Part shown: piece after piece, positions 1-64,000 of the stretch
How positions within the stretch are numbered: the stretch's first letter is position 1
How the letters are laid out: each line of letters starts with the position of its first letter
Origin: Escherichia coli
Lineage (GTDB): Bacteria; Pseudomonadota; Gammaproteobacteria; Enterobacterales; Enterobacteriaceae
Assembly (NCBI RefSeq): GCF_003790525.1
Contig: NZ_CP033635.1
Length of the DNA stretch: 64,000 bases
Reading direction: 5' to 3' (one strand)
The notes under the pieces: model-generated
Database searches by the model: none
The model's input: the letters and a program-made list of their open reading frames with translations, nothing else
What the model was told of the DNA's origin: nothing
Position numbers and translations under genes: made by a program

Positions 1-2403
1 CACGTCTGCCAGGGTGATTTGCTGCTTCATCGGCGTGAGGATCGGCAACTGGCGCAGTGCCTGCGGGCTATCGCGCCAGCTTTGCGGATAACGCAGATTA
101 ATTGGATAACGAGCAATCCCTTCCACCGTTTCGCCAACCATCGCCCCGCCCACCGCAGATGTCACAAACAATTGCACATCCGCCACCGTCATACCGTAAC
201 GCGCGGCTTTTTCACGGTTAATCTCAACGTTGATATAGCGCCCACCTTCCAGCCGCTCGGCAAGAGCAGAAGCTACGCCTGGCACCGTTCGCGCCACTTC
301 TTCAATTTGCTCCGCCATCGTGTCGATATCCGCCAGCACAGTGCCGGAAACTTTAATGCCGATAGGGCTTTTAATGCCAGTCGAGAGCATATCGATACGG
401 TTACGAATTGGCGGCACCCACAGATTCGCCAGCCCCGGCAGACGCACGGTGTTATCCAGTTCCTCAATGATTTTGTCCATCGTCATGCCTGGCCGCCACT
501 GATCTTGTGGCTTAAGCTGGATAGTCGTTTCTACCATCTCCAGTGGAGCTGAATCGGTGGCGGTTTCCGCTTTCCCGGTTTTGCCAAATACCCGCGCCAC
601 TTCCGGTACGCTCATAATCAGCTTGTCGGTTTTTTGCAGCATGCTCGCCGCCTCTGCTGCGGAAATCCCCGGCAGCGTCGATGGCATATACAACAAGTCG
701 CCTTCATTGATCTGCGGTAAAAATTCCCCGCCAACTTTATTGAGCGGCCAGAGTACCGTCAGCACCGAAAGCGCTGCCACCAACAGCGTGGTTTTCGGCC
801 AGTGCAGTACTTTCAGCAACAGCGGATGATAAACACGAATCAAAAAGCGATTGAGCGGGTTACTGCTTTCCGGCGGAATTTTGCCACGGATCCAGTAGCC
901 CATCAGGATCGGGATCACTACGATCGCCAGTAGCGCCGCGCCCGCCATCGCATAGGTTTTGGTGAACGCCAGCGGGCCAAACAGACGACCTTCCTGCCCT
1001 TCCAGGGTGAAGATCGGGATAAACGACAGCGTGATAATCAGCAGACTGATAAACAGCGCCGGCCCCACTTCAACAGATGCATCGGTAATCACCTGCCAGC
1101 GCGTTTTATTATCCAGCGTGGCGTCAGGATGCTGGTGCTGCCACTCTTCCAGCCGTTTATGCGCATTCTCGATCATGACGATAGCGGCATCGACCATCGC
1201 CCCGACGGCAATCGCAATACCGCCCAGCGACATAATATTGGCGTTCAGTCCCTGAAAGTGCATGACAATAAAAGCAATACACAACCCCAGCGGCAACGAA
1301 ATAATCGCCACCAGCGCCGAGCGCACATGCCAGAGAAACAGCGCACAGACTACCGCCACCACAATAAACTCTTCCAGCAACTTGCCACTGAGGTTGTCAA
1401 TGGCGCGGTCAATGAGCTGGCTGCGATCGTATGTTGTAACTATCTCCACGCCTTCCGGCAGACTGCTTTTCAGCGTTTCCAGTTTGTCCTTCACGGCAGC
1501 GATCACTTCACGGGCGTTTTTGCCGGAACGCAGGATCACCACCCCGCCCGCCACTTCGCCTTCGCCGTTCAGTTCGGCAATGCCCCGGCGCATCTCCGGG
1601 CCAACCTGGACCTTCGCAACATCACGCAGATAAACGGGCACGCCATTTTCACTGGCTTTTAAAACGATGTGATTAAAGTCGTCGAGCGTTTGCAGATATC
1701 CGCTGGCGCGCACCATATATTCCGCTTCCGCCAGTTCGATCGACGAACCGCCCGCTTCCTGGTTTGAAGCATCCAGCGCGCTTTTTACTTCGGCGAGACT
1801 GATGCCATACTGCGCCAGGCGCTGAGGATCGATAACCACCTGATACTCTTTCACCACACCGCCCACCGACGCCACTTCCGCAACGTCAGGGATGGTTTTT
1901 AGCTCATATTTGAGAAACCAGTCCTGCAATGAGCGTAAATCGGCCAGATCGTGCTTACCGCTGCGATCTACCAGTGCATATTCATAGATCCAGCCAACGC
2001 CCGTGGCGTCTGGCCCCAGCTCGGCGCTGACTCCCGCAGGCAGCTTCCCCTGTACCTGATTGAGGTACTCCAGCACCCGCGAGCGCGCCCAGTACGGATC
2101 GGTGCCATCTTCAAAAATGACATACACATAAGAGTCGCCAAACTGCGAGAAACCGCGCACTGTCTTCGCGCCAGGTACCGACAACATGGTGGTGGTTAGC
2201 GGATAAGTCACCTGATTTTCAACGATTTGCGGTGCCTGACCGGGATAGCTGGTTTTAATAATCACCTGTACATCAGAGAGATCCGGCAGCGCATCCACTG
2301 GCGTGTTAATGATGGTCCAGGTGCCCCAGATGCTCAGAAACAACGCGCCCATCAGCACCAGAAAACGGTTCGCCACCGAGCGACGAATAATCCATTCAAT
2401 CAT
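1..2403 (-). CDS. cusA: CusA, RND inner-membrane copper/silver efflux pump (partial; C-terminal part lies beyond the window start)
   Basis: Reverse complement at 2380-2403 encodes MIEWIIRR, the CusA N-terminus; minus-strand frame stays open to position 1; sits downstream of cusB. The long plus-strand ORFs here are antisense shadows. Confidence 0.9.
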
Positions 2404-2414
2404 TGGTTATTCCC

Positions 2415-3638
2415 TCAATGCGCATGGGTAGCACTTTCAGAGCGCATCCGCTCCAGTGCGCCAGAAATATTGGCTTCAGAATCAATCAGGAACAGGCCGC
2501 TGGAAACCACCTTTTCACCTTCCGCCAGACCAGAGCGTAACGCGGTGACGCCTTGCGATGCCTGGAAAACGGCAACGCGTTTCGGTACAAAGCGCCCGTC
2601 AGCATCAACGGTAATCACCCGCTGTTCGTTGCCGGTATCAATCAGCGCCTGTGACGGAATGAGCAGCATCGGTTCGCTGGCGGTATTGAGTTGCAACCAG
2701 GCGTTCATGCCCGGTTTTAGCGCCTCGTCGGCGTTGTCGACTTCCAGACGCAGTTGTAGCGTGCGGGTCGCGGCATCCACGCCGGGTAGCAGGGTCCATT
2801 TGCGAATGGTGAGTGTTTTATCCGGTCGCGCCGGAACGGTGAGGGTAAACTGCGAGGCATCTTTCACCAGCCAGGCGATGGACTCCGGGATCGCAGCAGT
2901 GACCCACACCGGGTCCATACCCTGAATTTTCGCGACCACGTTATCTTTGGCGATATTCATTCCCGCGCGCAGATCAAACGCGGTGATCACGCCATCAATG
3001 GGCGCTTTGAGCGTAAAGCGAGTCTGGATTTTTTGCGTGGCGATCAGGCGGCGAATATCCGCCTCCGGCATTCCCGCCAGTCTCAGCCGCTCAAGAATGC
3101 CTTCAGTCTGGGTCGCCGTACCGCCGGTTTCGCGCAGCAGTAAATACTCACTCTGCGCTTCCACCCAGTCGGGAATGGTCAGGTCGAGAAGCGGTGTGCC
3201 CTTTTGTACTTTATCGCCCACGGTAAGCGGATACACCTTGTCGATAAACCCGGCAGCGCGAGCCTGCACAATGGCATACTGATACTCGTTGTAACTGACA
3301 TTCGCCGGGAAACTCTGGGCAAAAGTCAGCGGCCCGCGCGTGACGGTCGCCGTTTTCACCCCCAGATTCTGCGTCTGGGTCGGGTCAATGCGTACACCAG
3401 ACGCAGAACTCTCTTCATCGGCATATTTCGGCACCAGATCCATATCCATAAACGGCGATTTACCTGGTTTATCGAACCGCGTATTGGGATACATCGGGTC
3501 GTACCAGAATAAGATTTTACGTTCTGCGGTCGGCGTTTTTTCTGCGGGCGGTTCAGCCTTTGCAAACCAGGTAAAACCTGCCGCAGAAATAATACCGCCC
3601 GCGATCATGCTGCCGATAATAAGCGCGATTTTTTTCAT
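2415..3638 (-). CDS. cusB: CusB, periplasmic adaptor of the CusCBA efflux system
   Basis: 407-aa ORF beginning MKKIALIIGSMIAGG with a signal/anchor; position between cusF and cusA. Confidence 0.92.
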   Translation of the reverse strand: MKKIALIIGSMIAGGIISAAGFTWFAKAEPPAEKTPTAERKILFWYDPMYPNTRFDKPGKSPFMDMDLVPKYADEESSASGVRIDPTQTQNLGVKTATVTRGPLTFAQSFPANVSYNEYQYAIVQARAAGFIDKVYPLTVGDKVQKGTPLLDLTIPDWVEAQSEYLLLRETGGTATQTEGILERLRLAGMPEADIRRLIATQKIQTRFTLKAPIDGVITAFDLRAGMNIAKDNVVAKIQGMDPVWVTAAIPESIAWLVKDASQFTLTVPARPDKTLTIRKWTLLPGVDAATRTLQLRLEVDNADEALKPGMNAWLQLNTASEPMLLIPSQALIDTGNEQRVITVDADGRFVPKRVAVFQASQGVTALRSGLAEGEKVVSSGLFLIDSEANISGALERMRSESATHAH

Positions 3639-3653
3639 CTCATTAAACCTGGG

Positions 3654-3986
3654 TTACTGGCTGACTTTAATATCCTGTAATAAAGAAAGGTTGCCCTGCT
3701 GGACAAAATTAAACGCCACTTTGTCGCCGGTTTTAATTTCGCTCATTTTCGTCTGCGGGGTGATGGTAAAGCGCATGGTCATCTCCGGCCAGTTCACGGC
3801 AGCAATCGGATCGTGATGGATGGTGATTTTTTTGCTTTCCAGATCAACACCTTTTACCACGCCAGTGGCGCTAATAACCTGTGGCTGTGCTTCGCTCATG
3901 GATTCATGATGATGTTCGTTAGCCTGGGCATTAAAGCCAATAACGGTAAACAGACTAAACATTGCGACTTGCAGTGCTTTTTTCAT
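3654..3986 (-). CDS. cusF: CusF, periplasmic copper/silver chaperone
   Basis: 110-aa ORF with signal peptide and His-rich motif NEHHHE; position between cusC and cusB. Confidence 0.92.
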   Translation of the reverse strand: MKKALQVAMFSLFTVIGFNAQANEHHHESMSEAQPQVISATGVVKGVDLESKKITIHHDPIAAVNWPEMTMRFTITPQTKMSEIKTGDKVAFNFVQQGNLSLLQDIKVSQ

Positions 3987-4009
3987 TTATTCTCTCCTGG
4001 AGTTAAAAA

Positions 4010-5392
4010 TTATTGCTGCCAACCGCCGCCTAAGGCGGTATATAAAGAAATTTCGTTAACCTGACGGGCATAATTCAGGTCAAGTAAAGTTTGTCGGGTT
4101 GCAAATAAAGAACGCTCGGCATCCAGCACTTCCAGATAACTTACTGCGCCGTGCTGATATAATGCCCGCGCCCGTTGCAAAGTAATTTTCAGCGATGCCA
4201 GATAACGCTGCTGGGCGCTGATTTGATCGTTCAGGCTTTGACGTAATGCCAGCGCATCTGCCACTTCTTTAAAGGCATTCTGGATTTTCTGTTCATAATT
4301 CACCACCGACTGCTGCTGGCGAATTTCGGCGATATCCAGATTGGCCTGGTTGCGTCCGGCATTAAAAATGGGGATCTCAATTTTGGGTATAAAATTCCAC
4401 ATCCCGCTGCTGGCGTTAAATAATGACGACAGATCGCTACTGGCGGTCGATATTCCGCTGGTCAGGCTGATAGACGGGAAAAATGCCGCGCGTGCAGCGC
4501 CAATATTGGCATTAGCCGCCATTAACGCGTGTTCAGCTTCCATAATATCAGGGCGCTGCAATAAGATTTGCGACGGCAAGCCCGCCGGTAATTTAACGCT
4601 TTGCAGGCTGTCGCTGTTTACTGTCTGCGCTTGCGGCAGCTTGCCGTAGCTTCCCAATAACAGTTGCAATGCATTATTCGCCTGCGCCAGTTCCCCCTGA
4701 CGTTTAGCGATGTCGCTGCGGGTACTTTCTATCACCCCGCGAGCCTGTTCTAGCGCCAGAACATTGCTGCTACCGGTCAACAGTTGTTTTTCGACAAATG
4801 CATATGACTGCTGATAATTACGCAGCGTTTCTTCGGCTATTTGCAATTGCGCATACGCCAGTTGCTGATTGAAATAGCTTTGCGCGACATTAGAAACCAG
4901 CAGAATATGCACCGCGCGCTGAGCTTCCTCAGTAGCTAAATAATTTTGACGCTCGGCTTCGCTCATGTTCTTTAAGCGCCCGAAAAAATCGAGGTCAAAG
5001 CTGGCGTTAAGGCCGGTCGAAAACTCCCGTGTCGTGGCGGTATTCCCTTTAAGATTACCGCTCCAGCTGCCGCTGCCCTCGCCATTGAGCTGTGGGTAGC
5101 GGTCGGCATCGGTCAGACGATATTGCGCCCGTGCCTCCTGCACTTTCAGCGCCGCCATGCGCAAATCCCGGTTATTCACCAACGCCTCGCTAATCAGCGT
5201 CTTCACCTGATTATCAACAAAAAAGGTGCGCCAGCCCGCGTTCTGGTAGTTATCTGCTGCGTTAACCAGGCCGTTCTGGCTGAGTGAGAACTGCTGCGGC
5301 ACGGGCATTGCCGGACGCTGATAATCCGGTGCCAGTGAACAACCGGTTAGCGCAAGGGCCACACAAAATGGCAGAAGTTTACAAGGAGACAT
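4010..5392 (-). CDS. cusC: CusC, outer-membrane efflux channel lipoprotein
   Basis: About 460-aa ORF, N-terminus MSPCKLLPFCVALALTGCSLAP with a lipobox; first gene of the cusCFBA operon. Confidence 0.92.
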   Translation of the reverse strand: MSPCKLLPFCVALALTGCSLAPDYQRPAMPVPQQFSLSQNGLVNAADNYQNAGWRTFFVDNQVKTLISEALVNNRDLRMAALKVQEARAQYRLTDADRYPQLNGEGSGSWSGNLKGNTATTREFSTGLNASFDLDFFGRLKNMSEAERQNYLATEEAQRAVHILLVSNVAQSYFNQQLAYAQLQIAEETLRNYQQSYAFVEKQLLTGSSNVLALEQARGVIESTRSDIAKRQGELAQANNALQLLLGSYGKLPQAQTVNSDSLQSVKLPAGLPSQILLQRPDIMEAEHALMAANANIGAARAAFFPSISLTSGISTASSDLSSLFNASSGMWNFIPKIEIPIFNAGRNQANLDIAEIRQQQSVVNYEQKIQNAFKEVADALALRQSLNDQISAQQRYLASLKITLQRARALYQHGAVSYLEVLDAERSLFATRQTLLDLNYARQVNEISLYTALGGGWQQ

Positions 5393-5462
5393 AGGCTCAT
5401 AATTTCTGGTGATTTTATGCCGCCAACTTTACTCGCCAGGCTCTGATTTTCCGGTGACAGGA

Positions 5463-5484
5463 AAATGACAAAATTGTCATTTTG
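5463..5484. promoter_or_regulatory. CusR (copper) box in the divergent cusC / cusRS promoter region
   Basis: Perfect palindrome AAAATGACAAAATTGTCATTTT in the 156-bp cusC-cusR intergenic region; matches the known CusR operator architecture. Confidence 0.75.
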
Positions 5485-5548
5485 CCAATAAGCGATTGCC
5501 ATCTGATCCCGCTACTCTAGAATTGCCCGGGCAACATGCGGAGGAAAT

Positions 5549-6232
5549 ATGAAACTGTTGATTGTCGAAGATGAAAAGAAAACCGGAGAATACTTGACCA
5601 AAGGGTTAACCGAAGCCGGTTTTGTGGTCGATTTGGCCGACAACGGGCTGAATGGCTACCATCTGGCGATGACCGGTGATTATGATCTGATAATCCTCGA
5701 TATTATGCTGCCGGACGTGAACGGCTGGGATATCGTGCGCATGTTGCGTTCCGCCAATAAGGGGATGCCGATTCTGTTGCTTACCGCGCTTGGCACCATT
5801 GAACATCGCGTCAAGGGGCTGGAGTTGGGGGCGGATGACTATCTGGTTAAGCCGTTCGCTTTTGCTGAACTGCTGGCGCGGGTGCGCACTCTACTGCGGC
5901 GCGGGGCGGCGGTGATTATCGAAAGTCAGTTTCAGGTTGCCGATCTGATGGTCGATCTCGTCAGCCGCAAAGTCACCCGTAGCGGCACGCGCATCACGTT
6001 GACCAGTAAAGAATTTACTTTGCTGGAGTTTTTCCTCCGCCATCAGGGTGAAGTGCTGCCCCGCTCGCTTATCGCCTCGCAGGTGTGGGACATGAATTTC
6101 GACAGCGACACTAACGCCATTGATGTGGCGGTGAAGCGGCTACGCGGCAAAATCGACAACGACTTTGAGCCGAAGCTGATTCAGACCGTGCGCGGCGTGG
6201 GCTATATGCTTGAGGTGCCGGATGGTCAGTAA
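5549..6232 (+). CDS. cusR: CusR, OmpR-family response regulator
   Basis: 227-aa [19 protein letters not shown] with receiver and winged-helix layout; GGAGGA Shine-Dalgarno 5 nt upstream of the ATG. Confidence 0.93.
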
Positions 6233-7664
6233 GCCATTTCAGCGCCCGTTTTCGCTGGCAACCCGTCTGACCTTTTTTATCAGCCTGGCCACCATCGCGG
6301 CGTTTTTCGCCTTTGCATGGATCATGATCCACTCGGTAAAAGTGCATTTTGCCGAGCAGGATATTAATGATTTAAAAGAGATTAGCGCCACCCTTGAACG
6401 GGTACTTAATCACCCTGACGAAACGCAAGCCCGACGCTTAATGACGCTGGAAGATATCGTCAGTGGTTATTCCAACGTGTTGATTTCTCTGGTAGATAGC
6501 CACGGTAAAACGGTGTATCACTCCCCCGGTGCGCCGGATATCCGCGAGTTTGCACGTGATGCCATACCCGATAAAGACGCTCGGGGCGGCGAGGTGTATC
6601 TCCTTTCCGGCCCGACAATGATGATGCCAGGCCACGGTCACGGACATATGGAACACAGCAACTGGCGGATGATTAACTTGCCGGTTGGCCCGCTGGTGGA
6701 CGGCAAACCGATTTATACGCTCTACATCGCGCTGTCTATCGATTTTCATCTTCATTACATTAATGATTTGATGAATAAACTTATTATGACCGCATCGGTA
6801 ATCAGCATTCTGATCGTCTTTATCGTGCTGTTGGCGGTACATAAAGGTCACGCGCCGATCCGCAGCGTCAGCCGTCAAATCCAGAACATTACCTCGAAAG
6901 ATCTCGACGTTCGCCTCGATCCACAGACCGTGCCCATTGAACTCGAACAACTGGTGCTGTCGTTCAACCATATGATCGAGCGTATTGAGGATGTCTTTAC
7001 CCGCCAGTCCAATTTCTCAGCGGATATCGCCCACGAAATTCGTACACCAATTACGAATCTCATAACGCAAACGGAAATCGCCCTCAGCCAGTCGCGCAGC
7101 CAGAAGGAGCTGGAAGATGTGCTCTACTCTAATCTCGAAGAGCTGACGCGAATGGCGAAAATGGTCAGCGATATGTTGTTTCTCGCCCAGGCCGATAACA
7201 ACCAGTTAATCCCCGAAAAGAAAATGCTCAACCTGGCGGATGAAGTCGGCAAAGTGTTCGATTTTTTCGAGGCGTTAGCGGAAGATCGCGGCGTGGAGTT
7301 GCGGTTTGTTGGTGACGAGTGTCAGGTTGCGGGCGATCCGCTGATGTTGCGTCGGGCGTTAAGCAACCTACTTTCTAATGCCCTGCGTTATACGCCAACC
7401 GGAGAGACAATTGTCGTGCGCTGCCAGACGGTCGATCACCTGGTGCAAGTTACCGTCGAAAACCCTGGTACGCCCATTGCGCCTGAGCACTTACCGCGAT
7501 TGTTTGACCGTTTCTACCGCATTGATCCTTCCCGCCAGCGAAAAGGCGAAGGTAGCGGTATTGGCCTGGCGATAGTGAAATCGATTGTTGTCGCGCATAA
7601 AGGCACGGTTGCGGTAACGTCAGATGCGCGGGGAACAAGGTTTGTTATCATATTACCCGCTTAA
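6222..7664 (+). CDS. cusS: CusS, copper-sensing histidine kinase
   Basis: ORF contains [19 protein letters not shown] with two TM segments and an HK core (HEIRTPIT); start chosen at the ATG at 6222, overlapping the cusR 3' end by 11 bp. Confidence 0.88.
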
Positions 7665-7813
7665 TCCTTCAGCAAACGGCAACTTTTATAACCAGTGTAA
7701 AAATAACGTGCCGCAATAATCCTACCTATTAATGATAAAAAGCTGTCACAATTCATAAAAAACTTTAATATACGCCACCCTAAACATAACCAGCGTTAAT
7801 GTAAGGTTTTTGT

Positions 7814-10051
7814 GTGGACTGGCTTCTTGATGTTTTTGCTACCTGGCTCTACGGCTTAAAAGTAATCGCGATAACGTTAGCGGTCATCATGTTCATCAGC
7901 GGGCTGGACGATTTTTTTATTGATGTCGTCTACTGGGTACGCCGCATTAAACGCAAGTTGAGTGTTTATCGCCGCTACCCGCGAATGAGTTACCGCGAAC
8001 TGTATAAACCAGATGAAAAACCGTTAGCGATTATGGTTCCGGCGTGGAATGAAACGGGCGTCATCGGCAATATGGCCGAGCTGGCGGCGACCACGCTCGA
8101 CTACGAAAACTATCATATCTTTGTTGGCACCTACCCCAACGACCCCGATACTCAGCGTGATGTTGACGAAGTGTGCGCTCGCTTCCCGAACGTGCATAAG
8201 GTAGTCTGCGCGCGTCCTGGCCCCACCAGCAAAGCCGACTGTCTGAACAACGTGCTGGACGCCATCACCCAATTTGAACGTAGCGCCAATTTCGCTTTTG
8301 CTGGTTTTATTCTGCATGACGCCGAAGATGTGATTTCACCGATGGAATTGCGTCTGTTCAACTATCTGGTCGAGCGTAAAGATCTGATTCAGATCCCAGT
8401 GTATCCGTTCGAACGCGAATGGACGCACTTCACCAGCATGACTTACATTGATGAGTTTTCAGAACTGCATGGCAAAGATGTTCCGGTGCGTGAAGCCCTC
8501 GCCGGACAGGTGCCCAGCGCAGGCGTCGGCACCTGTTTCAGCCGCCGCGCCGTGACCGCTCTGTTAGCTGACGGTGACGGTATTGCTTTCGACGTGCAGA
8601 GTCTGACTGAAGATTACGATATTGGCTTCCGCCTGAAAGAAAAAGGTATGACGGAAATTTTTGTCCGTTTTCCGGTGGTGGACGAAGCCAAAGAACGCGA
8701 GCAGCGTAAATTTTTACAGCACGCACGGACGTCAAACATGATCTGCGTGCGCGAATATTTCCCCGATACCTTTTCGACTGCGGTTCGACAAAAATCTCGC
8801 TGGATCATCGGCATTGTTTTCCAGGGCTTTAAAACCCACAAATGGACCTCCAGCCTGACGCTGAACTACTTTCTCTGGCGCGACCGCAAAGGGGCAATCA
8901 GTAACTTTGTCAGCTTCCTCGCGATGCTGGTGATGATCCAGCTTTTGCTGTTACTGGCGTATGAAAGTTTGTGGCCCGATGCCTGGCATTTCCTTTCTAT
9001 TTTCAGCGGCAGCGCATGGTTAATGACCCTGCTGTGGCTAAACTTTGGTTTGATGGTTAACCGCATCGTGCAGCGGGTGATTTTTGTCACTGGCTACTAC
9101 GGTCTGACGCAGGGGCTGCTATCTGTCCTGCGTCTTTTCTGGGGTAACCTGATTAACTTCATGGCCAACTGGCGCGCGTTAAAACAGGTACTTCAACACG
9201 GCGATCCGCGTCGAGTGGCGTGGGATAAAACAACGCATGACTTCCCCAGCGTGACTGGCGATACCCGCTCGTTGCGCCCGTTAGGTCAAATCCTGCTGGA
9301 AAATCAGGTCATCACTGAAGAACAACTCGATACAGCACTGCGTAATCGCGTCGAAGGTCTACGCCTGGGCGGTTCAATGCTGATGCAGGGGCTGATTAGC
9401 GCCGAGCAACTGGCACAGGCGCTGGCAGAGCAAAACGGCGTGGCGTGGGAATCCATCGATGCCTGGCAGATCCCTTCCTCGCTGATTGCCGAAATGCCGG
9501 CCTCCGTGGCGCTGCATTATGCGGTACTGCCGCTGCGTCTGGACAATGATGAGTTAATTGTCGGCAGTGAAGATGGTATTGACCCGGTTTCGCTGGCGGC
9601 CCTGACGCGTAAAGTCGGACGCAAAGTGCGTTACGTCATTGTTCTGCGGGGACAAATTGTCACCGGATTACGCCACTGGTATGCACGCCGACGCGGTCAC
9701 GATCCGCGGGCAATGTTGTACAATGCAGTTCAGCATCAGTGGCTCACGGAACAGCAGGCCGGTGAAATCTGGCGGCAATATGTGCCGCATCAGTTCCTGT
9801 TCGCCGAAATACTGACCACGCTCGGTCATATTAATCGTTCAGCAATTAACGTGTTGTTATTGCGCCATGAACGCAGTTCTCTGCCGCTCGGCAAGTTTTT
9901 GGTCACCGAAGGCGTTATCAGCCAGGAAACGTTGGATCGCGTCCTGACAATTCAACGCGAATTACAAGTTTCGATGCAATCACTATTACTCAAAGCAGGT
10001 TTAAACACAGAAAAGGTTGCGCAACTGGAGTCCGAAAATGAAGGAGAATAA
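7814..10051 (+). CDS. nfrB: NfrB, inner-membrane family-2 glycosyltransferase (phage N4 adsorption protein B)
   Basis: 745-aa ORF MDWLLDVFATWLYG; the first codon is GTG; 3' end overlaps nfrA. Confidence 0.9.
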   Translation: MDWLLDVFATWLYGLKVIAITLAVIMFISGLDDFFIDVVYWVRRIKRKLSVYRRYPRMSYRELYKPDEKPLAIMVPAWNETGVIGNMAELAATTLDYENYHIFVGTYPNDPDTQRDVDEVCARFPNVHKVVCARPGPTSKADCLNNVLDAITQFERSANFAFAGFILHDAEDVISPMELRLFNYLVERKDLIQIPVYPFEREWTHFTSMTYIDEFSELHGKDVPVREALAGQVPSAGVGTCFSRRAVTALLADGDGIAFDVQSLTEDYDIGFRLKEKGMTEIFVRFPVVDEAKEREQRKFLQHARTSNMICVREYFPDTFSTAVRQKSRWIIGIVFQGFKTHKWTSSLTLNYFLWRDRKGAISNFVSFLAMLVMIQLLLLLAYESLWPDAWHFLSIFSGSAWLMTLLWLNFGLMVNRIVQRVIFVTGYYGLTQGLLSVLRLFWGNLINFMANWRALKQVLQHGDPRRVAWDKTTHDFPSVTGDTRSLRPLGQILLENQVITEEQLDTALRNRVEGLRLGGSMLMQGLISAEQLAQALAEQNGVAWESIDAWQIPSSLIAEMPASVALHYAVLPLRLDNDELIVGSEDGIDPVSLAALTRKVGRKVRYVIVLRGQIVTGLRHWYARRRGHDPRAMLYNAVQHQWLTEQQAGEIWRQYVPHQFLFAEILTTLGHINRSAINVLLLRHERSSLPLGKFLVTEGVISQETLDRVLTIQRELQVSMQSLLLKAGLNTEKVAQLESENEGE

Positions 10052-13010
10052 CCTTAATCGCGTCATCGGATGGTCTGGTTTACTGCTGACGTCTTTATTG
10101 AGTACCAGCGCACTCGCAGACAATATCGGCACCAGCGCAGAAGAGCTGGGGCTGAGCGATTATCGCCATTTTGTTATTTATCCCCGTCTCGACAAGGCGC
10201 TGAAGGCACAGAAAAATAACGACGAAGCAACCGCCATCCGCGAATTTGAATATATACACCAACAGGTGCCGGATAATATTCCACTAACTTTATACCTTGC
10301 GGAAGCCTATCGCCATTTTGGTCATGATGACCGGGCGCGGCTGTTGCTTGAGGATCAACTGAAACGTCACCCAGGAGATGCCCGACTTGAGCGCAGTCTG
10401 GCGGCTATTCCAGTTGAAGTGAAAAGCGTTACGACTGTTGAAGAACTGCTTGCCCAGCAAAAAGCGTGCGACGCTGCGCCGACCCTGCGTTGTCGCAGTG
10501 AAGTTGGGCAGAATGCCCTGCGGCTGGCACAATTACCTGTCGCCAGAGCGCAACTGAACGATGCGACGTTTGCTGCATCGCCGGAAGGAAAAACGCTGCG
10601 AACCGATCTGCTGCAACGCGCAATCTACCTGAAACAATGGTCCCAGGCAGATACGCTATACAATGAAGCACGCCAGCAGAACACATTAAGCGCGGCAGAA
10701 CGCCGCCAGTGGTTTGATGTGCTTCTTGCCGGGCAGCTGGACGATCGGATCCTGGCGCTGCAATCACAGGGGATCTTCACCGATCCGCAGTCATATATTA
10801 CTTACGCGACCGCGCTGGCTTATCGTGACGAAAAAGCACGCCTCCAGCGTTATCTCATTGAAAATAAGCCGCTGTTTACCACGGACGCACAAGAGAAAAG
10901 TTGGCTCTATCTGTTATCTAAATACAGCGCCAACCCCGTTCCGGCGTTGGCGAATTATACGGTACAGTTTGCCGATAACCGCCAGTATGTTGTTGGCGCG
11001 ACGCTACCGGTGCTGTTAAAAGAAGGTCAGTACGACGCAGCGCAAAAACTGCTCGCCACCCTCCCCGCCAATGAAATGCTTGAGGAGCGTTATACCGTTA
11101 GCGTAGCGACCCATAACAAGGCTGAAGCTCTGCGTCTGGCACGATTGCTGTATCAGCAAGAACCGGCAAATCTTACCCGCCTGGATCAACTGACCTGGCA
11201 ACTGATGCAGAACGAGCAGTCACGCGAAGCTGCCGATTTATTGCTGCAACGCTATCCTTTCCAGGGCGATGCGCGTGTCAGCCAGACGTTAATGGCGCGA
11301 CTGGCGTCTCTGCTGGAAAGTCATCCTTACCTGGCAACGCCGGCGAAGGTGGCGATTTTATCGAAACCCTTACCGCTGGCGGAGCAACGTCAGTGGCAAA
11401 GTCAGTTGCCGGGTATTGCAGATAATTGCCCGGCTATAGTTCGCTTGCTGGGCGATATGTCGCCTTCCTACGATGCCGCCGCCTGGAACCGTCTGGCAAA
11501 GTGTTATCGGGACACGCTACCCGGTGTGGCGTTGTATGCATGGCTTCAGGCCGAACAACGACAACCGAACGCCTGGCAACATCGTGCGGTAGCCTATCAG
11601 GCGTATCAGGTTGAGGACTACGCCACCGCACTGGCGGCCTGGCAGAAAATCAGTCTTCACGACATGAGCAATGAGGATCTGCTTGCTGCTGCCAATACCG
11701 CCCAGGCGGCAGGAAATGGCGCAACTCGCGATCGCTGGCTTCAGCAGGCAGAACAACGTGGGCTGGGAAACAATGCCCTCTACTGGTGGCTGCATGCGCA
11801 ACGTTACATTCCTGGTCAGCCGGAACTCGCACTGAACGATCTCACGCGCTCAATCAATATTGCGCCTTCTGCCAACGCTTACGTTGCGCGGGCGACAATT
11901 TATCGCCAACGTCATAATGTCCCGGCGGCGGTGAGTGATTTGCGCGCCGCGCTGGAACTGGAACCGAATAATAGCAACACCCAGGCAGCGCTCGGTTACG
12001 CCTTGTGGGATAGCGGTGATATCGCACAGTCGCGGGAAATGCTCGAACAGGCGCATAAAGGGCTACCGGACGATCCGGCACTTATCCGACAACTGGCCTA
12101 CGTGAACCAGCGTCTGGATGACATGCCTGCGACGCAGCACTACGCCCGGCTGGTGATTGATGACATTGATAATCAGGCGCTGATAACCCCACTGACCCCA
12201 GAGCAAAATCAGCAACGCTTCAATTTCCGCCGTCTGCATGAGGAGGTCGGTCGCCGCTGGACGTTCAGTTTCGATTCTTCTATCGGCTTGCGTTCCGGCG
12301 CAATGAGTACCGCTAACAATAATGTCGGCGGCGCAGCGCCAGGGAAAAGCTATCGTAGCTACGGGCAACTGGAAGCCGAGTATCGCATCGGACGCAATAT
12401 GCTGCTGGAAGGCGACCTGCTCTCGGTTTACAGCCGTGTATTTGCCGATACCGGAGAAAACGGGGTGATGATGCCGGTGAAAAATCCGATGTCCGGCACC
12501 GGTCTGCGCTGGAAGCCGCTGCGCGATCAGATCTTTTTCCTCGCCGTCGAACAGCAGTTGCCGCTGAACGGCCAAAATGGTGCATCCGATACCATGCTGC
12601 GCGCCAGCGCCTCATTCTTTAATGGCGGCAAATACAGCGACGAATGGCACCCGAACGGTTCAGGCTGGTTTGCCCAAAACCTGTACCTCGATGCAGCGCA
12701 ATATATCCGCCAGGATATTCAGGCGTGGACGGCAGATTATCGCGTCAGCTGGCATCAGAAGGTAGCTAACGGACAGACTATTGAGCCTTACGCTCACGTT
12801 CAGGACAACGGCTATCGTGATAAAGGCACTCAGGGCGCGCAGCTTGGCGGTGTCGGGGTCCGCTGGAATATCTGGACCGGCGAGACGCACTACGACGCCT
12901 GGCCGCACAAAGTCAGTCTCGGCGTCGAGTATCAACATACCTTTAAGGCGATTAATCAACGTAACGGAGAGCGCAACAATGCGTTTCTCACCATTGGAGT
13001 GCACTGGTAA
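10038..13010 (+). CDS. nfrA: NfrA, outer-membrane protein with TPR-like repeats (phage N4 receptor)
   Basis: ORF with MKENNLNRVIGWSGLLLTSLLSTSALA signal peptide, about 990 aa; start at 10038 overlaps the nfrB stop. Confidence 0.9.
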   Translation: MKENNLNRVIGWSGLLLTSLLSTSALADNIGTSAEELGLSDYRHFVIYPRLDKALKAQKNNDEATAIREFEYIHQQVPDNIPLTLYLAEAYRHFGHDDRARLLLEDQLKRHPGDARLERSLAAIPVEVKSVTTVEELLAQQKACDAAPTLRCRSEVGQNALRLAQLPVARAQLNDATFAASPEGKTLRTDLLQRAIYLKQWSQADTLYNEARQQNTLSAAERRQWFDVLLAGQLDDRILALQSQGIFTDPQSYITYATALAYRDEKARLQRYLIENKPLFTTDAQEKSWLYLLSKYSANPVPALANYTVQFADNRQYVVGATLPVLLKEGQYDAAQKLLATLPANEMLEERYTVSVATHNKAEALRLARLLYQQEPANLTRLDQLTWQLMQNEQSREAADLLLQRYPFQGDARVSQTLMARLASLLESHPYLATPAKVAILSKPLPLAEQRQWQSQLPGIADNCPAIVRLLGDMSPSYDAAAWNRLAKCYRDTLPGVALYAWLQAEQRQPNAWQHRAVAYQAYQVEDYATALAAWQKISLHDMSNEDLLAAANTAQAAGNGATRDRWLQQAEQRGLGNNALYWWLHAQRYIPGQPELALNDLTRSINIAPSANAYVARATIYRQRHNVPAAVSDLRAALELEPNNSNTQAALGYALWDSGDIAQSREMLEQAHKGLPDDPALIRQLAYVNQRLDDMPATQHYARLVIDDIDNQALITPLTPEQNQQRFNFRRLHEEVGRRWTFSFDSSIGLRSGAMSTANNNVGGAAPGKSYRSYGQLEAEYRIGRNMLLEGDLLSVYSRVFADTGENGVMMPVKNPMSGTGLRWKPLRDQIFFLAVEQQLPLNGQNGASDTMLRASASFFNGGKYSDEWHPNGSGWFAQNLYLDAAQYIRQDIQAWTADYRVSWHQKVANGQTIEPYAHVQDNGYRDKGTQGAQLGGVGVRWNIWTGETHYDAWPHKVSLGVEYQHTFKAINQRNGERNNAFLTIGVHW

Positions 13011-13901
13011 ATGCGTAAGTTCATTTTCGTATTGCTGACACTGCTTTTGGTCAGCCCTTTTTCCTTTGCGATGAAAGGTATTATCTGGCAACCACAAAAC
13101 CGTGATAGTCAGGTTACCGATACCCAGTGGCAGGGGCTGATGAGTCAGTTACGTTTGCAAGGCTTCGATACCCTGGTTTTGCAATGGACTCGTTACGGCG
13201 ATGCATTCACCCAGCCAGAACAGCGCGCGTTATTGTTTAAGCGTGCCGCAGCTGCGCAACAGGCTGGCCTGAAGCTGATTGTCGGGCTGAATGCCGATCC
13301 GGAATTTTTTATGCACCAGAAACAGTCGTCTGCAGCGCTGGAAAGCTATCTTAACCGCCTGCTGGCTGCCGATCTCCAGCAAGCCAGATTATGGAGCGCC
13401 GTACCTGGCGTAACGCCGGATGGCTGGTACATCAGCGCGGAAATTGACGACCTGAACTGGCGCAGCGAAGCCGCCCGTCAGCCTTTGCTAACATGGTTAA
13501 ACAACGCGCAGCGGTTGATTAGCGATGTTTCAGCAAAACCGGTTTATATCAGTAGTTTTTTCGCCGGAAACATGTCGCCCGATGGCTATCGCCAACTGCT
13601 GGAACACGTTAAAGCAACCGGCGTTAATGTCTGGGTACAGGATGGCAGCGGCGTGGATAAACTGACCGCTGAACAGCGTGAACGCTATCTACAGGCCAGC
13701 GCCGATTGCCAAAGCTCCGCCCCAGCAAGCGGCATTGTTTATGAACTGTTTGTCGCCGGCAAAGGCAAAACCTTTACAGCGAAACCGAAACCGGACGCAG
13801 AAATTGCCTCGCTGTTAGCGAAACGTTCCTCTTGCGGTAAAGACACGCTCTATTTCTCTCTGCGCTATTTGCCCGTCGCGCACGGCATTCTCGAGTATTA
13901 A
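13011..13901 (+). CDS. ybcH: YbcH, periplasmic protein of the nfr locus
   Basis: 296-aa ORF with signal peptide MRKFIFVLLTLLLVSPFSFA; its ATG directly abuts the nfrA stop codon. Confidence 0.85.
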   Translation: MRKFIFVLLTLLLVSPFSFAMKGIIWQPQNRDSQVTDTQWQGLMSQLRLQGFDTLVLQWTRYGDAFTQPEQRALLFKRAAAAQQAGLKLIVGLNADPEFFMHQKQSSAALESYLNRLLAADLQQARLWSAVPGVTPDGWYISAEIDDLNWRSEAARQPLLTWLNNAQRLISDVSAKPVYISSFFAGNMSPDGYRQLLEHVKATGVNVWVQDGSGVDKLTAEQRERYLQASADCQSSAPASGIVYELFVAGKGKTFTAKPKPDAEIASLLAKRSSCGKDTLYFSLRYLPVAHGILEY

Positions 13902-14083
13902 ATCTCCTCCAGGTAAGTCGGGTACGACCTGGCTTACCTCTTTCGCTCTCGTCAGAATTCCATCAAGATTAATTGCTAAAAAGCGTGCTAAAGAAAGAAG
14001 ATCGTTATCGGCGAACGGGCCGATCACTCATGCAGGAAGCATAGATCCTTTGAGCGGAGTTTCTGATATCTGAGGAGTGCGAA

Positions 14084-14845
14084 ATGCAATTGAGCAGCAG
14101 TGAACCTTGCGTGGTGATCCTGACCGAAAAAGAGGTAGAGGTAAGCGTCAATAACCATGCTACGTTTACCCTTCCGAAAAACTACCTGGCCGCCTTCGCG
14201 TGCAACAATAACGTCATTGAACTCTCAACGTTAAATCACGTATTAATCACCCACATCAACCGTAACATCATCAACGATTATCTGTTGTTTTTAAATAAGA
14301 ACTTAACCTGTATAAAGCCCTGGTCGCGGCTGGCAACTCCGGTTATCGCTTGTCATAGCCGTACACCGGAAGTGTTCCGGCTAGCCGCCAACCACAGCAA
14401 GCAGCAACCCAGCAAACCCTGCGAAGCGGAGTTGACGCGCGCATTGCTTTTTACCGTATTGTCTAACTTTCTTGAGCAATCGCGGTTTATTGCCCTACTG
14501 ATGTATATCTTACGCAGCAGCGTCCGCGACAGCGTCTGCCGCATTATTCAAAGCGATATTCAGCATTACTGGAATCTGCGAATTGTCGCCAGTTCGCTAT
14601 GTTTAAGCCCCAGCCTGCTCAAAAAGAAATTAAAAAACGAAAATACCAGCTATAGCCAGATTGTCACAGAGTGTCGTATGCGTTACGCCGTACAGATGTT
14701 ATTGATGGATAACAAAAATATCACTCAGGTAGCGCAATTATGTGGCTATAGCAGCACGTCGTACTTTATCTCTGTTTTTAAGGCGTTTTACGGCCTGACA
14801 CCGTTGAATTATCTCGCCAAACAGCGACAAAAAGTGATGTGGTGA
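14084..14845 (+). CDS. envY: EnvY, AraC-family transcriptional regulator
   Basis: 253-aa ORF with a C-terminal AraC-type HTH (ITQVAQLCGYSSTSYFISVFKAFYGLTP). Confidence 0.85.
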   Translation: MQLSSSEPCVVILTEKEVEVSVNNHATFTLPKNYLAAFACNNNVIELSTLNHVLITHINRNIINDYLLFLNKNLTCIKPWSRLATPVIACHSRTPEVFRLAANHSKQQPSKPCEAELTRALLFTVLSNFLEQSRFIALLMYILRSSVRDSVCRIIQSDIQHYWNLRIVASSLCLSPSLLKKKLKNENTSYSQIVTECRMRYAVQMLLMDNKNITQVAQLCGYSSTSYFISVFKAFYGLTPLNYLAKQRQKVMW

Positions 14846-14890
14846 AGGGCAAAGCGGAAACGGATAAGACGGGGATAAATGAAGAAGAAA

Positions 14891-14967
14891 TGGCGCGCCC
14901 TGCAGGATTCGAACCTGCGGCCCACGACTTAGAAGGTCGTTGCTCTATCCAACTGAGCTAAGGGCGC
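14891..14967 (-). tRNA. argU: tRNA-Arg, anticodon UCU (argU)
   Basis: Reverse complement reads GCGCCCTTAGCTCAGTTGGATAGAGCAACGACCTTCTAAGTCGTGGGCCGCAGGTTCGAATCCTGCAGGGCGCGCCA: cloverleaf with anticodon loop CUUCUAA and 3' CCA. Confidence 0.93.
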
Positions 14968-15208
14968 GTTGATACCGCAATGCGGTGTAATCGCGTGAAT
15001 TATACGGTCAACCCTTGCTGAGTCAATGGCTTTTGATCTGGTTGCTGAACAAGTGAACGACCGCGTCTGATTTTCTGATTTATTTCGTTATAGCGGCAAA
15101 CAAACGCACACCGCTGCGCGTCTGAATCAAGAAAACCCGTATTTTCATGTATCAAGTACAATTTCCCGCCCTAACGGAAAATTGTCCGATCCAATGAGAC
15201 TGGTAACT

Positions 15209-15841
15209 ATGAAACCAACGTCGGTGATCATTATGGATACTCATCCTATCATCAGAATGTCTATTGAAGTTCTGTTGCAAAAAAACAATGAATTGCAAAT
15301 TGTCCTGAAAACGGATGATTATCGCATAACCATCGATTATCTCCGAACCCGTCCTGTTGATTTAATCATTATGGATATAGACTTGCCCGGAACAGACGGT
15401 TTTACCTTCCTGAAAAGGATCAAACAAATCCAGAGTACAGTGAAAGTATTATTTTTATCATCGAAATCAGAATGCTTTTATGCTGGCAGAGCGATACAAG
15501 CTGGTGCTAACGGTTTTGTCAGTAAATGCAATGATCAGAATGATATTTTTCATGCCGTTCAGATGATCCTCTCCGGATACACTTTTTTTCCCAGCGAAAC
15601 GCTCAACTATATAAAAAGCAATAAATGTAGTACGAATAGTTCAACGGTCACTGTGCTATCTAATCGTGAAGTAACCATATTACGTTATCTGGTTAGCGGA
15701 TTATCTAATAAAGAAATTGCCGATAAGTTATTACTTAGCAATAAAACAGTTAGTGCACATAAATCTAATATTTATGGCAAGCTAGGTTTGCATTCAATTG
15801 TAGAGCTTATCGACTACGCCAAATTATATGAATTAATATAA
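15209..15841 (+). CDS. fimZ: FimZ, LuxR/NarL-type response regulator of fimbrial genes
   Basis: ORF containing MKPTSVIIMDTHPIIRMSIEVLL; receiver domain plus C-terminal LuxR HTH (LSNREVTILRYLVSGLSNKEIADKL); diverges from the sfm operon. Confidence 0.88.
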   Translation: MKPTSVIIMDTHPIIRMSIEVLLQKNNELQIVLKTDDYRITIDYLRTRPVDLIIMDIDLPGTDGFTFLKRIKQIQSTVKVLFLSSKSECFYAGRAIQAGANGFVSKCNDQNDIFHAVQMILSGYTFFPSETLNYIKSNKCSTNSSTVTVLSNREVTILRYLVSGLSNKEIADKLLLSNKTVSAHKSNIYGKLGLHSIVELIDYAKLYELI

Positions 15842-15843
15842 TA

Positions 15844-16359
15844 TTAATTATAATTGATCATAAATATCGCATCCGCTTTCGCCACACCAGGCTGAACACC
15901 GCTGGCTAACGCTCGATAATTGGCAAAAAAGTTTAGTGTGACATTGCCATTTGCATCAACTTCCTCAGTCGAGCTCGCCTCCCCCAGTGCGAGCCGGGAG
16001 CGATCGCTATTACGTAATTCGATGGCGACGGTTTGTGCCATTGCGGGATCATCCAGAGCCAGCAGGTTGGCATCAGATGCCGGCGTTCCCGTAAATAAAA
16101 TCGCAACTGAACCCGGAGGACATCCCTCCAGCCGCAGGCTAAAAGGGACGAGTGCCGTGGTATCGCCAGCGCTCAGTAATTGTGTCGTAGGCCATCTGCC
16201 TAAATCTACCGTCTTATCCTTATCCGCTGTGTTTACGGTACAGGAGAAATCAACAACGTTACCGTGCAAATTGATATTAATCGTTCCTAAAGGGTCAACT
16301 GCCCATCCACTGGAACTCCACAGTAGCCCGCAGAAACAGCTAAAGAGTACTCTTCTCAT
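15844..16359 (-). CDS. sfmF: SfmF, minor fimbrial subunit
   Basis: 171-aa product from the MRRVLFSCFCGLLWSSSGWA start; fimbrial-subunit C-terminal motif; last gene of the operon. Confidence 0.85.
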   Translation of the reverse strand: MRRVLFSCFCGLLWSSSGWAVDPLGTININLHGNVVDFSCTVNTADKDKTVDLGRWPTTQLLSAGDTTALVPFSLRLEGCPPGSVAILFTGTPASDANLLALDDPAMAQTVAIELRNSDRSRLALGEASSTEEVDANGNVTLNFFANYRALASGVQPGVAKADAIFMINYN

Positions 16360-16369
16360 TCTCCGTACC

Positions 16370-17377
16370 TCATTGATAATCGACGCGTAAATACCCCAGC
16401 GCGCTAAACGGCCCTTCGGTCGGTTTTTGACCGGTAATACTGATAGGCCAGGCGCGAAGTGTGACATTGGCTGCCGCAGCTGCATCCAGACGGAAAGGAA
16501 TAACGCTATTGAGATCGTTAGGCGTGATCGGCGTATCGTTCTGATCGGCCACAATAAAACCTAAATCCTGATTGTCCGACACCATCGCCTGACCAGAAAC
16601 GGCACTGGCTTCCAGACGCATTGTTAAATAAGCCTGCGCAGCAACATTCGTACATTTGATCGCAATGCTCTTGGTTTGCGGCATGACACCAGCTGGTCGA
16701 TTCCCCGGCCCTGCCGCACTAAATAACGATGCGCCGATATCACCAAAATCAAATTCAACAATTTGCCCGGCATTTAATTCGCAGTTTTGCGGTACTTCAA
16801 CCCGGCCACCAAAACTAATGGTATAAACAGGTGTAACCAACGGATCGTTAGGCGTTGATGTCACATACACGGTAAACATCACCTGTCTGGGGATCTCCAC
16901 CATGTTAATAAAGGGACGAATAACCTTTAAACGAAATATCAAACGAGAATCCATCACCCCGAACGGAAGGTTTTGCGAAACGTTAGGATCTGTTCCCATA
17001 CGAATATAATTTTGCGGAGGGAATTGAATATCCATCACGCTATCAACCAGACTCATCGCACCTAATAGATAATCATTTAATTGCATATATTTATAATTAT
17101 CGATAGTTTCCTGAACAATAAAGTTGGTGACATAACTACGGTATGTATAATTCACCAGCGTGCCGGGTGGACAAATTGCTGATACACCTACCCAGCCGGA
17201 TTTTTCCGGTAAAACAACAATCTGCCCTGGCTGGTTATTGGTGCTATTAAAGACATTTGAGAGATCATAGTGTTCATCTTCTGCTACGCCAGTACTATTT
17301 GCACAAACAGTAGCCCAGGATATGTTTGCCAGACACAAACATGCCATTGCCAATAATAATCTGCAGATTATCTTCAT
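16370..17377 (-). CDS. sfmH: SfmH, FimH-like fimbrial adhesin
   Basis: About 325-335-aa ORF with a signal peptide and two-domain adhesin layout; start codon ambiguous between M1 and M11. Confidence 0.82.
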   Translation of the reverse strand: MKIICRLLLAMACLCLANISWATVCANSTGVAEDEHYDLSNVFNSTNNQPGQIVVLPEKSGWVGVSAICPPGTLVNYTYRSYVTNFIVQETIDNYKYMQLNDYLLGAMSLVDSVMDIQFPPQNYIRMGTDPNVSQNLPFGVMDSRLIFRLKVIRPFINMVEIPRQVMFTVYVTSTPNDPLVTPVYTISFGGRVEVPQNCELNAGQIVEFDFGDIGASLFSAAGPGNRPAGVMPQTKSIAIKCTNVAAQAYLTMRLEASAVSGQAMVSDNQDLGFIVADQNDTPITPNDLNSVIPFRLDAAAAANVTLRAWPISITGQKPTEGPFSALGYLRVDYQ

Positions 17378-17389
17378 TGATAATTTCCT

Positions 17390-19999
17390 TTATGAGCCAG
17401 GATGTGTGCAAACTGCCGAAATAACAGTGACGGCTTGCTGTAAGCTTTGCTTCGGCAATACATAGTGCGCTATGCAGCGTGAGTTCGCGCCGTCTCCCCA
17501 CTGAACCAGTAATTCACCAGACAATGGCGCACCGCTTAAATAAACTTGCCCGTCATCACCCACCATACTGGTTATTCCGGTACTGTTTTCCCGTACCGGT
17601 GATCCAAACGGCACCGGTTTTCCGCCCTGGGTAACGGTAATGAGCGCCCGCACGCCTATGCGGGTATCAAAATTGGCACGAACCAACGCGCCTTGCGTCG
17701 GCACAACGCTGCTAATATTTTTTTCAACATCGATGGAGTTCCCCATCGTATTGGTATCAAGCGCGATACGGTTATACCGATAAACCGTGGCATACGGCAT
17801 CACCGCATAGCCGCGCCAGTCGGTTAAAATTCCAGTTTGATTTTCAATGCGTACACCTCCTGCGCCTGGCGCTTTAATCAAAACATTGGTATCCCCTAAA
17901 GGCTGGCTCAGCGTTATACCATTTTCATGCCCGACCACACCGCCAGACAGCTGCCAGTTAACGTCATGTTGATCGCGGTCGTAGTTATACCCGACCCCCA
18001 GCGTACCGTAAGCGGCCTGCCAGTTTGCCGTGGCGCTGCCCGTATACCCATTATTCGAGGTATCGCCCTGGCTTACGTGATAACTCAGGTTGTGGCCTTC
18101 CAGTAAGGTCCCACCAACGCCTGCCAGCCAGTTATTTTGCCCGTTGCTGTTACGGTTGGCGTTAAAGGAGGCATAAGCGCGGTCGAGCGCATTTTCCCGG
18201 GTGTAGCGACGTTTGGTCAGAACATTGAAAGGCACTGAAACATTAAGTCCGACAATACGTTCGTTATCGGGGATCCCTACAGATTCATTCCACGAAAATG
18301 AGAGTGAATAACTGATGCCAACCCAGCTGCTGGTATACCCCACCTGATACCAGGTATCTGAATCCGAAGTATTCCAGTATTTTTGATGGGTACCAGAAAT
18401 ATAAAGCGAGCCAAAGTCATTAAGTGATTGTGAAATATTTAACTGCAAACGGTCTTTACGACTAAAGCGTAAATTGTGGTAATTCACGATTATCGGTTCA
18501 TCGCGATGCTCACCGTCATAATCGTAATCATATTCGTACCCCTCCATTCGACGATACGCAACATCATCAAGGGTATAAAAACCTTGTGTCGAATAGCGGT
18601 AACCCATTAACTGAAAATTGGTGCCGAAAGTGTTCATTGATTTCGCATAGAGGAAGCGAATGGAATCCCCCTCATGACGACTGTCGTCGGCTAACTGACT
18701 GCGCGCATGCGTTACATCCAGCGACACTGCGCCCCAGTTCCCGAGGTTGCGCCCCAGCCCTAACAAAAAGGCGGTGTAATTTGCAGATAATTGCGTCCCG
18801 CCGTAGGCAGTAAATTCCTGTGGTAAACCGCCGAGTGCCGTGCCCTGAAAAAAGAAAGGCGACGATTGCTGACTATTACCGCTACGAAAATCGCCCGCCG
18901 TCAGGTCAAATTTGAAACGCCCTTCGCGTTGTAAAATTGGCACTGTTGAATACGGAATAGTGTAATTCTGCTGATTACCATCGCGCTCGTCGATGGTGAC
19001 GTCCAGATCGCCATTTGAAGATGTCGGGTGCAAATCTGTAATTTCAAAAGCACCGGGGGAAACATAGCTTTGATAGATAATAAAACCATTTTGCCGAATC
19101 GTTAGCTGGGCCGCCGTACGGGCAATCCCACGTACCGTTGGAGCAAACCCCTGCTGGCTATCAGGATACATATTATCGGAAGAATAAAGCCGTACACCTC
19201 GAAATCCAACGCCATCGAAAATATCACTCCCTGTATTACCGTCTCCCATTACCAGTTCACTTTTCAGCGGAATAATGGCGCGCTGTACCCAGGTGCCAAT
19301 ATTATTCCACTGTTCTGAATGATATCCATTTCCGCGAAAATAGTTCCAGGAACCATTGTTGCGTAAACGCCACGGGCCAATATTAATCCCGCTGAGTTCA
19401 CTAAAAAAATAGCTATCGTTACCATTACCTCTGTTACCGGTGAAATTATAATTCAGGAGTAAAGCAGGAATACCTTCATCCCACTCTTCAGGCGGAATGT
19501 AACCGTGAGCGCTACTCAACAACGCTATCTGAGGAATAGTGATGTTCAGGCGCATCGCTGCAAAATCAAAGTTAATTGTGGCATCAGGTACAGCTTTCAG
19601 TAAATTGATGCATTTATTATTTTGCTGCTGGGCTAACTCGGGGAATGCACTGCTATTAAGGCCAATTCGTTCAAGGAGTGCCTGGTTAAAACAAGGCATT
19701 AACCCACCTGATTTATCACCTGTATTTACTGTCGTCGATTCAAATACGATATCCTGTGAACCAATGAACTCATCATTACGCCAGAGATCCACCCGATACA
19801 CGCCCGCAGGTTGATGATTACCTCTCTCAAAGCGCGATAAATCAGCAACGGATGTGCCATTCTCTAATAAAAATGCCGGGTTGAAATAACTTTCCGCATA
19901 GCTTAAAAAGGAGGGTAAAATGGCAAGAGATGAATAACAAATTCCGGCCAGACACCAGGTATACCTCTGCGGAATATCCGTAGTAGTGGGTATTTTCAT
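17390..19999 (-). CDS. sfmD: SfmD, outer-membrane fimbrial usher
   Basis: 869-aa ORF, usher-sized, positioned between the chaperone and adhesin genes. Confidence 0.9.
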
Positions 20000-20029
20000 A
20001 ATTAGCTCTGATATTGTCAGATGATTCGG

Positions 20030-20722
20030 TTAGTTTAAGTTCACTTCTCTGACCGGGGTTACTGAACCATAATCATTAACGGTCTGAAATTTCAGCTTTC
20101 CCTGCACTCCTGAGGGTAAGGGAATTTGTGAATTAACTCTGGGTGCAGCCATAGCATTCCCCAGTTTTTGGCTGCCCACTTGCAAGTTAACCAGGGTGAC
20201 ATAAAAAGGTGATGGATTATGAACATTGATATAGTTACCGGATCGCGAAAACTTGAGTGTGTCCGGCGCTTCTGCGGGTAATTCTTGTAATTGAATTGGA
20301 CGGAGAAATAATTTCATGCGCGATAAAATCGCCAGTTGCAAAACATTCCTGCCGTTCAATGCATTTTTATCTACCGAAGGGATCGTCTTAACATTCATCC
20401 AGAACAGAGACTCACGATCTGCCGCCAGCGGTGGACCGGTGTAAATAATACGCAAAGTATTTTCGCTTTTGGGTTCACTAACAAACAGTGGCGGTGTAAT
20501 GATGAATGACTTTTCTTTTACACCGCTGCTGTTTTCAATCCACGAATTGACCAGAAAGCGCTCATTGGTATGGCTATTTCTGATCCATACCGCAGTCTGT
20601 TTAGCATCAGCGGGATAAATAATACGCGTGGCACCTAATGCGATCCCTCCGGCAGCATGGGCGCTGGTCGAAATGATTAAATAAAATATAATGAGCATCA
20701 ATAACTTTATTTTAGTCATCAT
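20030..20722 (-). CDS. sfmC: SfmC, periplasmic fimbrial chaperone
   Basis: 230-aa product from [23 protein letters not shown]; PapD-like chaperone. Confidence 0.88.
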
Positions 20723-20940
20723 AGTTAATACGCCTTGTGTATTCCTGACGGCAAAAATAAGGAGTATAAAGAAATGATTGCTTTGGTTTCTTACACACAT
20801 CATTCCCTTTTCATTTAATAAAGCGGCATGATACAAAGTGAACATGATTTCGATTTACATTGCCACCATACCGCTTCAGACAACCGGTACATTACTTTGT
20901 TATAAGACGTGATATATAATTCAAAACAACGTGGTTTTGA

Positions 20941-21483
20941 TTATTCGTATCTCATAATAAAAGTCGCGTCAGCATTTGCTTGCCCTGCTGATGCACTTGT
21001 ACCGGTGCCTTTATAACGTGCAGAAAAATGAAGAACGTTGGTCCCGGGGATCAAGTTCTGGTTGGTTGAGAAGCTATTCCCATCAGGTTTGAGAATTGCG
21101 GATGTATTATCAAGTATTTCAATACCGACACCCGTTGCTGTTGTTGTATTAGTACTGGATGCAATGGCCAATAAATTATCATTGATTGCATCCGCCTGAC
21201 CAGAAAATGCAACGGCAGCATTAGCGGCAACGACAGGATCGCAGTCGTTCAACTGTATAGTGAATGGAATTAATGCAGAGGTATTACCAACAGCATTGAA
21301 AATATCGGTACGATATTGACCGAGTGTGACAACCTGGTCTGCCGAGTCAGTATTCACTGAACAGGCAGCATTCACCAGTTCGCCTTCAAAGTGAATTGTA
21401 CCGCCATCTACAACGGCAGCATAACTACCCGTAGCGGCGAATAGTGCGGCAGCCAGCGCAGACGAAATAAATCTTAATTTCAT
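20941..21483 (-). CDS. sfmA: SfmA, major type-1-like fimbrial subunit
   Basis: 180-aa product from [22 protein letters not shown]; fimbrial subunit with conserved Cys pair and C-terminal beta strand. Confidence 0.88.
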
Positions 21484-21954
21484 ATATATTCCTTCAATCT
21501 CATTTATCGACTCCACATCCGTATATAACCGATTACTTTATTTAAGACACTGATAGTAGTAAAATTCCTTTTTATCCTCTAAGAATGTCTTAATTGAAAA
21601 TATGCACTCTATTCTAAAAAATAGAGAGCCCCGTTAGATGAATATTTCCGCGCAAAATATATTCAACACAAATATAGACCTGAAGCGGTAAATTACCAGG
21701 CTGAAAATTCTTTTTATATTGTCAGGTATTTCTTAAATTATCTTAATCCTTAGACAAGGAAATAAATCAGTTCCAGATTTACAACGTCATCATGGACGAA
21801 AAATGAAGCTTTCAATCTCAGCGACGGTGCGCCTCACCTTCGCAAGAGGTCGCTTCACGCGATAAATCTGAAACGAAACCTGACAGCGCGCCCCGCTTCT
21901 GACAAAATAGGCGCATCCCCTTCGACCTACGTAACAGATGGAATCCTCTCTCTG

Positions 21955-22821
21955 ATGGCAGCAAAGATTATTGACGGTAAAACGATTGCGCAGCAGGTGC
22001 GCTCTGAAGTTGCTCAAAAAGTTCAGGCGCGTATTGCAGCCGGACTGCGGGCACCAGGACTGGCCGTTGTGCTGGTGGGTAGTAACCCTGCATCGCAAAT
22101 TTATGTCGCAAGCAAACGCAAGGCTTGTGAAGAAGTCGGGTTCGTCTCCCGCTCTTACGACCTCCCAGAAACCACCAGCGAAGCGGAGCTGCTGGAGCTT
22201 ATCGATACGCTGAATGCCGACAACACCATCGATGGCATTCTGGTTCAACTGCCGTTACCGGCGGGTATTGATAACGTCAAAGTGCTGGAACGTATACACC
22301 CGGACAAAGACGTAGACGGTTTCCATCCTTATAACGTCGGTCGCCTGTGCCAGCGCGCGCCGCGTCTGCGTCCCTGCACCCCGCGCGGTATTGTCACGCT
22401 GCTTGAGCGTTACAACATTGATACCTTCGGCCTCAACGCCGTGGTGATTGGCGCATCGAATATCGTTGGCCGCCCGATGAGCATGGAACTGCTACTGGCA
22501 GGTTGCACCACCACCGTGACTCACCGTTTCACTAAAAATCTGCGTCACCACGTAGAAAATGCCGATCTACTGATCGTTGCCGTCGGCAAGCCGGGCTTTA
22601 TTCCTGGTGACTGGATCAAAGAAGGCGCAATTGTGATTGATGTCGGCATCAACCGTCTGGAAAATGGCAAAGTTGTGGGCGACGTGGTGTTTGAAGACGC
22701 GGCTAAACGCGCCTCATACATTACGCCTGTTCCCGGCGGCGTTGGCCCGATGACGGTTGCCACGCTGATTGAAAACACGCTACAGGCGTGCGTTGAATAT
22801 CATGATCCACAGGGTGAGTAA
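21955..22821 (+). CDS. folD: FolD, bifunctional methylenetetrahydrofolate dehydrogenase/cyclohydrolase
   Basis: 288-aa [26 protein letters not shown]. Confidence 0.95.
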
Positions 22822-22822
22822 C

Positions 22823-23035
22823 ATGGCGACATTTTCTTTAGGTAAACATCCGCACGTTGAGCTGTGCGACTTGCTGAAACTGGAAGGCTGGAGCGAAAGC
22901 GGCGCACAGGCGAAAATCGCGATTGCCGAAGGCCAGGTGAAAGTCGACGGTGCGGTTGAAACGCGCAAACGCTGCAAAATCGTCGCCGGGCAGACAGTGA
23001 GTTTTGCAGGTCACAGCGTACAGGTTGTTGCCTGA
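22823..23035 (+). CDS. ybcJ: YbcJ, small S4-like RNA-binding protein
   Basis: 70-aa product from MATFSLGKHPHVEL; the ATG lies 2 nt after the folD stop. Confidence 0.8.
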   Translation: MATFSLGKHPHVELCDLLKLEGWSESGAQAKIAIAEGQVKVDGAVETRKRCKIVAGQTVSFAGHSVQVVA

Positions 23036-23042
23036 TCCCTTT

Positions 23043-23075
23043 CCCGGCCTGTATCAACAGGCCGGTTCTCTTTTC
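23043..23075 (+). terminator. Rho-independent terminator after folD-ybcJ
   Basis: Stem-loop CCCGGCCTGTATCAACAGGCCGG followed by the T-rich tract TTCTCTTTTC. Confidence 0.7.
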
Positions 23076-23142
23076 AGACTTTTGCCCTCTACGCCCCGTT
23101 CATCCATGCTGATAGCATCGACGTTTTGCCGAAGCGATCATC

Positions 23143-23664
23143 ATGCCAACCGTTATTACGCACGCCGCCGTTCCCCTATGCATTGGTTTAGGGTTGGGTT
23201 CGAAAGCCATCCCACCGCGTCTGTTATTTGCCGGAATCGTCCTGGCGATGTTGCCTGATGCCGACGTATTATCGTTTAAATTTGGCGTTGCTTACGGCAA
23301 CATTTTTGGTCATCGCGGGTTTACCCATTCGCTGGTGTTTGCGTTTGTTGTCCCGCTGTTATGTGTGCTGATTGGACGTCGATGGTTCAGGGCTGGGCTG
23401 ATTCGCTGCTGGCTGTTTTTAACCGTCTCGTTGCTATCGCACAGCTTGCTGGATTCGGTAACCACTGGCGGTAAAGGGGTTGGCTGGCTGTGGCCGTGGT
23501 CAGATGAACTCTTTTTCGCTCCCTGGCAGGTGATTAAAGTCGCGCCGTTTGCATTGTCTCGTTACACCACGCCGTACGGGCATCAGGTGATTATTTCTGA
23601 ATTGATGTGGGTGTGGTTGCCGGGGATGCTACTGATGGGAATGTTGTGGTGGCGCAGACGATAA
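23143..23664 (+). CDS. ybcI: YbcI, inner-membrane protein (DUF457-like)
   Basis: 173-aa hydrophobic ORF MPTVITHAAVPLCIGLGLG. Confidence 0.82.
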   Translation: MPTVITHAAVPLCIGLGLGSKAIPPRLLFAGIVLAMLPDADVLSFKFGVAYGNIFGHRGFTHSLVFAFVVPLLCVLIGRRWFRAGLIRCWLFLTVSLLSHSLLDSVTTGGKGVGWLWPWSDELFFAPWQVIKVAPFALSRYTTPYGHQVIISELMWVWLPGMLLMGMLWWRRR

Positions 23665-23699
23665 CCGGATGCGAAAACTCGCATCCGGCAATAGCGCAA

Positions 23700-25085
23700 T
23701 TACTTACGACGCCAGGTGGTCCCTTGCGGGCCATCTTCCAGCACGATCCCCATCTCGTTAAGACGGTCACGCGCCGCATCTGCCGCCGCCCAGTCTTTCG
23801 CTTTACGGGCATCCAGACGCTGTTGAATTAACGCTTCAATCTCAGCCACTTCGCTGTCGTCTGCCTGCGCACCGCTTTGCAGGAACGCTTCCGGTTCTTG
23901 CTCCAGCAGGCCCAATACGGCAGAAAGTTTACGCAGGTGAGACGCCATTGCATTCGCCGCTGCCATATCTTCTGCTTTCAGACGGTTTACTTCACGCGCC
24001 ATATCAAACAGTACGGAATAGGCTTCCGGGGTGTTGAAATCGTCGTTCATCGCCTCGATAAAGCGCGCTTCAAACGCTTCGCCACCGGCAGGCGCAACGG
24101 TTTTGTCTGTGCCGCGCAGCGCAGTGTAGAGACGTTCCAGCGCCGCACGCGCCTGTTTCAGGTTCTCTTCACTGTAGTTCAACTGACTGCGATAGTGACC
24201 CGACATCAGGAAGTAACGCACAGTTTCCGCATCGTAGTATTTCAGCACGTCACGCACGGTGAAGAAGTTACCCAGCGATTTGGACATCTTCTCGCGGTCA
24301 ACCATCACCATACCGGAATGCATCCAGTAATTCACATACTGGCCATCGTGCGCACAGGTGGACTGGGCAATTTCGTTCTCGTGGTGCGGGAACATCAGGT
24401 CAGAACCGCCGCCGTGGATATCAAAGTGGTTACCCAGCTGCTTGCAGTTCATTGCCGAACACTCAATGTGCCAGCCAGGACGGCCCGCGCCCCACGGAGA
24501 CGGCCAGCTCGGTTCGCCCTCTTTCGACATCTTCCACAGAACGAAGTCCATCGGGTTGCGTTTGTCGTCGACCACGTCAACGCGCGCGCCTGCCTGCAGC
24601 TGGTCGAGATCCTGACGCGACAGCACGCCATAAGTTGGATCGGTCGGGACGTCGAACATCACGTCGCCGTTGTCCGCCACATAAGCGTGACCTTTGGCGA
24701 TCAGTTGTTCAGTGAGTTCAATAATTTCTGCGATATGGTGCGTCGCGCGCGGCTCCATATCCGGGCGCAAAATGTTCAAAGCATCAAAATCTTTGTGCAT
24801 TTCGGCGATCATGCGATCCACCAGCGCCACAAAGCTTTCGCCATTTTCATTGGCGCGTTTGATGATTTTGTCGTCGATATCAGTAATGTTGCGCACATAC
24901 TTCAGCTTATAGCCGAGGAAACGCAGGTAGCGCGCGACCACGTCAAAGGCAACAAAGGTACGCCCGTGACCGATATGACAGAGATCGTAAACGGTGATTC
25001 CACACACGTACATGCCGACTTCCCCGGCGTGAATAGGCTTAAATTCCTCTTTTTGGCGTGTCAGAGTATTGAAGATTTTTAGCAT
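23700..25085 (-). CDS. cysS: CysS, cysteine--tRNA ligase
   Basis: 461-aa [20 protein letters not shown] with HIGH ([15 protein letters not shown]) and KMSKS motifs. Confidence 0.95.
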
Positions 25086-25258
25086 CGAAGATTCCGTTTA
25101 GACATGTGTGGGTAATTGAGTTGCGTATAATACCCATATTTCCCGCGCGAATCAGCATACATTGCGTGATGATCCGATCGTGCGGTTATGCTATAACACC
25201 CCCCTATATATGACCCGAACCGGGTTGAAGCACCAATCAAACGGAACAGGATGCAAAA

Positions 25259-25753
25259 ATGGTTACTTTCCACACCAATCACGGCGATATTGTCATCAAA
25301 ACTTTTGACGATAAAGCACCTGAAACAGTTAAAAACTTCCTGGACTACTGCCGCGAAGGTTTTTACAACAACACCATTTTCCACCGTGTAATCAACGGCT
25401 TTATGATTCAGGGCGGCGGTTTTGAACCTGGCATGAAGCAAAAAACCACCAAAGACCCGATCAAAAACGAAGCCAATAACGGTCTGAAAAATACCCGTGG
25501 TACGCTGGCAATGGCCCGTACTCAGGCACCGCACTCTGCAACTGCACAGTTCTTCATCAACGTAGTTGATAACGACTTCCTGAACTTCTCTGGCGAAAGC
25601 CTGCAAGGTTGGGGTTACTGCGTGTTTGCTGAAGTGGTTGAAGGCATGGACGTGGTAGACAAAATCAAAGGTGTTGCAACCGGTCGTAGCGGTATGCACC
25701 AGGACGTGCCAAAAGAAGACGTTATCATTGAAAGCGTGACCGTTAGCGAGTAA
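25259..25753 (+). CDS. ppiB: PpiB, peptidyl-prolyl cis-trans isomerase B (cyclophilin)
   Basis: 164-aa [30 protein letters not shown]. Confidence 0.95.
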
Positions 25754-25755
25754 TC

Positions 25756-26478
25756 GTGGCGACACTCTTTATTGCAGATCTTCATCTCTGCGTGGAAGAA
25801 CCGGCGATCACCGCCGGTTTTCTGCGTTTTTTAGCGGGGGAAGCCCGCAAGGCCGACGCGCTGTATATTCTTGGCGATCTGTTTGAAGCGTGGATTGGCG
25901 ACGACGATCCCAACCCACTCCATCGCCAGATGGCGGCAGCGATCAAAGCGGTGTCCGATTCCGGCGTTCCCTGTTATTTCATTCATGGCAACCGTGATTT
26001 TCTGCTCGGCAAACGCTTTGCCCGTGAAAGCGGCATGACGTTATTGCCGGAAGAAAAGGTGCTCGAACTTTATGGTCGTCGGGTGTTGATTATGCATGGC
26101 GACACGCTGTGCACCGATGACGCCGGTTATCAGGCTTTTCGCGCCAAAGTCCACAAGCCGTGGCTGCAAACGCTATTCCTCGCCCTGCCGTTGTTTGTGC
26201 GCAAACGCATTGCCGCGCGAATGCGAGCGAACAGCAAAGAAGCCAACAGCAGTAAATCGCTGGCGATCATGGACGTTAACCAAAACGCGGTGGTCAGTGC
26301 GATGGAAAAACATCAGGTGCAATGGCTGATTCACGGGCATACCCATCGCCCGGCAGTACATGAACTTATCGCCAATCAGCAACCTGCTTTCCGCGTCGTG
26401 CTGGGTGCCTGGCATACGGAAGGTTCAATGGTGAAAGTCACGGCGGATGACGTTGAGCTGATTCATTTTCCGTTTTAA
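25756..26478 (+). CDS. lpxH: LpxH, UDP-2,3-diacylglucosamine hydrolase
   Basis: 240-aa [25 protein letters not shown], calcineurin-like metallophosphatase motifs ([11 protein letters not shown]). Confidence 0.93.
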
Positions 26479-26507
26479 ATACCCGCAACTTTGCTGATTT
26501 CACAGCC

Positions 26508-26523
26508 ACGCAACCGTTTTCCT
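26508..26523. promoter_or_regulatory. Probable PurR operator in the purEK promoter
   Basis: ACGCAACCGTTTTCCT resembles the PurR box consensus (ACGCAAACGTTTTCNT); about 70 bp upstream of the purE start. Confidence 0.6.
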
Positions 26524-26594
26524 TGCTCTCTTTCCGTGCTATTCTCTGTGCCCTCTAAAGCCGAGAGTTGTGCACCACAGGAGTTTTAAGACGC

Positions 26595-27104
26595 ATGTCT
26601 TCCCGCAATAATCCGGCGCGTGTCGCCATCGTGATGGGGTCCAAAAGCGACTGGGCTACCATGCAGTTCGCCGCCGAAATCTTCGAAATCCTGAATGTCC
26701 CGCACCACGTTGAAGTGGTTTCTGCTCACCGCACCCCCGACAAACTGTTCAGCTTCGCCGAAAGCGCCGAAGAAAACGGTTATCAGGTGATTATTGCGGG
26801 CGCAGGCGGCGCGGCGCACCTGCCAGGTATGATTGCCGCCAAAACGCTGGTGCCGGTGCTGGGCGTGCCAGTACAGAGCGCCGCACTGAGCGGTGTCGAT
26901 AGTCTCTACTCCATCGTACAAATGCCGCGCGGCATTCCGGTGGGTACGCTGGCGATTGGTAAAGCTGGCGCGGCAAACGCGGCGTTACTGGCAGCACAAA
27001 TTCTTGCGACTCATGATAAAGAACTGCACCAGCGTCTGAATGACTGGCGCAAAGCCCAGACTGACGAAGTGCTGGAAAACCCGGACCCGCGAGGTGCGGC
27101 ATGA
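26595..27104 (+). CDS. purE: PurE, N5-carboxyaminoimidazole ribonucleotide mutase
   Basis: 169-aa product from [20 protein letters not shown]. Confidence 0.93.
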
Positions 27105-28168
27105 AACAGGTTTGCGTCCTCGGTAACGGGCAGTTAGGCCGTATGCTGCGTCAGGCAGGCGAACCGTTAGGCATTGCTGTCTGGCCAGTCGGGCTGGACG
27201 CTGAACCGGCGGCGGTGCCTTTTCAACAAAGTGTGATTACCGCTGAGATCGAACGCTGGCCGGAAACCGCATTAACCCGCGAGCTGGCGCGCCATCCGGC
27301 CTTTGTGAACCGCGATGTGTTCCCGATTATTGCTGACCGTCTGACTCAGAAGCAGCTTTTCGATAAGCTCCACCTGCCGACCGCACCGTGGCAGTTACTT
27401 GCCGATCGCAGCGAGTGGCCTGCGGTGTTTGATCGTTTAGGTGAGCTGGCGATTGTTAAGCGTCGCACTGGTGGCTATGACGGACGCGGTCAATGGCGTT
27501 TACGCGCCGATGAAACCGAACAGTTACCGACTGAATGCTACGGCGAATGTATTGTCGAGCAGGGCATAAACTTCTCTGGTGAAGTGTCGCTGGTTGGCGC
27601 GCGCGGCTTTGATGGTAGTACCGTGTTTTATCCGCTGACGCATAACCTGCATCAGGACGGTATTTTGCGCACCAGCGTCGCTTTCCCGCAGGCCAACGCG
27701 CAGCAGCAGGCGCAGGCCGAAGAGATGCTGTCGGCGATTATGCAGGAGCTGGGCTATGTGGGCGTGATGGCGATGGAGTGTTTTGTCACCCCACAAGGTC
27801 TGCTGATCAACGAACTGGCTCCGCGTGTGCATAACAGTGGGCACTGGACGCAAAACGGTGCCAGCATCAGCCAGTTTGAGCTGCATCTGCGGGCGATTAC
27901 CGATCTGCCGTTACCACAACCGGTGGTGAATAGTCCGTCGGTGATGATCAACCTGATTGGTAGCGATGTGAATTATGACTGGCTGAAACTGCCGCTGGTG
28001 CATCTGCACTGGTACGACAAAGAAGTCCGTCCGGGGCGTAAAGTGGGGCATTTAAATTTGACCGACAGCGACACATCGCGTCTGACCGCGACGCTGGAAG
28101 CCTTAATCCCGCTGCTGCCGCCAGAATATGCTAGCGGCGTGATTTGGGCGCAGAGCAAGTTCAGTTAA
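27101..28168 (+). CDS. purK: PurK, N5-carboxyaminoimidazole ribonucleotide synthase
   Basis: 355-aa ATP-grasp [19 protein letters not shown]; overlaps the purE stop by 4 bp. Confidence 0.93.
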
Positions 28169-28184
28169 TTGATGCTCATTTTCT

Positions 28185-28372
28185 TGCCGCATGCGGCGTG
28201 AACGCCTTATCCGGCCTACCGTTCCAACACCGACTGTAGGCCTGATAAGATGCGCCAGCATCGCATCAGGCATGGTGTGCCGATTGCCGGATGCGGCGTG
28301 AACGCCTTATCCGGCCTACCGTTCCGACACCGCCTGTAGACCTGATAAGACGCGCCAGCATCGCATCAGGCT
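28185..28372. repeat. REP/BIME cluster (two tandem roughly 100-bp units of paired REP palindromes)
   Basis: GCCGGATGCGGCGTGAACGCCTTATCCGGCCTAC and its inverted partner GTAGGCCTGATAAGACGCGCCAGCATCGCATCAGGC appear twice in tandem between convergent purK and ybcF. Confidence 0.85.
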
Positions 28373-28400
28373 AGATGTGCCAATTGCCTGGTGCCCATCA

Positions 28401-29294
28401 CTACAGCGAAATACAGGTCCCCGCTTCGCCCGCCAGCGTCTCTTCAATTCGCGATAACGCCCCAATCCACGCGGGTTTACCACGGCTTCTGACATAGCCA
28501 CTCACTGCCGTTACCTTCGGCCCCATCGAACCATCGGCTTTGGCAAGTGGCGCTAACTCATCCGGTGTGGCATGGCGAATGGCACGTTGCTGCGGCGTTC
28601 CCCAGTTTTCATATACCGCATCAGCATCGGTGAGGATCACCAGTCCATCGGCATTAATCTGCTCGGCGAGCAACGCAGCGGCGAGATCTTTATCAATCAC
28701 TGCTTCACTCCCTACTCCGTCATCCGTCACAGGCACACCGCCGCCGCCACTGCAAATCACCACATGCCCCTCTTTGAGCAACAACTCGATGGCTTCGCTG
28801 TCGAGAATATTACGCGGTTGCGGAGACGCCACCACCCGGCGCAAATATTTACCATCACGTTTCATCTGCCAGCCGTAAGCAGCTTCCAGTGCCTCTTGTT
28901 CTTCTGGCTGATAAACCGGACCGATAAACTTCTCTGGCTGCAAAAACGCCGGATCATCAGGCGAAACCTCAATGCGCGTCAGCACCGTCGTGACAGGCGG
29001 CATCTGCGGCTGTGCGCTCAAGCTCTGCACCAGCATATAGCCAATCATCCCCTGGCTTTCCGCCACCAGCACATCCAGCGGATACGGTTCTACCTCTTTC
29101 CACGCCAGATTCTGTAACGCCAACAGCCCCACCTGTGGCCCGTTGCCGTGAACAATCGCCAGCCGATAAGAACGGGCCAGGCGCGCCAGCGCGGGTACAG
29201 CACTGGCAATATTGCGATATTGATTTTCTGCCGTCAGCGCCTCACCGCGCTGGAGTAAGGCGTTGCCCCCAAGAGCCACAACCAGTGTTTTCAT
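28401..29294 (-). CDS. ybcF: Carbamate kinase-like protein (YbcF/ArcC family)
   Basis: 297-aa product from [18 protein letters not shown], a carbamate kinase fold signature; start overlaps the ylbF stop. Confidence 0.85.
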
Positions 29295-30106
29295 GGTTTT
29301 CCTTGTAATAATTGTTGGCCAAGCCAGAACCCCAGCAGCGTATCGGCCCCTGACGTATGCCCCAGCGCCAGCAGCGAATCGATCGCCGCTGCGGTACGTT
29401 TCGGGCAACTCAGAGCATGAACAAAGTGCAGGAGTGGCGAGGCGAAATATCCTTGCGCGGCATAACGTAAATAACTGACGCTCACCGCTGTGGTAACGAG
29501 TTGAAGATTGTCGGAACAGGCAAAAAACGGGCGACCGGAGCGCGCATCTAAAGCGCCATAATACCAGGCCGCCAGCAGCATTCCGCTCAGCGTGTCATCA
29601 TGACTTGGCGTTAATCCTGGGCCTTTACCCAGCCAGTGCCGCCAGTCGGTCTTAACGCCATTGAGCGCGGCCTGAAAACAGTGACGAAACTGGCGTAACT
29701 CAGCAGGCAGCGGATCGCTTGCCGCCATCGCCAGTGGCCCGAAAAGCCCGGTTTCCTCCGCGCGTTGCATCCATGCAGCTGCAAGCGGTTGAGGATGCGC
29801 AGGCGGCGTAATACGCAGCAAACAATAACGCTGTGGCTGTTTAACCGTGAAACGTCCGAGGCGAATGCCTTGAGCCACAACCTGTGGTCGTTCATTGCCG
29901 CATAATCCACCGCATAACGCATCGAATTGCGCGCGGCGAAGCACCCATCCTCCGGGGCCGAAACCACTCCCCTGACGATGCAGCGTTAACAGTTCGCCGC
30001 TTTCCGTCATCAGGTTAATCGCCCGCCGCCAGATGCCCGCTAACCGCCAGGACTGGCAATAATTCGGTGCACTACGGCTGGCAAGCAGAGGATGGATGAT
30101 CGTCAT
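29291..30106 (-). CDS. ylbF: YlbF, DUF2877-type protein of the fdrA-ylbE-ylbF cluster
   Basis: 271-aa product from [17 protein letters not shown]. Confidence 0.8.
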
Positions 30107-30116
30107 TGCGCGTTCC

Positions 30117-31376
30117 TCAACCAATACCCATGCTTTCAGCCAGAGCTTCCAGCGCCTGTTCAAAGCACGCCAGCGGTGCCCGCACGGTGCCTGCACCAAT
30201 CTGCCCGATCCCCGCCTCTTTATGGGCGATACCCGTATTGATGAGTGGTGTAATGCCGGTTTCTACCACGCGACGAATATCCAGCCCCAGACACGCGCCC
30301 TGGAAATCCCAGCCAGGGATCTGCAACTGCATATTGCGTTCAAGGAAGATTTCTGCCATCTCTTCAGATACTGCTCTGGCTGCTTCCATACCACCCGCAC
30401 CGACAAAGCGTGTTACGCCAGGGGCGGCGATCATTGCCGCACCACCGATACCAAAGGTTTCGGTAATCGCGCTATCGCCCATATCCGGGTTCGCCTGCTC
30501 CTGCGAGAAGCCGGTGAAAAACAGACCTTGCGGAGTGTTTACAGGCGCAGTAAACCAGCGCTCGCCCAGCCCACTTACCCGAATCCCGAACATATTGCCG
30601 TTGCGGGTCATAGCCGTAACGATGCTGCCCGCGCGGATCATCGCGCCTGCATCCATCGCCGCCTTGCAATAGGCCATCGCGAGGTTGAGGAAGAACTGAT
30701 CGGTCACGCTGAGGAAATCCATCACTTCCGCGATGTGCTGTTTATCGTGATTGAGGCGAGCAATTTGTGGGGCCAGCGCGCGCATCAACAGTGCTGAGGA
30801 TGCAATGTTGCGCTGATGGAACTCATCGCCCATGGTAATGCCCTGTGCCATCATCGCGGTGAGATCGATACCGCGCTCCATGCGCCCCAGCGCCGCGCTT
30901 AATACTGGCATTAACACATCGCGCATCCAGCGATGGCGAGTCAGGACATCTTCGCCGTAAGCGCCAAAACGCATCACTTTGCCGATACCTTCGTTGAGGT
31001 TGCAGTAGGCCCGGTTGCCGTCGGTCACGTTCTCGACCACCAGCATCGGCATACTGGCAGAAGTAATGCCACCCATTGGCCCGACGGCATTCACATGGTG
31101 ACAAGGAATGAAGTTCACTTCCCCCTGCTCCAGCATCGCCAGCGCCTGCGCTTCATCTTTCGCCCAGCCTTCGAACAGACATGCGCCCACGCACGCCCCT
31201 TTCATGGGTCCGGTCATCTCCTGCCAGCGCATTGGCGGCCCGGCGTGAAGCAGTGTTTTGCCCTTGTTTAGTTCGCTGATAAGTGAAGAAGCCGGTTGCA
31301 CATCCAGCCAGTGTGGACGAGCGCGACGAATTTGTTCGATAACCGCAGCATTGGCTTGCGCCACTGATGTAAACAT
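30117..31376 (-). CDS. ylbE: YlbE, DUF1116-type protein (intact 419-aa frame)
   Basis: Uninterrupted 419-aa [26 protein letters not shown]. Confidence 0.82.
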
Positions 31377-31385
31377 GGGAACCCC

Positions 31386-33053
31386 TTATTGCAAACGTTC
31401 TAATAAACGAGCCAGTTTTTTATTGCCGCCGGCGACTGGCGACCATTGGTAATGCACAACCGGTTTGCTGGCGCTTTGTAGCTCCAGCGCAAAGCTGCGT
31501 AATCCGATGTTAATCACGGCGACGTTTTCCAGTAATGACGGTGTGTGTTGCTGTGTGGCAGGCGAGAGCGGATGAATTAACGCCGCCGCCAGCAAGGTGG
31601 CTTCCGGTAGCGAACTCACTACCGCGATCCCCGCATCTTCCAACGTGGCGATTTGCTGCGCGCGGCATTGCGGGTCACGTTCAGTGCCTGTCACCGTGGC
31701 AATGGCATACAGTGGTTGATTGTCTGAACGCGCGGCACAGGCTTTTTGCCAGGCGCTCACCAGCGAGGCGGCAGGATCGGCGGTCGCACCGAAGCCAATC
31801 ACGACATCAAGCAGCAACACGCGCACTTGCGGTTTAGCGCCGAGATCGGCAATTAACAGGTTGCGTAAGGTCGGGTCGATCATCGGATGGGGACGCCCGA
31901 CGGTGTAAAAATCATCGCCCAGGTCGAGGATCTGATGTCCGTCGGCGTCCAGCATCATGCCATGTTGATGGGTATCGTCGGCTTCCACGCCAAGGTGTCC
32001 GGCAAGTAATCCCGCCGCTTCAGCAGCCAGCGTACCGCCGGTATACAAACCGCAAATAAATCCGCTGCTGACAGGCGCTATCGCGTTACGTCGCGCAGTG
32101 ACGCGTGAAAGCAGACAAGCCAGGCGTGCGGCCTCATCCAGCGAGGAGGCAAACCAGACATTCTCGTCGCGGGCCACCGCCGGGGTATAACCTAAAAACA
32201 ACGCCACCGTCGGTTTGCCAGTTGCTTTCATGGCATTAACAATTTTCAGACGCACAGCTTCGGCAGGTGGTTTTGAAACAAATGCCAGCACTTCGCTTTT
32301 CTCGTCTGCACTAAGCATTTCCAGCGCCGTTAGCGCACTGATGCCGCCCACTTCACGGCTGAGGTCGCGCCCGCCAAGGCCAATCGCATGAGTAATTCCC
32401 TCCCCTGCCAGCGCAATCTGTGAGCACAGCTCCTGAATCCCGGTACCGGAAGCGCCAATGACGCCAATGTTGCCTTCCGGCATCACGTTAGCAAAAGCCA
32501 GCGGCGTGGCGGCAATCATCGACGTACCGCAGTCCGGCCCCATCACCAGCAAGCCTTTTTCCCGCGCGCGGGTTTTAAGTTGGATTTCATCTTCCAGCGT
32601 GACGTTATCGGAGAACATCATCACGTTGAGGTTGCGATCCAGCGCCTGGTTCGCCAGCTCCGCCGCATACTCGCCAGCCACTGAAATCAGCGCCAGACTG
32701 GCATCGGGTAATTTCTGACAGGCACTGTCCCAACGACGCACCTGCGTCAACGCCTGGCTGCTGCCTGAACCCTGCGCCAGTTGTTTTAGCGCCTCTTCAA
32801 GCTGCTGCATAACCGCCTGCGCGATCCCCGCATCTGCCGCTTCGCTACGAATTGCCACGCAAATATCGTTCGGCGTGGCGTGATTAAAATCGTCATGCCA
32901 GAAACCTGTGGTATCTAATAACGCTTTATTGGCGGGCGTACCCATCATTACGGAAACATCATCAACATTTTCTGATTCGCTGAGTTTTCGTGAAATAATC
33001 ATTAAACTGACCGAATCCTGAAAACACCCTTTTTTAATAAAGGCGTGGATCAT
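31386..33053 (-). CDS. fdrA: FdrA, acyl-CoA synthetase (NDP-forming)-like protein
   Basis: 555-aa ORF MIHAFIKKGCFQDSVSLMIISRKL, CoA-binding/succinyl-CoA-synthetase-like layout. Confidence 0.85.
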   Translation of the reverse strand: MIHAFIKKGCFQDSVSLMIISRKLSESENVDDVSVMMGTPANKALLDTTGFWHDDFNHATPNDICVAIRSEAADAGIAQAVMQQLEEALKQLAQGSGSSQALTQVRRWDSACQKLPDASLALISVAGEYAAELANQALDRNLNVMMFSDNVTLEDEIQLKTRAREKGLLVMGPDCGTSMIAATPLAFANVMPEGNIGVIGASGTGIQELCSQIALAGEGITHAIGLGGRDLSREVGGISALTALEMLSADEKSEVLAFVSKPPAEAVRLKIVNAMKATGKPTVALFLGYTPAVARDENVWFASSLDEAARLACLLSRVTARRNAIAPVSSGFICGLYTGGTLAAEAAGLLAGHLGVEADDTHQHGMMLDADGHQILDLGDDFYTVGRPHPMIDPTLRNLLIADLGAKPQVRVLLLDVVIGFGATADPAASLVSAWQKACAARSDNQPLYAIATVTGTERDPQCRAQQIATLEDAGIAVVSSLPEATLLAAALIHPLSPATQQHTPSLLENVAVINIGLRSFALELQSASKPVVHYQWSPVAGGNKKLARLLERLQ

Positions 33054-33369
33054 AACAACTCCTTAAAAATTGCACCCATGGCAATTGCACGAGCAGTGTT
33101 AATGTGGCGATTACGGTATCGATGACAACGAGTAAATAAGGTGATGAATATCACACAGGGATTATTAACAAAAGAATTCAAATAACCGCCGGGCTATTAC
33201 GCGTTATTTTTTAATAAGCGTGATTGTTTTAAAAACCAGGTTAAAAGCGAGCGGATTATCAAATAAATTCTAACTATATTTTTTTGCCTGTCTGGATCAC
33301 ATAATCCAGATATTTTCCCTGTATGTTAATTGCAGTCATGCTTCACATCGTCGTTAAAAAGGAAGACAG

Positions 33370-34419
33370 ATGAAAATCAGTCGGGAAACACTCCACCAGC
33401 TAATTGAGAATAAACTCTGCCAGGCTGGGTTAAAACGTGAGCACGCTGCAACCGTGGCTGAAGTATTGGTTTACGCCGATGCCAGAGGGATCCACTCTCA
33501 TGGCGCGGTGCGCGTGGAATACTACGCCGAACGCATTTCAAAAGGCGGCACCAACCGTGAACCGGAATTTCGTCTTGAAGAAACCGGACCGTGCTCGGCA
33601 ATTTTACATGCCGACAATGCCGCCGGACAGGTCGCGGCGAAAATGGGTATGGAACATGCCATCAAAACCGCCCAGCAAAATGGCGTTGCGGTGGTCGGTA
33701 TCAGCCGGATGGGTCACAGCGGCGCAATCTCTTATTTTGTACAGCAGGCAGCTCGCGCCGGGTTAATTGGCATTTCGATGTGCCAGTCCGATCCAATGGT
33801 GGTGCCGTTTGGCGGCGCGGAAATTTACTACGGTACTAACCCACTGGCCTTTGCCGCGCCGGGAGAAGGCGACGAGATCCTTACCTTTGATATGGCGACT
33901 ACCGTACAGGCATGGGGAAAAGTGCTCGACGCCCGTTCGCGTAATATGTCTATCCCGGATACCTGGGCGGTCGATAAAAACGGTGCACCAACAACCGATC
34001 CGTTCGCGGTACATGCTCTGCTCCCCGCCGCTGGGCCGAAAGGGTATGGCCTGATGATGATGATTGACGTCCTCTCAGGCGTCTTACTCGGCTTACCGTT
34101 TGGGCGACAGGTTAGTTCGATGTATGACGATTTACACGCCGGGCGTAATTTGGGGCAATTACATATCGTTATTAACCCGAACTTTTTCTCCTCCAGCGAA
34201 TTATTCCGTCAACATCTTAGCCAGACCATGCGCGAATTAAATGCCATTACCCCCGCGCCCGGTTTTAATCAGGTTTATTATCCCGGACAGGATCAGGATA
34301 TTAAACAACGCAAAGCCGCCGTCGAAGGCATCGAAATTGTTGATGATATTTACCAGTATTTGATTTCCGACGCGCTTTATAACACGTCATACGAAACGAA
34401 AAATCCCTTTGCGCAATAA
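33370..34419 (+). CDS. allD: AllD, ureidoglycolate dehydrogenase
   Basis: 349-aa ORF MKISRETLHQLIENKLCQAGLKREHA, Ldh_2 family. Confidence 0.9.
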   Translation: MKISRETLHQLIENKLCQAGLKREHAATVAEVLVYADARGIHSHGAVRVEYYAERISKGGTNREPEFRLEETGPCSAILHADNAAGQVAAKMGMEHAIKTAQQNGVAVVGISRMGHSGAISYFVQQAARAGLIGISMCQSDPMVVPFGGAEIYYGTNPLAFAAPGEGDEILTFDMATTVQAWGKVLDARSRNMSIPDTWAVDKNGAPTTDPFAVHALLPAAGPKGYGLMMMIDVLSGVLLGLPFGRQVSSMYDDLHAGRNLGQLHIVINPNFFSSSELFRQHLSQTMRELNAITPAPGFNQVYYPGQDQDIKQRKAAVEGIEIVDDIYQYLISDALYNTSYETKNPFAQ

Positions 34420-34440
34420 TTATTGAGACAGGACTTTCTT

Positions 34441-35676
34441 ATGATTACACATTTCCGTCAAGCTATAGAAGAAACGCTGCCCTGGCTTTCCTCTTTTGGC
34501 TCTGACCCAACGGGTGGAATGACCCGTTTACTTTATTCGCCGGAATGGTTGGAAACCCAGCAGCAATTTAAAAAAAGAATGGCAGCAAGCGGGCTGGAAA
34601 CACGTTTCGATGAAGTGGGGAATTTATACGGTCGCCTGAGTGGCACCGAATATCCACAGGAAGTGGTTCTGAGCGGTTCGCATATCGATACCGTGGTTAA
34701 CGGCGGTAACCTCGACGGACAATTCGGCGCACTGGCGGCGTGGCTGGCAATTGACTGGTTGAAAACGCAATACGGCGCGCCGTTACGTACGGTCGAAGTG
34801 GTGGCGATGGCAGAAGAAGAAGGCAGCCGCTTCCCGTATGTCTTCTGGGGCAGTAAAAATATCTTTGGGCTGGCGAATCCTGACGACGTGCGGAATATCT
34901 GTGATGCCAAAGGAAATAGTTTTGTCGATGCGATGAAGGCTTGCGGATTTACTCTGCCGAACGCCCCACTAACTCCGCGTCAGGATATTAAAGCCTTTGT
35001 CGAACTGCATATCGAACAGGGCTGTGTGCTGGAAAGTAATGGGCAATCAATTGGCGTGGTGAATGCAATTGTCGGGCAACGTCGCTATACGGTGACGCTG
35101 AATGGCGAATCAAACCATGCAGGCACCACGCCGATGGGTTATCGTCGTGATACGGTTTACGCTTTCAGTCGCATTTGCCATCAGTCGATCGAAAAAGCGA
35201 AAAAGATGGGCGACCCGCTGGTGCTGACCTTTGGCAAGGTGGAACCGCGCCCGAATACGGTAAATGTGGTGCCGGGGAAAACCACGTTCACCATTGATTG
35301 TCGTCATACCGACGCCGCCGTGCTGCGCAATTTCACCCAACAGTTAGAAAACGACATGCGGGCGATTTGCGATGAAATGGACATTGGTATTGATATCGAT
35401 TTATGGATGGACGAAGAACCGGTGCCGATGAATAAGGAGCTGGTCGCCACCCTGACAGAATTGTGTGAAAGCGAAAAACTGAATTACCGGGTAATGCACA
35501 GTGGTGCCGGGCACGACGCACAAATTTTCGCGCCTCGCGTGCCGACCTGCATGATTTTCATTCCCAGCATCAACGGGATCAGCCATAACCCGGCGGAACG
35601 CACCAATATTACCGACCTTGCCGAAGGGGTCAAAACGTTGGCACTCATGCTTTATCAACTTGCCTGGCAGAAATAA
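34441..35676 (+). CDS. allC: AllC, allantoate amidohydrolase (M20 family)
   Basis: 411-aa product from MITHFRQAIEETLPWLSSFG. Confidence 0.9.
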   Translation: MITHFRQAIEETLPWLSSFGSDPTGGMTRLLYSPEWLETQQQFKKRMAASGLETRFDEVGNLYGRLSGTEYPQEVVLSGSHIDTVVNGGNLDGQFGALAAWLAIDWLKTQYGAPLRTVEVVAMAEEEGSRFPYVFWGSKNIFGLANPDDVRNICDAKGNSFVDAMKACGFTLPNAPLTPRQDIKAFVELHIEQGCVLESNGQSIGVVNAIVGQRRYTVTLNGESNHAGTTPMGYRRDTVYAFSRICHQSIEKAKKMGDPLVLTFGKVEPRPNTVNVVPGKTTFTIDCRHTDAAVLRNFTQQLENDMRAICDEMDIGIDIDLWMDEEPVPMNKELVATLTELCESEKLNYRVMHSGAGHDAQIFAPRVPTCMIFIPSINGISHNPAERTNITDLAEGVKTLALMLYQLAWQK

Positions 35677-35686
35677 GGAGTCATAA

Positions 35687-36472
35687 ATGGGATATTTAAA
35701 TAACGTCACCGGTTACCGCGATGATTTACTGGCTAACCGTGCGATTGTGAAACACGGTAATTTCGCGCTGTTAACCCCGGACGGCCTGGTAAAAAATATT
35801 ATTCCGGGCTTTGAAAATTGTGACGCGACAATCCTCTCCACGCCAAAACTGGGTGCCTCTTTTGTTGATTATCTGGTCACACTGCATCAAAACGGCGGCA
35901 ACCAACAGGGCTTCGGTGGCGAAGGCATTGAAACGTTCCTGTATGTGATCTCTGGAAATATCACTGCCAAAGCCGAAGGTAAAACATTTGCCTTAAGCGA
36001 AGGTGGCTATCTTTATTGCCCGCCAGGCTCCTTAATGACGTTTGTTAACGTCCAGGCCGAAGACAGCCAAATCTTTTTATATAAGCGTCGCTATATTCCG
36101 GTAGAAGGTCATGCGCCGTGGCTGGTTTCTGGCAATGCCAGCGAACTGGAACGCATTCATTATGAAGGCATGGACGATGTTATTCTGCTGGATTTTCTGC
36201 CCAAAGAGTTAGGTTTTGATATGAACATGCATATCCTCTCTTTTGCACCAGGTGCCAGCCACGGTTATATCGAAACCCACGTTCAGGAACACGGTGCCTA
36301 TATTCTTTCCGGTCAGGGGGTTTATAACCTCGACAATAACTGGATCCCGGTGAAAAAAGGCGATTACATCTTTATGGGCGCTTATTCTTTACAGGCTGGT
36401 TATGGCGTAGGGCGTGGTGAAGCGTTCAGCTATATTTACTCGAAAGATTGCAACCGCGACGTAGAGATTTAA
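35687..36472 (+). CDS. allE: AllE (YlbA), (S)-ureidoglycine aminohydrolase, bicupin
   Basis: 261-aa ORF MGYLNNVTGYRDDLLANRAIVKHG. Confidence 0.88.
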   Translation: MGYLNNVTGYRDDLLANRAIVKHGNFALLTPDGLVKNIIPGFENCDATILSTPKLGASFVDYLVTLHQNGGNQQGFGGEGIETFLYVISGNITAKAEGKTFALSEGGYLYCPPGSLMTFVNVQAEDSQIFLYKRRYIPVEGHAPWLVSGNASELERIHYEGMDDVILLDFLPKELGFDMNMHILSFAPGASHGYIETHVQEHGAYILSGQGVYNLDNNWIPVKKGDYIFMGAYSLQAGYGVGRGEAFSYIYSKDCNRDVEI

Positions 36473-36513
36473 GTCATACCACTCGCCTGATTATTTTTAG
36501 CTATGTTGGATTT

Positions 36514-36541
36514 TGCCACGGTTTATTCCGTGGCTTTTTTT
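36514..36541 (+). terminator. Rho-independent terminator after allDCE
   Basis: GCCACGG-TTTATTC-CGTGGC stem-loop followed by TTTTTTT. Confidence 0.75.
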
Positions 36542-36556
36542 GCGGTAAATTCAGGT

Positions 36557-36590
36557 AAAAAACGGATGCGATATAAATCGCATCCGCTTT
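36557..36590 (-). terminator. Rho-independent terminator after glxK
   Basis: CGGATGCGATATAAATCGCATCCG stem-loop followed on the minus strand by a T-run (plus-strand AAAAAA at 36557-36562). Confidence 0.7.
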
Positions 36591-36601
36591 AAAGGTAATA
36601 G

Positions 36602-37747
36602 TCAGTTTTTAATTCCCTGACCTATTTTAATGGCGCAGGCAATATTTCGTGCGCTGTTGAAGAGATTGGTTTCACCGCTGGCGAGCACTTCGGCTAAAGG
36701 TGCCAGACGTGGCAAAATGCTGAACACCGCGTCAATGCCGTACTGGTGCACCACTTCCACGCCATCACCCAATACGCCAGCAATCCCAATCACCGGGACA
36801 TTAAACTGCTTCGCCACCGACGCCACGCCCAGCGGCGCTTTACCACCTGCCGTTTGCGAATCGATGCGCCCTTCCCCGGTGATCACCAGCGCTGCACCCT
36901 GCACCGCCTGCTCCAGGTTGACCGCCCGCAGTACAATCTCAATACCCGGTTTAATATCCGCATTGAGGAATACCGCCGCCGCAATGCCCATACCGCCCGC
37001 CGCGCCGCCACCCGCCATCTGGCAGACGTTGATTTCAGTTAGCTGTTGTAAAACACGGGCGTAATTTTGCAGCCCCTGTTCCAGTTCTTCGACCATTTCC
37101 GGCGTTGCCCCTTTTTGCGGACCAAACACCGCCGCCGCGCCGCGTGCCCCTACCAGCGGGTTATCAACGTCACATGCTACTTCAATATGACAGTTCGCCA
37201 GACGCGGATCGCATTCATTCATCTCAATACTTGCCACCCGCGCTAAATTGCCGCCGTTAGCCGCCAGCGGCTGACCGTCGGCATCAAGGAAACGCACACC
37301 GAGCGCCTGCGCCATGCCCATACCGCCGTCGACCGTCGCACTGCCGCCAATGCCGAGAATAATATGGCGAATGCCGTTATCCAGCGCATGGCGAATTAAC
37401 TCCCCCGTACCAAAACTGGAGGCCAGCAACGGATTACGCTTTTCAGGCGCGACCAGCATCAGGCCACTTGCTGCCGCCATCTCAATCACTGCCGTTTTCC
37501 CGTCGCCGGTAAGTCCATAAAAAGCATTCACTTTTTCGCCCATCGGCCCGCAGACTTCAAGCTTCACGATGTTACCGCCCGTCGCGGCGACCATCGCCTC
37601 CACCGTCCCTTCGCCGCCATCCGCTATCGGCAAACAGATATAGTGCGCATCGGGAAATATGGTCGAAAACCCGGCTTTAATTGCCTGACAACATTTTTCT
37701 GCACTTAAGCTCTCTTTAAAAGAGTCTGGCGCAATGACAATCTTCAT
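36602..37747 (-). CDS. glxK: GlxK, glycerate 2-kinase
   Basis: 381-aa product from [27 protein letters not shown]. Confidence 0.9.
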
Positions 37748-38019
37748 TATCAATCCTTTTTCAACAAATTATTCGATGCGTTCCCACGGAATAAGATTAT
37801 CCATAAGAACAGCCAGTAAAATTCCGACCAGTAAGCCGTTACTGAGCAGAGGACGAAGCGTTAATGGAAGGTCTTGCAGATACACAGGCGGTAATGCCAT
37901 TAAAAATATGCCGACAAATAACGGCAATGCGAGTCGATAAATATTGCGAGCGGTAAACGTTATTTGCTGGCTAAACACCAGCGCGGAAAAGAGTAAAGGC
38001 AGATGGTAATGACTCCAAC

Positions 38020-38523
38020 TTACTGATAGTGTTTTATGTTCAGATAATGCCCGATGACCTTGTCATGCAGCTCCACCGATTTTGAGAACGACAGTGACTT
38101 CCGTCCCAGCCTTGCCAGATGTTGTCTCAGATTCAGGTTATGCCGCTCAATTCGCTGAGTGTAACGCTTGCTGATTACGTGCAGCTTTCCCTTCAGGCGG
38201 GATTCATACAGCGGCCAGCCATCCGTCATCCATACCACGACCTCAAAGGCCGACAGCAGGCTTAGAAGACGCTCCAGTGTGGCCAGAGTGCGTTCACCGA
38301 ATACGTGCGCAACAACCGTCTTCCGGAGCCTGTCATACGCGTAAAACAGCCAGCGCTGGCGCGATTTAGCCCCGACGTATCCCCACTGTTCGTCCATTTC
38401 CGCGCAGACGATGACGTCACTGCCCGGCTGTATGCGCGAGGTTACCGACTGCGGCCTGAGTTTTTTAAATGGCGGAAAATCGTGTTGAGGCCAACGCCCA
38501 TAATGCGGGCGGTTGCCCGGCAT
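38020..38523 (-). CDS. insB: InsB, IS1 transposase catalytic ORF (expressed by -1 frameshift as InsAB')
   Basis: 167-aa [54 protein letters not shown]. Confidence 0.95.
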
Positions 38524-38717
38524 CCAACGCCATTCATGGCCATATCAATGATTTTCTGGTGCGTACCGGGTTGAGAAGCGGTGTAAGTGAACTGCAGTTG
38601 CCATGTTTTACGGCAGTGAGAGCAGAGATAGCGCTGATGTCCGGCGGTGCTTTTGCCGTTACGCACCACCCCGTCAGTAGCTGAACAGGAGGGACAGCTG
38701 ATAGAAACAGAAGCCAC
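38442..38717 (-). CDS. insA: InsA, IS1 repressor/transposase N-terminal protein
   Basis: 91-aa [43 protein letters not shown] (zinc-finger plus HTH). Confidence 0.95.
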
Positions 38718-39902
38718 TGGAGCACCTCAAAAACACCATCATACACTAAATCAGTAAGTTGGCAGCATCACCAAGGCAGATAAGAAACCAACATGACCGC
38801 GCTACTCACCGGTAAAGGGATACTGCAAAACAGTCGTGTGAGTGCCGGAACCAGTGCCACCAGCAGGCAAATAACGCTGCCATAAATAAACGATCGTCGC
38901 GTGTAATCGCCAGTCTGGGTTAATAAACCAATGGATGAAACAAACGGTGAAAATGGAATTACCGCCAGCGGCACGGTTATCAGCGTCATAAATCCGGTCG
39001 CCACAAAGCTGCGACGATAACGCGTATTCCCCGCGCCCTGTTGCGGATAAAAAACATCCGTGCCACGAATCGCACCGTAGGTATTGCTGATATTTACCAG
39101 ACCTGTAATCACCGCCGTCAGAATAATCCCCGGCGACAAAGCACCGCCACTGCCGAGCGGGAACCACTGCCAGTGCAACTCACCGGAGAGCGAATGCGAA
39201 GAAGGAAAGCAAAAGTACCACAACAACCAGCCGGTTATCGTACCGACCAGCAGGCCATAACGGGCAAAACGTTGCGGCAGGAAGATAATCATCGCCAGTA
39301 CCAGGCACATCACCGCCACCGAGAGCGCGAACGGCGGTAACTGAATTTTAAAATTCGGGTCGGCTATGCCAAACGGCAGCCCGAGCATACCTTTGAAAAA
39401 GATAGTGGTCAGCTGCGCGCCCAGCATCAACATAAACAAGACCATCACCGACGGCGTAAATAACCGCGCCAGACGATGACCTAATCCGCTAAAACCAATC
39501 AACATCGTCAGCACGCCAGAGAGCGCAATTCCCACCGCCAGGCTGGTAGCGATATCGTTGATCGGTGTCCCGCGCGATGCTTCGCCAAGGGTGATAGTCA
39601 GGATGGTTCCCCACCACAGGCCACCCGGCCCTTCCATAATAGCGCGACGATGACCGCAGAACGCCTGAGCGAAGCAGGCCAGTGCGGTAGCAAGAAAAGC
39701 ATATTGCGTGAGCGTAAGCAGGCTACTTTGCGGCAACTGAAAAGCAGAAAGTAGCGTAGGAGGAACCACAACCGTGTTGCAAAAAATAAAGAAAAACCAC
39801 TGAAATCCTGATAACAGGCTTTCGCGGCCCACTGCAAAATTGAACATAAACACACCTTAACCGGAGAATGCCCGCCACAAGGACGGGCATTGCAGGGCCA
39901 GA

Positions 39903-41264
39903 TTACTGCTGATGTTTAAGGATAAATTGACCTTTCGGCGCAACAGGGAAGCCCTGTTCGATGTCGTAAATCACATCACCACGTAAGATGGTTTTCGTGA
40001 TACGCGCGCCAATAGTACGGCCAACATACGGGCTGACTTTGTGGCGATATTCCAGATCGTCATTGGTAAGAACATAGCTGCTATTCGGCTGAATGAAGAC
40101 GAAGTCGGCATCTTTTCCTGGGGCGATACGGCCTTTTTGCTGCAGACCGAAAATATCTGCTGCGTTAGTCGCCATTAATTTGCCGAACATTGGCAGAGAC
40201 ATTCCGCGTTTCTGTACCGCTTCATCGAACATCACGTCCATGCAGCTTTGCAGACCAGCGATACCGCCCCACGCTTTCATGATGTTACCGGCTTTCATTT
40301 CCGGCGGGCATGGAGAGTGGTCGGAAACCAGGCAGTCTATTTCACCGTTAAACAGTTTTTCCCACATGCCTTTCTGGTTTTCCAGATCGCGGATCGGCGG
40401 TGAACACTTCGCCAGGGTGCCAATTTCTTCGAACTGATCGGTATCCAGCACAAAGTAATGCGGGCAGGATTCACAGGTAACATCCTGGCCTTCCTGACGT
40501 GCACGAGTCACTTCTTCAACACCTTCCGGGCTGCTGATATGGCAAACGTGCAGACGGCAACCGGCAACTTTCGCCAGGTACAGCACGCGGCGAATCGCTT
40601 CCACTTCGGTAAATACCGGACGCGAAGCCACATAGTCATGTGCGGTTACGCGACCTTCACGTTTCGCTTCTTCGCCAAGTTCGTCACAGATCAGCGCGTT
40701 TTCGCAGTGCACCAGCACCGGCTGTCCCAGTTCGCCCAGCTTCTGCGCACCTTTGAAGAACTGCCAGTCATTGACGTCACGGAAGTCGTTGTCGATACCG
40801 CGATCGCCACAGGTCGCAACGAAGCATTTGAAGCCGACAACGCCCACTTCATCCAGCTCATGCAGACGGTCGATGTTGTAAGACACCAGGCCACCGAGTT
40901 GCGCCGCATCGATAGTCAGCTTGCCTTTGGCGGCATCAAACTTCAGTTCAATCGATGCGCGGTCAACCGTTGCAGGCAGCTGGTTGAGCGGCATTTCGAT
41001 CATGGTGGTGATACCACCTTTTGCTGCTGCGCGAGTACCGGTTTCATAACCTTCCCAGTGGCTGCGACCCGGTTCAGAAATATGGGTGTGCGCATCAACC
41101 ATGCCTGGCGAAACCACCAGACCAGACGCATCCATAACTTCTTTTGCATCGCCCAGATCCTGACCGATAGCAGCAATTTTTCCGCCTTTAACGGCGACAT
41201 CCACTACGCGAGCTTCGTTTTCTAAAATAACGGTGCCGTTTTTAATGATTAAATCAAAAGACAT
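39903..41264 (-). CDS. allB: AllB, allantoinase
   Basis: 453-aa product from [34 protein letters not shown]; cyclic amidohydrolase with metal-binding His motifs. Confidence 0.9.
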
Positions 41265-41324
41265 AACAAACTCCTTGTAAAATACAGATTGGTTTTTTAA
41301 CTCAATGTTCAATATCGGGATTAA

Positions 41325-42779
41325 TTAACCTGTGACTTTTTGTTCTCCTGTTTTTTCTGCTGCAGTACGCTTCTTTAATAAGGCGTAGGCCGCAAAGGCG
41401 ACAATAACGCCGACAAACCATGAAACGCGTGATAAAGGCTCCATGAACGGAATAAATTTACCACCGAGAGATAAAATAACGGCGACCAAAGTTACTGAGA
41501 ACGCGGTAAGGTTAAAGCCGTTATCGTAATATTTGAAATCCCCTGCTGCGGTATACAGTTCATCAAGATTAATTTGTCCGCGCATCACCACAAAATAATG
41601 CGCCATCATGACACCAATTACCGGACCCAGCATTCCGCCGATAATATCGAGGAACAGATAAATGCTGTCCTGATTTTCCATTAATTTCCACGGGCAGATC
41701 AGCAAGCTGATAATACTGGCAATCAGTACGCCGTTTTTATAGGTCAGTTTCGTCGGTGCAATAGCGGCTATCTGATAACCAGCCGGAATAATATTACCGG
41801 TGGCGTTAGTGGAGATAGTCGTCATCAGAATAACCAGTACCGCAAAGAACGAGGCAAACAGGCTGTCCCAACGCTGAACAATATCCAGCACGTTCCAGGT
41901 GTCCGCGCCGTAGTGAATACTGGCTCCGGCAATAATACATACCCCGGCGACCGCAAACAGAATATAGGCCACAACTAAACCCAGCGTTTGCCCCAGCGCC
42001 TGCTCACGAAACGAGTGGGCGTTTTGCGTAAAGTCGGATGCGCTCACCGCCGGTGCCGCCCAGACCGCAACTACCGCGTTAATCACCACCAGGAACAGGA
42101 AGCCACCGTTTTCTGCTTTCTGAATACCGCCCGGAATATAGTCAAAGATTGGACCGATCCCGACCAGCGAAATCGCCCAAATCGCCATACCGCCGAAAAC
42201 GATATAGATGCACGGGTTAAGAATGGCAGTGAATTTATTTAAAACTTTGCCATCACCGAAACCGATTCCGACGTTCACCAGCCAGAAGAGTAAGAAAGTG
42301 ATTAAACCCGGTAGAGAAAGCCCTAACAGGGTAAAATCACCACCGAGAGTTAAAAATCCCGGCCAGATTTTGCCAATCAGGATCAAGCAGGCCAGCGATC
42401 CAGCGTAACATTGCAGGCCAAACCACATAATGGCAGCAATCCCGCCTCTTAATAATCCGGGAAACAGTGCACCACGTACGCCGTAAGAAGCACGCAGGAT
42501 CATGGCAAAAGGCACACCGTATTTACTGCCCGCAGCACCGTTTAATACCATTACCGCGGCAATGAAAAAGGCGCTGAGGATAATTGCCAGCATAATACTA
42601 AAGGTAGACAAGCCGAGAATAAAAAAGCCGCCGACCATCACATAATTGGGAACGTTATGAACCGAACCCATCCATAAGGTAAAATAGTTAAATGTTTTCC
42701 AGGTCCGCTGGCTTTGCGTTTTCGGCAATAGATCTTCGCTATAGCCGCGTTGCTGGAATAGTTTTCTCTGATGTTCCAT
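41325..42779 (-). CDS. ybbW: YbbW, putative allantoin permease (NCS1 family)
   Basis: 484-aa polytopic membrane ORF MEHQRKLFQQRGYSEDLLPKTQSQRTW. Confidence 0.85.
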   Translation of the reverse strand: MEHQRKLFQQRGYSEDLLPKTQSQRTWKTFNYFTLWMGSVHNVPNYVMVGGFFILGLSTFSIMLAIILSAFFIAAVMVLNGAAGSKYGVPFAMILRASYGVRGALFPGLLRGGIAAIMWFGLQCYAGSLACLILIGKIWPGFLTLGGDFTLLGLSLPGLITFLLFWLVNVGIGFGDGKVLNKFTAILNPCIYIVFGGMAIWAISLVGIGPIFDYIPGGIQKAENGGFLFLVVINAVVAVWAAPAVSASDFTQNAHSFREQALGQTLGLVVAYILFAVAGVCIIAGASIHYGADTWNVLDIVQRWDSLFASFFAVLVILMTTISTNATGNIIPAGYQIAAIAPTKLTYKNGVLIASIISLLICPWKLMENQDSIYLFLDIIGGMLGPVIGVMMAHYFVVMRGQINLDELYTAAGDFKYYDNGFNLTAFSVTLVAVILSLGGKFIPFMEPLSRVSWFVGVIVAFAAYALLKKRTAAEKTGEQKVTG

Positions 42780-42948
42780 AAATCCCTCTTAATTTCACGT
42801 ATCGAATAACGTCTTTTTAATCTAGCTATGAGGAACAAATAAAATAAAAATATTATTTTTAATACTGAAGCAACATCTTTGGCTGCTTTCTTTTTTTAAT
42901 ATTGCTGGCCGATTCATTTTCTGATATCGGCCATTTTTATTGCGGGTA

Positions 42949-43827
42949 TCAGGCCAGTTTATGGTTAGCCATTAATTCCAGCGCCTGCACTAACGCAGAG
43001 TGATCCAACTGGCTACCACCGTTTGCCGCACAGGTATTAAACAATTCCTGGCAGGTCGCGGTGTTTGGCAGATTCAGCGCCAGTGCTTTCGCACTTTGCA
43101 GTGCCAGGTTGAGATCTTTCTGGTGCAGCGCAATTTTAAAACCTGGATTAAAGGTGCGTTTAATCATGCGCTCACCGTGAACTTCCAGAATACGTGAGGA
43201 AGCAAAGCCGCCCATCAGCGCCTGGCGCACACGTACCGGATCCGCTCCGGCTTTTGAAGCAAATAGCAGGGCTTCAGAAACCGCTTCAATATTGAGCGCC
43301 ACGATAATCTGATTTGCCACTTTGCAGGTTTGACCGTCGCCGTTACCGCCCACGAGGGTGATATTTTTACCGAGCAGTTCAAACAGCGGTTTAACACGTT
43401 CAAATACCGCTTCGTCACCGCCAACCATAATCGACAACGTCCCTTCACGCGCGCCGATTTCACCGCCGGAGACGGGCGCATCGAGATAATCGCCGCCCAG
43501 TTCATTCACCTGACGAGCGAAACGTTTAGTTTCGATCGGGGAAATGGAGCTCATATCAACAATGGTTTTGCCCTTCAGCGAGGCTTTGGTACAACCATTT
43601 TCACCAAACAGAACGTCTTCAACCTGTGGCGTATCCGGCACCATAATAAAAATGATGTCCGATGCTTCCGTTACCTGGCGCGCAGTTTCAACACTGACGG
43701 CACCCAGTGACAGTAATTCATCAGCAACCGGACCAATGGTTGTGACATGCAGTTGATGACCGGCACGCGCCAGATTAATGGCCATCGGAGTACCCATAAT
43801 GCCTAAGCCAATAAATCCCAGTTTCAT
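42949..43827 (-). CDS. glxR: GlxR, tartronate semialdehyde reductase
   Basis: 292-aa ORF MKLGFIGLGIMGTPMAINLARAGH with NAD-binding Rossmann motif. Confidence 0.92.
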   Translation of the reverse strand: MKLGFIGLGIMGTPMAINLARAGHQLHVTTIGPVADELLSLGAVSVETARQVTEASDIIFIMVPDTPQVEDVLFGENGCTKASLKGKTIVDMSSISPIETKRFARQVNELGGDYLDAPVSGGEIGAREGTLSIMVGGDEAVFERVKPLFELLGKNITLVGGNGDGQTCKVANQIIVALNIEAVSEALLFASKAGADPVRVRQALMGGFASSRILEVHGERMIKRTFNPGFKIALHQKDLNLALQSAKALALNLPNTATCQELFNTCAANGGSQLDHSALVQALELMANHKLA

Positions 43828-43926
43828 AATTAACCTCTTTTAAATTTCGCTTTTCCTGAATTCAGACAACACGATCCCCTGCCGACTTAGCGACCTAAAA
43901 AAGCATTGTCTGAATAGCGTTACGTT

Positions 43927-44703
43927 TTAACGGTACGGATCCATCCAGCGTAAACCAGCTTCCGTGGTGGTTTGGGGTTTATATTCACAGCCAATCCAAC
44001 CGTTGTAGTCAGAATTTTCAATTACCGTAAAGAGATATTCGTAATTAATTTCTCCGGTTCCCGGTTCGCCGCGATGCGGATTATCAGCGATTTGCAGGTG
44101 ACCAATTTTATCGGCCCATTGCGTCATAGTGTTGGTTAATTCACCCTCCATCCGCTGCATGTGATAAATGTCATACTGAATTTTCAAATTGCAGCAACCA
44201 ACATCATCAATCAATTTCAGCGCCTGCCGAGTTCCGGTGAGATGGAAACCAGGAATATCAAAATGGTTGATAGGTTCAATCAGTAATAAAATATCTTCTT
44301 TCATCAGCATATTCGCGGCATAACGCAGGTTTTCTACAAGCGTTGCGTGAATCTGTTCACTGCTGAAACCAGCCGGCGTTTTACCGACCAGACAGTTAAT
44401 TTTTTTATTACCCAGCGCACGAGCATAACGAATCGCTGCTGCTACGCCATCCCGAAACTCTTCTTCACGGCCAGGAATACAGGCAATACCCCGCTCGCCC
44501 GCCGCCCAGTCACCTGCCGGTAAATTGTGCAGCGTATGTTCGAGTTTATTACTCGCCAGCACCTGTTTTAATTCTTCAATGTCGTAGTCATAAGGGAACA
44601 TAAATTCAACGCCGCGAAAACCACACTGCGCAGCTTTCTCAAAACGGGCGAGAAAATCATATTCACCAAATAACATCGATAAATTAGCAGAGAAACGTAA
44701 CAT
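43927..44703 (-). CDS. hyi: Hyi, hydroxypyruvate isomerase
   Basis: 258-aa ORF MLRFSANLSMLFGEYDFLARFEKAAQCGFRGVEF. Confidence 0.92.
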   Translation of the reverse strand: MLRFSANLSMLFGEYDFLARFEKAAQCGFRGVEFMFPYDYDIEELKQVLASNKLEHTLHNLPAGDWAAGERGIACIPGREEEFRDGVAAAIRYARALGNKKINCLVGKTPAGFSSEQIHATLVENLRYAANMLMKEDILLLIEPINHFDIPGFHLTGTRQALKLIDDVGCCNLKIQYDIYHMQRMEGELTNTMTQWADKIGHLQIADNPHRGEPGTGEINYEYLFTVIENSDYNGWIGCEYKPQTTTEAGLRWMDPYR

Positions 44704-44715
44704 TATTTATCTCCC

Positions 44716-46497
44716 TTATTCATAGTGCATGAAACAGGTTTCAGTCGGTGCGTCCGCTGCGTTATCGGCGATATCTTCAAATTCCATGACGTTATCCAGT
44801 TCACTGCCCATCGAAATATTGGTCACACGCTCGAGAATAACTTCCACGACTACAGGTACCCGATATTGCGCTATTAAGACTTTCGCCTGTTCAAAGGCTG
44901 GTGCAATATCTTCCGGTTTGAAAACGCGAATTGCTTTACAACCTAAACCTTCCGCTACTTTTACGTGGTCGACGCCATAACCGTTCACTTCGCTGGAGTT
45001 AATATTTTCGAAAGCGAGCTGTACGCAGTAATCCATATCAAACGCGCGCTGCGACTGGCGAATCAGCCCCAGATAAGCGTTGTTCACCAGTACATGGATG
45101 TACGGAATATTGAACTGTGCGCCAACGGCTAATTCTTCAATCAGGAACTGGAAGTCGAAGTCACCGGAAATCGCCACCACATTGCGCTCTGGATCAGCGG
45201 CACACACGCCCAGCGCCGCCGGAATGGTCCAGCCCAACGGGCCTGCCTGCCCACAGTTGATCCAGTGGCGGTCTTTAAAGACATGCAGCATTTGTGCCGC
45301 AGCGATTTGTGACAGACCAATGGTGGTGACATAACAAACATCGCGACCAAAGGCTTTGTTCATCTCTTCATACACGCGCTGCGGTTTCACCGGCACATTG
45401 TCGAAGTGGGTTTTGCGCAGCAAAGTGCGTTTGCGCTGCTGGCAGTCGGCGACCCATTCTTTACGACACGGCAGACGACCCGCTTTTTGCATCTCCTGCG
45501 CCACTTCAACCAGCAGCGTCAGCGCTGCTTTAGCATCAGAGACAATGCCGAGATCCGGACACAGCACGCGGCCAATTTGCGTCGGCTCAATATCGATATG
45601 AACGATTTTGCGCCCTTCGGTGTATTTCTCTACCGAACCGGTATGACGGTTAGCAAAACGGTTACCGATACCAAACACCATGTCGGACGCCAGCAGCGTT
45701 GCGTTACCGTAACGATGCGCGGTTTGCAGACCCACCATCCCGGCCATCAGTTCATGATCGTCGGGAATACAGCCCCAGCCCATCAGCGTTGGGATCACCG
45801 GAACGCTGGTCAGTTCAGCAAACTGTTGTAACAGTGCAGCAGCGTCAGCATTGATTACCCCGCCCCCGGCAACAATCACCGGACGTTCGGCCTGAATTAA
45901 CATTTCTACAGCTTTTTCGATCTGCATACGGCTGGCAGCAGGTTTGTAGACCGGCAGCGGTTCGTACATGTCAGGATCAAACTCGATTTCCGCAACCTGA
46001 ACGTCGAACGGTAAATCCACCAGTACCGGACCCGGGCGACCAGAACGCATCAGGTGAAACGCCTGTTGCAGCACACGAGGCACCAGCGCCGCTTCACGAA
46101 CTGTAACCGCCATTTTGCTGACCGGTTTAGCAATTGCTTCAATATCAACGGCCTGGAAATCTTCTTTATGCAGACGGGCGCGCGGAACCTGGCCGGTAAT
46201 ACACAGAATAGGAATGGAATCAGCAGAAGCAGAATAGAGCGCGGTGATCATGTCCGTGCCCGCAGGACCGGAAGTCCCCAGACATACGCCGATATTCCCT
46301 GCCGTTGCGCGGGTATAACCTTCCGCCATGTGCGAAGCACCTTCCACATGACGCGCCAGAATGTGACGAATACCGCCGTGCTTACGCATCGCTGAGTAGA
46401 ACGGATTGATTGCAGCTCCCGGAACGCCGAAGGCGGTGATGATACCTTCTTTCTCCAGCACATACATTGCCGCGTCAACGGCTCTCATTTTTGCCAT
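44716..46497 (-). CDS. gcl: Gcl, glyoxylate carboligase (ThDP-dependent)
   Basis: 593-aa product from [34 protein letters not shown]. Confidence 0.92.
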
Positions 46498-46517
46498 TTT
46501 ATTCCTACCTCTATTAA

Positions 46518-46534
46518 TTGGAAAAATTTTCCAA
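46518..46534. promoter_or_regulatory. AllR operator at the gcl promoter
   Basis: Perfect palindrome TTGGAAAAATTTTCCAA immediately upstream of gcl. Confidence 0.8.
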
Positions 46535-46541
46535 CTTTCAA

Positions 46542-46566
46542 ATTTTGTCAAAAAAACCCGCTCCGC
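46542..46566 (-). terminator. Rho-independent terminator after allR
   Basis: CCCGCTC-CGCA-GAGCGGG stem-loop with an adjacent A7 tract on the plus strand (a T-run on the minus-strand transcript). Confidence 0.7.
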
Positions 46567-46586
46567 AGAGCGGGATGCGACAGACA

Positions 46587-47402
46587 CTATGGATGTGCTT
46601 TCAGTCCCAACGCCGTGCTGATATCGCGGGCGGTGTCTCTGACCAGCTCACCCTGACTGACAAAACGATCTTCTGTCAGTCTTGATGAAGGCCCGGAGAT
46701 GGAGATAGCGGCAACAACACTACCTACATCATCGTAAATTGCTGAAGCTATGCAATTCAGGCCAACAACATGCTCTTCTTTATCTACGGTATAGCCCAGT
46801 TCACGCGCTTGTTCCAGGTCCTTCAGCAAGGTGGGCATATCCACAAGCGTCGTTGGCGTAAACTGCTGCAAACCGGTTTGCAGAATGATGCTCATCAGCT
46901 CCTCTTCCGCCAGCGGATAAAGCAGCGCCTTGCCCGCACCGGAAGCATGCAGCGGCAGACGACTGCCCAGCGGCGCACACATCCTGACCATCGATTTACA
47001 CTCTAACTGACCAATTAATACCGCTTCATTGCCGTTACGGATCGCGACATTGACCGTTTCGCCGGAAAGTAACATCAGGCGGCGCATAAACGGCCCGGCG
47101 ACGGAGAGGACATCGCGGTTATGGATGTACGCTGCACCGACGTTAAAGACACCTAATCCTATATGCCACCAGCCTAACTGACTGTCCTGATAGACAAAAT
47201 CCGCTGCCTGTAAAACCTTCAGCAAGCGAAAGGTCGTGGAGAGCGGCAAATCCAGATTGAGAGAAATATCGCTAACCGATGAACTTCCCCCACTTTTTTC
47301 CAGATATTGCAGAATCGCAATTCCCCGCTCTAACGCCTGTGCGCCCTTCTGTGCCACAGGCTCCGCCTGTCCTGGCCTGCCGCGCCGTCTAACTTCCGTC
47401 AT
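46587..47402 (-). CDS. allR: AllR, IclR-family repressor of the allantoin regulon
   Basis: 271-aa ORF with N-terminal IclR HTH ([38 protein letters not shown]). Confidence 0.9.
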
Positions 47403-47479
47403 ACCTACGTTAACTCCGACCTACAAGTGAGCATAAACAATGAACAATTCGTTTATCTTATGCAAGTCGGTTGCAGGCG

Positions 47480-47962
47480 TCACGCAAAACAGAGTTCCTG
47501 TTCAGGAATACTTTCAACATCACAGTTGTCACTGCCGCCGCGATCGATGGTCAAGAAATCGGTGACGCGCTGCCAGGCGAAAAGTGGATGATGCCAGACG
47601 TTACGATGGTAATTCACCCCCTGTTCGCCGTTGGTAATAAACGCCCGCAGAGTTGACAGGTCTGGTTTGTCGTCACCTAACGCCACGACCACCACAAACA
47701 CTTCCCCTTTCATCGGGATAAAGGCCTGAGTACCCAGCGGATGACGTTCGAGTTCGTGAAGGGTCAGCGGCAGATTCGCCGGTTGCGCGCGGTTAATGCT
47801 GATAAGCGTACGGTCTTGCTCAAGAATCTCAACCAGCGCCAAATCGTGGTAACGCTCCACCAGTCCATTGTTAATATGGAAAAAATCCCGTTGCTGCGTT
47901 TCGATTACGTCGCCATAAGCACTAAAGGCTTCCTGACTTAACGGTAATACCTGAAGTTTCAT
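47480..47962 (-). CDS. allA: AllA, ureidoglycolate lyase
   Basis: 160-aa [36 protein letters not shown]. Confidence 0.9.
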
Positions 47963-48067
47963 CTTTTTGTCCTTGTAACATAATTCCGTTCAACCACCGC
48001 CGACCGGTCAGCTTGGTTTCAATAACAGGCAATCTAAAACCTTAAGAGAACAACATCAACACAAAAG

Positions 48068-48084
48068 TTGGAATATTTTTCCAA
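48068..48084. promoter_or_regulatory. AllR operator in the allA / allS divergent promoter region
   Basis: Palindrome TTGGAATATTTTTCCAA, same half-sites as the gcl site. Confidence 0.75.
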
Positions 48085-48191
48085 AACTAGATTTAGTCCA
48101 CAAATTGAACAGGGTTATCATGTAAAAATACTGATAAATCAGAGGATAAGAAAATCACGCAACTTGCGGATTTAAAAGGGGATACCTGAAG

Positions 48192-49118
48192 ATGTTCGAT
48201 CCAGAAACCTTGCGGACTTTCATTGCGGTTGCTGAAACAGGTAGTTTTTCAAAAGCGGCAGAACGATTATGTAAAACCACGGCGACGATCAGTTATCGCA
48301 TTAAACTTCTGGAAGAGAATACCGGAGTAGCGCTGTTTTTCCGTACGACTCGTAGCGTAACGTTGACAGCGGCTGGCGAGCATCTACTTTCCCAGGCCAG
48401 AGACTGGCTGAGCTGGCTGGAAAGTATGCCAAGCGAGCTGCAACAGGTGAATGATGGCGTGGAACGCCAGGTGAATATTGTCATCAACAACCTGCTCTAT
48501 AACCCCCAGGCCGTTGCCCAGTTGCTGGCGTGGCTGAATGAGCGTTACCCCTTTACCCAGTTTCACATCTCCCGACAAATCTATATGGGCGTCTGGGACT
48601 CGCTATTGTACGAAGGTTTTTCGCTGGCTATCGGCGTCACGGGAACTGAGGCGCTGGCAAATACCTTTAGTCTTGATCCCTTAGGATCGGTGCAATGGCG
48701 CTTTGTCATGGCGGCGGATCATCCGCTGGCGAACGTTGAAGAGCCGCTAACAGAAGCGCAGTTGCGGCGCTTTCCGGCGGTCAATATTGAAGACAGCGCC
48801 CGCACACTAACCAAACGCGTCGCCTGGCGATTGCCGGGGCAAAAAGAGATTATTGTTCCCGATATGGAAACGAAAATCGCCGCCCATCTGGCGGGCGTTG
48901 GCATTGGTTTTTTGCCAAAATCACTTTGCCAGTCAATGATCGATAATCAACAACTGGTCAGCCGGGTAATCCCAACGATGCGCCCTCCTTCACCATTGAG
49001 TCTGGCATGGCGCAAATTTGGCAGCGGCAAAGCGATAGAAGATATTGTGACCTTGTTTACCCAGCGCAGGCCGGAAATCAGCGGATTTTTAGAAATTTTC
49101 GGCAACCCACGCAGTTAA
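48192..49118 (+). CDS. allS: AllS, LysR-family activator of allDCE
   Basis: 308-aa [45 protein letters not shown] (LysR HTH). Confidence 0.9.
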
Positions 49119-49171
49119 AAATCAAGTTTCCTTGCGCGTTGGCGCGTAAAATAGCGCGCAAGCTGATTTGA

Positions 49172-50281
<1,110 letters not shown>

Positions 50282-50309
50282 TAGGCGGTATTCTGTGCAC
50301 GCTGTTCAT

Positions 50310-50396
50310 GCCGGATGCGGCGTGAACGCCTTATCCGGCCTACGGTTAAGTGCAGTTTTGTAGGCCTGATAAGACGCGCCAGCGTCGCATCAGGCA
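50310..50396. repeat. REP/BIME element (inverted REP pair)
   Basis: GCCGGATGCGGCGTGAACGCCTTATCCGGCCTAC plus inverted GTAGGCCTGATAAGACGCGCCAGCGTCGCATCAGGC between convergent selU and ybbP. Confidence 0.85.
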
Positions 50397-50411
50397 ATCT
50401 AACGCCTGTCA

Positions 50412-52826
50412 TCATCCCGCAAACTGCCTGAACAGCGCCTTACCCTTAACCAGTCGCGCACCCAGCCAGCCGCCGCAAAGCGACAGCAGCAGCGCACCGC
50501 TGCACGGCAGCACAATCCACAATCGCCAGTCTGGCTCCCACGGGAAATCAAACACTTTCGCCTGCAACACTGCCAGCGCCGTTTCCGCACCAATTGCGGC
50601 CACCAGGCCAGAAACAAACCCAAGCATGGCGAACTCACACCACAATGTCGTGCGCAGCAGCTTTTTCCCCGCACCGAGTGTGCGCCACACCACCAGCTCC
50701 TGATGACGCTGACGCATTCCCACCTGCACCTGTGCCAGCAACAGCAACATACCGCAGGCGGTGACCAGCACCACCATCACCTCCAGCGCCCGACTTACCT
50801 GCTCCAGCACCTGACCGACCTGTTTTAAAATCGCGCCAATGTCTAACAGGCTAATGGTCGGGAACTGGCGGTTGAGTTGCGTCAACATGCCGTTGCCATT
50901 CTCCCAGCGGAAACTGGTAAGCCAGCTCTGCGGTTGCCCGTCTAATGCCCCTTCAGGGAAAATAAAATAGAAATTAGGCCGCAGACTTTCCCAGTCCACT
51001 TTGCGCAGGCTGGTCACTTTAGCGCGGAACTCCTGGGTATCGCCCATAAAAGTCACGGTATCACCGAGGGCAACGTTTAAGCGTTTCGCCAGCCCCTCTT
51101 CCATCGACACTTCATCGGCTTTTGGCGGCCAGTTACCGGCGACAATCGGATTATGATCGGGCCGCGTATTTTGCCAGGTAAGATTGAGTTCGCGATTGAG
51201 CGCCTCATCTTCATTGCCTTCTGTCGGCTTGCCGTTAATCGCCGTCAGTCTCGCCCGCACCACCGGATAAAACGATTCCGGGACTATCTGATGTTCCGCG
51301 AGGAACGCTTTTAGCGGTGCTACCTGTTCTGTGGCGATGTTAATTAAAAAGTAGTTCGGGCTTTCTGGAGGTAGCTGCTGCTGCCAGCGGTCGAGCAGAT
51401 CGCCACGCAACACCAGCAGCAGTGCCAGCAGCATAAAGGAGAGCGAAAATGCCGAAAGCTGGCTTAACGTTGACCACGGCTGACGTAACAGGCGGCTAAC
51501 CGCCAGGCGCAGAGGCAGCGATTTCAGCGTCATGCGGCGAAGTACATTCAGCAGCATCCAGCCCAGCACACCGCACAGCAAAGCCAGTACTACCGCGCCC
51601 GCCAGCACCGCCCAAAGCAGCATGCTGCCACCCATTAATCCGGCGAGCAGCAGCACAACCACTACACTGACAATCGGCAGATAAAACTTCAGCGGCCAGA
51701 CGTTCGCTACCACATCATTACGTAATACGCGTAAAGGCTGCGTTGCCAGCAACAAGCGGTATGGTCGTAGCCCCACCAGCAGCGAGATAACCGTCATGGT
51801 GCCGAGCGCCCACAGCCACGGCCAGAGGCTGGCTGGCGGTAGTGCGGCAGGCAGAACGGGCTTGAGCAGCACCATCAACACGTTTTCGAACAACAGGCCT
51901 ATCGCCCCACCGGTAACGGCTGAAAGCGTCAGCACCATCAACCACTGACCGACGATTAGCTTACGCAGTTGCGCTCGCCCTGCCCCCAGCGTTTTGAGGA
52001 TCGCCACCAGATCGTAGCGACTGCGACAGTAATGATTCATCGCCACCGCCACCGCTGCCACTGCCAGCAGCAAGGTCAGAAGCGCAGAAAGCAGCAGGAA
52101 CTGTTGCGAGCGTTCCATCGAGCGCCCCAGCGCGCCTTCGTCCTGTTCCAGACCGTACCAGCGTTGTTCGGGTTTAAGCTGGGGTAACAACCATTTCTCA
52201 TAGCCGTCGAGCTGGTTCTCGTTGCCGCCGAATTTATAGCGCCAGGTGACCCGACTTCCCGGCTGCACGGCTCCGGTTTTATCGACATCCGCCAGATTCA
52301 TCATCAGACGCGGAGCCATCTGGAAGGGGTTAAAACCGGAATCCGGTTCCTGAATCACTTCTCCGGCAATCCGCAAGGTGGCATCGCCCACGTCAATGGT
52401 GTCGCCCGTTTTCAGGTTAAGCAGTGCCATCAGGCGTGGGGCCAGCAATACGCTGCCCGCCTGCGGTTTCAGGCCTGGGGGATTGGTTTGCAGATCGCCA
52501 TACATCGGGTAGATATCATCCACCGCTTTGACGTTCGCCAGCTGCGGTGTGTCGCCTGCAAATGTCATGGTGGCGAAAGTCAGCTGCTTGCCGACTTTCA
52601 GGCCGCGCTTTTGCGCTTCCTCCAGCCACGCTTGCGGCACTTCGCGCGAACTGCGCAACGCCCGATCGCCCGCCATAAACTCCCGGCTTTGCTGGCTTAA
52701 GCCCTTCTCCATGCGATCGCTGATATTGCCCAGCGCCAGCACGCAGGCCACCGCCAGGCTTAGCGCCAGCCAGACAATTAATAGCGACGGCGAGCGCCAT
52801 TCGCGCCAGAACCAACGTGCAATCAT
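50412..52826 (-). CDS. ybbP: YbbP, ABC transporter permease (FtsX/MacB-like with large periplasmic domains)
   Basis: 804-aa polytopic ORF MIARWFWREWRSPSLLIVWLALSLAVA. Confidence 0.88.
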   Translation of the reverse strand: MIARWFWREWRSPSLLIVWLALSLAVACVLALGNISDRMEKGLSQQSREFMAGDRALRSSREVPQAWLEEAQKRGLKVGKQLTFATMTFAGDTPQLANVKAVDDIYPMYGDLQTNPPGLKPQAGSVLLAPRLMALLNLKTGDTIDVGDATLRIAGEVIQEPDSGFNPFQMAPRLMMNLADVDKTGAVQPGSRVTWRYKFGGNENQLDGYEKWLLPQLKPEQRWYGLEQDEGALGRSMERSQQFLLLSALLTLLLAVAAVAVAMNHYCRSRYDLVAILKTLGAGRAQLRKLIVGQWLMVLTLSAVTGGAIGLLFENVLMVLLKPVLPAALPPASLWPWLWALGTMTVISLLVGLRPYRLLLATQPLRVLRNDVVANVWPLKFYLPIVSVVVVLLLAGLMGGSMLLWAVLAGAVVLALLCGVLGWMLLNVLRRMTLKSLPLRLAVSRLLRQPWSTLSQLSAFSLSFMLLALLLVLRGDLLDRWQQQLPPESPNYFLINIATEQVAPLKAFLAEHQIVPESFYPVVRARLTAINGKPTEGNEDEALNRELNLTWQNTRPDHNPIVAGNWPPKADEVSMEEGLAKRLNVALGDTVTFMGDTQEFRAKVTSLRKVDWESLRPNFYFIFPEGALDGQPQSWLTSFRWENGNGMLTQLNRQFPTISLLDIGAILKQVGQVLEQVSRALEVMVVLVTACGMLLLLAQVQVGMRQRHQELVVWRTLGAGKKLLRTTLWCEFAMLGFVSGLVAAIGAETALAVLQAKVFDFPWEPDWRLWIVLPCSGALLLSLCGGWLGARLVKGKALFRQFAG

Positions 52827-53509
52827 GTTTCCTCCTGCAACTGCCCGTTCACCAGCCGTAAGCAGCGGTCGCAGCGTGCCGCCAGTTGCAGGTCGTGGGT
52901 CACCATAATCAACGTGGTGCCATGTTCACGGTTGAGGGAAAACAGCAGGTCGGCAATTTTATCGCCCGTCTGGCGGTCAAGATTGCCGGTGGGTTCGTCG
53001 GCAAACAGCACATCAGGCCGACCATTAAAAGCTCGCGCCAGCGCCACTCGTTGCTGTTCGCCGCCGGAAAGCTGTGCCGGAAGATGATCCAGACGTTTAC
53101 CCAGTCCTAACTGTTCGAGCAACGCTTTTGCCCCGTTACGACTTTCTGCGCTACTCTCACCACGCAGCAGCGCCGGAAGCTCGACGTTTTCCAGCGCGTT
53201 AAGGGTAGGAATTAACATAAATGACTGAAAAACAAAGCCTACGTGCTTCGCGCGCAACTTTGCCCGCGCTTCTTCGTCCATATTATGTAGCGGTTGTCCC
53301 ACCAGACTCACTTCGCCACTGCTGCCGTCATCCAGCCCGGCGAGGATCGCCAGCAAGGTTGACTTACCCGATCCCGACTCGCCCACCAGCGCGATGGTCT
53401 CGCCACGTTTGACAACCAGCTCAACTCCGGTGAGGATGGAGAGTTCATGCTCCCCCTGACCGACGGACTTCTTAAGATGATGAACTTCAACAATGTTTTC
53501 CGCTGGCAT
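52823..53509 (-). CDS. ybbA: YbbA, ABC transporter ATP-binding protein
   Basis: 228-aa ORF with Walker A GESGSGKST, signature LSGGEQQR and Walker B; overlaps ybbP by 4 bp. Confidence 0.9.
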   Translation of the reverse strand: MPAENIVEVHHLKKSVGQGEHELSILTGVELVVKRGETIALVGESGSGKSTLLAILAGLDDGSSGEVSLVGQPLHNMDEEARAKLRAKHVGFVFQSFMLIPTLNALENVELPALLRGESSAESRNGAKALLEQLGLGKRLDHLPAQLSGGEQQRVALARAFNGRPDVLFADEPTGNLDRQTGDKIADLLFSLNREHGTTLIMVTHDLQLAARCDRCLRLVNGQLQEET

Positions 53510-54103
53510 TTGCCCTTCCTGTTCCTGGTCCTGTTAACCTTCCGTGCCGCTGCAGCGGACACGTTATTGATTCTGGGTGATAGCCTGAGCGCCGGGTATC
53601 GAATGTCTGCCAGCGCGGCCTGGCCTGCCTTGTTGAATGATAAGTGGCAGAGTAAAACGTCGGTAGTCAATGCCAGCATCAGCGGCGACACCTCGCAACA
53701 AGGGCTGGCGCGCCTTCCGGCTCTGCTGAAACAGCATCAGCCGCGCTGGGTGCTGGTAGAACTGGGCGGCAATGACGGTTTGCGTGGTTTTCAGCCACAA
53801 CAAACCGAGCAAACGCTGCGCCAGATTTTGCAGGATGTCAAAGCCGCCAACGCTGAACCATTGTTAATGCAAATACGTCTGCCTGCAAACTATGGTCGCC
53901 GTTATAATGAAGCCTTTAGCGCCATTTACCCCAAACTCGCCAAAGAGTTTGATGTTCCGCTGCTGCCCTTTTTTATGGAAGAGGTCTACCTCAAACCACA
54001 ATGGATGCAGGATGACGGTATTCATCCCAACCGCGACGCCCAGCCGTTTATTGCCGACTGGATGGCGAAGCAGTTGCAGCCTTTAGTAAATCATGACTCA
54101 TAA
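53477..54103 (+). CDS. tesA: TesA, periplasmic acyl-CoA thioesterase I / lysophospholipase L1 (SGNH hydrolase)
   Basis: 208-aa product MMNFNNVFRWHLPFLFLVLLTFRAAAADTLLILGDSLSAGY (signal peptide plus GDSL motif); its 5' end overlaps the divergent ybbA start. Confidence 0.88.
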   Translation: MMNFNNVFRWHLPFLFLVLLTFRAAAADTLLILGDSLSAGYRMSASAAWPALLNDKWQSKTSVVNASISGDTSQQGLARLPALLKQHQPRWVLVELGGNDGLRGFQPQQTEQTLRQILQDVKAANAEPLLMQIRLPANYGRRYNEAFSAIYPKLAKEFDVPLLPFFMEEVYLKPQWMQDDGIHPNRDAQPFIADWMAKQLQPLVNHDS

Positions 54104-54902
54104 AGCAACGGAGATCCTGACAGGTAAAGTTATGCAAAAATCGGTCTTAATTACCGGATGTTCCAGTGGAATTGGCCTGGAAAGCGCGCTCGAATTAAAA
54201 CGCCAGGGTTTTCATGTGCTGGCAGGTTGCCGGAAAGCGGATGATGTTGAGCGCATGAACAGCATGGGATTTACCGGCGTGTTGATCGATCTGGATTCAC
54301 CAGAAAGTGTTGATCGCGCAGCCGACGAAGTGATCGCCCTGACCGATAATTGTCTGTATGGGATCTTTAACAATGCCGGATTCGGCATGTATGGCCCCCT
54401 TTCCACCATCAGCCGTGTGCAGATGGAACAGCAGTTTTCCGCCAACTTTTTCGGCGCACACCAGCTCACCATGCGCCTGTTACCCGTGATGTTACCGCAC
54501 GGTGAAGGACGTATTGTGATGACCTCATCGGTGATGGGATTAATCTCCACGCCGGGTCGTGGCGCTTACGCGGCCAGTAAATATGCGCTGGAGGCGTGGT
54601 CAGACGCACTGCGCATGGAGCTACGTCACAGCGGAATTAAAGTTAGCCTGATCGAACCCGGTCCCATTCGTACTCGCTTCACCGACAACGTCAACCAGAC
54701 GCAAAGTGATAAACCTGTCGAAAATCCCGGCATCGCCGCCCGCTTTACGTTGGGACCGGAAGCGGTGGTCGACAAAGTGCGCCATGCTTTTATTAGCGAG
54801 AAGCCGAAGATGCGCTATCCAGTAACGCTGGTGACCTGGGCAGTAATGGTGCTTAAGCGCCTGCTGCCGGGGCGCGTGATGGACAAAATATTGCAGGGGT
54901 GA
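54093..54902 (+). CDS. ybbO: YbbO, short-chain dehydrogenase/reductase
   Basis: 269-aa ORF with TGCSSGIG cofactor motif and YxxxK active site. Confidence 0.88.
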   Translation: MTHKATEILTGKVMQKSVLITGCSSGIGLESALELKRQGFHVLAGCRKADDVERMNSMGFTGVLIDLDSPESVDRAADEVIALTDNCLYGIFNNAGFGMYGPLSTISRVQMEQQFSANFFGAHQLTMRLLPVMLPHGEGRIVMTSSVMGLISTPGRGAYAASKYALEAWSDALRMELRHSGIKVSLIEPGPIRTRFTDNVNQTQSDKPVENPGIAARFTLGPEAVVDKVRHAFISEKPKMRYPVTLVTWAVMVLKRLLPGRVMDKILQG

Positions 54903-54920
54903 GTTGAAGCGCGCGCTTAA

Positions 54921-55817
<897 letters not shown>

Positions 55818-55824
55818 GTTTCCG

Positions 55825-55990
55825 TTGAAATGCGATGTGCTGGTTTGTAGGCCTGATAAGACGCGCCAGCGTCGCATCAGGCATCCGCGCATAGCCGCCG
55901 GATGCGGCGTGAACGCCTTATCCGGCCTACCAAACCGTGCTAATTCAATACATTGCAGGTGCCATGTAGGTCTGATAAGACGCATCAGGC
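55825..55990. repeat. REP/BIME cluster
   Basis: Several copies of the GTAGGCCTGATAAGACGC...GCATCAGGC and GCCGGATGCGGCGTGAACGCCTTATCCGGCCTAC palindromes between convergent ybbN and fetB. Confidence 0.85.
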
Positions 55991-55996
55991 ATCGCA

Positions 55997-56776
55997 TTAT
56001 TTCTTCTTCAATTGCGTCACCACCAACTGGTGGCGCGAATTATAAAATTTACGATAGGTTAAATAGCAGGCAATAATGGTCGACAGGCTGGCAGTTGAGA
56101 GCAGCATAAAGGTCACCATAATCTGATATTTAATCGCCTTCACCGGATCAATCCCGGCAAATATCAGCCCGGACATCATTCCTGGTAAACTCACTAAGCC
56201 AACCGTTTTTGCTGAATCGACCGTCGGAATTAAAGCCGCGCGAATACTGTCGCGAATCAATATCGCTGAAGCCTGTTTCGGCGTCGCGCCAAGACTCAGT
56301 TTCTCCTGAATCTGTTGCTGTTCGCTAATCACGCGTTGCCCTAAATTGTTGTAACACAACCCCACCGCTACCATGGCGTTACCGGCTATCATCCCGGCGA
56401 TAGGGATCACCTGCATCGGGATAAATTCAATCGACCCTGAGAGAATCAGCACCGCCAGGGTAATTCCCGCCCCGACCGTAATGGCAATAAACGATGAGAT
56501 AAAAGCTTTAGCAATATATTTACTGCGTTTTTGCGCATTCCACGCCGCATTAAAGCAGATAAATAACACCATCAATAATGTCAGGCTGGCATCATCCACG
56601 CTGAAAATATACTTCAGCACATAGCCGACAATAATCAGCTGAATTATCGCGCGCCCGACGCTCCAGAGAATATCTTTCTCCAGCGCCAGTTTTTCTTTAT
56701 GGCTAATTAAGATTGCCACCACCACCAGCATTAATGCCAGTGCCAATGATTCGTTAGTAATATTATGCGAGTTCAT
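55997..56776 (-). CDS. fetB: FetB (YbbM), iron-export ABC permease
   Basis: 259-aa membrane product from MNSHNITNESLALALMLVVVAIL; the longest ORF extends 9 codons further upstream. Confidence 0.85.
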   Translation of the reverse strand: MNSHNITNESLALALMLVVVAILISHKEKLALEKDILWSVGRAIIQLIIVGYVLKYIFSVDDASLTLLMVLFICFNAAWNAQKRSKYIAKAFISSFIAITVGAGITLAVLILSGSIEFIPMQVIPIAGMIAGNAMVAVGLCYNNLGQRVISEQQQIQEKLSLGATPKQASAILIRDSIRAALIPTVDSAKTVGLVSLPGMMSGLIFAGIDPVKAIKYQIMVTFMLLSTASLSTIIACYLTYRKFYNSRHQLVVTQLKKK

Positions 56777-57443
56777 AGCGTGCTTCCTGCATTTCTCCGG
56801 CATGCGGTTGCAGTGTAATCACCTTATCCGCATGATTAATTTCGTCTTTATCGTGTGTCACCCACAGCACGGCAATATTTTGCTCGTGCACATAACGATG
56901 GATCATCTCATTAACGTTATGTTTATTACTTTCATCCAGCGCACTGGTGATTTCATCCAGCAATAAAACCTTCGGCATAAATTGAAGATTACGAATCAAT
57001 GAGATGCGTTGTTTTTCACCACCAGATAGCTCGGCGATATTTTTCGTCAAAATGGTGTCCGGCAAAGCGAAGCGTTCGAGAAAATCGAGAAAAATGGCTG
57101 GTTCAGGCTGCTGGTTACGGATCTGCCAGGGAAAGATCAGATTATCGTATACCGTATCGCCAAACAGCGTCGGCGTCTGGGCGCAGTAAGACACTTGCTG
57201 GCGGTAGATTTCTGGCTTTAGTGTGCTGACATCCTCACCTTCAAACAGTAACGTTCCGCTGGTTGGGCTGATCAATGAAGCAACTATTTTTAGCAGCGTA
57301 CTTTTGCCACAACCAGAAGGACCGGTAATTAACTTAAATTCGCCAGCACGCAGCGAAAAATTGATGTTATTAAGAATCTTCGCATCACTCGCCAGATATC
57401 CTACGTTTTGTAGCTGAAGCAAAGGACTATTTTCCTGCATCAC
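56763..57443 (-). CDS. fetA: FetA (YbbL), iron-export ABC ATPase
   Basis: About 225-aa ORF with Walker A GPSGCGKST and signature LSGGEKQR. Confidence 0.88.
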   Translation of the reverse strand: MMQENSPLLQLQNVGYLASDAKILNNINFSLRAGEFKLITGPSGCGKSTLLKIVASLISPTSGTLLFEGEDVSTLKPEIYRQQVSYCAQTPTLFGDTVYDNLIFPWQIRNQQPEPAIFLDFLERFALPDTILTKNIAELSGGEKQRISLIRNLQFMPKVLLLDEITSALDESNKHNVNEMIHRYVHEQNIAVLWVTHDKDEINHADKVITLQPHAGEMQEARYELA

Positions 57444-57585
57444 TGTTCCCTTTTTCTGATTTTTACTAAAAACAGTTTATCCTTCGCAGGAATAAGGGGG
57501 AACTCTCTTTCAGTAATCAGGTATAATTTGTTTAATCAAGCAGCAATTTTGCTGATTATGGACGGTACAACAGGAGGTTTTTCCG

Positions 57586-58503
57586 ATGCTTATCTTTATC
57601 CCTATTCTCATTTTTGTCGCGCTGGTCATTGTCGGCGCGGGCGTCAAAATCGTGCCGCAGGGCTATCAATGGACGGTAGAGCGTTTTGGTCGCTATACCA
57701 AAACGTTACAGCCAGGTCTAAGCCTAGTGGTGCCCTTTATGGATCGCATTGGTCGCAAGATCAATATGATGGAGCAAGTGCTCGACATCCCTTCCCAGGA
57801 AGTTATCTCGAAAGATAACGCCAACGTTACCATCGACGCCGTGTGCTTTATTCAGGTGATTGATGCCCCGCGCGCCGCTTATGAAGTCAGCAATCTGGAG
57901 CTGGCGATCATCAACCTGACCATGACTAACATCCGTACCGTGCTGGGTTCAATGGAACTTGATGAAATGCTCTCTCAGCGCGACAGCATCAACTCACGCC
58001 TGCTGCGTATTGTCGATGAGGCCACCAACCCGTGGGGGATTAAAGTCACCCGTATTGAAATTCGCGACGTGCGCCCACCGGCAGAGCTTATCTCTTCAAT
58101 GAACGCGCAGATGAAAGCGGAACGTACCAAACGCGCTTACATCCTTGAAGCGGAAGGGATCCGTCAGGCGGAAATCCTCAAAGCCGAAGGTGAAAAACAG
58201 TCGCAAATCCTGAAAGCGGAAGGTGAACGTCAGTCGGCATTCTTACAGGCCGAAGCGCGTGAACGTTCTGCCGAAGCGGAAGCCCGCGCCACCAAAATGG
58301 TGTCTGAAGCCATTGCCTCCGGCGATATTCAGGCGGTGAACTACTTCGTCGCACAGAAATACACCGAAGCGTTACAGCAGATCGGTTCCTCCAGTAACAG
58401 CAAAGTAGTGATGATGCCATTAGAGGCCAGCAGCCTGATGGGGTCGATTGCCGGGATTGCCGAGCTGGTGAAAGACAGCGCCAACAAACGGACTCAGCCA
58501 TGA
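57586..58503 (+). CDS. qmcA: QmcA (YbbK), SPFH/stomatin-family membrane protein
   Basis: 305-aa [40 protein letters not shown]. Confidence 0.9.
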
Positions 58504-58958
58504 TGGAGTTAATGGTCGTTCATCCACATATTTTCTGGCTCAGTCTCGGCGGGTTGCTGCTGGCAGCCGAGATGCTGGGCGGAAATGGTTATTTGTTGTG
58601 GAGCGGCGTGGCAGCGGTGATTACCGGCCTGGTGGTCTGGCTGGTGCCGCTGGGTTGGGAGTGGCAAGGGGTGATGTTTGCCATCCTGACGCTGCTCGCC
58701 GCCTGGCTGTGGTGGAAATGGTTGTCGCGGCGGGTGCGCGAACAAAAGCACAGCGACAGTCATTTAAACCAGCGCGGGCAGCAGCTGATTGGCCGACGTT
58801 TTGTGCTGGAATCTCCGCTGGTCAACGGGCGCGGTCATATGCGCGTCGGCGACAGTTCATGGCCTGTCAGCGCCAGCGAGGATCTCGGTGCAGGTACGCA
58901 TGTTGAAGTCATTGCGATAGAAGGGATAACGCTGATCATCCGTGCGGTCATCGCCTGA
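58500..58958 (+). CDS. ybbJ: YbbJ, NfeD-like membrane protein partner of QmcA
   Basis: 152-aa [31 protein letters not shown]; overlaps the qmcA stop by 4 bp. Confidence 0.88.
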
Positions 58959-59045
58959 TGCGACGCTGACGCGTCTTATCATGCCTACAAAATATGCCCG
59001 AATCGTAGGCCAGATAAGGCGCTTGCGCCGCATCCGGCATATAGC
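58959..59045. repeat. REP-like palindromic element at the left edge of the ybbJ-cueR insert
   Basis: GATGCGACGCTGACGCGTCTTATCATGCCTAC ... GTAGGCCAGATAAGGCGCTTGCGCCGCATCCGGCAT, a REP inverted pair. Confidence 0.75.
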
Positions 59046-59060
59046 CGAGTAGAGGCAAAA

Positions 59061-59423
59061 TTACTCTTCCCGGCCTTTACCCATACTTTTTTGGTCTTCA
59101 TCCGGATAGTGTTTTTTTAGATATTCCAGGACGTTTTTATTGACCTTGTGTTGGGTATACACCCACCCTTTCCAGTAATCAGGTTGGTCCAGGTAAACTT
59201 CTGGCGGAATGGTGAAATCAGAAAGCGTTAACCATTCGGCTAACAGATCGGGGTTTCGTTTCTGGATCAACTGCAACAGCATGATCAGCGACATGGCAGA
59301 GGCAGGAGCCGTACTATCGCCGCTTAAATACTTCCACACTGTCGACCGGTTCGAACGAAAAAGGATCGGTAGCAATGCCCGGTCCAGATTCATTTCATTA
59401 AAAATCTTCTCAAATTCATTCAT
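59061..59423 (-). CDS. Hypothetical 120-aa cytoplasmic protein, possible small DNA-binding regulator
   Basis: ORF with AGGAAA Shine-Dalgarno 6 nt upstream of the ATG; no signal peptide; segment RSNRSTVWKYLSG resembles the recognition helix of small phage-type HTH proteins; transcribed divergently from the adjacent 338-aa gene. I do not recognise the protein. Confidence 0.5.
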   Translation of the reverse strand: MNEFEKIFNEMNLDRALLPILFRSNRSTVWKYLSGDSTAPASAMSLIMLLQLIQKRNPDLLAEWLTLSDFTIPPEVYLDQPDYWKGWVYTQHKVNKNVLEYLKKHYPDEDQKSMGKGREE

Positions 59424-59788
59424 TTAAATTTCCTGCCTGGCGTAAACCTCTTAAAAATTGAGATTTATCAAAGAAACGCATTTTAGCACACATCAGGAAC
59501 CGCTTCACGTTTAGTCCAGAAACAGAATTTATTTCGCTTATCAAAACAAGTCTTTACTCTTTTTTACATTGAAAGAGCACGAAATAATTTCCTTTTTTAT
59601 TTATATAAGAAACTATTTTTGTTCCTTATTGGTGGTGTTTACGCTTACACAAGACAAAAATGCGCTTTACATCACACAAATGGCGGCGTAGATTTCGATC
59701 AAATTGCAACGCAGTTTATTTCTTAAAACAATATTATTTGTTTCTTATAGAAACATTAATGCGACTTATTTTGAACAAGAGAAAATGA

Positions 59789-60805
59789 ATGAAAACTGTA
59801 AACGTAGCTTTACTGGCACTCATAATTTCAGCAATATCCAGCCCTGTTGTTTTAGCTGGTGATACCATTGAAGCGGCGGCAACAGAGCTTTCAGCCATTA
59901 ACTCTGGCATGTCGCAATCGGAGATTGAGCAGAAGATTACCCGCTTTTTAGAACGCACAGACAACAGCCCCGCTGCGTATACCTATTTGACTGAACATCA
60001 CTACATCCCTTCTGAAACACCTGATACCACTCAGACTCCCACTGTCCAGACAGATCCTGACGCAGGACAAAAAACCGTTGCCGCTACAGGTGATGTACAG
60101 ACAACCGCCCGTTATCAGAGCATGATCAACGCCCGACAGTCTGCGGTAACTGATGCCCAGCAAACGCAAATTACAGAGCAACAGGCGCAGATCGTAGCCA
60201 CACAAAAAACGCTCGCCGCGACTGGAGATACGCAAAATACCGCGCATTATCAGGAGATGATTAATGCCAGACTGGCGGCTCAAAATGAGGCTAATCAGCG
60301 CACTACCACGGAACAAGGGCAGAAAATGAATGCACTGACAACCGATGTGGCAGCACAACAGCAAAAAGAAAGGGCTCAATACGATAAACAAATGCAAAGT
60401 CTGGCGCAGAAGTCTGTCCAGGCACATGAGCAAATTGAAAGTCTGAGACAAGATTCCGCACAAACGCAGCAACAGTTAACCAACACGCAAAAACGGGTCG
60501 CAGATAACAGCCAACAAATTAACACGCTCAATAACCATTTCGATTCTCTGAAAAACGAAGTTGAGGACAATCGTAAAGAAGCCAATGCGGGAACTGCATC
60601 TGCCATTGCTATCGCCTCACAACCACAGGTGAAAACCGGTGACGTGATGATGGTGTCAGCGGGAGCGGGAACGTTCAACGGTGAATCTGCGGTGTCTGTA
60701 GGAACATCTTTTAATGCCGGAACGCATACGGTACTTAAAGCAGGTATTTCTGCGGATACACAATCTGATTTCGGTGCGGGTGTCGGCGTGGGATATTCGT
60801 TCTAA
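59789..60805 (+). CDS. Small trimeric-autotransporter-like protein: signal peptide, Gln-rich coiled-coil stalk with two internal repeats, YadA-like C-terminal membrane anchor
   Basis: 338-aa ORF: N-terminal MKTVNVALLALIISAISSPVVLA-GD signal peptide; repeats QKTVAATGDVQTTARYQSMINAR and QKTLAATGDTQNTAHYQEMINAR; heptad-like stalk; C-terminus ANAGTASAIAIASQPQ...GAGVGVGYSF matches the four-strand YadA anchor pattern ending in an aromatic residue. Confidence 0.75.
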   Translation: MKTVNVALLALIISAISSPVVLAGDTIEAAATELSAINSGMSQSEIEQKITRFLERTDNSPAAYTYLTEHHYIPSETPDTTQTPTVQTDPDAGQKTVAATGDVQTTARYQSMINARQSAVTDAQQTQITEQQAQIVATQKTLAATGDTQNTAHYQEMINARLAAQNEANQRTTTEQGQKMNALTTDVAAQQQKERAQYDKQMQSLAQKSVQAHEQIESLRQDSAQTQQQLTNTQKRVADNSQQINTLNNHFDSLKNEVEDNRKEANAGTASAIAIASQPQVKTGDVMMVSAGAGTFNGESAVSVGTSFNAGTHTVLKAGISADTQSDFGAGVGVGYSF

Positions 60806-60858
60806 TTTTAACAGCAATTTCTTATTCGCAATTTTCCGCACATTATTTAAGGTTAACA

Positions 60859-61281
60859 ATGATGAATAGCTCCATTAAATCGTTTTCCCTGCTGGCGGTT
60901 ATATTACTGGCTGGCTGTAGTTCACCCACTTCCCGCATCGCAGATTGCCAGGCGCAGGGCGTCAGCCATGACACCTGTTATCTCGCAGAACAGCAGCGTC
61001 AGACGGCTATTTTAAGTGCATCCGAGGCGCAGGCATTTAAAAATGCAGAAGCCGCACAACATGCCCAGGCGGCAAAGAAAGCCATTTATAAAGGATTTGG
61101 CATGACCTTTAGAATGAGCAGTAAGAACTTTGCTTATCTCAATGATTCATTATGTGCAATTGATGAAGACAATAAAGATGCCACTGTTTATCAGTCAGGT
61201 CTTTATAACGTCATTGTTTATCACCACACGGGAAAAGTCGCCTTAATGAAGGAAGGTCAGTTTGTGGGTTATTTAAAATGA
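60859..61281 (+). CDS. Hypothetical lipoprotein (140 aa)
   Basis: Signal peptide with lipobox LLAG-C (Cys20), three further Cys; AAGG ribosome-binding site upstream; 53 bp downstream of the autotransporter-like gene. Confidence 0.6.
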   Translation: MMNSSIKSFSLLAVILLAGCSSPTSRIADCQAQGVSHDTCYLAEQQRQTAILSASEAQAFKNAEAAQHAQAAKKAIYKGFGMTFRMSSKNFAYLNDSLCAIDEDNKDATVYQSGLYNVIVYHHTGKVALMKEGQFVGYLK

Positions 61282-61481
61282 AGGAGCAAAGGAAAATCCC
61301 CCTGACGCATATTATGATTATCGGTGCGTTTATTTTTGCCTTCTTGCAAGTGGTGTTATTAGCCTCCCTGGTTCACGCTGTGAATGTTAACAACGAAATC
61401 CAGGAAGGCTTATTTCAGTCGGGGCGCATTATGGTAGAAAGTTTGCAGCATATTCTTTCGGTGCAAACGGGGATTAACTGA
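61278..61481 (+). CDS. Hypothetical small single-pass membrane protein (67 aa)
   Basis: ATG overlaps the lipoprotein stop (ATGA), with AAGGAG inside the upstream gene; one hydrophobic helix IMIIGAFIFAFLQVVLLASLV. Confidence 0.45.
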   Translation: MKEQRKIPLTHIMIIGAFIFAFLQVVLLASLVHAVNVNNEIQEGLFQSGRIMVESLQHILSVQTGIN

Positions 61482-61484
61482 TTT

Positions 61485-61892
61485 TCACCCCGCCCGATGA
61501 TGACAGCAGCCGGAGAGATTTTCGATAATCGGGCAGTCGGCGCTGTCATCACCGGGGCAGGCATTCGCCAGCGCCAGTAGCTGGTTGCGCATGGATTGCA
61601 GTTCTTCGATATGCCGTTCGATCTCCGCTACCTTCTCCAACGTACGACGTTTGACGTCGGCACTGTGACGCTGCGGATCGTTAAACAGATTCACCAGCTC
61701 GCCGCTCTCTTCCAGGTTAAAGCCCACCTGGCGTGCCTGCCGCAGTAAGGTCAGTTCGTTGAGATGCTGCTGCGTGTAGGTTCGATAACCATTTTCGCTG
61801 CGCATCGGCGGCGTCACCAGCCCCTTCTCTTCATAGAAGCGGATTGCTTTGCTGGTCAGGCCGGTAATTTTTGCTACATCGCTAATGTTCAT
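61485..61892 (-). CDS. cueR: CueR, MerR-family copper-responsive regulator
   Basis: 135-aa [28 protein letters not shown] with C-terminal metal-binding Cys pair ([10 protein letters not shown]). Confidence 0.92.
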
Positions 61893-62016
61893 CGTTCGCG
61901 CAACGCCTCCTGTGCTTTGTTAAAGGGTTTCAACAAATATTCAAGCACGTTTTTTTGCCAGTGCGAATATCGACCGCCACCACAATAATACAGGAAGTAC
62001 TGCGCACAGAGAGGTG

Positions 62017-63309
62017 TTATACGGTTTTATTGCGCTTCATGACCATTGCCACAATAAGGCTGAGTAAGATTGCGCCAATAATCCATATCAACGCACGGCT
62101 GCCCTGGGACCACAGGCTGTAGATAAAGCCAACGATCACCAACAACATCACCGACGTACCAACGATAAGAATCGGCAACGAGGCGTGAATATCATGACGC
62201 AGGCGGATCGCCACCACAAACACCGCCAGATAGCAGATCAAAAAGGTGGCGCTGGCAACGCTGGCGAGTGAGCCTAAATTCAGCGCCGCCGTCATCAGCA
62301 TAATCAGCACCACGACAATGATGTTGCCCCAGGTACTCTGCCGCCACAGGGATTTATTCATTAGCTTCGGCAGTTCGCGTTCGCTGCCCATGTTGTCCAT
62401 GATGTTAAACACGGCGAACAGGTTCGCGTTGATGGCTGAAGCCGTCGCCAGTAAAGCGCCGATGACGACGATCACATAACCCACATGCCCGAGCAGCGGA
62501 GAAGCAGCCTGCGCTACGGCGGTATCGGCATATTTTTCTAACTCTAATGCCGATACATCGCTAAGCAAAACCAGCGCCAGCGAGATATAAAGCAACGTGG
62601 TAACGCCAATCGCCACCAGAAACGCCCGTGGCATAATGATCTGCGGATCTTTCACTTTATCCGCCGCGTTCGCCATCATGCCAAAGCCCGCATAGGCAAG
62701 GAAGGTTATCCCAATACAGGAGAAGAACGCACCGGAGCTGGGGGGCGCAGAGACGGAAATATGTGCCGGTTGCAGCGACCAGACACCTGCAATGATCAGC
62801 AATAACAGGATCATCATTTTAATGCCGACGAGGATCACTTCCAGCCGCCCTACCGCATGGTTGCTTAAGGAGTTGAAAAGCGTCATCACCGCAATGATCC
62901 CCAACGCGTAGAGCAATATAAGGTGCTCCTCCTGACTGCCTTCATGCAAAAACTGCACGGCATAAGCGCCAAAAGCACGGGCGACCATGGCGATGCTCAC
63001 CGCCAGCGTCAACAGGTACAATAACGAGAGTGCCAGCGAAAAGACGCCGTTGCCTAATCCGCGACGAAAGAAGTCGATAATACCGCCATTGCTGGGATAG
63101 CTCGCCCCCAGGCGCGCATAGGCATAACCGGAAAACATCGCCACAATACCGCCAAAAGCAAAGGCGACCCAGGTCGAGGCTTCCATTAGCAACGCAGCCT
63201 GCCCCAGCAGCGCGAAGATCCCCGCCCCCACCATTGCCCCAATGCCGATGGAAACGACGTTCCATAGACCGAGGGGTTTGTTACCGTTATTACCTTCCGT
63301 GTTCATCAT
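62017..63309 (-). CDS. ybaT: YbaT, APC-family amino acid transporter
   Basis: 430-aa polytopic ORF MMNTEGNNGNKPLGLWNVVSIGIGAMVGAGIFALLG. Confidence 0.88.
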   Translation of the reverse strand: MMNTEGNNGNKPLGLWNVVSIGIGAMVGAGIFALLGQAALLMEASTWVAFAFGGIVAMFSGYAYARLGASYPSNGGIIDFFRRGLGNGVFSLALSLLYLLTLAVSIAMVARAFGAYAVQFLHEGSQEEHLILLYALGIIAVMTLFNSLSNHAVGRLEVILVGIKMMILLLLIIAGVWSLQPAHISVSAPPSSGAFFSCIGITFLAYAGFGMMANAADKVKDPQIIMPRAFLVAIGVTTLLYISLALVLLSDVSALELEKYADTAVAQAASPLLGHVGYVIVVIGALLATASAINANLFAVFNIMDNMGSERELPKLMNKSLWRQSTWGNIIVVVLIMLMTAALNLGSLASVASATFLICYLAVFVVAIRLRHDIHASLPILIVGTSVMLLVIVGFIYSLWSQGSRALIWIIGAILLSLIVAMVMKRNKTV

Positions 63310-63311
63310 GA

Positions 63312-64000
63312 TCAGCCCTTAAACACGTTATAGCCGAGTTGCTTAGCGACCGATGCCACCATTTTTTGACCGCGAACACTGTTGCCTTCTTCGTCCAGCG
63401 GTGGTGAGAACGCGGCAATTCCCATCACGCCAGGGACGACCGCCAGAATACCGCCACCTACACCGCTTTTGCCCGGTAAACCAACGCGATACGCCCAGTC
63501 ACCGGAGCGACCATACAGCCCTTCCATCATCATTTCGGCCAGAATGTACGGCACGTTGTCGGCCTGAAGAACGCGTTTATGCGTCAGCGGATTCACTCCC
63601 CCCGCCGCCAGCGTCGCGCCAAGCGTTGCCAGTTCAACAGTATTGATGAGCGTGGAGCACTGACGGGTGTACACGTCACAGGCTTCCATTGCATCACAAT
63701 AGAGATATCCGGCGGAGTACAGCAGCCAGGCAATGGCCCGGTTATGGAAGTTGGTTGTTTGTTCCGACTGGTTGACTTCATCAGAGAGCGCTACCTGCTC
63801 ACCAGCCAGTTGTTGTTGGATATGTAAAATTCGCTGCCAGCGTTGTTCGGCATTTTCAGCGTTAATCAGGCTGGTGGTGGCAATAGCGCCAGCATTTACC
63901 AGTGGCGACAGCGGTTTGCCGCCATGCAACTCTAAGGCGATAACTGAATTAAAGGGCAATCCGGTCGGGTCAGCGCCAATTTTGTCCTGTACCGCCTGCG
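63312..64000 (-). CDS. glsA: Glutaminase (GlsA/YbaS), C-terminal part; N-terminus lies beyond the window end
   Basis: Minus-strand frame open to the window edge; glutaminase-like sequence (…GKSGVGGGILAVVPGVMGIAAFSPPLDEEGNSVRG…); stop 2 nt upstream of the ybaT start. Confidence 0.85.
   Translation of the reverse strand, partial: QAVQDKIGADPTGLPFNSVIALELHGGKPLSPLVNAGAIATTSLINAENAEQRWQRILHIQQQLAGEQVALSDEVNQSEQTTNFHNRAIAWLLYSAGYLYCDAMEACDVYTRQCSTLINTVELATLGATLAAGGVNPLTHKRVLQADNVPYILAEMMMEGLYGRSGDWAYRVGLPGKSGVGGGILAVVPGVMGIAAFSPPLDEEGNSVRGQKMVASVAKQLGYNVFKG

Follow-up and report, generated by a model that had tools for sequence, protein, structure and literature searches.

The divergent cusC-cusR control region of Escherichia coli SMS-3-5: an unchanged CusR box and a candidate third half-site

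The 156-bp spacer between cusC and cusR in the stretch of DNA that we analyzed (64,000 nucleotides, hereafter the window) is, with a probability of roughly 0.9, the chromosomal cus control region, where CusS and CusR would drive divergent activation from a palindromic box, with three half-sites on the cusC side. Most of this arrangement is already known: the control region here is the established E. coli switch, and its box is unchanged. The third half-site, a TGACA next to the palindrome on the cusC side, is not mentioned in the accessible published descriptions of the CusR box, and a full-text literature search with the half-box string returned unrelated papers only.

In the proposed mechanism, periplasmic Cu(I) or Ag(I) would activate the kinase CusS, which would phosphorylate CusR at D51. 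A CusR dimer would then occupy the palindrome at 5462-5483 and activate the two divergent promoters. The cusCFBA promoter, apparently lacking a -35 element, would be strongly dependent on the activator, and the near-consensus cusRS promoter would show a modest autoinduction of about 5-fold. The paralogue HprR presumably uses the box too. Read towards cusC, the putative operator unit would consist of TGACA, 4 nt, TGTCA, 6 nt, and TGTCA. Its last two half-sites would form an 11-bp direct repeat, typical of OmpR/PhoB regulators, that ends 22 bp before TAAAGT. With neither the box nor CusR altered, the mechanism known in K-12 is expected to carry over to this strain; binding and activation by CusR at this box in SMS-3-5 are presumed from the K-12 work.

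The cus locus and its palindrome

The window corresponds to positions 539601-603600 of NC_010498.1 (E. coli SMS-3-5), reverse-complemented. Over the 64 kb compared there is a sole mismatch, at 35755, and the initial 25 kb are 100% identical. The RefSeq annotation of NC_010498.1 names the cus genes cusS, cusR, cusC, cusF, cusB, and cusA, and the matches of all six products far exceed the curated NCBIfam cut-offs (Table 1). CusR scores 507.9 bits with NF007346, for which the equivalog cut-off is 420, and residues 1-227 are covered; CusS matches NF007345 over its full length with 983 bits, where the cut-off is 423.

The open reading frames and the RefSeq annotation agree on a minus-strand cusC and a plus-strand cusR separated by 156 bp, as the initial annotation had described. 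The 11-bp overlap of cusR and cusS that it reported is likewise present, since the cusS ATG (MVSKPFQRP) lies at 6222 and the cusR stop ends at 6232; the shared 11 nt are ATGGTCAGTAA. The pump operon had also been called fully intact. This description applies to cusC, cusF, and cusB, which are complete in the window and above their cut-offs. The cusA gene is cut by the start edge of the window (801 of 1047 codons) and is intact, at 1047 aa, only in the source genome NC_010498.1. The window itself therefore does not display an intact cusCFBA, and the normal copper/silver resistance predicted from it is a presumption.

Table 1. Features of the cus region and of cueR in the window
Feature	Position	Strand	Details
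cusA, 5' part	1..2403	-	801/1047 codons, no stop; TIGR00914 CusA/CzcA 1271 bits, profile positions 1-809 of 1051
cusB, periplasmic adaptor of pump	2415..3638	-	407 aa; 3 substitutions vs K-12; NF007303 861.8 bits
cusF, periplasmic Cu/Ag chaperone	3654..3986	-	110 aa; 2 substitutions vs K-12; NF007348 205 bits
cusC, outer-membrane channel	4010..5392	-	460 aa, MSPCKLLP...; NF007347 904 bits
Divergent cusC/cusR control region	5393..5548	.	156 bp, between the cusC and cusR ORFs
Predicted cusC -10 hexamer TAAAGT	5426..5431	-	silC has TAAAGT at equal distance; TAnnnT at that distance in 11 target-side promoters
Candidate third half-site TGACA	5455..5459	.	Direct repeat with 5466-5470 at 11-bp spacing; cusC side only
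CusR box AAAATGACAA-AA-TTGTCATTTT	5462..5483	.	Arms 5462-5471 and 5474-5483; exact match to published consensus (PMC11195947)
Predicted sigma-70 promoter of cusRS	5496..5523	+	TTGCCA 5496-5501, 16 nt, TAGAAT 5518-5523; 10/12 consensus matches
cusR, OmpR/PhoB-family response regulator	5549..6232	+	227 aa; NF007346 equivalog
cusS, Cu/Ag sensor histidine kinase	6222..7664	+	NF007345 983 bits
cueR	61485..61892	-	About 56 kb from box

The CusR protein shows no differences from that of K-12 and contains the receiver residue D51. CusS has eight substitutions relative to K-12 and retains the phospho-accepting H271. CusC of K-12 differs from that of the window at three residues, and the C-terminus of the window protein is three residues longer. 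K-12 carries an ERIC-type insert of ~134 bp between cusC and cusF (positions 6930-7140 of locus L002) that the window lacks (3987-4020), such that the cusC-cusF gap is 23 bp in the window and 157 bp in K-12. We take both ERIC primer sequences to be present in this insert. A TGG-to-TGA change that arrives with the insert shortens K-12 CusC to 457 aa, compared with 460 aa in the window.

An inverted-repeat finder resolves the box into two arms of 10 nt, 100% complementary, with 2 nt between them. The palindrome was initially called perfect, which is true of the arms; the central AA is not self-complementary, and the symmetry is confined to the arms. The inner half-sites are TGACA (5466-5470) and TGTCA (5475-5479). 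The initial placement of the box as centered between the two genes is accurate to 2 bp, with the box centered at 5472.5 and the spacer at 5470.5; 69 bp separate the box from cusC, and 65 bp separate it from cusR.

The box was also said to be single, and searches of the whole window bear this out. The sequence AAAATGACAANNTTGTCATTTT has one match in the 64 kb, even when three mismatches are allowed, and none in 100 dinucleotide-preserving shuffles. Its 14-base core, with two mismatches allowed, also matches only at the box. Thus, neither search reveals a second CusR box in the window.

One might take the palindrome for an inverted repeat of chance or structural origin (REP-like, a cruciform, or an RNA hairpin) with no regulatory role. 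The window does hold two more perfect inverted repeats with 10-nt arms, for a total of three (arms of at least 10 nt, spacer of at most 4 nt) where shuffled sequences have a mean of 0.36. However, these two repeats, at 23665-23688 and 36563-36586, are G+C-rich and REP-like (CCGGATGCG...CGCATCCGG), unlike the box. The empty shuffles, the position of the box upstream of both genes, its retention across genera beside cusR orthologues, and direct binding in K-12 by gSELEX and ChIP-chip all stand against such a reading, which is effectively refuted. An Rfam scan of 5000-6000 matched no family, and a reading of the region as an RNA element was dropped on that basis.

The initial annotation considered the cus system relevant because cueR lies in the same window, near a novel insert. 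The box and cueR are ~56 kb apart, and CueR and CusR, both copper-responsive, act at different promoters. A functional link drawn from co-occurrence in the window was therefore rejected, and cueR has no bearing on the box. The "novel insert" appears to be 59061-61481, between cueR and ybbJ, for which the source annotation lists a YadA-family autotransporter adhesin and three hypothetical proteins, two before the adhesin and one after it. According to the same annotation, an IS1 copy at 38020-38717 disrupts a gene for a uracil/xanthine transporter in the allantoin region, and envY comes directly after a tRNA-Arg gene in the region of 14891-14967. In K-12, the DLP12 prophage presumably sits at this tRNA-Arg. 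Its absence here would explain why cueR and cusR fall within one 64-kb window.

Promoters, regulators, and conservation of the spacer

The E. coli CusR site has been given as AAAATGACAAnnTTGTCATTTT, between cusRS and cusC(F)BA (PMC11195947), and is credited to Yamamoto & Ishihama 2005 in two later papers that cite it (PMC11195947, PMC10920338). For purified CusR and also for its paralogue HprR, the main gSELEX peak is in this spacer, which is the only site bound by unphosphorylated CusR (PMC8249747). ChIP-chip likewise yielded one CusR peak, located in this spacer (bioRxiv 10.1101/2020.08.17.251918). The roles of CusS H271 and CusR D51 have been described (PMC12589874).

According to the initial annotation, phosphorylated CusR drives both promoters from one box. 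Activation of both PcusC and PcusR by phospho-CusR is well supported in the K-12 literature (PMC10920338, PMC11522558, PMC9725139, PMC12589874), with reporter fusions among the evidence (PMC11522558, PMC9725139), and the autoregulated cusR promoter has been described with a single binding site and about 5-fold induction (PMC9725139). The phrase "one box" is less apt, in that it omits the third half-site and the sharing of the site with HprR.

The box could instead serve in vivo mainly for HprR (YedW), or as a repressor site for unphosphorylated CusR, and not as a copper-dependent activator site. The strongest gSELEX peak of HprR is indeed this spacer. Unphosphorylated CusR binds only here, and the authors suggested that it keeps cusCFBA repressed without inducer (PMC8249747). 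Moreover, 5414 of the 5426 E. coli genomes contain the hprR-hiuH spacer. Nevertheless, copper induction of PcusC requires CusRS (PMC8966772, PMC12132413, PMC9302797), and the box has the position of an activator, upstream of each of the two predicted core promoters. Cross-regulation adds to activation by CusR and does not replace it, and would be an extra layer at most. Either version of this proposal is thus improbable.

On the cusR side, a near-consensus sigma-70 promoter is predicted, and its TAGAAT hexamer also precedes silR and Providencia cusR. From this prediction, cusR transcription would start near 5530, and the box would be centered near -57.5. A consensus scan of the cusC strand of the spacer found no sigma-70-like promoter, a result that fits activator dependence and is no positive proof of it. 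If TAAAGT is the cusC -10 element, the predicted start is near 5419, the box center would be near -53.5, and the third half-site would fall near -40 to -36.

Of 5426 complete E. coli genomes, 5333 carry the spacer, in every case with at least 95% identity. About one-tenth of an evenly spread set of E. coli matches equal the window spacer exactly, and most are one base off. K-12 is identical at 155 of 156 nt; the only difference is at 5461, which is G here and A in K-12. This position is directly outside the box, between it and the third half-site, and G is also found in sil and in Shimwellia. Among the E. coli spacers that diverge most, a small sample from the bottom of the identity ranking, substitutions occur at 5397, 5420, 5433, 5440, 5461, 5484, and 5539, with none within 5462-5483.

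Conservation of the box extends beyond E. coli. The core AATGACAA..TTGTCATTT does not vary in an alignment that covers E. coli cus, the sil locus of a Klebsiella plasmid, Schmidhempelia, and three Providencia-like loci, whose spacers together average only 47% column identity. A box adjacent to a cusR orthologue is also present in Providencia, in Schmidhempelia, and in the E. coli representative genome.

One E. coli strain has a disrupted spacer. In O19:H7 730V1 (locus L129, 1880-3110), IS903B is inserted at the equivalent of window positions 5440-5448 with a 9-bp target duplication, GCTCTGATT, such that the cusC core promoter is cut off from the box and the third half-site. The same strain also has ISKpn26 inside cusC.

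A third half-site on the cusC side

Read towards cusC, the order of elements in the spacer is TGACAA-TT-TTGTCA-T-TTTC-C-TGTCA-C, then 22 bp, then TAAAGT. The TGACA at 5455-5459 forms an invariant alignment block with varying columns on its flanks. A layout with the half-site, 22 bp, and TAnnnT occurs in 11 target-side promoters, namely those of cusC in SMS-3-5, cusC in K-12, silC, silE, K-12 hiuH, three Providencia-like cusC genes, one in Shimwellia, and both sides in Schmidhempelia. At hiuH of K-12, the third half-site takes that promoter's own variant, TGTAA. The third half-site is at 5295-5299 of locus L006, at about 4888-4892 of locus L005, and on both sides in locus L073.

The layout does not occur on the regulator side in E. 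coli (cusR), sil (silR), or Providencia (cusR), nor at pcoA. A rule by which the cusR side would share the 22-bp geometry fails in these same places. The extra half-site is symmetrical in Schmidhempelia, where it is found on both sides of the palindrome, such that a fourth half-site is present.

As a control, we considered at least 120 loci in species-representative genomes that carry the 18-base palindrome core, with six cus loci among the matches listed. In these matches, the third half-site occurs at the exact offset in all six loci adjacent to a CusR orthologue and in none of the 114 others with the same core, even with one mismatch allowed; the 114 are mostly one homologous Collinsella site and hence are not independent. 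That site, seen among the matches listed in dozens of Collinsella species (mostly loci L007-L126), is a 24-bp perfect palindrome, CGAAATGACAACGTTGTCATTTCG, that includes the CusR-box core. No CusR-like regulator lies within 3 kb of the Collinsella palindromes, and they are presumably operators of an unrelated regulator.

The locus of Shimwellia pseudoproteus (L062, 5400-5574) is arranged differently. Its box lies downstream of cusS, with cusRS co-oriented with the target, and serves a single promoter, that of a small His/Met-rich protein with a signal peptide (MKITQLILTLALATPLASFAQEMAAHDHQ...). The third half-site is on the side of that single promoter.

OmpR/PhoB-family regulators whose structures have been solved with DNA bind direct repeats head-to-tail. 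Among the solved structures listed for the nearest relatives of CusR, none is of CusR with DNA. In the cus spacer, the extra half-site lies one helical turn from the palindrome and is promoter-proximal, which is the operator arrangement of AgrR, a regulator for which the inverted and direct repeats both contribute. This precedent and the conserved layout lead us to propose that the cusC-side operator is a unit of three half-sites, made up of the palindrome and a promoter-proximal direct repeat at 11 bp, located 22 bp from the -10 element. The same rule would hold at silC, silE, and hiuH, and the unequal induction of the two promoters in E. coli would follow from the cusR side having no fourth half-site. 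We consider the odds on this full proposal to be about even. The weaker autoinduction of cusRS in E. coli does fit a cusR side with only two half-sites of its own.

The palindrome alone could instead be the complete CusR operator, with TGACA at 5455-5459 conserved for another reason, such as a role in the cusC core promoter or shared descent. Published descriptions name just the palindrome, which is the only CusR site cited (PMC11195947, PMC9302797), and the report of one binding site at the cusR promoter agrees with them (PMC9725139). The cusC promoters of cus, sil, and Providencia are homologous, so their likeness could reflect common descent. However, descent is a less ready explanation for silE and hiuH, which are not obviously homologous to cusC and yet carry the third half-site at an equal offset and an equal distance from the -10 element. 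The invariance of TGACA amid varying columns, the extra half-site on both sides in Schmidhempelia, and the experimental precedent of AgrR also weigh against the palindrome as the whole operator, and this possibility seems rather unlikely. The proposed third half-site may be implicit already in the original footprints.

If the third half-site is functional, it would account in simple sequence terms for the unequal output of the two divergent promoters, and it would refine what is meant by "CusR binding site" in copper biosensors based on PcusC and in decoy-site experiments. Were the three-half-site proposal true, one shared site would give strong cusCFBA induction together with modest autoinduction of cusRS. 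The cus switch on the chromosome of this environmental E. coli strain is the standard one, with regulator and box unchanged. Therefore, its baseline CusRS-dependent response to copper and silver is expected to resemble that of K-12.

Relation to known systems

The closest known counterpart is the cusR-cusC region of K-12, which shares with the window the length of the spacer, the identical 22-bp box, CusR, the 11-nt cusR/cusS overlap, and the gene order. The plasmid-borne sil system (Klebsiella NZ_CP140259.1) has the same divergent organization of regulator and pump. Its box, ATAATGACAATGTTGTCATTTT, differs by one mismatch, the flanking GGTGACAGG is identical, and its TAAAGT and TAGAAT -10 elements are at equal distances. 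A second sil box, at silE, displays the three-half-site geometry. The sil system differs in its location on a plasmid, in a DNA identity of only ~73%, in a 189-bp spacer, and in its additional silE, silP, and pco genes.

Within E. coli, the hprR-hiuH spacer contains an HprR/CusR box, CATTACAAAATTGTAATG (Urano 2015, as cited in PMC9302797), to which both CusR and HprR bind (PMC8249747). Regulator and target are again divergent, the palindrome spacing is equal, and a third half-site lies 11 bp on, on the target side, followed by 22 bp and TAnnnT. The half-sites are TTACA/TGTAA rather than TGACA/TGTCA, and the site is reported to have lower affinity. Searches for the CusR box with up to three mismatches find no match at K-12 hiuH.

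A palindrome of Pseudomonas paraeruginosa, ATTCATnnATGTAAT, recognized by CusR, CopR, and CzcR, resembles the E. coli box in being a single palindrome in a divergent spacer, between cusR and pcoA2, that controls both operons and is common to several paralogous regulators (PMC11195947). Mutations in this palindrome abolish induction (PMC11195947). It is unlike the E. coli box in its sequence and in its target operon (pcoA2), and CopR acts negatively on one side.

The AgrR box of Cupriavidus metallidurans (PMC7380067) is the nearest parallel to the third half-site. AgrR belongs to the same subfamily of heavy-metal response regulators, and its box combines an inverted repeat with an in-phase direct repeat. 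Mutations show that both repeats, the inverted one and the promoter-proximal direct one, have a part in binding and are needed for activation, and a type II activator geometry has been proposed for this regulator, along with positive autoregulation (PMC7380067). Its half-site, ATKACA, is different, the unphosphorylated form is active, and AgrR is another protein at another locus, so that its relevance to CusR is by analogy. Seen beside AgrR, the third half-site of the cusC promoter is an extension of a known kind of operator, rather than a new kind.

Follow-up and report, generated by a model that had tools for sequence, protein, structure and literature searches.

Identity of the locus

Positions 7814-13901 of the window, the 64,000-nucleotide stretch of DNA analyzed here, almost certainly carry an intact Escherichia coli nfrB-nfrA-ybcH operon, whose products form a synthase-dependent exopolysaccharide system for production of the N4 glycan receptor (NGR). 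Between 7600 and 14100 the sequence matches the annotated nfrB-nfrA-ybcH locus of E. coli SMS-3-5 without a single difference (100% identity), and positions 1-50000 of the window match the SMS-3-5 genome at 99.998% identity. The genes and elements of the locus mapped below lie on the plus strand.

The locus comprises: nfrB (7814..10051, 745 aa); nfrA (10038..13010, 990 aa); and ybcH (13011..13901, 296 aa). Each product scores above its NCBIfam equivalog cut-off (NF008411, 1332 bits against 1170; NF007302, 1886 against 1223; NF007404, 522 against 344), so these are real genes and not chance ORFs. None of the three reading frames is interrupted by a stop codon, and the differences from K-12 are confined to two residues in NfrB (E577D and Q734K), 11 in NfrA and five in YbcH. 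Start codons and coordinates are the same in the RefSeq annotation of the SMS-3-5 locus and of K-12 MG1655. The Pfam and NCBIfam domain content is also that of the known system: GT2 and MshEN in NfrB; TPR and NfrA_C in NfrA; and DUF4434 with an N-terminal signal sequence in YbcH. No sequence was found that contradicts assignment to the known operon. An Rfam scan of 7400-15200 returned nothing except a tRNA-Arg.

The locus is present in 5340 of 5426 complete E. coli genomes and contiguous in 5047. The operon itself is already known, because its main features were published in 2021: the operon organization, the 14-nt overlap, c-di-GMP binding, activation by DgcJ, dependence on WecB and ManNAc, and the minor role of YbcH (PMC8669469, PMC8669472). 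The present result is a correct annotation of that published operon in one further E. coli strain and adds nothing to the field.

Translation initiation and gene junctions

The sequence-only reading of this DNA had proposed that nfrB initiates at GTG, and the raw sequence, the ORF list and the RefSeq start in both SMS-3-5 and K-12 bear this out. The GTG is the sole possible start because on its 5' side the frame is blocked by a TAA at 7802-7804, no other ATG, GTG or TTG occurs before codon 26, and NfrB residues 5-25 are conserved at the protein level across seven distant homologues. Initiation at Met26 was ruled out because these conserved residues are also part of the first hydrophobic segment. 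A Shine-Dalgarno-like AAGG (7803..7806), read from the sequence and the same in K-12, lies 7 nt 5' of the GTG. The 149-nt cusS-nfrB spacer has four differences from K-12, none of them close to the Shine-Dalgarno or the start. The GTG start would fit the low expression reported for nfrB.

Although FliA dependence has been published, the sequence upstream of nfrB yielded no consensus promoter for sigma-28 or sigma-70; this includes a sigma-70 consensus scan of the 149-nt spacer. The best sigma-28 (FliA) candidate, an 11/16 match within the end of cusS, was rejected as uninformative, as equal scores occur about 160 times in the window.

The two junctions proposed in the same reading, a 14-bp overlap of nfrB with nfrA and an nfrA stop abutting the ybcH ATG, are both present. 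The overlap spans 10038-10051 (ATGAAGGAGAATAA), beginning with the nfrA ATG at 10038, and is drawn in Fig. 1B of the published K-12 work (PMC8669469, PMC8669472). The nfrA stop (TAA, 13008-13010) is followed directly by the ybcH ATG at 13011. A TTG at 10017 was considered as an alternative nfrA start; the ATG at 10038 is favored by RefSeq and by a full-length NCBIfam alignment (1-990/990).

This geometry suggests the translational coupling of nfrB, nfrA and ybcH that the sequence-only reading had proposed; the three genes would be translated as a tightly packed unit off one mRNA. A competing account, which we consider improbable though by no means negligible, is that the overlaps reflect ordinary genome compaction and matter neither for coupling nor for stoichiometry, with every gene initiating independently from its own Shine-Dalgarno. 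Both downstream genes do possess a GGAG, read from the sequence: one at 10027..10030, within the nfrB coding sequence and 7 nt 5' of the nfrA ATG; the other at 12996..12999, in the last nfrA codons (...GVHW, then the stop) and 11 nt 5' of the ybcH ATG. Bacterial operons often contain overlaps of 1-14 nt, and overlap length varies here as well, with nfrB/nfrA ranging from -14 (E. coli) to +1 and nfrA/ybcH from -4 to +8 in relatives. Arguing against simple compaction, tight juxtaposition is found in 8/8 loci spanning Enterobacterales and Xanthomonadales, and the authors of the K-12 work positioned a FLAG tag so as not to cause polar effects on nfrA initiation (PMC8669469).

Comparison with seven distant YbcH loci (Rhodanobacter, Rouxiella, Pragia, Pluralibacter and three metagenomic) suggests which part of this arrangement is maintained. 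The order nfrB-nfrA-ybcH is kept in all seven, with junctions of -8 to +8 nt, and a similar tGGGAGt..cattggTAATG junction precedes ybcH in relatives. The conserved feature is the tight juxtaposition and not the 14-nt overlap itself. A WecB-like epimerase adjoins the locus in four of the seven.

Catalysis and c-di-GMP sensing by NfrB

The GT2 catalytic domain of NfrB occupies aa 70-382 (8021..8959; Pfam Glyco_tranf_2_3, E 3.5e-35; Glyco_trans_2_3, E 2.1e-40). The active-site residues of a processive glycosyltransferase are all retained, namely D169, TED265-267 and QKSRW326-330 (QxxRW). In K-12 NfrB, D169A, D267A and W330A each abolish N4 plating (PMC8669469).

Searching the NfrB C-terminus for a c-di-GMP-binding domain, as the sequence-only reading had advised, identified an MshEN domain at aa 489-628 (9278..9697; NCBIfam c-di-GMP_motif, aa 489-540, E 6e-19; Pfam MshEN, aa 542-628, E 3e-14). 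An MshEN domain is defined by two tandem 24-residue motifs (R/P-L-G-x2-L-L-x2-G-L-I-x4-L-x3-L-x2-Q) followed by an alpha/beta subdomain. NfrB has this architecture, with motifs at aa 489-512 and 517-540, and keeps the c-di-GMP-binding residues L490, G491, L518, G519 and L537. Its phmmer matches include the c-di-GMP domains of PilF, PilB and MshE (including 5htl, MshE).

[quoted passage not shown] Binding of c-di-GMP by the MshEN domain was shown experimentally in 2021: the fragment 414-745 binds with a Kd of ~1 uM. N4 plating is lost in point mutants of the GT and MshEN domains, and DgcJ, which co-purifies with NfrB, is a specific requirement (PMC8669469, PMC8669472).

Downstream of this domain lies a second, half-degenerate MshEN-like motif pair (9884..10039), consisting of aa 691-714 (PLGKFLVTEGVISQETLDRVLTIQ) and a degenerate half at aa 720-742. 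Only the first half-motif conforms to the MshEN pattern, and the pair on its own scores 28.6 bits with the NCBIfam c-di-GMP_motif model (E 8.7e-7), under the 38-bit cut-off. Profile alignment of NfrB aa 485-545 with aa 652-745 (hhalign) gives a probability of 96.6% and an E of 6.4e-10, and the pair is kept in 8/8 homologues. At its end it runs into the ribosome-binding site and start codon of nfrA.

NfrA, the NGR polymer and N4 sensitivity

NfrA carries a signal peptide, Pfam TPR_19 and TPR_14 repeats, and NfrA_C (aa 809-977, E 1e-67). This is consistent with the outer-membrane TPR and beta-barrel protein described in PMC8669469 and PMC8669472, as the sequence-only reading had also assigned it.

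The mechanism published for K-12 is as follows. NfrB, an inner-membrane protein, polymerizes a sugar polymer whose postulated feeder is WecB, and it does so once its cytoplasmic MshEN domain has bound c-di-GMP made available locally by DgcJ. NfrA is reported to be needed together with NfrB to bring the polymer to the surface; a published proposal from modeling is that it acts as a TPR-plus-barrel export pore. Since WecB is the one member of the ECA pathway that is needed, a ManNAc-based polymer has been postulated (PMC8669469, PMC8669472). The earlier description of the polymer as poorly defined holds insofar as no chemical structure of NGR was found in the searchable literature; it needs qualifying insofar as this composition has been postulated from the WecB dependence. 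A search for a structure of NfrB found none either.

In K-12, the NGR polymer is the primary receptor of N4 and several other phage groups; the N4 tail sheath binds NfrA itself. The requirement of nfrA and nfrB for N4 adsorption, also claimed from the sequence, agrees with the published work (PMC8669469, PMC8669472). The classical model of 1989-2009 instead held that NfrA and NfrB are purely protein receptors, without a glycan. In its favor, N4 gp65 binds NfrA directly (cited in PMC8669469). Against it, NfrB mutants in the GT catalytic site or in c-di-GMP binding abolish N4 plating without lowering NfrB levels, N4 needs WecB alone of the ECA pathway, and the NfrB catalytic motifs are intact here. 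For K-12, the mutants published in 2021 have refuted the pure protein-receptor model, and there is very little chance that it applies to this locus.

With NGR as receptor, the proposal that an intact locus predicts N4 sensitivity stands in part. The locus is intact; this is a necessary condition only, since N4 sensitivity further depends on DgcJ, WecB and low PdeL activity. In some strains, O-antigen can mask the glycan. The dgcJ, wecB, pdeL and O-antigen loci all lie outside the window. N4-like, Vequintavirus and phi92-like phages use NGR as their primary receptor, so an intact nfrBA is one necessary marker in host-range prediction for therapeutic phages. The practical relevance of the locus is modest.

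A predicted hydrolase fold in YbcH

YbcH is a DUF4434 protein, and its placement by the sequence-only reading as a periplasmic accessory agrees with PMC8669469 and PMC8669472. There it is dispensable for N4 and needed only partly for the motility phenotype; a 2025 droplet RB-TnSeq preprint finds that ybcH contributes partially to N4 infection. The published view, stated in PMC8669469 and repeated in a 2023 review (PMC10211494), is that YbcH is a non-catalytic periplasmic scaffold, anchored in the inner membrane, that merely bridges NfrB and NfrA. Its authors describe YbcH as membrane-anchored and without a signal-peptidase site (PMC8669469).

The sequence and the predicted structure both bear on this view. 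A signal peptide is predicted at aa 1-20 (13011-13070), and the -3/-1 positions satisfy the signal peptidase I rule in 44/44 homologues, which argues against anchoring; YbcH would be secreted and then cleaved by signal peptidase I. The AlphaFold2 model (pLDDT 92.6) contains eight beta/alpha units and forms a (beta/alpha)8 barrel of the glycoside-hydrolase type, not a BcsB-like scaffold. The C-terminal ends of the barrel strands account for 26% of the protein and contain 25 of the 37 invariant positions of the mature sequence (p ~1.5e-7). These invariant residues, among them two Glu and four Asp, cluster on the predicted catalytic face.

In clan GH-A, a catalytic Glu ends strand 4 (acid/base, usually preceded by Asn) and another ends strand 7 (nucleophile). 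In the YbcH model, an invariant Glu is found at the end of each of these strands: E144 in strand 4 (138-146) and E245 in strand 7 (241-245). Residue 143 is Ala, so that strand 4 ends in Ala-Glu where clan GH-A typically has Asn-Glu. Compared with clan GH-A (4/7 superfamily) glycoside hydrolases and BT_0435 (PDB 4h41), YbcH shows 7-15% sequence identity and no sequence-level match. Foldseek matches to the model include generic TIM-barrel enzymes (epimerases, aldolases), with TM-scores of only ~0.5. A PDB search with the single sequence gave no match, and a 44-sequence profile gave only a chance match to a designed protein (E=2).

Further points favor a scaffold. A permissive Pfam scan (E <= 10) matched DUF4434 alone and no glycoside hydrolase family, the PgaB C-domain was long viewed as a non-catalytic binding module, and the phenotypes of ybcH deletion are only partial. 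Partial phenotypes are also typical of periplasmic hydrolases in other synthase-dependent systems (BcsZ, PslG, AlgL), and we count this against the scaffold, which we regard as doubtful. Judged on the predicted fold, YbcH looks more like a sugar-cutting enzyme than a scaffold.

If YbcH is a periplasmic glycoside hydrolase, as predicted, it would trim or release the polymer, as a counterpart of BcsZ, PslG, PelA or the PgaB C-domain. Trimming or release would account for a protein that helps the system yet can be dispensed with. No literature on DUF4434, or on YbcH as a hydrolase, was found. Our tentative proposal, held at somewhat less than even confidence, has two parts: YbcH may be the founding member of a GH-A-like glycoside hydrolase family (DUF4434), a soluble periplasmic enzyme and not an anchored scaffold, that cleaves or trims the ManNAc-based NGR; and the second MshEN-derived module of NfrB (aa 691-742) may aid c-di-GMP sensing or autoinhibition. 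A YbcH hydrolase specific for the NGR polymer would represent a new glycoside hydrolase family and, if real, would be a tool to release and characterize the polymer.

Ten nucleotides 3' of the ybcH stop lies a 13-bp hairpin (13911..13939), with an RNA fold of -19.1 kcal/mol (z -3.5; 0/200 shuffles as stable). It has a weak U-tract and is a candidate operon terminator or 3' stabilizer. A consensus terminator scan did not detect it; that scan returned more terminator-like sites within genes than in shuffles, none meaningfully placed.

Comparison with known systems

The closest system is that of K-12. Gene set, order, start codons, the 14-nt overlap and the flanks (cusS upstream, envY downstream) are the same, and differences within the locus are strain-level polymorphisms only. 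Further downstream, K-12 carries the DLP12 prophage with appY and ompT; this is absent here, and envY therefore abuts tRNA-Arg.

Relative to other MshEN/GSPII-A proteins, NfrB aa 487-625 align with the domains of MshE, PilB and T. thermophilus PilF (E 5e-17 to 2e-5) and share their tandem 24-residue motifs. In NfrB this domain is fused to a glycosyltransferase, whereas in MshE, PilB and PilF it is fused to a secretion ATPase. Unlike these proteins, NfrB carries the further half-degenerate motif pair after its MshEN.

Among synthase-dependent exopolysaccharide systems, Nfr shares the defining domain content: an inner-membrane GT2 synthase with an attached c-di-GMP receptor and a co-encoded outer-membrane TPR/beta-barrel porin, the gene trio being kept in 7/7 distant loci. 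A periplasmic enzyme that cleaves or modifies the polymer may be represented by YbcH, with its predicted glycoside-hydrolase-like fold and conserved acidic pocket. The c-di-GMP receptor differs, being MshEN in Nfr as opposed to PilZ (BcsA, cellulose), the PgaCD interface (PNAG), PelD (Pel) or Alg44 (alginate). Unlike cellulose BcsA/B/C/Z, the E. coli Nfr system has no BcsB-like subunit. It also departs from the Bcs, Pga, Pel and alginate systems in its substrate, which is thought to be UDP-ManNAc, and in its accessory protein, which belongs to DUF4434, a family without a characterized member.

Gene layout and identity of the operon

Three co-directional genes on the + strand are read from the ORF list and raw sequence of the window: nfrB (7814-10051; GTG start, 745 aa), nfrA (10038-13010; ATG start, 990 aa) and ybcH (13011-13901; ATG start, 296 aa). 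The nfrB and nfrA genes overlap by 14 nt (ATGAAGGAGAATAA), and the nfrA TAA runs into the ybcH ATG with a gap of 0. The GTG start, the 14-nt overlap and the abutting ybcH ATG had been noted in the sequence-only reading, and each is borne out. The GTG is the sole possible nfrB start, as an in-frame TAA (7802-7804) lies three codons upstream, the next in-frame start is Met26, and residues 5-25, which belong to the first hydrophobic segment, are retained in seven homologues (61-76% identity). Shine-Dalgarno-like elements are found 7 nt 5' of the nfrB GTG (AAGG), 7 nt 5' of the nfrA ATG (GGAG) and 11 nt 5' of the ybcH ATG (GGAG).

The same genes, at the same coordinates, appear in the RefSeq annotation, with cusRS upstream and envY downstream. 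All three products score above their NCBIfam equivalog cut-offs (NfrB, 1332 against 1170 bits; NfrA, 1886 against 1223; YbcH, 522 against 344), and Pfam assigns GT2 and MshEN to NfrB, TPR and NfrA_C to NfrA, and DUF4434 to YbcH. Gene lengths, start codons and overlaps all equal those of K-12 MG1655; the proteins differ from K-12 at 2 (NfrB), 11 (NfrA) and 5 (YbcH) amino acids, with no stop codons. NfrB retains D169, TED265-267, QKSRW326-330, L490, G491, L518, G519 and L537. Positions 7600-14100 match E. coli SMS-3-5 and a dozen further strains at 100% identity, and positions 1-50000 match SMS-3-5 at 99.998%. The operon is genuine and intact, its identification is correct, and it is already known: Junkermeier & Hengge 2021 (Fig. 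1B; PMC8669469) described nfrBA-ybcH, including the overlap of 14 nt.

Among 5426 complete E. coli genomes, the locus is present in 5340 and contiguous in 5047; in about 290 it is partial or fragmented, and 86 have no match. In strain HS4 (NZ_CP142035.1), it is matched in two pieces across ~7.8 kb rather than 6.5 kb, and an IS3-family transposase is annotated within that span. This appears to be a natural IS3-family insertion in or beside the operon. Separately, many RefSeq/PGAP records, including SMS-3-5, label nfrB as 'nrfB' (product 'NrfB'). Since nrfB designates a nitrite-reductase cytochrome gene unrelated to nfrB, the label appears to be a misnaming passed on from record to record.

Downstream, envY (14084-14845) directly precedes tRNA-Arg(TCT) (14891-14967, - strand). 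In K-12, by contrast, envY is adjoined on the tRNA-Arg side by DLP12, a cryptic prophage that carries appY and ompT; the tRNA-Arg site here is therefore unoccupied and ompT absent at this position. Farther along, the SMS-3-5 annotation places an IS1 (~38020-38717) splitting a uracil/xanthine transporter gene at about 37769-39847, coordinates that are converted from the SMS-3-5 record.

Coupling and transcript signals

The geometry of the junctions suggests that the three genes may be translationally coupled. Seven distant loci, collected through YbcH homologues (Rhodanobacter, Rouxiella, Pragia, Pluralibacter and three metagenomic contigs), all keep the order nfrB-nfrA-ybcH, with junctions of -8 to +1 nt (nfrB/nfrA) and -4 to +8 nt (nfrA/ybcH). 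What is conserved is thus tight juxtaposition, not the 14-nt overlap. Nor is the GTG start conserved: of eight loci (the seven relatives and the one here), six use ATG.

A hairpin at 13911-13939 (13 bp, -19.1 kcal/mol, z -3.5), 10 nt past the ybcH stop and followed by a weak U-tract, may end the operon transcript as a candidate terminator; it was missed by a consensus terminator scan. Rfam returned nothing around the operon besides the nearby tRNA. Expression is reported as low and FliA-dependent, and the operon as a class 3 unit (PMC8669469), yet the 149-nt cusS-nfrB spacer (7665-7813) holds no consensus sigma-70 or sigma-28 promoter.

Relation to phage N4 sensitivity

The Nfr biology cited in the sequence-only reading agrees with the domain content, the K-12 comparison and both primary papers. 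N4 plating is lost in NfrB glycosyltransferase-site mutants (D169A, D267A, W330A) and MshEN mutants (G491L); DgcJ, which co-purifies with NfrB, is a specific requirement; and N4 can do without YbcH, which the motility phenotype needs only in part (PMC8669469). Sellner et al. 2021 (PMC8669472) named the Nfr product the N4 glycan receptor (NGR) and postulated a ManNAc-based polymer because WecB is the only ECA-pathway member needed. They also reported protection from N4 by PdeL, N4 sensitivity of UTI89 in spite of O-antigen and capsule, and use of NGR by Vequintavirinae and phi92-like phages. Four of the seven distant loci carry an adjoining WecB-like UDP-GlcNAc 2-epimerase gene, and one locus (L008) has a CBS-PAS-GGDEF-EAL gene as divergent neighbour. 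These neighbours agree with published phylogenomics (PMC8669469) and would fit both ManNAc as the substrate and a c-di-GMP control dedicated to the system.

Later work confirmed that N4 depends mainly on nfrA, nfrB, wecB and dgcJ; ybcH contributes in part. In one O157:H7 background NGR is seemingly masked by O-antigen, and the nfr loci are identical across the strains of that study. The prediction of N4 sensitivity from an intact locus holds as a necessary condition and not as a sufficient one; the co-factors lie outside the window.

A second MshEN-like motif pair in NfrB

The anticipated c-di-GMP-binding domain is present: NfrB 487-625 is homologous to the corresponding domains of PilF, PilB and MshE, and its known MshEN motifs lie at 489-512 and 517-540. 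A second, half-degenerate MshEN-like tandem motif is predicted at the extreme C-terminus (aa 691-742; window 9884-10039, + strand). Residues 691-714 (PLGKFLVTEGVISQETLDRVLTIQ) match the 24-residue consensus as closely as the first motif or more so, and 720-742 form the degenerate partner. The NCBIfam c-di-GMP motif model matches 691-742 with E 8.7e-7, below its cut-off when this segment is scored alone; profile-profile alignment (hhalign) relates the two motif segments with 96.6% probability (E 6.4e-10). The second pair is kept in 8/8 homologues, and the end of the DNA that encodes it runs into the nfrA start codon and the ribosome-binding site before it. The fragment with a published Kd of about 1 uM for c-di-GMP (NfrB 414-745; PMC8669469) spans both copies, and the searched text of PMC8669469 and PMC8669472 makes no mention of the second. 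This putative duplicated module is a modestly novel computational lead.

YbcH as a candidate hydrolase

In the literature, YbcH is a putative scaffold without a signal-peptidase site (PMC8669469, PMC10211494); a hydrolase is not mentioned in either primary paper, and the literature searched yielded nothing on what DUF4434 does. At YbcH aa 1-20 (window 13011-13070), SFA|M fits a signal peptidase I site. Across 44 homologues, the predicted cleavage site has Ala at -1 in every case and A, S, V or T at -3 in every case. Judged by these residues, the site is a classic one for signal peptidase I, which would be at odds with the published claim that YbcH lacks such a site (PMC8669469).

The AlphaFold2 model predicts a (beta/alpha)8 barrel. 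The C-terminal ends of its strands make up 26% of YbcH and hold 25 of the 37 invariant positions of the mature protein (p about 1.5e-7), including E144 (end of strand 4) and E245 (end of strand 7). Foldseek matches include non-hydrolase TIM barrels, and PDB sequence, profile and permissive Pfam searches linked YbcH to none of the glycoside hydrolase families at the sequence level. The conserved pocket and the predicted signal peptidase I site suggest that YbcH may sooner be a polymer hydrolase, soluble in the periplasm, than a scaffold, a modestly novel computational lead that would fit the partial ybcH phenotype. The positions of E144 and E245 match those of the acid/base and nucleophile of clan GH-A, a correspondence of strand position rather than residue-level superposition, and strand 4 carries Ala-Glu where clan GH-A typically has Asn-Glu. 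Such a hydrolase would be analogous to BcsZ, PslG, PelA or the PgaB C-domain.

Follow-up and report, generated by a model that had tools for sequence, protein, structure and literature searches.

The argU locus and its neighbors

The DNA analyzed here, a 64-kb stretch of Escherichia coli contig NZ_CP033635.1 that we refer to as the window, contains a single tRNA gene according to ARAGORN, a tRNA-Arg with the anticodon TCT, which lies between the genes for the regulators EnvY and FimZ (Table 1). The tRNA gene matches Rfam RF00005 with a score of 72.1 bits, is intact, and has the same sequence as argU of E. coli K-12 when the two are aligned. EnvY shares 99.2% identity with its K-12 counterpart over 253 amino acids and FimZ shares 99.5%; envY is convergent with argU and fimZ is divergent from it, and in K-12 these genes are the chromosomal flanks of the prophage DLP12, envY beyond attR and fimZ on the attL side. 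The first-pass annotation, a reading of the sequence alone, had placed envY 45 bp from the tRNA gene, and the ARAGORN and ORF coordinates agree with this. Apart from 2 SNPs, the intervening 45 bp match the K-12 sequence that borders the DLP12 attR externally, and a terminator scan of this spacer 3' of argU found no convincing intrinsic terminator. Upstream of argU, a consensus scan identified TTGACT and TATAAT separated by 16 nt (11 of 12 consensus positions matched), a putative sigma-70 promoter from which argU may be transcribed. Beyond envY lie ybcH, nfrA, nfrB, and the cus genes, and beyond fimZ lies the sfm fimbrial operon, so that the gene order in the window is the one found around DLP12 in K-12, with the orientation reversed.

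Table 1. Features of the envY–argU–fimZ interval (positions in the window)
Feature	Position	Strand	Basis
envY, AraC-family regulator	14084-14845	+	ORF; K-12 EnvY match; Pfam HTH_AraC, HTH_18; RefSeq SMS-3-5
Spacer, 45 bp, from the envY stop codon to the argU 3' end	14846-14890		alignment
att core (attB), 47 bp, single copy	14889-14935	minus	blastn and alignments
argU, tRNA-Arg(UCU), anticodon TCT	14891-14967	minus	ARAGORN; Rfam; alignment with K-12
Sigma-70 promoter-like site upstream of argU	14999-15026	minus	consensus scan
fimZ, LuxR-type response regulator	15209-15841	+	K-12 FimZ match; Pfam Response_reg, GerE; RefSeq start 15209

The att core and occupied argU sites

In phages that enter argU by means of a tyrosine integrase, attP would contain a duplicate of the 3' portion of that gene. 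For DLP12 of E. coli K-12, the attB is reportedly located in argU, a description said to go back to Lindsey et al. in J Bacteriol in 1989. According to the K-12 annotation DLP12 extends from 564755 to 586056, between argU and envY, with intD beside argU and appY–ompT at the far end, and this is the arrangement from which the first-pass annotation had argued. We aligned the reverse complement of window positions 14780-15030 with the two K-12 junctions, argU–intD (attL) and ompT–envY (attR). On the fimZ side and across the entire tRNA, the window is the same as attL; starting at the anticodon loop and continuing into envY, it is the same as attR except for the two SNPs in the spacer. The block common to the window, attL, and attR is CTTCTAAGTCGTGGGCCGCAGGTTCGAATCCTGCAGGGCGCGCCATT, a sequence of 47 bp that starts in the anticodon loop and ends 2 nt after the encoded CCA of argU, and the alignment with the K-12 junctions that the first-pass annotation had suggested thus defines the attB core. 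A second alignment placed the core boundary at the same position in the attR of ST648 and on the argU side of strain E2348/69.

Searches with the prophage itself gave a consistent picture. When all of DLP12 was compared with the window by blastn, the sole match was the 47-bp core, where DLP12 positions 1-47 (K-12 564755-564801) align with window positions 14935-14889 at 100% identity, and the core occurs nowhere else in the 64 kb. The window was also searched by tblastn with K-12 IntD, OmpT, AppY, EmrE, YbcK, RusA, QuuD, RrrD, NohD, and BorD; the only match to any of these ten proteins was that of AppY to EnvY, with 44% identity over 96 amino acids, which is the expected paralogy within the AraC family. 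Neither the tblastn and blastn searches of the window with DLP12 genes nor the annotation of that region in the matching RefSeq record revealed an adjacent integrase or other phage gene. Directly 3' of argU there is no integrase gene or pseudogene, as envY begins the flank after 45 bp, and the window lacks a partial argU copy (attR) with appY and/or ompT beside envY or ybcH. The earlier claims that integrase and phage genes are absent from the locus, and that it is negative for ompT and appY, are therefore upheld by these searches.

The single core is joined on one side to the attL-side and on the other to the attR-side bacterial flank, with no scar in the alignment. The site is therefore a base-perfect unoccupied attB, with one core and colinear flanks and without an integrase, an insertion sequence, or a scar; the observations are deterministic facts of the sequence, so chance is not an issue. 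We conclude with high confidence that the interval is an intact argU gene, the 3' part of which is an unoccupied attB for lambdoid prophages of the DLP12 type that integrate at argU. The first-pass annotation had offered two readings, an empty attachment site or a clean deletion, and the junction of attL left flank, one core, and attR right flank accords with its description; the two readings cannot be told apart from the sequence because precise Int/Xis excision restores attB exactly. The site is a textbook example of an empty attB in a tRNA gene, here in a genome that has been published. The attB is predicted to be usable as an integration target, and phages specific for argU, or tools built on integrases, could use it as a landing site.

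Three occupied sites illustrate what the window lacks. K-12 shares with the window the tRNA gene, the 47-bp core, and chromosomal flanks consisting of fimZ and, opposite it, envY–ybcH–nfrA, but 21.3 kb of prophage lie between two cores, with intD at one end and appY–ompT at the other, whereas the window has one core and no insert. The genome of strain ST648 (CP008697.1), a close relative of SMS-3-5, resembles the window in the bacterial sequence, with 99.6% identity over a 5-kb segment of the cus region, an identical EnvY protein, and the same attR core boundary, but it differs in carrying a lambdoid prophage at argU followed by appY–ompT–attR–envY. The ST648 prophage has genes for terminase, portal, capsid, tail, J, lom, and tail fibres, and is apparently a complete lambdoid prophage. 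In the EPEC strain E2348/69 (B2), argU is likewise intact and nfrA–ybcH are nearby, but a remnant of about 3-3.5 kb is present at argU and envY, fimZ, and the sfm operon have been lost. The gene order in E2348/69 is ybcH, ompT, a SAM methyltransferase gene, a tail-fibre-assembly pseudogene, an integrase pseudogene, argU, and folD.

We propose that these arrangements share one mechanism. Specifically, in lysogens a tyrosine integrase would recombine attP with the 47-bp core of argU, and after integration attL would hold the complete tRNA, with int beside it, and attR the partial tRNA copy. The cargo genes appY and ompT would then lie at the att-proximal end of the prophage, beyond the tail-fibre genes, and K-12 would represent a decayed form of this layout and ST648 a seemingly complete one. 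In the window, the fimZ–argU and envY–ybcH–nfrA flanks are joined directly, and the locus would simply express argU.

An illegitimate or IS-mediated deletion of a prophage at argU could in principle also have emptied the site. The ompT gene of E. coli B strains was lost by a deletion of this kind. Such events do occur at the locus, as is seen in B2 strains of the E2348/69 type, where an ompT remnant has outlasted envY and the sfm operon. In the window, however, the flanks, the tRNA gene, and the 45-bp spacer are base-perfect, there is one core, and no insertion sequence or scar is present. An illegitimate deletion would almost never restore a base-perfect junction, and we rejected this explanation as highly improbable.

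Distribution of the empty site and of omptins

The frequency of the empty site was determined with a junction query of 281 bp, consisting of the 3' end of envY, the spacer, argU, and 100 bp upstream of it, against the complete E. coli genomes. The envY–argU junction is contiguous in 2537 of the 5426 genomes (47%), including O157:H7 strains. About 1120 genomes, in the manner of the B2 strain E2348/69 that was sampled, match on the argU side only, with 90-95% identity, and the remaining ~1770 match in the manner of K-12, with the attL and attR pieces split. A K-12-type ompT is present in 3095 of the 5426 complete genomes (57%) and missing from 43%. Given these proportions, neither an empty argU site nor a chromosome lacking ompT is out of the ordinary in E. 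coli. The results confirm argU as a hot, bistable integration site that is empty in about half of the genomes, and they confirm that the protease OmpT and the regulator AppY are encoded by prophage cargo rather than by core genes. In a survey of UPEC genomes, ompT was found downstream of nfrA–ybcH, with envY and appY variably present (PMC6854850).

The location of ompT in the O157:H7 strain TR01 also bears on its mobility. There it is situated away from argU, at the tail-fibre end of a different prophage in the vicinity of minCDE, where IS elements and fragments of tail-fibre-assembly genes adjoin it, and this position confirms ompT as mobile phage cargo. The TR01 gene (extracted segment 9001-9954) is 100% identical to the K-12 allele. 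A scan of genome contigs for an envY–argU pattern gave one match; the tRNA part of the pattern lies inside the 47-bp core, so that attR fits it as well. Contig JAIJJM010000316.1, a 3.5-kb sequence binned in a 'Collinsella sp.' MAG, carries the 3' end of an E. coli envY, an attR core, and the start of ompT, and is almost certainly mis-binned Escherichia DNA.

The window is closely matched by the chromosome of strain SMS-3-5 (NC_010498.1), which we take to belong to phylogroup F. By megablast, window positions 1-25000 and 39001-64000 are each 100% identical to that chromosome, the identity thus covering these two stretches, and the coordinates correspond to positions 603600 to 539601 of the minus strand of NC_010498.1. 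Other closed genomes that are equally or almost equally identical form a small clade of isolates from chicken, human, dog, and river sources, so that the lineage is certain. About 20 independent closed assemblies are 100% identical over window positions 14000-15900, and all have the contiguous junction. Strain XDL (NZ_CP043033.1), a member of this clade, has an IS2 added within an otherwise 100% identical envY–argU–fimZ stretch.

These comparisons bear on whether the assembly of the window could have dropped a prophage from argU or collapsed it. Nothing in favor of such an artefact was found, and we rejected it. The window is the same as the closed SMS-3-5 chromosome over the stretches compared, the same junction recurs in the ~20 independently assembled complete genomes of the clade and in all 2537 genomes with the contiguous form, and no misplaced piece of ompT or appY was seen elsewhere on the SMS-3-5 chromosome; the chance of an assembly artefact is in our estimate vanishingly small.

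The wider search for ompT and appY was carried out at megablast sensitivity with a chimeric query, in which a 5-kb cus segment of the window, included as a handle for ranking, was combined with K-12 ompT and appY. The ST648-like genomes served as internal positive controls. SMS-3-5 ranked second among all records and matched in a single place, as did every clade member with 100% identity over the cus segment. Among the 35 listed relatives with 99.6-99.7% identity over that segment, the query matched in three places in 24, in one place in 10, and in two places in 1. The search beyond the locus that the first-pass annotation had recommended therefore found neither ompT nor appY on the SMS-3-5 chromosome, within the detection range of megablast. 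This absence would extend to the strain from which the window derives if that strain is SMS-3-5 or a member of its clade. In the literature naming both SMS-3-5 and ompT, we found no statement of the ompT status of this strain.

SMS-3-5 is nevertheless not free of omptins, despite the lack of an ompT match on its chromosome, because its 130-kb IncF plasmid pSMS35_130 encodes a 317-residue omptin-family protease at positions 74276-75229. The plasmid protein has 73% identity to K-12 OmpT, and its gene adjoins mig-14-like and SDR-oxidoreductase genes (extracted segment 21763-25229). An arlABC island that includes the omptin ArlC (pOmpT) has been described on IncF plasmids of the ColV/ColBM type (PMC6854850, PMC11410778), and pSMS35_130 shares the arlABC arrangement of mig-14-like, SDR, and omptin genes. 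From this gene context the pSMS35_130 enzyme is assigned as ArlC-like. It differs from chromosomal OmpT in being plasmid-borne, with the identity to OmpT given above, and it is unconnected to argU. For this strain we would thus predict no chromosomal OmpT activity and a plasmid-borne omptin instead, a status that bears on resistance to antimicrobial peptides and on the use of such strains as hosts for protein expression.

History of the site and other features of the window

We now consider how the site came to be empty in the SMS-3-5 clade. We lean slightly towards a history in which argU was occupied earlier and the occupant was lost in an ancestor of the clade, either because Int/Xis excised it precisely or because homologous recombination in the flanks brought in an empty allele. 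Occupied states surround the clade, which gives a weak parsimony argument for loss. Specifically, both ompT and appY are present in 24 of the 35 listed relatives with 99.6-99.7% identity over the cus segment and neither is present in 10 of them, and a remnant with ompT persists at argU in E2348/69, the B2 strain that was sampled, a type of match seen in the approximately 1120 genomes noted above. Close relatives are polymorphic for ompT and appY, which shows that turnover at the argU site is fast.

The same evidence weighs against the possibility that the attB was never occupied, with the ancestors of the SMS-3-5 lineage remaining unlysogenised at argU while their relatives gained prophages independently. 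The closest sampled relatives are mostly occupied and parsimony, as weak evidence, leans to an occupied ancestor, as does the remnant in the sampled B2 strain. On the other hand, the empty junction is the commonest single state and occurs in widely differing strains, O157:H7 among them, and ompT, as mobile phage cargo, is found at other loci as well. The occupants of argU also vary by lineage, from the decayed DLP12 of K-12 to the apparently complete lambdoid prophage of ST648 and the remnant in B2, and the argU prophages of K-12, ST648, and B2 may be independent integrations, which would speak against loss. So would the transport of ompT by phage to the site near minCDE in TR01, together with the empty argU junction in other O157:H7 genomes. 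A site that was never occupied is thus quite plausible, even if we consider it somewhat less than an even prospect.

Loss of a prior occupant could also have had a functional cause. It is conceivable that the SMS-3-5 clade was cured of a prophage with ompT and appY after the arlC-like omptin of a ColV/ColBM-type plasmid had made OmpT redundant. Were this the case, prophage loss would be functionally tied to plasmid gain and would not reflect neutral turnover, but we regard such a sequence of events as very unlikely.

Several further differences from other E. coli genomes were seen in the window. The ybbP gene adjoins mnmH (selU) at about 50281-50412, and the 7-kb RhsD element that lies between these genes in K-12 (rhsD, ybbC, ylbH, ybbD, ylbI, and ylbG) is absent. 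A VgrG/RHS island located between cusS and nfrB in ST648 is missing from the window. An islet of ~2.5 kb with four ORFs, at window positions 59061-61481, separates cueR from ybbJ, two genes with no other gene between them in K-12, and has a GC content of 0.37-0.44 compared with about 0.53 in the flanks. One of the four ORFs encodes a 338-residue protein with a YadA_anchor domain, as in trimeric autotransporter adhesins, and the three small ORFs have no match in Pfam. In the allantoin gene cluster, an IS1 at window positions 38020-38717 interrupts ybbY, which encodes a uracil/xanthine transporter; the two halves are annotated as pseudogene fragments in RefSeq, and K-12 and E2348/69 have an intact ybbY.

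Follow-up and report, generated by a model that had tools for sequence, protein, structure and literature searches.

In BIME-2 elements, a y REP and an oppositely oriented z2 REP flank a short linker, and this arrangement is repeated in multiple tandem copies (Ton-Hoang et al. 2012, PMC3333891). Their linkers are conserved within a locus and differ between loci, and the number of units at a given locus depends on the strain (PMC3333891). Gyrase cleavage is enriched in BIME-2, chiefly in the y REPs, and is independent of transcription (PMC6379681). In BIME-1, it is the long L linker that binds IHF (PMC3333891), and elements of the BIME-1, RIB and RIP kinds are described as IHF-binding (Boccard and Prentki 1993, as cited in PMC12306157).

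The Y/Z2 array REP325 acts as a partly Rho-dependent terminator and stabilises the mRNA upstream of it (Harris et al. 2026, preprint 10.64898/2026.03.23.713779). It has also been described as the source of naRNA4, an HU-binding RNA reported to condense the nucleoid (Qian et al. 2015, PMC4550694). No measurable effect of naRNA4 on nucleoid compaction was found by Harris et al. (2026), and Adhya, the senior author of the 2015 paper, is a co-author of the 2026 preprint. For convergent gene pairs across the genome, the presence of REPs in between correlates with increased expression of both members (Harris et al. 2026). The effects of REPs depend on context according to the same preprint, one section title of which states that terminal REPs are not generally linked to longer mRNA half-lives.

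Here we analyse an array of REPs between purK and ybcF of Escherichia coli, to which an earlier note on this DNA had drawn attention. We read it as a BIME-2 array that changes by whole units in register and that would have roles at the RNA level and as a gyrase site; to this account as a whole we give a probability of roughly 90%.

The repeat between purK and ybcF

The window, that is, the whole stretch of 64,000 nt that was analysed, is 100% identical to E. coli SMS-3-5 (NC_010498.1) on the minus strand of that record, from which the annotation of the flanking genes was taken. Based on the open reading frame list and this RefSeq annotation, purK occupies 27101–28168 on the plus strand, ending with the TAA stop codon at 28166–28168, and ybcF, which encodes a carbamate kinase, occupies 28401–29294 on the minus strand, with its stop codon at 28401–28403. 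The two genes are convergent and enclose a spacer of 232 nt. The array lies wholly inside this spacer, so that it is extragenic, as is characteristic of BIME-2. No repeat features are annotated at the purK–ybcF locus in the K-12 RefSeq record, and none of the papers searched names ybcF together with purK.

Two other features were seen in the surroundings. The gap between lpxH and purE carries, in ST131-type strains, an annotated hypothetical open reading frame of 109 aa (330 nt; WP_001188440.1), which is located at L005:686–1015 (ST131 strain 2019_APHA) and at L013:2302–2631 among the extracted loci; in SMS-3-5 this gap is a spacer of only 116 nt. On the minus strand of the window, positions 36479–36545 match the enterobacterial small RNA STnc480 in Rfam, scoring 81.9 bits where the gathering score is 72.

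A repeat finder detected two direct copies of 100 nt each, at 28184–28283 and 28284–28383, which are 91% identical at an offset of 100 nt. Tandem Repeats Finder delimited the repeat at 28184–28388, with a period of 100, 2.0 copies, 91% matches, no indels and a score of 347. Nine differences distinguish unit 1 from unit 2, at unit positions 7, 43, 50, 57, 68, 89, 90, 92 and 99, and the three quoted in the earlier note, with the contrast between CCAACACCGACTGTAGGCC and CCGACACCGCCTGTAGACC, are among them. Its description of two nearly identical tandem units of about 100 bp, each with a REP and an inverted REP, between convergent purK and ybcF, agrees with both repeat programs, with the Y and Z2 consensus matches given below and with the annotation of NC_010498.1. 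The span that it assigned to the repeat, 28185–28372, does cover the four REPs and falls short at the edges, since the true repeat extends about 1 nt further to the left and 11–16 nt further to the right.

Unit 1 (28184–28283) reads on the plus strand as a Y REP, a 16-nt linker, an inverted Z2 REP and a 14-nt linker. Unit 2 (28284–28383, plus strand) has the haplotype of a terminal unit, and its 3′ linker is TAGATGTGCCAA. The right edge of the array is formed by TTGCC (28384–28388, plus strand), five bases with which a third unit would open and which correspond to a truncated start of a Y REP.

The REPs were assigned by matching the Y consensus and a 36-nt Z2 pattern over the window, for which shuffled sequences gave an expectation of 0.00 matches. 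Independently of these consensus strings, an Rfam model made up of Y plus Z2 aligns end to end on the array.

The first Y REP (28186–28219, plus strand) has one mismatch to the consensus, a G-to-C change at 28190 that creates a C–C mismatch in the stem and lowers the predicted stability to −14.4 kcal/mol, compared with −21.3 for the consensus. The head-to-head linker CGTTCCAACACCGACT (16 nt, 28220–28235) lies between the CTAC of this REP and the GTAG of the first Z2 REP (28236–28271, consensus orientation on the minus strand), which has no mismatches and a hairpin near consensus stability (−19.1 and −20.0 kcal/mol for the two strands, the latter on the minus strand). The tail-to-tail linker ATGGTGTGCCGATT (14 nt, 28272–28285) joins unit 1 to unit 2. 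The second Y REP (28286–28319, plus strand) is free of mismatches and reaches −21.3 kcal/mol, and the second Z2 REP (28336–28371, minus strand) carries one mismatch, a stem change of GTAGGCC to GTAGACC, with predicted values of −17.5 kcal/mol on the minus strand and −12.4 on the plus strand.

The order of elements is therefore Y(+), 16 nt, Z2(−), 14 nt, Y(+), 16 nt, Z2(−). Both Y REPs end with CCTAC, and the inverted Z2 REPs begin with GTAGGCC and GTAGACC. The GTAG/CTAC tetranucleotide and the internal bulge of the predicted stem are kept in all four REPs. The inner pair of REPs is at or near consensus stability, and each outer REP has one destabilising substitution; the weakest hairpins are the two outer ones, which are those first met by each transcript (−14.4 on the purK strand and −17.5 on the ybcF strand). 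On either strand, the predicted fold of the whole array is more stable than those of shuffled controls (z = −4.6 and −3.1).

Four REPs at zero to one mismatch, in alternating orientation, with short linkers, in tandem units and with a unit number that varies between strains, identify the purK–ybcF array by its sequence as a BIME-2 with alternating Y and Z2 REPs. The IHF binding suggested in the earlier note does not hold for such an element, because the IHF site sits in the L linker of BIME-1 (PMC3333891), and "IHF/gyrase" should read "gyrase". The IHF consensus WATCAANNNNTTR is absent from the array; elsewhere in the window it occurs just twice, at 6473 and 17876. As the partner REP is Z2 and the linker is 16 nt long, the array is neither a BIME-1 nor an IHF-binding RIB or RIP element.

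Further REPs are present in the window. Positions 50310–50395 hold a single unit of Y, 16 nt and inverted Z2, whose linker (50344–50359, GGTTAAGTGCAGTTTT) has the same length as that of the purK array and a different sequence. A piece of BIME-2 consisting of an inverted Z2 REP, 14 nt and a Y REP lies at 55847–55930, and Rfam reports a naRNA4 match of 83.6 bits there (55850–55927, minus strand). A solitary Z2-like REP with one mismatch to the pattern is found at 58953–58988 on the plus strand.

Unit number among strains and its mode of change

Using as a query 300 nt of each flank, joined together, we searched 5,426 complete E. coli genomes. Of these, 5,425 gave a match, and in 5,413 the two flanks were found together at a single place. 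The same spacer length of 232 nt was found in all 60 of the closest independent complete genomes, which rules out an assembly artefact. Nor is the array one of the tandem repeats used for MLVA/VNTR typing, such as ms32 with its 101-bp repeat: none of the 14 primers from ms06 to ms32 matches the window at up to 3 mismatches.

An evenly spaced sample of 60 genomes gave nine classes of spacer length. The most frequent were spacers of 136–138 nt (22 of the 60), 194 nt (17) and 532–533 nt (9). Spacers of 204 nt and of 232 nt were each found in three genomes, that of 126 nt in two, and those of 132, 152 and 332 nt in one each; the locus was rearranged in the remaining genome. The allele sequences establish that a single unit is present in the O157-type strain ERL03-1416 (138 nt) and in DLL7555 (132 nt), about 1.6 units with a truncated second Y REP in K-12 (194 nt), two units in SMS-3-5 and 2022H048 (232 nt), three in E11 and KKo003 (332 nt) and five in an ST131 strain and Z1323HEC0016 (532–533 nt). 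Alleles with 1, about 1.6, 2, 3 and 5 units thus occur at purK–ybcF, in line with the variation between strains that had been anticipated in the earlier note. Two lineages of the array can be told apart by the 16-nt linker, which is CGTTCCRACACCGMCT in the type of SMS-3-5, E11 and ST131 and CGATCCGGTACCCATT in the type of K-12 and O157.

Because all 60 genomes closest by flank (at least 99.3% identity, ST648 included) have two units, the array is not hypervariable, and its unit number is fixed by lineage. Furthermore, the locus can do without the second unit and even without the array: a full-length allele without REPs is present in 238 of the 5,426 genomes, and single-unit alleles are found in many lineages. 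The core of the REP-free allele, of about 50 nt, also occurs at other loci in other genomes.

In the K-12-type allele (L004:669–862 from K-12 J53, and L009 from Ec387), only TTGCCGGATGCGGC is left of the second Y REP, and ACCGGTT and a Z2 REP follow it immediately, which corresponds to the loss of about 39 nt within the array. Three REPs of this allele are intact, and it gives no match of the naRNA4 class. The REP-free spacer of E. coli E118 (NZ_CP049196.1, L008:301–452) is 152 nt long and holds a C-rich palindromic repeat, CCCTCACCCTAACCCTCTCCCC...GGGGCGAGGGGAC, which resembles boxC. In E. coli SK0189 (NZ_AP046539.1, L013:4300–5850), an IS1397 is inserted in the loop of the first Y REP after purK (GCCGGATGCGGCGTGA|TGAACTGCACC). 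The other end of this IS1397 adjoins half of a Z2 REP beside gsk, and the ybcF flank was not found in the genome. This arrangement suggests a large deletion by recombination between copies of IS1397 inserted in REPs; its size is presumably about 50 kb, judging from map positions in K-12.

To follow the units themselves, seven arrays of the SMS-3-5 linker type were cut into units of 100 nt and compared. Unit 1 of SMS-3-5 is identical to the first unit, and unit 2 to the last unit, of the five-unit array of Z1323HEC0016, and the haplotype of unit 2 differs from the single unit of DLL7555 at one position. All arrays cut into units share the 3′ haplotype of the terminal unit, from which E11 and KKo003 deviate by one base, and all seven have the 17-nt tail TTGCCTGGTGCCCATCA. 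Internal units are mosaics of two haplotypes. Since the first and last units are kept, the terminal haplotype and the tail are constant and the internal units are mosaics, the array changes by whole units, in register.

Such changes would most simply arise by homologous recombination between units that have paired unequally, or when replication slips from one unit to another. Alternatively, the REP-associated transposase RayT might catalyse the gain and loss of units, along the route of amplification proposed by Ton-Hoang et al. (PMC3333891). SMS-3-5 has an intact rayT between yafL and flhA (NC_010498.1, 254577–255074), and variation in register is compatible with homologous recombination or slippage and with the action of RayT alike.

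A 45-nt probe across the linker of unit 1 matched at most four places per genome, and in all three cases that could be cross-checked the matches were confined to the purK–ybcF span. With the linker seen nowhere but at this locus in these three cases, and the linkers of the other BIME-2 elements in the window differing in sequence, the pattern agrees with this unit having been amplified in place and not dispersed.

Possible roles of the array and of the unit junction

The array likely serves both operons as a hairpin barrier in the 3′ untranslated region or as a partial terminator, and also as a gyrase site. Both convergent transcripts would run into it as part of their 3′ untranslated regions, where the GC-rich hairpins would block 3′-to-5′ exonucleases. 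It would also act as an imperfect, partly Rho-dependent stop that insulates the two operons from each other. At the DNA level, by analogy with other BIME-2 loci, the Y REPs would be preferred sites of gyrase cleavage. No intrinsic terminator, in the sense of a hairpin followed by a U-tract, was found on either strand in a scan of 27900–28700. The supplements of PMC7815308, PMC9023263 and PMC12306157 contain no experimental 3′ ends or REP tables for purK or ybcF. Expression means for K-12, given in the supplement of Harris et al. (2026), put purK at a baseMean of 1170 and ybcF at 73, a difference of about 16-fold.

Neutrality is a serious rival to these roles. The array would then be a selfish repeat, a by-product of REP and RayT proliferation and of slippage, without effect on the flanking genes, and drift would have set the copy number of each lineage. 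This reading carries weight because alleles at the locus range from a REP-free spacer, found in 238 of the 5,426 genomes, to five units, all of them tolerated. In addition, the outer hairpins have decayed, the copy number follows lineage, and Harris et al. (2026) describe no uniform effect of REPs on half-life. However, the inner pair of REPs has stayed at or near consensus, and observations at other loci, namely the genome-wide correlation of REPs between convergent genes with higher expression of both and the transcription-independent cleavage of BIME-2 by gyrase, speak for an effect. Neutrality is thus quite possible, if on balance doubtful, and we prefer a barrier or partial terminator combined with a gyrase site.

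An extension of that preferred role would make the unit number (0, 1, about 1.6, 2, 3 or 5, fixed by lineage) a heritable dial, acting on the stabilisation of purEK and ybcF transcripts and the read-through between them, or on the release of zero to four modules of the naRNA4 class. We regard this as an unlikely extension. If it were true, ST131, with five units, and K-12, with no complete module, would differ in the expression of purine and allantoin genes, and such differences would arise without any change of promoter or coding sequence.

The naRNA4-class module is a pair of hairpins, Y plus Z2, at 28239–28316 on the minus strand, where Rfam RF02564 (naRNA4) matches over its full 77-nt model with 83.1 bits (59.5 on the plus strand; the gathering score is 59.5). 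Because the match spans the Z2/Y junction between unit 1 and unit 2, the module exists only through the duplication. Across the alleles tested, the number of RF02564 matches above threshold equals the number of units minus one: there is none in two single-unit alleles, in K-12 or in the REP-free allele, one in the two-unit array of SMS-3-5, two in a three-unit array and four in a five-unit array. Apart from naRNA4, no Rfam family matched the array, except for a CRISPR repeat at chance level (20 bits, E = 0.53). The match is best read as a generic Y plus Z2 pair of BIME-2, to judge from its sequence, and not as a sign of a dedicated small RNA.

From the score (83.1 bits, with a gathering score of 59.5) and from the count of matches, units minus one, the array could be proposed as a source of an RNA of the naRNA4 type, its junction being released as a 77-nt RNA with two hairpins that binds HU and bridges cruciform DNA. 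The requirement for two hairpins, with structure mattering more than sequence (Qian et al. 2015, PMC4550694), is in keeping with this proposal. Nevertheless, we consider it very improbable. RF02564 is in effect a generic Y plus Z2 pair, so that a match shows a class of sequence and not a function, and the better-scoring strand is the sense strand of ybcF, whose expression is low in the K-12 data (baseMean of 73, against 1170 for purK). For REP325 itself, its deletion or the overexpression of naRNA leaves the volume of the nucleoid unchanged, no stable complex of HU, cruciform and naRNA4 is formed, and contacts between REPs do not depend on HU (Harris et al. 2026).

Translational down-regulation of purK by the first REP, which would stall ribosomes at the stop codon, has hardly any probability left, although the first Y REP is close to that codon and the mechanism has been described for nearly half of E. 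coli REPs (Liang 2015, as cited in PMC12306157): REPs acting in this way begin fewer than 16 nt after the stop codon (a limit of 15 nt; Liang et al. 2015, same source), whereas 17 nt (28169–28185) lie between the TAA and G28186, the first base to pair, just over the limit, and the hairpin concerned, weakened by its stem mismatch, is less stable than the other three. K-12 has 16 nt at this place and ST131 has 18 nt, all of these values being just beyond 15 nt, and the gap on the ybcF side is 29 nt. The value for purK is borderline, as it would shift with the base chosen as the start of the REP.

The array among described repeat systems

The kind of element found here and the variation of its copy number between strains are already known and ordinary. 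The array adds no new kind of element or mechanism, and its significance beyond housekeeping is small. It does illustrate that REP/BIME arrays can be recognised from the raw sequence by a first-stage reader. It also provides a clean BIME-2 allelic series across 5,425 complete E. coli genomes, a possible natural test bed that could address the debated effect of REP copy number on flanking convergent genes.

Several described systems share features with the array. The REPINs of Pseudomonas, with their RAYT (PMC3116915), likewise have inverted REP pairs as the repeated unit and a single-copy RAYT gene. However, those doublets are dispersed to many loci, whereas the unit at purK, as defined by its linker, was seen at one locus only and is gained and lost locally in tandem. 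BIME-1, RIB and RIP elements likewise lie at the 3′ ends of transcription units and hold a Y REP together with another REP in inverted orientation. In BIME-1 the Y REP is paired with Z1 across a long L linker with an IHF site, and the element is present in a single copy; in contrast, the purK array has the 36-nt Z2, a 16-nt linker and a tandem arrangement.

REP325, with its naRNA4, has the same two-hairpin module of Y plus Z2 with the same spacer length, as reflected in the match of 83.1 bits over the full 77-nt model. Its REPs number 12 and lie between yjdM and yjdN, two genes that point in the same direction, whereas the purK array comprises four REPs between convergent genes. For REP325/naRNA4, an RNA and its binding to HU have been reported and the nucleoid role is disputed; the purK array is known from its sequence.

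The closest counterpart is BIME-2 as described by Gilson, Bachellier and Hofnung (summarised in Ton-Hoang et al. 2012, PMC3333891). The purK array is like it in the alternation of Y and Z2, in both linkers, which are conserved within the locus and distinct from those of other loci, in the tandem units, whose number varies between strains, and in the extragenic location at the 3′ ends of genes. Nothing of substance sets the two apart: the purK–ybcF array is a small BIME-2 of two units, in which each outer REP carries one destabilising substitution.

Follow-up and report, generated by a model that had tools for sequence, protein, structure and literature searches.

An intact fdrA-ylbE-ylbF-ybcF cluster in Escherichia coli is very probably the ordinary allFGHK operon known from K-12 MG1655

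Does an intact ylbE set the fdrA-ylbE-ylbF-ybcF operon of this Escherichia coli chromosome apart from that of K-12, and does the operon serve the oxamate branch of anaerobic allantoin catabolism? The initial annotation of the window, by which we mean the whole 64-kb stretch of DNA analyzed here, answered both questions with a cautious yes, treating the four genes as candidates for a carbamoyl-transferring enzyme and its carbamate kinase. The enzyme at issue, oxamic transcarbamylase, was a 60-year-old orphan until 2024.

Inspection of the ORF list and direct reading of the junctions upheld the annotated picture of four co-oriented, closely packed genes diverging from allDCE, and placed them on the minus strand at 28401-33053 (Table 1). 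The frame of ylbE was continuous over 419 codons, as annotated. Of the spacings given, the 4-bp ATGA overlap of ylbF and ybcF and the 10-nt gap between ylbE and ylbF stood, and the gap between fdrA and ylbE was corrected from 10 to 9 nt. A Shine-Dalgarno-like motif lies 5' of all four start codons (AAGGAG, GGGG, GAGGA and AAGGA). In the mechanical ORF list, ylbF and ybcF begin at TTG codons and are longer than when read from their annotated ATG codons. Over its full 4653 bp, the stretch matched E. coli SMS-3-5 (NC_010498.1) and further genomes from the SMS-3-5 lineage with 100% identity, and RefSeq annotates the same four genes there. The chromosome is of the SMS-3-5 type. A consensus scan of 28100-33450 yielded promoter-like and terminator-like sites at numbers not above those in shuffled sequence (3 versus 3.3 and 5 versus 6.3), and so neither located the allF promoter nor suggested signals internal to the operon.

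Table 1. Coordinates of the allFGHK operon and its flanking features in the window
Feature	Coordinates	Strand	Start to stop	Description
allD-allC-allE operon	33370..36472	+		Ureidoglycolate dehydrogenase, allantoate amidohydrolase, ureidoglycine aminohydrolase
allD/allF control region	33054..33369	.		316-bp divergent spacer, same length as in MG1655
AllS-binding fragment (-203/-144)	33197-33256			EMSA fragment from PMC12535856
ArcA-P-binding fragment (-142/-83)	33136-33195			EMSA fragment from PMC12535856
fdrA = allF	33053..31386	-	ATG to TAA	555 aa
ylbE = allG	31376..30117	-	ATG to TGA	419 aa, without internal stop
ylbF = allH	30106..29291	-		271 aa
ybcF = allK	29294..28401	-		297 aa; start overlaps ylbF stop in ATGA
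Convergent ybcF-purK spacer	28169..28400	.		REP/BIME-type units of 100 nt, two in tandem; bounds the operon on its 3' side
Direct repeat in ybcF-purK spacer	28184-28283 / 28284-28383			91% identity
Rfam naRNA4 match in ybcF-purK spacer	28239-28316

The initial annotation tentatively described ylbE as frameshifted in MG1655. The current reference does not bear this out: NC_000913.3 carries an intact 419-aa ylbE (b4572), and the enzyme was characterized with MG1655 genes. The alignment with the MG1655 allele that had been proposed as a check revealed 414 identical residues of 419, both proteins being full length. Analysis of complete E. coli genomes identified ylbE in 5417 of 5426, and its span was exactly 1260 bp in 59 of the 60 genomes sampled across the range. 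The old MG1655 frameshift (reference version U00096.2) was an error or a stock variant in the reference, an account that rests on three papers (PMC3364942, PMC4759930, PMC3045373); a 2012 study pointed out that no other E. coli has it and that its likely source was a sequencing error (PMC3364942), and the ylbE+ allele is present in MG1655 stocks (PMC4759930). In a simulation, shortening the G5 run (nt 252-256 of ylbE) by a single G produced a stop at codon 87. The old error may have lain in this run. Because ylbE is intact in nearly all E. coli, MG1655 included, an intact ylbE is the norm and not a distinguishing feature; the ylbE pseudogene of MG1655 is an obsolete reference artifact, and intact alleles elsewhere in the species are thus nothing special.

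The function of these genes has been established in K-12 MG1655 by Kim & Kim (2022, 2024, 2025), whose work named fdrA-ylbE-ylbF allFGH and ybcF allK. There, allFGH encodes oxamic transcarbamylase: oxamate formation was lost in the single mutants and in the allFGH triple mutant, except that the allH single mutant still formed 1.2 mM, and was fully restored only by allFGH together (PMC11326118). Purified AllFGH converted oxamate and carbamoyl phosphate to oxalurate, the assay having been run in this reverse direction because oxalurate was unavailable; catalysis of the reversible reaction oxalurate + phosphate <-> oxamate + carbamoyl phosphate has been shown for the MG1655 proteins only (PMC11326118). 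The allK product is the catabolic carbamate kinase, with measured kinetics, and RT-PCR demonstrated co-transcription of ybcF with the other three genes (PMC9843812). Anaerobiosis plus allantoin induced the operon 38-fold; induction was lost in allS and arcA mutants, and EMSA detected binding, with AllS and ArcA activating the allFGHK promoter (PMC12535856). The role proposed for the locus, an oxamate carbamoyltransferase coupled to a carbamate kinase, has accordingly passed from candidate to experimental fact (PMC11326118, PMC9843812).

The MG1655 operon (b0518, b4572, b0520 and b0521) matches that of the window in gene order, gene lengths, the 9/10-nt spacers, the ATGA overlap, the divergence from allDCE and the syntenic position between purK and allD; the downstream REP spacer is longer in the window (232 bp versus 194 bp). 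Across the four genes we counted 134 nucleotide and 25 amino-acid substitutions, the latter distributed as 10, 5, 5 and 5 over fdrA, ylbE, ylbF and ybcF with no change in length. Protein identity was 98.2% for FdrA (545/555), 98.8% for YlbE, 98.2% for YlbF (266/271) and 98.3% for YbcF, and no substitution in YlbE or YlbF fell in an invariant column of its family. D170, D171, H250 and S252 are among the invariant residues of AllH, and AllG contains a glycine-rich segment at 300-330. By length, identity and syntenic position, AllFGH of the window is orthologous to the biochemically characterized MG1655 proteins. The dN/dS values were 0.107, 0.032, 0.099 and 0.092 for fdrA, ylbE, ylbF and ybcF; on the opposite strand, allD, allC and allE are intact, have the MG1655 lengths and gave values of 0.03-0.09. 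All 16 allantoin-regulon genes compared (the operon plus 12 others) were intact and under purifying selection. We conclude that this is very probably the ordinary intact allFGHK operon of E. coli, with a function already known from the MG1655 work. The window adds only one more intact allele, the function having been assigned to exactly these genes in K-12.

The products of the three neighboring genes allF, allG and allH are the FdrA-type (CoA_binding plus Ligase_CoA), AllG/DUF1116 and AllH/DUF2877 proteins that oxamic transcarbamylase requires. FdrA scored 1036.6 bits against NCBIfam NF004760 (cutoff 433) and contains Pfam domains PF02629 (CoA_binding) and PF00549 (Ligase_CoA); PDB entry 3DMY spans its residues 82-555. 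YlbE matched PF06545 (AllG, formerly DUF1116) at E=1.7e-97 and YlbF matched PF11392 (AllH, formerly DUF2877) at E=1.9e-29. Across Enterobacterales and Orbales, YlbE is 72-93% identical and YlbF 38-68%. The AlphaFold model of YlbF has a pLDDT of 92.6 and found no close solved fold, and fold searches with the AllG and AllH models returned no informative neighbors. An AllG homologue from Enterococcus faecalis V583 is present in the PDB (3CLQ), uncharacterized and without assigned function; in these model-based searches, the AllG and AllH folds appear to have no solved relative other than this entry. YbcF scored 615.8 bits against the NCBIfam equivalog NF006926 (cutoff 416) and 423.7 bits against TIGR00746 (arcC; cutoff 358.25), and matched PDB carbamate kinases at E=3.5e-89 to 2e-37; these full-length matches above curated cutoffs assign it by sequence to the carbamate kinases (ArcC family, amino-acid kinase fold). 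The names AllG and AllH are already in use by Pfam and newer NCBI annotation, and FdrA is still named 'acyl-CoA synthetase' in most RefSeq records.

We considered it very unlikely that YlbE and/or YlbF alone form the transcarbamylase and that FdrA works as a true acyl-CoA synthetase, such as an oxamate:CoA ligase in the step that follows. The domain content of FdrA and its similarity to the alpha subunit of succinyl-CoA synthetase speak for such a role, as do the 2012 CanOE hypothesis (PMC3364942) and the RefSeq product name 'acyl-CoA synthetase FdrA'. However, deletion of allF abolishes oxamate formation, allGH restores only 16% of it, and purified AllF-AllG-AllH was active in an assay mixture that contained neither CoA nor ATP (PMC11326118). 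FdrA also lacks the GHAGA phosphohistidine motif, its residues 223 to 352 are free of His, and a Pfam search identified no ATP-grasp domain, the type of partner provided by the succinyl-CoA synthetase beta subunit, in the operon.

We also examined the control region shared with allD, placing the AllS and ArcA sites by the stated center positions and EMSA fragment limits of PMC12535856; arcA itself lies outside the window. The region carries 10 substitutions versus MG1655, 9 of them inside the AllS or ArcA fragments. Regulatory decay was tried as an explanation for this clustering and rejected: an 8-strain alignment revealed that the stretch varies species-wide, with the window agreeing with the majority at most of its variable sites, MG1655 the outlier at several, and the cores of the AllS and ArcA motifs, which in the window are predicted sites, invariant. 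That the operon is cryptic or decaying in this lineage, through regulatory drift or missense changes despite open frames, is extremely unlikely: the window haplotype is rare (44 of 5423 genomes at least 99% identical, the rest ~96%), most promoter substitutions fall in the bound fragments and IS1 has entered the neighborhood, but the dN/dS of the four genes (0.03-0.11, with similar values over the whole regulon), the species-majority promoter bases and the untouched invariant columns of YlbE and YlbF all argue against it.

The single lesion among the allantoin genes is a lineage-specific IS1 that splits the accessory permease gene ybbY, which is unbroken in MG1655. In the sister strain SBF22, a deletion adjacent to IS1 removed glxK-allE-allC-allD. 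The IS1 element in ybbY lies upstream of glxK and could perturb the neighboring operon; through polarity on glxK it could shift the allantoin flux of this lineage towards the oxamate branch. The initial annotation had suggested a fully functional pathway in this strain. A working pathway is consistent with the intact genes, the dN/dS values and the conserved regulatory motifs; the contrast with MG1655 that the suggestion implied fell away, since ylbE of that strain is intact as well.

As an ordinary allFGHK operon, the four genes would cover the final part of the oxamate branch in anaerobic allantoin breakdown. AllD would oxidize ureidoglycolate to oxalurate; downstream of AllFGH, AllK would transfer phosphate to ADP, giving ATP and carbamate, the carbamate would decay to NH3 and CO2, and the oxamate would be excreted. 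In MG1655 the yield is about 0.9 mol oxamate per mol allantoin. Transcription would start from the 316-bp spacer common to allD and would need both AllS (allantoin signal) and ArcA (anaerobiosis). At the level of the subunits, domain homology suggests that AllF, which resembles the succinyl-CoA synthetase alpha subunit and appears to have lost the phosphohistidine loop, plausibly provides a phosphate or acyl-phosphate site. Here the N-carbamoyl bond would be phosphorolysed, in the way that succinyl-CoA synthetase converts succinyl-CoA and phosphate to succinyl phosphate, and AllG, the most conserved subunit, together with AllH, with its own fold, would supply ureide binding and the remainder of the active site. 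In its most specific form, which we hold only tentatively and would sooner doubt than accept, AllFGH would be a derivative of 'site I' of succinyl-CoA synthetase that is now a carbamoyl-phosphate-forming phosphorolase, with AllF binding phosphate and carbamoyl phosphate and AllG/AllH forming the ureide site. For the question of how AllFGH is built and how it catalyzes, the window sequence offers no better test than the K-12 genes.

FdrA shares the CoA_binding and Ligase_CoA domains with succinyl-CoA synthetase and ADP-forming acyl-CoA synthetases, and its residues 118-290 align with residues 66-238 of SucD, where the alignment ends; BLASTP of the C-terminal domain against SucC or SucD gave nothing significant, and Ligase_CoA was seen there only by the Pfam profile. 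Unlike in succinyl-CoA synthetases, the published AllFGH reaction involves no CoA or nucleotide. The transcarbamylases of the classical ATCase/OTCase fold (PyrB, ArgF/ArgI, YgeW and putrescine transcarbamylase) catalyze the same class of reversible carbamoyl transfer, in which the group passes between carbamoyl phosphate and the nitrogen of an amine or amide. A Pfam search identified no OTCace_N domain, which binds carbamoyl phosphate, and no OTCace domain, which binds Asp/Orn, in AllF, AllG or AllH, and the fold search with the AllG and AllH models found no ATCase/OTCase-like structural neighbor. AllFGH consists of three different subunits, whereas the classical transcarbamylases are homotrimers (PMC11326118). 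Catabolic OTCase and PTCase are likewise coupled to a carbamate kinase for the formation of ATP.

The fdrA-ylbE-ylbF-ybcF operon (newer names allF-allG-allH-allK) is an ordinary conserved core-genome operon that is already known, and its function was established by experiment between 2022 and 2025. RT-PCR revealed co-transcription of the four genes, and YbcF was identified as a carbamate kinase (Kim & Kim 2022; PMC9843812). In MG1655, no oxamate was produced from allantoin when allF or allG was deleted, just 1.2 mM oxamate remained after deletion of allH, and wild-type levels were regained only with allFGH together (Kim & Kim 2024; PMC11326118). Purified AllF-AllG-AllH converted oxamate and carbamoyl phosphate to oxalurate, and its Km for carbamoyl phosphate was 1.3 mM and that for oxamate 36.9 mM (PMC11326118). 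In K-12, AllFGH has been shown to convert oxalurate and phosphate to oxamate and carbamoyl phosphate, and AllK to convert carbamoyl phosphate and ADP to ATP and carbamate, which breaks down into NH3 and CO2. The initial annotation had cited a proposal that the fdrA, ylbE and ylbF products supply the missing transcarbamylase, alongside a YbcF-like carbamate kinase, and we traced this proposal to a 2012 CanOE case study (PMC3364942); the MG1655 experiments settle this assignment. Transcription is induced 38-fold by anaerobiosis and allantoin, and depends on AllS and ArcA, each of which binds defined fragments of the allD-allF spacer (Kim & Kim 2025; PMC12535856).

The four operon proteins of the window carry the corresponding family signatures. 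FdrA scored 1036.6 bits against the NCBIfam FdrA subfamily (cutoff 433) and contains the Pfam domains CoA_binding and Ligase_CoA. YlbE matched PF06545 and YlbF matched PF11392, currently named 'Oxamate carbamoyltransferase subunit AllG' and 'AllH', respectively, and newer RefSeq records give the ylbF product as 'oxamate carbamoyltransferase subunit AllH family protein'. YbcF scored above the carbamate kinase equivalog cutoffs. Klebsiella pneumoniae has been stated to lack these genes (PMC11326118), but fdrA, ylbE, ylbF and arcC are listed in the allantoin island of hypervirulent ST23 K. pneumoniae (PMC7718023), and our homologue lists for YlbE and YlbF likewise named K. quasipneumoniae, K. spallanzanii and K. 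pasteurii.

Coordinates of the four operon genes in the window
Gene	Position	Strand	Product	Basis
fdrA	33053..31386	minus	555 aa	ORF list and junctions read directly
ylbE	31376..30117	minus	419 aa, single unbroken frame	ORF list and junctions read directly
ylbF	30106..29291	minus	271 aa	ORF list and junctions read directly
ybcF	29294..28401	minus	297 aa	ORF list and junctions read directly

The ORF list and a reading of every junction bore out four co-oriented genes diverging from allDCE, with ylbE continuous. The tight packing and the ylbF/ybcF overlap (ATGA) also stood; the gaps were corrected to 9 nt for fdrA-ylbE and 10 nt for ylbE-ylbF, and the strand to minus. A Shine-Dalgarno-like motif was present at the start of all four genes, and a consensus scan identified no excess of promoter-like or terminator-like sites within the operon over shuffled sequence. 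Across the 316-bp spacer allD starts at 33370 on the opposite strand, followed by allC and allE. The entire allantoin regulon lies within the window (allS, allA, allR, gcl, hyi, glxR, allW, allB, ybbY, glxK, allE, allC and allD). The convergent ybcF-purK spacer (28169-28400; 232 bp compared with 194 bp in MG1655) consists of two 100-nt units of REP/BIME type in tandem (28184-28283 and 28284-28383, 91% identical). Rfam naRNA4 (CssrE) matches were found in this spacer at 28239-28316 and again at 55850-55927, and the convergent allE-glxK spacer contains a match to the enterobacterial sRNA STnc480 (36479-36545, minus strand; 81.9 bits, gathering score 72).

The initial annotation had suggested, with some uncertainty, that ylbE is frameshifted in MG1655. 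Alignment to the MG1655 allele refuted this contrast: ylbE (b4572) is annotated as intact in the current reference NC_000913.3 (1260 bp, 419 aa), and the two proteins differ at 5 of 419 residues. Published papers report the intact ylbE+ allele in MG1655 stocks (PMC4759930) and in NCM3722; a SNP and one inserted base set it apart from the old reference. The experimental allantoin work was done with MG1655 genes. A run of five G residues at ylbE nt 252-256 is intact in both the window and MG1655, and simulated removal of one G led to a stop at codon 87. This run may be the site of the historical MG1655 error. Among 5426 RefSeq complete genomes, ylbE was present at a coverage of at least 80% in 5417 and the whole four-gene stretch in 5407, and the ylbE span was exactly 1260 bp in 59 of 60 records sampled across the whole ranking. 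Genomes with an intact ylbE are thus the norm. The supposed contrast is an artefact of an obsolete reference.

All 16 allantoin-regulon genes compared had the MG1655 length and no internal stops, with dN/dS values of 0.00 to 0.11 (fdrA 0.107, ylbE 0.032, ylbF 0.099, ybcF 0.092) and a nucleotide divergence of 1.2-4.7%. No YlbE or YlbF substitution fell in an invariant column of the family alignments. A functional oxamate branch in the window strain is a reasonable prediction from these sequences; arcA is located outside the window. The control region differed from that of MG1655, on which the published EMSA was performed, by 10 substitutions, nine of them between -195 and -107 (counted from the allF ATG) within the AllS and ArcA fragments. 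In an alignment of eight strains (the window, MG1655 and six diverse others), the segment from -104 to -200 (33157-33253) varied species-wide and held most of the spacer variation; at most variable sites the window carried the majority base, and at several MG1655 was the strain that departed from it. No variation was seen in the motif cores near -181, -163, -134 and -117. Only four positions varied outside this segment: a substitution close to allD that is private to the window, and -80, -78 and -56 towards allF.

The regulon carries a single lesion, a 768-bp IS1 (38005-38772) that splits the accessory permease gene ybbY (37769-39847), with a 9-bp target duplication (ybbY nt 1067-1075). The ybbY-IS1 junction was found in just 17 of 5426 complete E. 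coli genomes. Since ybbY precedes glxK in the same orientation, the insertion could be polar on glxK. In the sister strain E. coli SBF22 (NZ_CP067235.1; designated L013, positions 946-4625) the same IS1 lies ~185 bp upstream of fdrA, and the C-terminal part of ybbY, glxK, allE, allC and allD are missing. This looks like an IS1-adjacent deletion, which would leave the strain unable to break down allantoin and has probably taken the AllS site of the allF promoter with it.

E. coli SMS-3-5 (NC_010498.1) and a group of related genomes matched the operon at all 4653 bases. RefSeq annotates the four genes alike on NC_010498.1, flanked by purK and allDCE. Over 28.6 kb the only difference from NC_010498.1 was synonymous, at allE codon 23 (35755; His CAC versus CAT). 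By sequence, the window comes from another version of SMS-3-5 or from a strain very closely related to it. The operon haplotype is rare, with at least 99% identity in only 44 of ~5420 genomes; nearly all others were 95-99% identical (~96% for ylbE). Elsewhere, mnmH/selU directly follows ybbP (~50281-50412), with no counterpart of the K-12 ylbG of that spot, and a YadA-family autotransporter adhesin and three hypothetical ORFs lie between cueR and ybbJ (~59061-61481). At ~14800-14970, envY directly follows tRNA-Arg (argU), presumably where the DLP12 prophage sits in K-12.

The window sheds no special light on how AllFGH is built and how it works. YlbE is far more conserved across Enterobacterales than YlbF (72-93% versus 38-68% identity); the models had pLDDT values of 77 and 92.6, respectively, and their only informative solved neighbor was the uncharacterized Enterococcus faecalis protein 3CLQ. 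The PDB holds FdrA (3DMY) and 3CLQ; no structure of AllH or the complex was found there. FdrA 118-290 aligned to residues 66-238 of succinyl-CoA synthetase alpha. Since no GHAGA phosphohistidine loop was found in FdrA and a domain search identified no ATP-grasp partner in the operon, FdrA probably does not act as a nucleotide-linked CoA ligase, and its contribution may instead be a phosphate or acyl-phosphate site. Phosphohistidine and ATP-grasp define true succinyl-CoA-synthetase-type ligases, and FdrA departs from them in both. Nor do the operon proteins belong to the classical transcarbamylases, as no ATCase/OTCase-type domains or folds were found among them. In contrast, domain content, orthology, synteny and operon structure all place the window operon within the characterized allFGHK system.

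Follow-up and report, generated by a model that had tools for sequence, protein, structure and literature searches.

The window, a 64-kb stretch of DNA from E. coli SMS-3-5, contained the divergently oriented genes fdrA (allF) and allD, whose identities, as proposed in an earlier sequence-only reading, were borne out by the RefSeq annotation. The AT-rich region that had been described between them was of the size given, 316 bp, with a G+C content of 36%. The use of allantoin by E. coli is restricted to anaerobic, nitrogen-poor conditions. The divergent control region between fdrA and allD is real, and both of the palindromes noted in it (palindrome 1 on the allD side, palindrome 2 on the fdrA side) touch constrained sequence. 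Conservation was tested on the fdrA–allD gaps of 35 Enterobacterales species, with column statistics over 17 Enterobacteriaceae. All promoter-relative positions for allD and allF rest on start sites inferred from conserved -10-like hexamers; no experimental start site for either gene was found in the literature searched. The positions of the published AllS and ArcA fragments were converted from allF numbering (window = 33053 + n). The features are listed in Table 1.

Table 1. Features of the fdrA–allD control region, in window coordinates; promoter-relative positions refer to inferred start sites unless given in published allF numbering.
Feature	Position	Strand	Sequence	Remarks
fdrA (= allF)	31386..33053	-		First gene of the allFGHK operon; ORF list and RefSeq annotation; gene naming from PMC11326118
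Palindrome 2	33068..33086		AATTGC-ACCCATG-GCAATT	15 bp from the fdrA ATG (33053, minus strand); ~+21 to +39 of inferred allF leader; K-12 546647-546665
Inferred allF (fdrA) -10 hexamer	33113..33118	-	TACCGT	Implies a start near 33105-33106 (K-12 546627-546628) and a leader of ~53 nt
ArcA-P gel-shift fragment	33136..33195			allF -142 to -83 (PMC12535856); predicted ArcA sites at -117 and -134; holds the whole CRP site
CRP site	33140..33155		TGTGATATTCATCACC (allF-sense strand)	Centre 33147.5, -41.5 of inferred allF promoter (class II position)
AllS gel-shift fragment	33197..33256			allF -203 to -144 (PMC12535856); contains the PRODORIC AllS site (centre -181, ~33234) and the dyad at 33227-33246
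Conserved 24-bp block	33254..33277		GATTATCAAATAAATTCTAACTAT	-81 to -58 of inferred allD promoter
T-N11-A box	33263-33277		ATA-N9-TAT	Centre 33270, ~-64 of inferred allD promoter; LysR-regulator type; inside the 24-bp block
Palindrome 1	33291..33310		TCTGGAT-CACATA-ATCCAGA	7-bp arms, 6-bp spacer; ends 60 bp before the allD ATG (33370); K-12 546423-546442
GATCACA heptamer	33295..33301	+	GATCACA	-39 to -33 of inferred allD promoter; left part of palindrome 1
Right arm of palindrome 1	33304..33310		ATCCAGA	In the -35/-10 spacer of inferred allD promoter
Inferred allD -10 hexamer	33322..33327	+	TATGTT	Implies a start near 33334 (K-12 ~546399) and a leader of ~36 nt
allD ribosome-binding region	33357-33372		AAAAGGAAGACAGATG	Nearly invariant
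allD	33370..34419	+		Ureidoglycolate dehydrogenase; first gene of allDCE

The gap would comprise two back-to-back sigma-70 promoters, each dependent on an activator. On the allF side, the pattern nGTGA-N6-TCACA was present in all 35 species and had no other match in the 64-kb window. A TAnnnT hexamer was located exactly 21 nt beyond this CRP-type 16-mer in 31 of the 35 species and was shifted by 1 nt in the other four; its inner bases vary, and its T, A, and T are fixed. In class II CRP-dependent promoters, the CRP site is centered at -41.5. The allF promoter resembles this class in that the center of its TGTGA-N6-TCACC lies 29.5 bp from the first base of TAnnnT (31/35 species) and in that CRP binds in vitro at ~10 nM. 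The site, at K-12 position 546586 and assigned to the allD/fdrA pair, was reported as a novel in vitro site with a Kd of ~9.8 nM (PMC12871828, Table 1), and the inferred allF start now places it at the class II position. On the other hand, it coincides with neither palindrome, and a role for CRP at allF is a candidate one based on site position and in vitro binding. CRP was not considered in the 2025 study of allF, which named AllS and ArcA as regulators using 60-bp fragments and crude lysates (PMC12535856). The ArcA-P fragment of that study includes a conserved stretch at 33160-33186 (conservation of 0.74, seven invariant columns).

Both palindromes were recovered exactly on re-reading of the sequence: palindrome 1 with 7-bp arms about 60 bp from allD, and palindrome 2 with the sequence, position, and closeness to the fdrA start that had been described. 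However, neither is unusual on composition alone. When the 316 bp were shuffled 2000 times with dinucleotide composition preserved, 24-32% of the shuffled sequences contained one or more perfect inverted repeats with 7-bp arms, and 64-74% contained one or more with 6-bp arms. The gap itself contained a third dyad with 6-bp arms, TTTTAA-N8-TTAAAA at 33227-33246, which was absent from the earlier list. Because shuffling often gives such dyads, their significance must rest on conservation. We give roughly even odds to the view that the two palindromes differ in nature.

Palindrome 2 was found exact and at the same offset in 14 of the 35 species, which represent five to six genera (Escherichia, Citrobacter werkmanii and Citrobacter FP75, UBA3516, Raoultella, Klebsiella, bin60, and Superficieibacter), and the predicted conservation in orthologous gaps therefore holds within one clade. 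Most genera carry the form AATTGCA-CCCAT-TGCAATT, with 7-bp arms and a 5-bp spacer. Invariant columns made up 17 of 19 in the palindrome versus 13 of 34 in the flanks (Fisher p = 2.7e-4), and a 60-mer of the allF leader was identical in 5058 of 5338 E. coli genomes. The palindrome was missing from Buttiauxella, Atlantibacter, RIT691, and Citrobacter sp. 18056 within Enterobacteriaceae, and from the Serratia, Pantoea, and Providencia clade, all of which keep the same promoters. Palindrome 2 most likely belongs to the transcribed leader downstream of the allF promoter, a location unsuited to activators such as AllS or ArcA.

Palindrome 2 has the two-fold symmetry expected of a site for a dimeric protein, both of its arms are conserved, and it stands out from its flanks. 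These features suggest that it is most likely a candidate operator. This constrained 19-bp dyad of the transcribed allF leader, with a putative class II CRP-dependent promoter on one side and the allF ribosome-binding site a short distance downstream, could bind a dimeric DNA-binding protein that functions as a repressor or roadblock after the activation step by AllS, ArcA, or CRP. Repressor operators can also be placed past the transcription start, as are dyads of the lac O1 type in the initially transcribed region. Palindrome 2 is similar to these in its symmetry, its length of 19 bp, its location between start site and ribosome-binding site, and the conservation of both arms, but differs from them in having no known cognate protein and no auxiliary operators in the window, in its confinement to a single clade, and in that a short leader ORF begins with the ATG at its center. 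It was matched by none of the consensus scans for AllR, RutR, NarL 7-2-7, NtrC, PurR, PdhR/LldR-like, FNR, and CRP sites, and no second copy with at most one mismatch was found in the 64-kb window, where the remainder of the allantoin regulon is also located. When the literature was searched for AATTGCA/TGCAATT as an already described binding motif, only unrelated mentions of primers or sequences came up, and the literature searched yielded no usable ChIP or SELEX data on fdrA.

Some of the conservation of palindrome 2 might instead be explained by the leader ORF. It reads ATG GGT GCA ATT TTT AAG GAG TTG TTA TGA (MGAIFKELL*, nine codons), and its TGA overlaps the allF ATG. We consider it unlikely that palindrome 2 acts in the mRNA, whether as the start of this ORF in translational coupling to allF or as a small hairpin that displays the AUG in its loop or modulates ribosome access. 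The ATG at the center of the dyad (allF-sense strand) is invariant, and 13 of the 14 species with palindrome 2 share the upstream ATG, the identical open frame, and the ATGA overlap. Short ORFs that end on the allF start also occur in leaders lacking the palindrome (MHDVIIGEWL*, with an in-frame 3-nt length difference, MRNYQ*, and MLMRNR*), and a hairpin of the form AAUUGC(A)-loop-(U)GCAAUU can form. However, the upstream ATG is preceded by neither a Shine-Dalgarno sequence nor a purine-rich stretch, and E. whittamii has lost the overlapping stop and is otherwise unchanged. Codons 5-8 vary non-synonymously, whereas the third positions of codons 2-4 never change, which indicates constraint on the nucleotides and not on the peptide. 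Folding energies were no better than those of shuffles (z = -0.78 for the leader and +0.31 for the hairpin), and the arms never vary and so offer no covariation. The only Rfam match in 32900-33500 was SCARNA7, a spurious hit at 19.2 bits against a threshold of 65. An RNA hairpin or attenuator was accordingly rejected, as the sequence folds like its shuffles and matches no Rfam family. An intrinsic terminator flagged here by a consensus scan was also rejected: its stem is AU-rich and weak, and its U-run is specific to E. coli, with AUUAUUGGGG elsewhere.

Palindrome 1, in contrast to what had been expected of it, is not conserved as a palindrome: across the 35 Enterobacterales, the dyad is intact only in Escherichia, and only the half containing GATCACA is kept. 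In Escherichia (E. coli and E. whittamii), the arms were complementary at 7, 7, and 6 of 7 positions; in the 32 species outside the genus, they were so at 1-4 of 7, with a mean of ~2.4. The palindrome is identical in K-12 and SMS-3-5, and the 60-mer around it in 5017 of 5318 E. coli genomes. Among the 17 Enterobacteriaceae, the right arm had a mean identity of 0.33 to the E. coli base and no invariant column out of seven, and other genera read AATTTAAGT or TTATTCCCC at its position. GATCACA, on the other hand, was found in the gaps of all 35 species, with all seven columns invariant in alignment A1 and a wider consensus of aTCTGGATCACAtta. It was followed 20 nt downstream by TAnnnT in 33 of the 35 species, with the variants TATGTT, TATTTT, or TACATT at this fixed offset; G271, T272, A273, T274, and T277 of the allD -10 region were invariant in alignment A1. 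The left part of palindrome 1 would thus belong to a deeply conserved element that spans roughly -43 to -33 of the allD promoter and reads (a)TCTGGATCACA(tta), and the right arm would fall in a freely evolving -35/-10 spacer, where it may have become complementary by chance in Escherichia only. We put at about even the odds that palindrome 1 is no symmetric operator but a fortuitous symmetry on top of this promoter element. GATCACA itself is probably a promoter-proximal contact for an activator, judging from its conservation and position. A consensus scan also flagged an intrinsic terminator at palindrome 1, which was dismissed since the hairpin is unconserved and no plus-strand transcript runs into it. 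No further copies of palindrome 1 were found in the 64-kb window, including the allS-allA and gcl promoters.

The likeliest occupant of the GATCACA element would be the activation-site half of a complex of AllS, a LysR-type regulator, anchored on the T-N11-A box 30 bp upstream; a CRP half-site is the alternative. In classical LysR-type promoters, the regulator recognizes a T-N11-A site near -65 and has its activation site near -35. At allD, the T-N11-A box at ~-64 is kept in 17 of 19 Enterobacteriaceae and lies inside the best-conserved block (24 bp; mean column identity of 0.91, 12 of 24 columns invariant in the 17 Enterobacteriaceae). GATCACA and palindrome 1 are placed about 30 bp downstream over -35, the center of palindrome 1 (33300.5, or ~-33.5 from the inferred start) being 30.5 bp below that of the box. 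The allD promoter also lacks a recognizable -35 hexamer and requires AllS, as LysR-type promoters do their regulators; PMC12535856 cites Rintoul et al. (2002) for AllS being essential to allD expression. The 24-bp block reads gaTTATCAAATAAATTc, which by eye, against the consensus and with no matrix score, agrees at 13 of 14 positions with the ttwTCAAwAwwwTT part of the motif TsttwTCAAwAwwwTTGaaGGCA of AdnB (YdhB), a paralogue of AllS (bioRxiv 10.1101/2020.05.03.074617). However, the right half of that motif, TTGaaGGCA, is unmatched, and the matching block (33254-33277) lies outside both palindromes. The block at -81 to -58 of allD and the class II CRP site of allF are the strongest elements of the gap, and neither was flagged in the sequence-only reading.

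Several observations set allD apart from typical LysR-type promoters. LysR-type activation sites are usually poorly conserved and degenerate. GATCACA, unlike these, is invariant and the best-conserved element here, which counts against its reading as an AllS contact, and the dyad around it is confined to Escherichia among the orthologous promoters. Moreover, the available evidence for AllS binding, reported to be effector-independent (PMC12535856), maps upstream of both the T-N11-A box and the GATCACA element: the published site and fragment lie ~45-95 bp upstream of palindrome 1, with GATCACA and the 24-bp block outside the fragment. Within the gap, conservation is lowest in this fragment (identity of 0.49 to E. 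coli over 33227-33246), which is also the most polymorphic part within E. coli.

If GATCACA were a CRP half-site, CRP would be positioned at ~-41 of the allD and allF promoters alike. It would occupy a full site at allF and, stabilized by RNA polymerase or AllS, a half-site at allD, and the whole oxamate branch would then be under catabolite control. This arrangement is improbable, although several points agree with it. GATCACA corresponds to a consensus half-site plus two inner flanking bases (aGATCACAttt), continued by ATT or TTA in many species. TCAC is found at -37 to -34 of allD and at -38 to -35 of allF, an equal geometry, and a bona fide CRP site is located 146 bp away in the gap. Weak CRP sites rely mainly on one half-site according to Footprint-seq (PMC12871828). 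However, allD has only the promoter-proximal half of a class II site. Compared with the full site TGTGA-N6-TCACA, palindrome 1 offers TCACA and a distal half of GCCTG (0/5), and no TGTGA-like conservation was seen at the distal half in the 35 species (0-1/5 in E. coli, low-information columns). A scan of the gap for CRP sites with at most three mismatches returned 33140-33155 and a weak match at 33219-33234, neither on a palindrome, and a published CRP footprint at K-12 546432-546438 was not found in the accessible literature. Furthermore, the spacer GA is invariant at allD and varies freely in the true CRP site of allF, which points to a different or additional reader of GATCACA.

It is similarly doubtful that both palindromes are functionless by-products, that is, short dyads expected in AT-rich DNA, with the conservation of palindrome 2 due to recent common ancestry or to a generic constraint of translation initiation. 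The frequency of such dyads in shuffles is in line with this, as are the lineage-specific dyad of palindrome 1, the absence of palindrome 2 from 21 of 35 species that keep both promoters, and the failure to find a partner site or a known regulator consensus. Palindrome 2, however, forms a sharp island of conservation relative to both flanks among genera whose FdrA N-termini are only ~79-86% identical, and its arms are longer in most genera (7 bp) than in E. coli.

The scans for known regulators provided no support for either palindrome as an operator of those tested. ArcA boxes are 15-mers, GTTAATTAAATGTTA, with direct TGTTA repeats 11 bp apart. Matches at 10 or more of the 15 positions of this consensus were found at 33172-86, 33205-19, and 33258-72, none on a palindrome; the three observed compare with 2.1 in shuffles, and the scan is therefore not discriminating. 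No FNR site (TTGAT-N4-ATCAA, at most three mismatches) fell on either palindrome; the best FNR-like match, with two mismatches, was the CRP site (33141-33154), and palindrome 2 contains TTG-N9-CAA, one base too long for FNR. The scans for AllR, RutR, FNR, CRP, NarL 7-2-7, NtrC, PurR, sigma-54, and PdhR/LldR-like sites gave nothing on either palindrome. The AllR operator pattern KTTGGAAWAWTWTTCCAAC was taken from PMC8222616 (Table 1). The AllR box TTGGAAWAWTWTTCCAA was identified in the window at 46518 (upstream of gcl) and 48068 (allS-allA gap), with a weak match at 62525 at up to three mismatches; none at this threshold lay in 33054-33369, in agreement with the earlier statement that neither palindrome matches the box.

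The least probable explanation is the one first offered, namely that palindrome 1 is a symmetric operator for an AllS dimer or an anaerobic regulator that activates allD and that palindrome 2 is an operator for a regulator of the same class at fdrA. One part of it stands, as palindrome 1 does occupy an AllS-type activator position with classical LysR-type spacing from the T-N11-A box, in a gap controlled by both AllS and ArcA, and the two palindromes do not differ between SMS-3-5 and K-12 and hardly vary among ~5300 E. coli genomes. The remainder does not: the dyad of palindrome 1 is lost outside Escherichia, neither palindrome lies inside the AllS or ArcA-P gel-shift fragment or carries an ArcA-like (at least 10/15) or FNR-like match, the inferred allF promoter is upstream of palindrome 2, and the invariance within E. 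coli extends through both flanks in full rather than singling out the dyads.

Both palindromes are ordinary promoter-region features, and the cis-elements are partly new. The footprint provides a base-resolution map of constraint in the shared control region and concrete targets for mutagenesis, in which the eye-catching allD palindrome would be a red herring save for its GATCACA half. We only tentatively entertain the combination of palindrome 2 as the operator of an unrecognised regulator, or as the start of a coupled leader ORF, with GATCACA as a second CRP contact. If true, a third, post-activation layer of control would act on allFGHK (the oxamate branch) in the Escherichia-Citrobacter-Klebsiella lineage, both divergent promoters would be of the CRP class II type, and catabolite control would extend to the strictly anaerobic allantoin pathway. 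The result refines the wiring of one operon and changes no concept. Direct repeats specific to E. coli, AATTGCAnnCATG at 33068 and 33328, were set aside, since other genera do not conserve the 33328 copy. The allantoin cluster is a marker of hypervirulent Klebsiella, and the leader dyad was common to the sampled Klebsiella and Raoultella species.

The two palindromes that a sequence-only reading had proposed as candidate operators for AllS or an anaerobic regulator in the divergent fdrA-allD gap mark the two outer edges of a proposed regulatory architecture, the strongest elements of which had been missed. fdrA, now named allF, heads allFGHK, the operon for oxamic transcarbamylase and carbamate kinase (PMC11326118, PMC12535856). 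The gap (33054-33369) comprises 316 bp with 36% G+C, and the surrounding region (32700-33700) was a 100% match to E. coli SMS-3-5 (NC_010498.1). The K-12 gap is equally long; of the 10 positions at which it differs, nine lie within 33160-33248 and none in either palindrome (K-12 coordinate = 579733 - window coordinate). Palindrome 1, near allD, and palindrome 2, near the allF start, were located exactly where they had been placed, and neither resembled the AllR box, as had been stated; the AllR motif (PMC8222616) was present only at 46518, upstream of gcl, and at 48068, in the allS-allA gap. Dinucleotide-preserving shuffles of the 316 bp contained at least one perfect inverted repeat with 7-bp arms in 24-32% of cases and at least one with 6-bp arms in 64-74%; the two palindromes are thus not improbable by composition. 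Elsewhere in the SMS-3-5 allantoin cluster, ybbY, a uracil/xanthine transporter gene, is interrupted by an IS1 element (window ~37769-39847; 17070-19148 in L001, the corresponding locus of the AllD scan), and both halves are annotated as pseudogene fragments.

The AllD scan, which used one genome per species, returned 80 loci, and the divergent fdrA-allD order was retained in 34 Enterobacterales loci. Seventeen Enterobacteriaceae gaps were aligned, and all 35 gaps, including that of the window, were then compared by anchoring on invariant motifs; these species are related, so that species counts do not represent independent events. Constraint within the gap was sharply uneven (Table).

Table. 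Features of the fdrA-allD gap and its flanks, with their conservation across the compared species.
Feature	Window position	Strand	Remarks
fdrA (= allF)	31386-33053	minus	ORF
Leader ORF MGAIFKELL (stop)	33054-33080	minus	UGA overlaps allF AUG (ATGA)
Palindrome 2, AATTGCACCCATGGCAATT	33068-33086		
Putative allF -10 hexamer	33118 to 33113	minus	
CRP site (nGTGA-N6-TCACA), TGTGATATTCATCACC on the allF-sense strand	33140-33155 (K-12 546578-546593)		in 35/35 Enterobacterales species
Published AllS-site region	33227-33246		identity to E. coli only 0.49
24-bp block, GATTATCAAATAAATTCTAACTAT	33254-33277		mean identity 0.91
Palindrome 1, TCTGGATCACATAATCCAGA	33291-33310		
GATCACA	33295-33301		7/7 columns invariant; in 35/35 species
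TATGTT	33322-33327		mean identity 0.94
allD ribosome-binding region	33354-33369		mean identity 0.92
allD	33370-34419	plus	ORF; followed by allC and allE

Expression of allF'-'lacZ requires anaerobiosis and allantoin as well as both AllS and ArcA (Kim and Kim 2025, PMC12535856). In that study, where position n relative to allF corresponds to window 33053 + n, AllS-containing lysate shifted a 60-bp fragment from -203 to -144 (33197-33256) and ArcA-P-containing lysate shifted one from -142 to -83 (33136-33195); a PRODORIC AllS site was centered at -181 according to the figure legend (near 33234), and ArcA sites were predicted at -117, -134, and -163. Neither fragment contains palindrome 1 or palindrome 2. 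A third dyad that the sequence-only reading did not list, TTTTAA-N8-TTAAAA (33227-33246), coincides with the published AllS site. At 33187-33250, the AllS-binding fragment with the PRODORIC site was less conserved among genera than any other part of the gap and held most of the differences between K-12 and SMS-3-5. The AllS-site region is also polymorphic within E. coli: megablast retrieved its 60-mer in only 263 genomes, and it was identical in only 23 of about 5300, compared with 5058/5338 and 5017/5318 for the two flanking 60-mers.

On the allF side, a TAnnnT hexamer was located exactly 21 nt past the CRP-type 16-mer (allF-sense strand) in 31 of the 35 species and was shifted by one base in the other four. 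This hexamer is TACCGT in E. coli and TAGCCT, TAGCTT, TAGTTT, or TACTGT elsewhere; its fixed T, A, and T and varying inner bases are the signature of a -10 element. Transcription of allF would accordingly start near 33105-33106 with a leader of 53 nt, and the CRP site would be centered at -41.5, which is a class II arrangement. Among the novel CRP sites of a 2026 Footprint-seq preprint (PMC12871828) is tgTGTGAtattcaTCACCtta, which is assigned to the allD/fdrA gene pair at K-12 546586 and has an inferred Kd of 9.8 nM; this sequence maps to the same 16 positions. The site has been published only as an in vitro one, and we infer its class II placement and order-wide conservation as new features. 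It also lies inside the 60-bp fragment behind the crude-lysate binding of ArcA-P (PMC12535856), a study in which promoter marks are computational predictions and CRP was neither mentioned nor considered. The literature search found no experimental mapping of the start sites of allF or allD. In Klebsiella spallanzanii, the gap is 440 bp instead of the usual ~315 bp, with ~125 bp inserted between the CRP site and GATCACA and both promoter-proximal parts unaltered.

On the allD side, a TAnnnT hexamer (TATGTT, TATTTT, or TACATT) followed GATCACA by 20 nt in 33 of the 35 species, which would place the allD start near 33334 and GATCACA at -39 to -33. The putative promoter has no usable -35 hexamer, as expected of an activator-dependent promoter. 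The phylogenetic footprint did not bear out palindrome 1 as a conserved dyad: with GATCACA as the anchor, its arms were complementary at 7, 7, and 6 of 7 positions in SMS-3-5, E. coli E69, and E. whittamii, respectively, and at 1-4 of 7 (about 2.4 on average) in the other 32 species. Conservation of the left arm and spacer is due to (a)TCTGGATCACA(tta), which they include, whereas the right arm, ATCCAGA, which would occupy the promoter spacer at about -30 to -24, agreed with E. coli in only 33% of cells. An unconserved right arm and pairing restricted to Escherichia indicate that the dyad is a lineage-specific coincidence over a real element.

AllS is a candidate reader of GATCACA. The 24-bp block, which is better conserved than any other block of the gap, is similar to the motif bound by AdnB, a paralogue of AllS, and holds ATA-N9-TAT (33263-33277), a T-N11-A box of the LysR/Nac type that would be centered near -64 and was retained by 17 of 19 Enterobacteriaceae. 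The center of palindrome 1 lies 30.5 bp downstream of this box, and LysR-type activators usually have such a spacing between recognition and activation sites. The block is outside both published gel-shift fragments, and AllS or ArcA are only candidate binders. CRP is the other candidate, since GATCACA is a perfect CRP half-site that shares the register of TCAC in the allF CRP site, but no species had the distal half-site. The block also includes TTCTAAC, the reverse complement of GTTAGAA, which resembles an ArcA TGTTA element or a DeoR half-operator. In the Serratia clade (L021-L025, L034, and L081), ATTGTTAGAA adjoins the CRP site and an inverted copy, TTCTAACAAT, is located at about -97 of allD, so that the two form an inverted pair at long range. 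In the E. coli clade, the TTCTAAC element lies 33 bp nearer allD instead.

Conservation of palindrome 2 was partial. An exact copy with unchanged spacing to the allF ATG was present in 14 of the 35 species (Escherichia, two Citrobacter, UBA3516, Raoultella, four Klebsiella, bin60, and two Superficieibacter), most of which have a longer form than E. coli (AATTGCA-CCCAT-TGCAATT). It was missing from Buttiauxella (deleted), Atlantibacter, RIT691, Citrobacter sp. 18056, and the Serratia/Pantoea/Providencia clade, all of which keep both promoters. Within the carrier clade, 17/19 of its columns were invariant vs. 7/20 in the next 20 nt and 6/14 toward the ribosome-binding site (Fisher p = 2.7e-4). 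Palindrome 2 would lie at about +21 to +39 of the allF leader, a position that suits a repressor or roadblock operator and not an activator site. It matched no consensus tested, with strings for ArcA, NarL, NtrC, PurR, and sigma-54 among those used, had no second copy within the 64-kb window and no match in Rfam, and its RNA hairpin was weak and no better than those of shuffles.

Alternatively, the center of palindrome 2 may be conserved as the invariant AUG of a 9-codon leader ORF. The same arrangement was found in 13 of the 14 species with palindrome 2, and four leaders of other Enterobacteriaceae that lack it have comparable short ORFs terminating at the allF start. Against a coding role, this ORF has no Shine-Dalgarno sequence, and its codons 5-8 show non-synonymous variation whereas codons 2-4 are invariant at their third positions. 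In the Serratia clade, a conserved ATG-CTG-TYT-TAA stands just 5' of the ribosome-binding site. Other dyads occupy the place of palindrome 2, ~20 nt upstream of the fdrA ATG, in some lineages: RIT691 has TATTTAC-N7-GTAAATA, and Pantoea and Erwinia have TTGTGA-ACA-TCACAA. A dyad may thus recur in this leader, with a sequence that depends on the lineage.

From allF to allD, the proposed order would be the allF leader with palindrome 2, the allF -10 hexamer, the CRP site at -41.5, a conserved stretch (33160-33186) within the ArcA gel-shift fragment, a variable, AT-rich center with the published AllS site, the 24-bp block, in which the T-N11-A box is at about -64 of allD, and GATCACA at -39 to -33 followed by the allD -10 hexamer. 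All of these are of familiar classes: CRP promoters of class II, activator promoters of the LysR type, and, possibly, a downstream operator or a leader ORF. The accessible literature, which does not include the key 2002 paper, contained no description of palindrome 1, palindrome 2, GATCACA, or the 24-bp block.

Two loci of the AllD scan, labeled 'Chryseobacterium sp. 18061' (CACSKA010000001.1) and 'MAG: Sporobacter termitidis' (JAJUHI010000052.1), are of the Enterobacteriaceae type (their AllD identity is 83%, and the gap can be aligned in full) and are probably mislabeled or contaminated assemblies. Many Bacillales (L045 and L050-L079, including Paenibacillus, Bacillus, and Sporosarcina) encode an AllD that is 65-69% identical to the E. 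coli protein, which is unusually high across phyla for the allD-fdrA pair; in these loci, fdrA is not divergent and is located on the same strand, ~1.1 kb downstream of allD.
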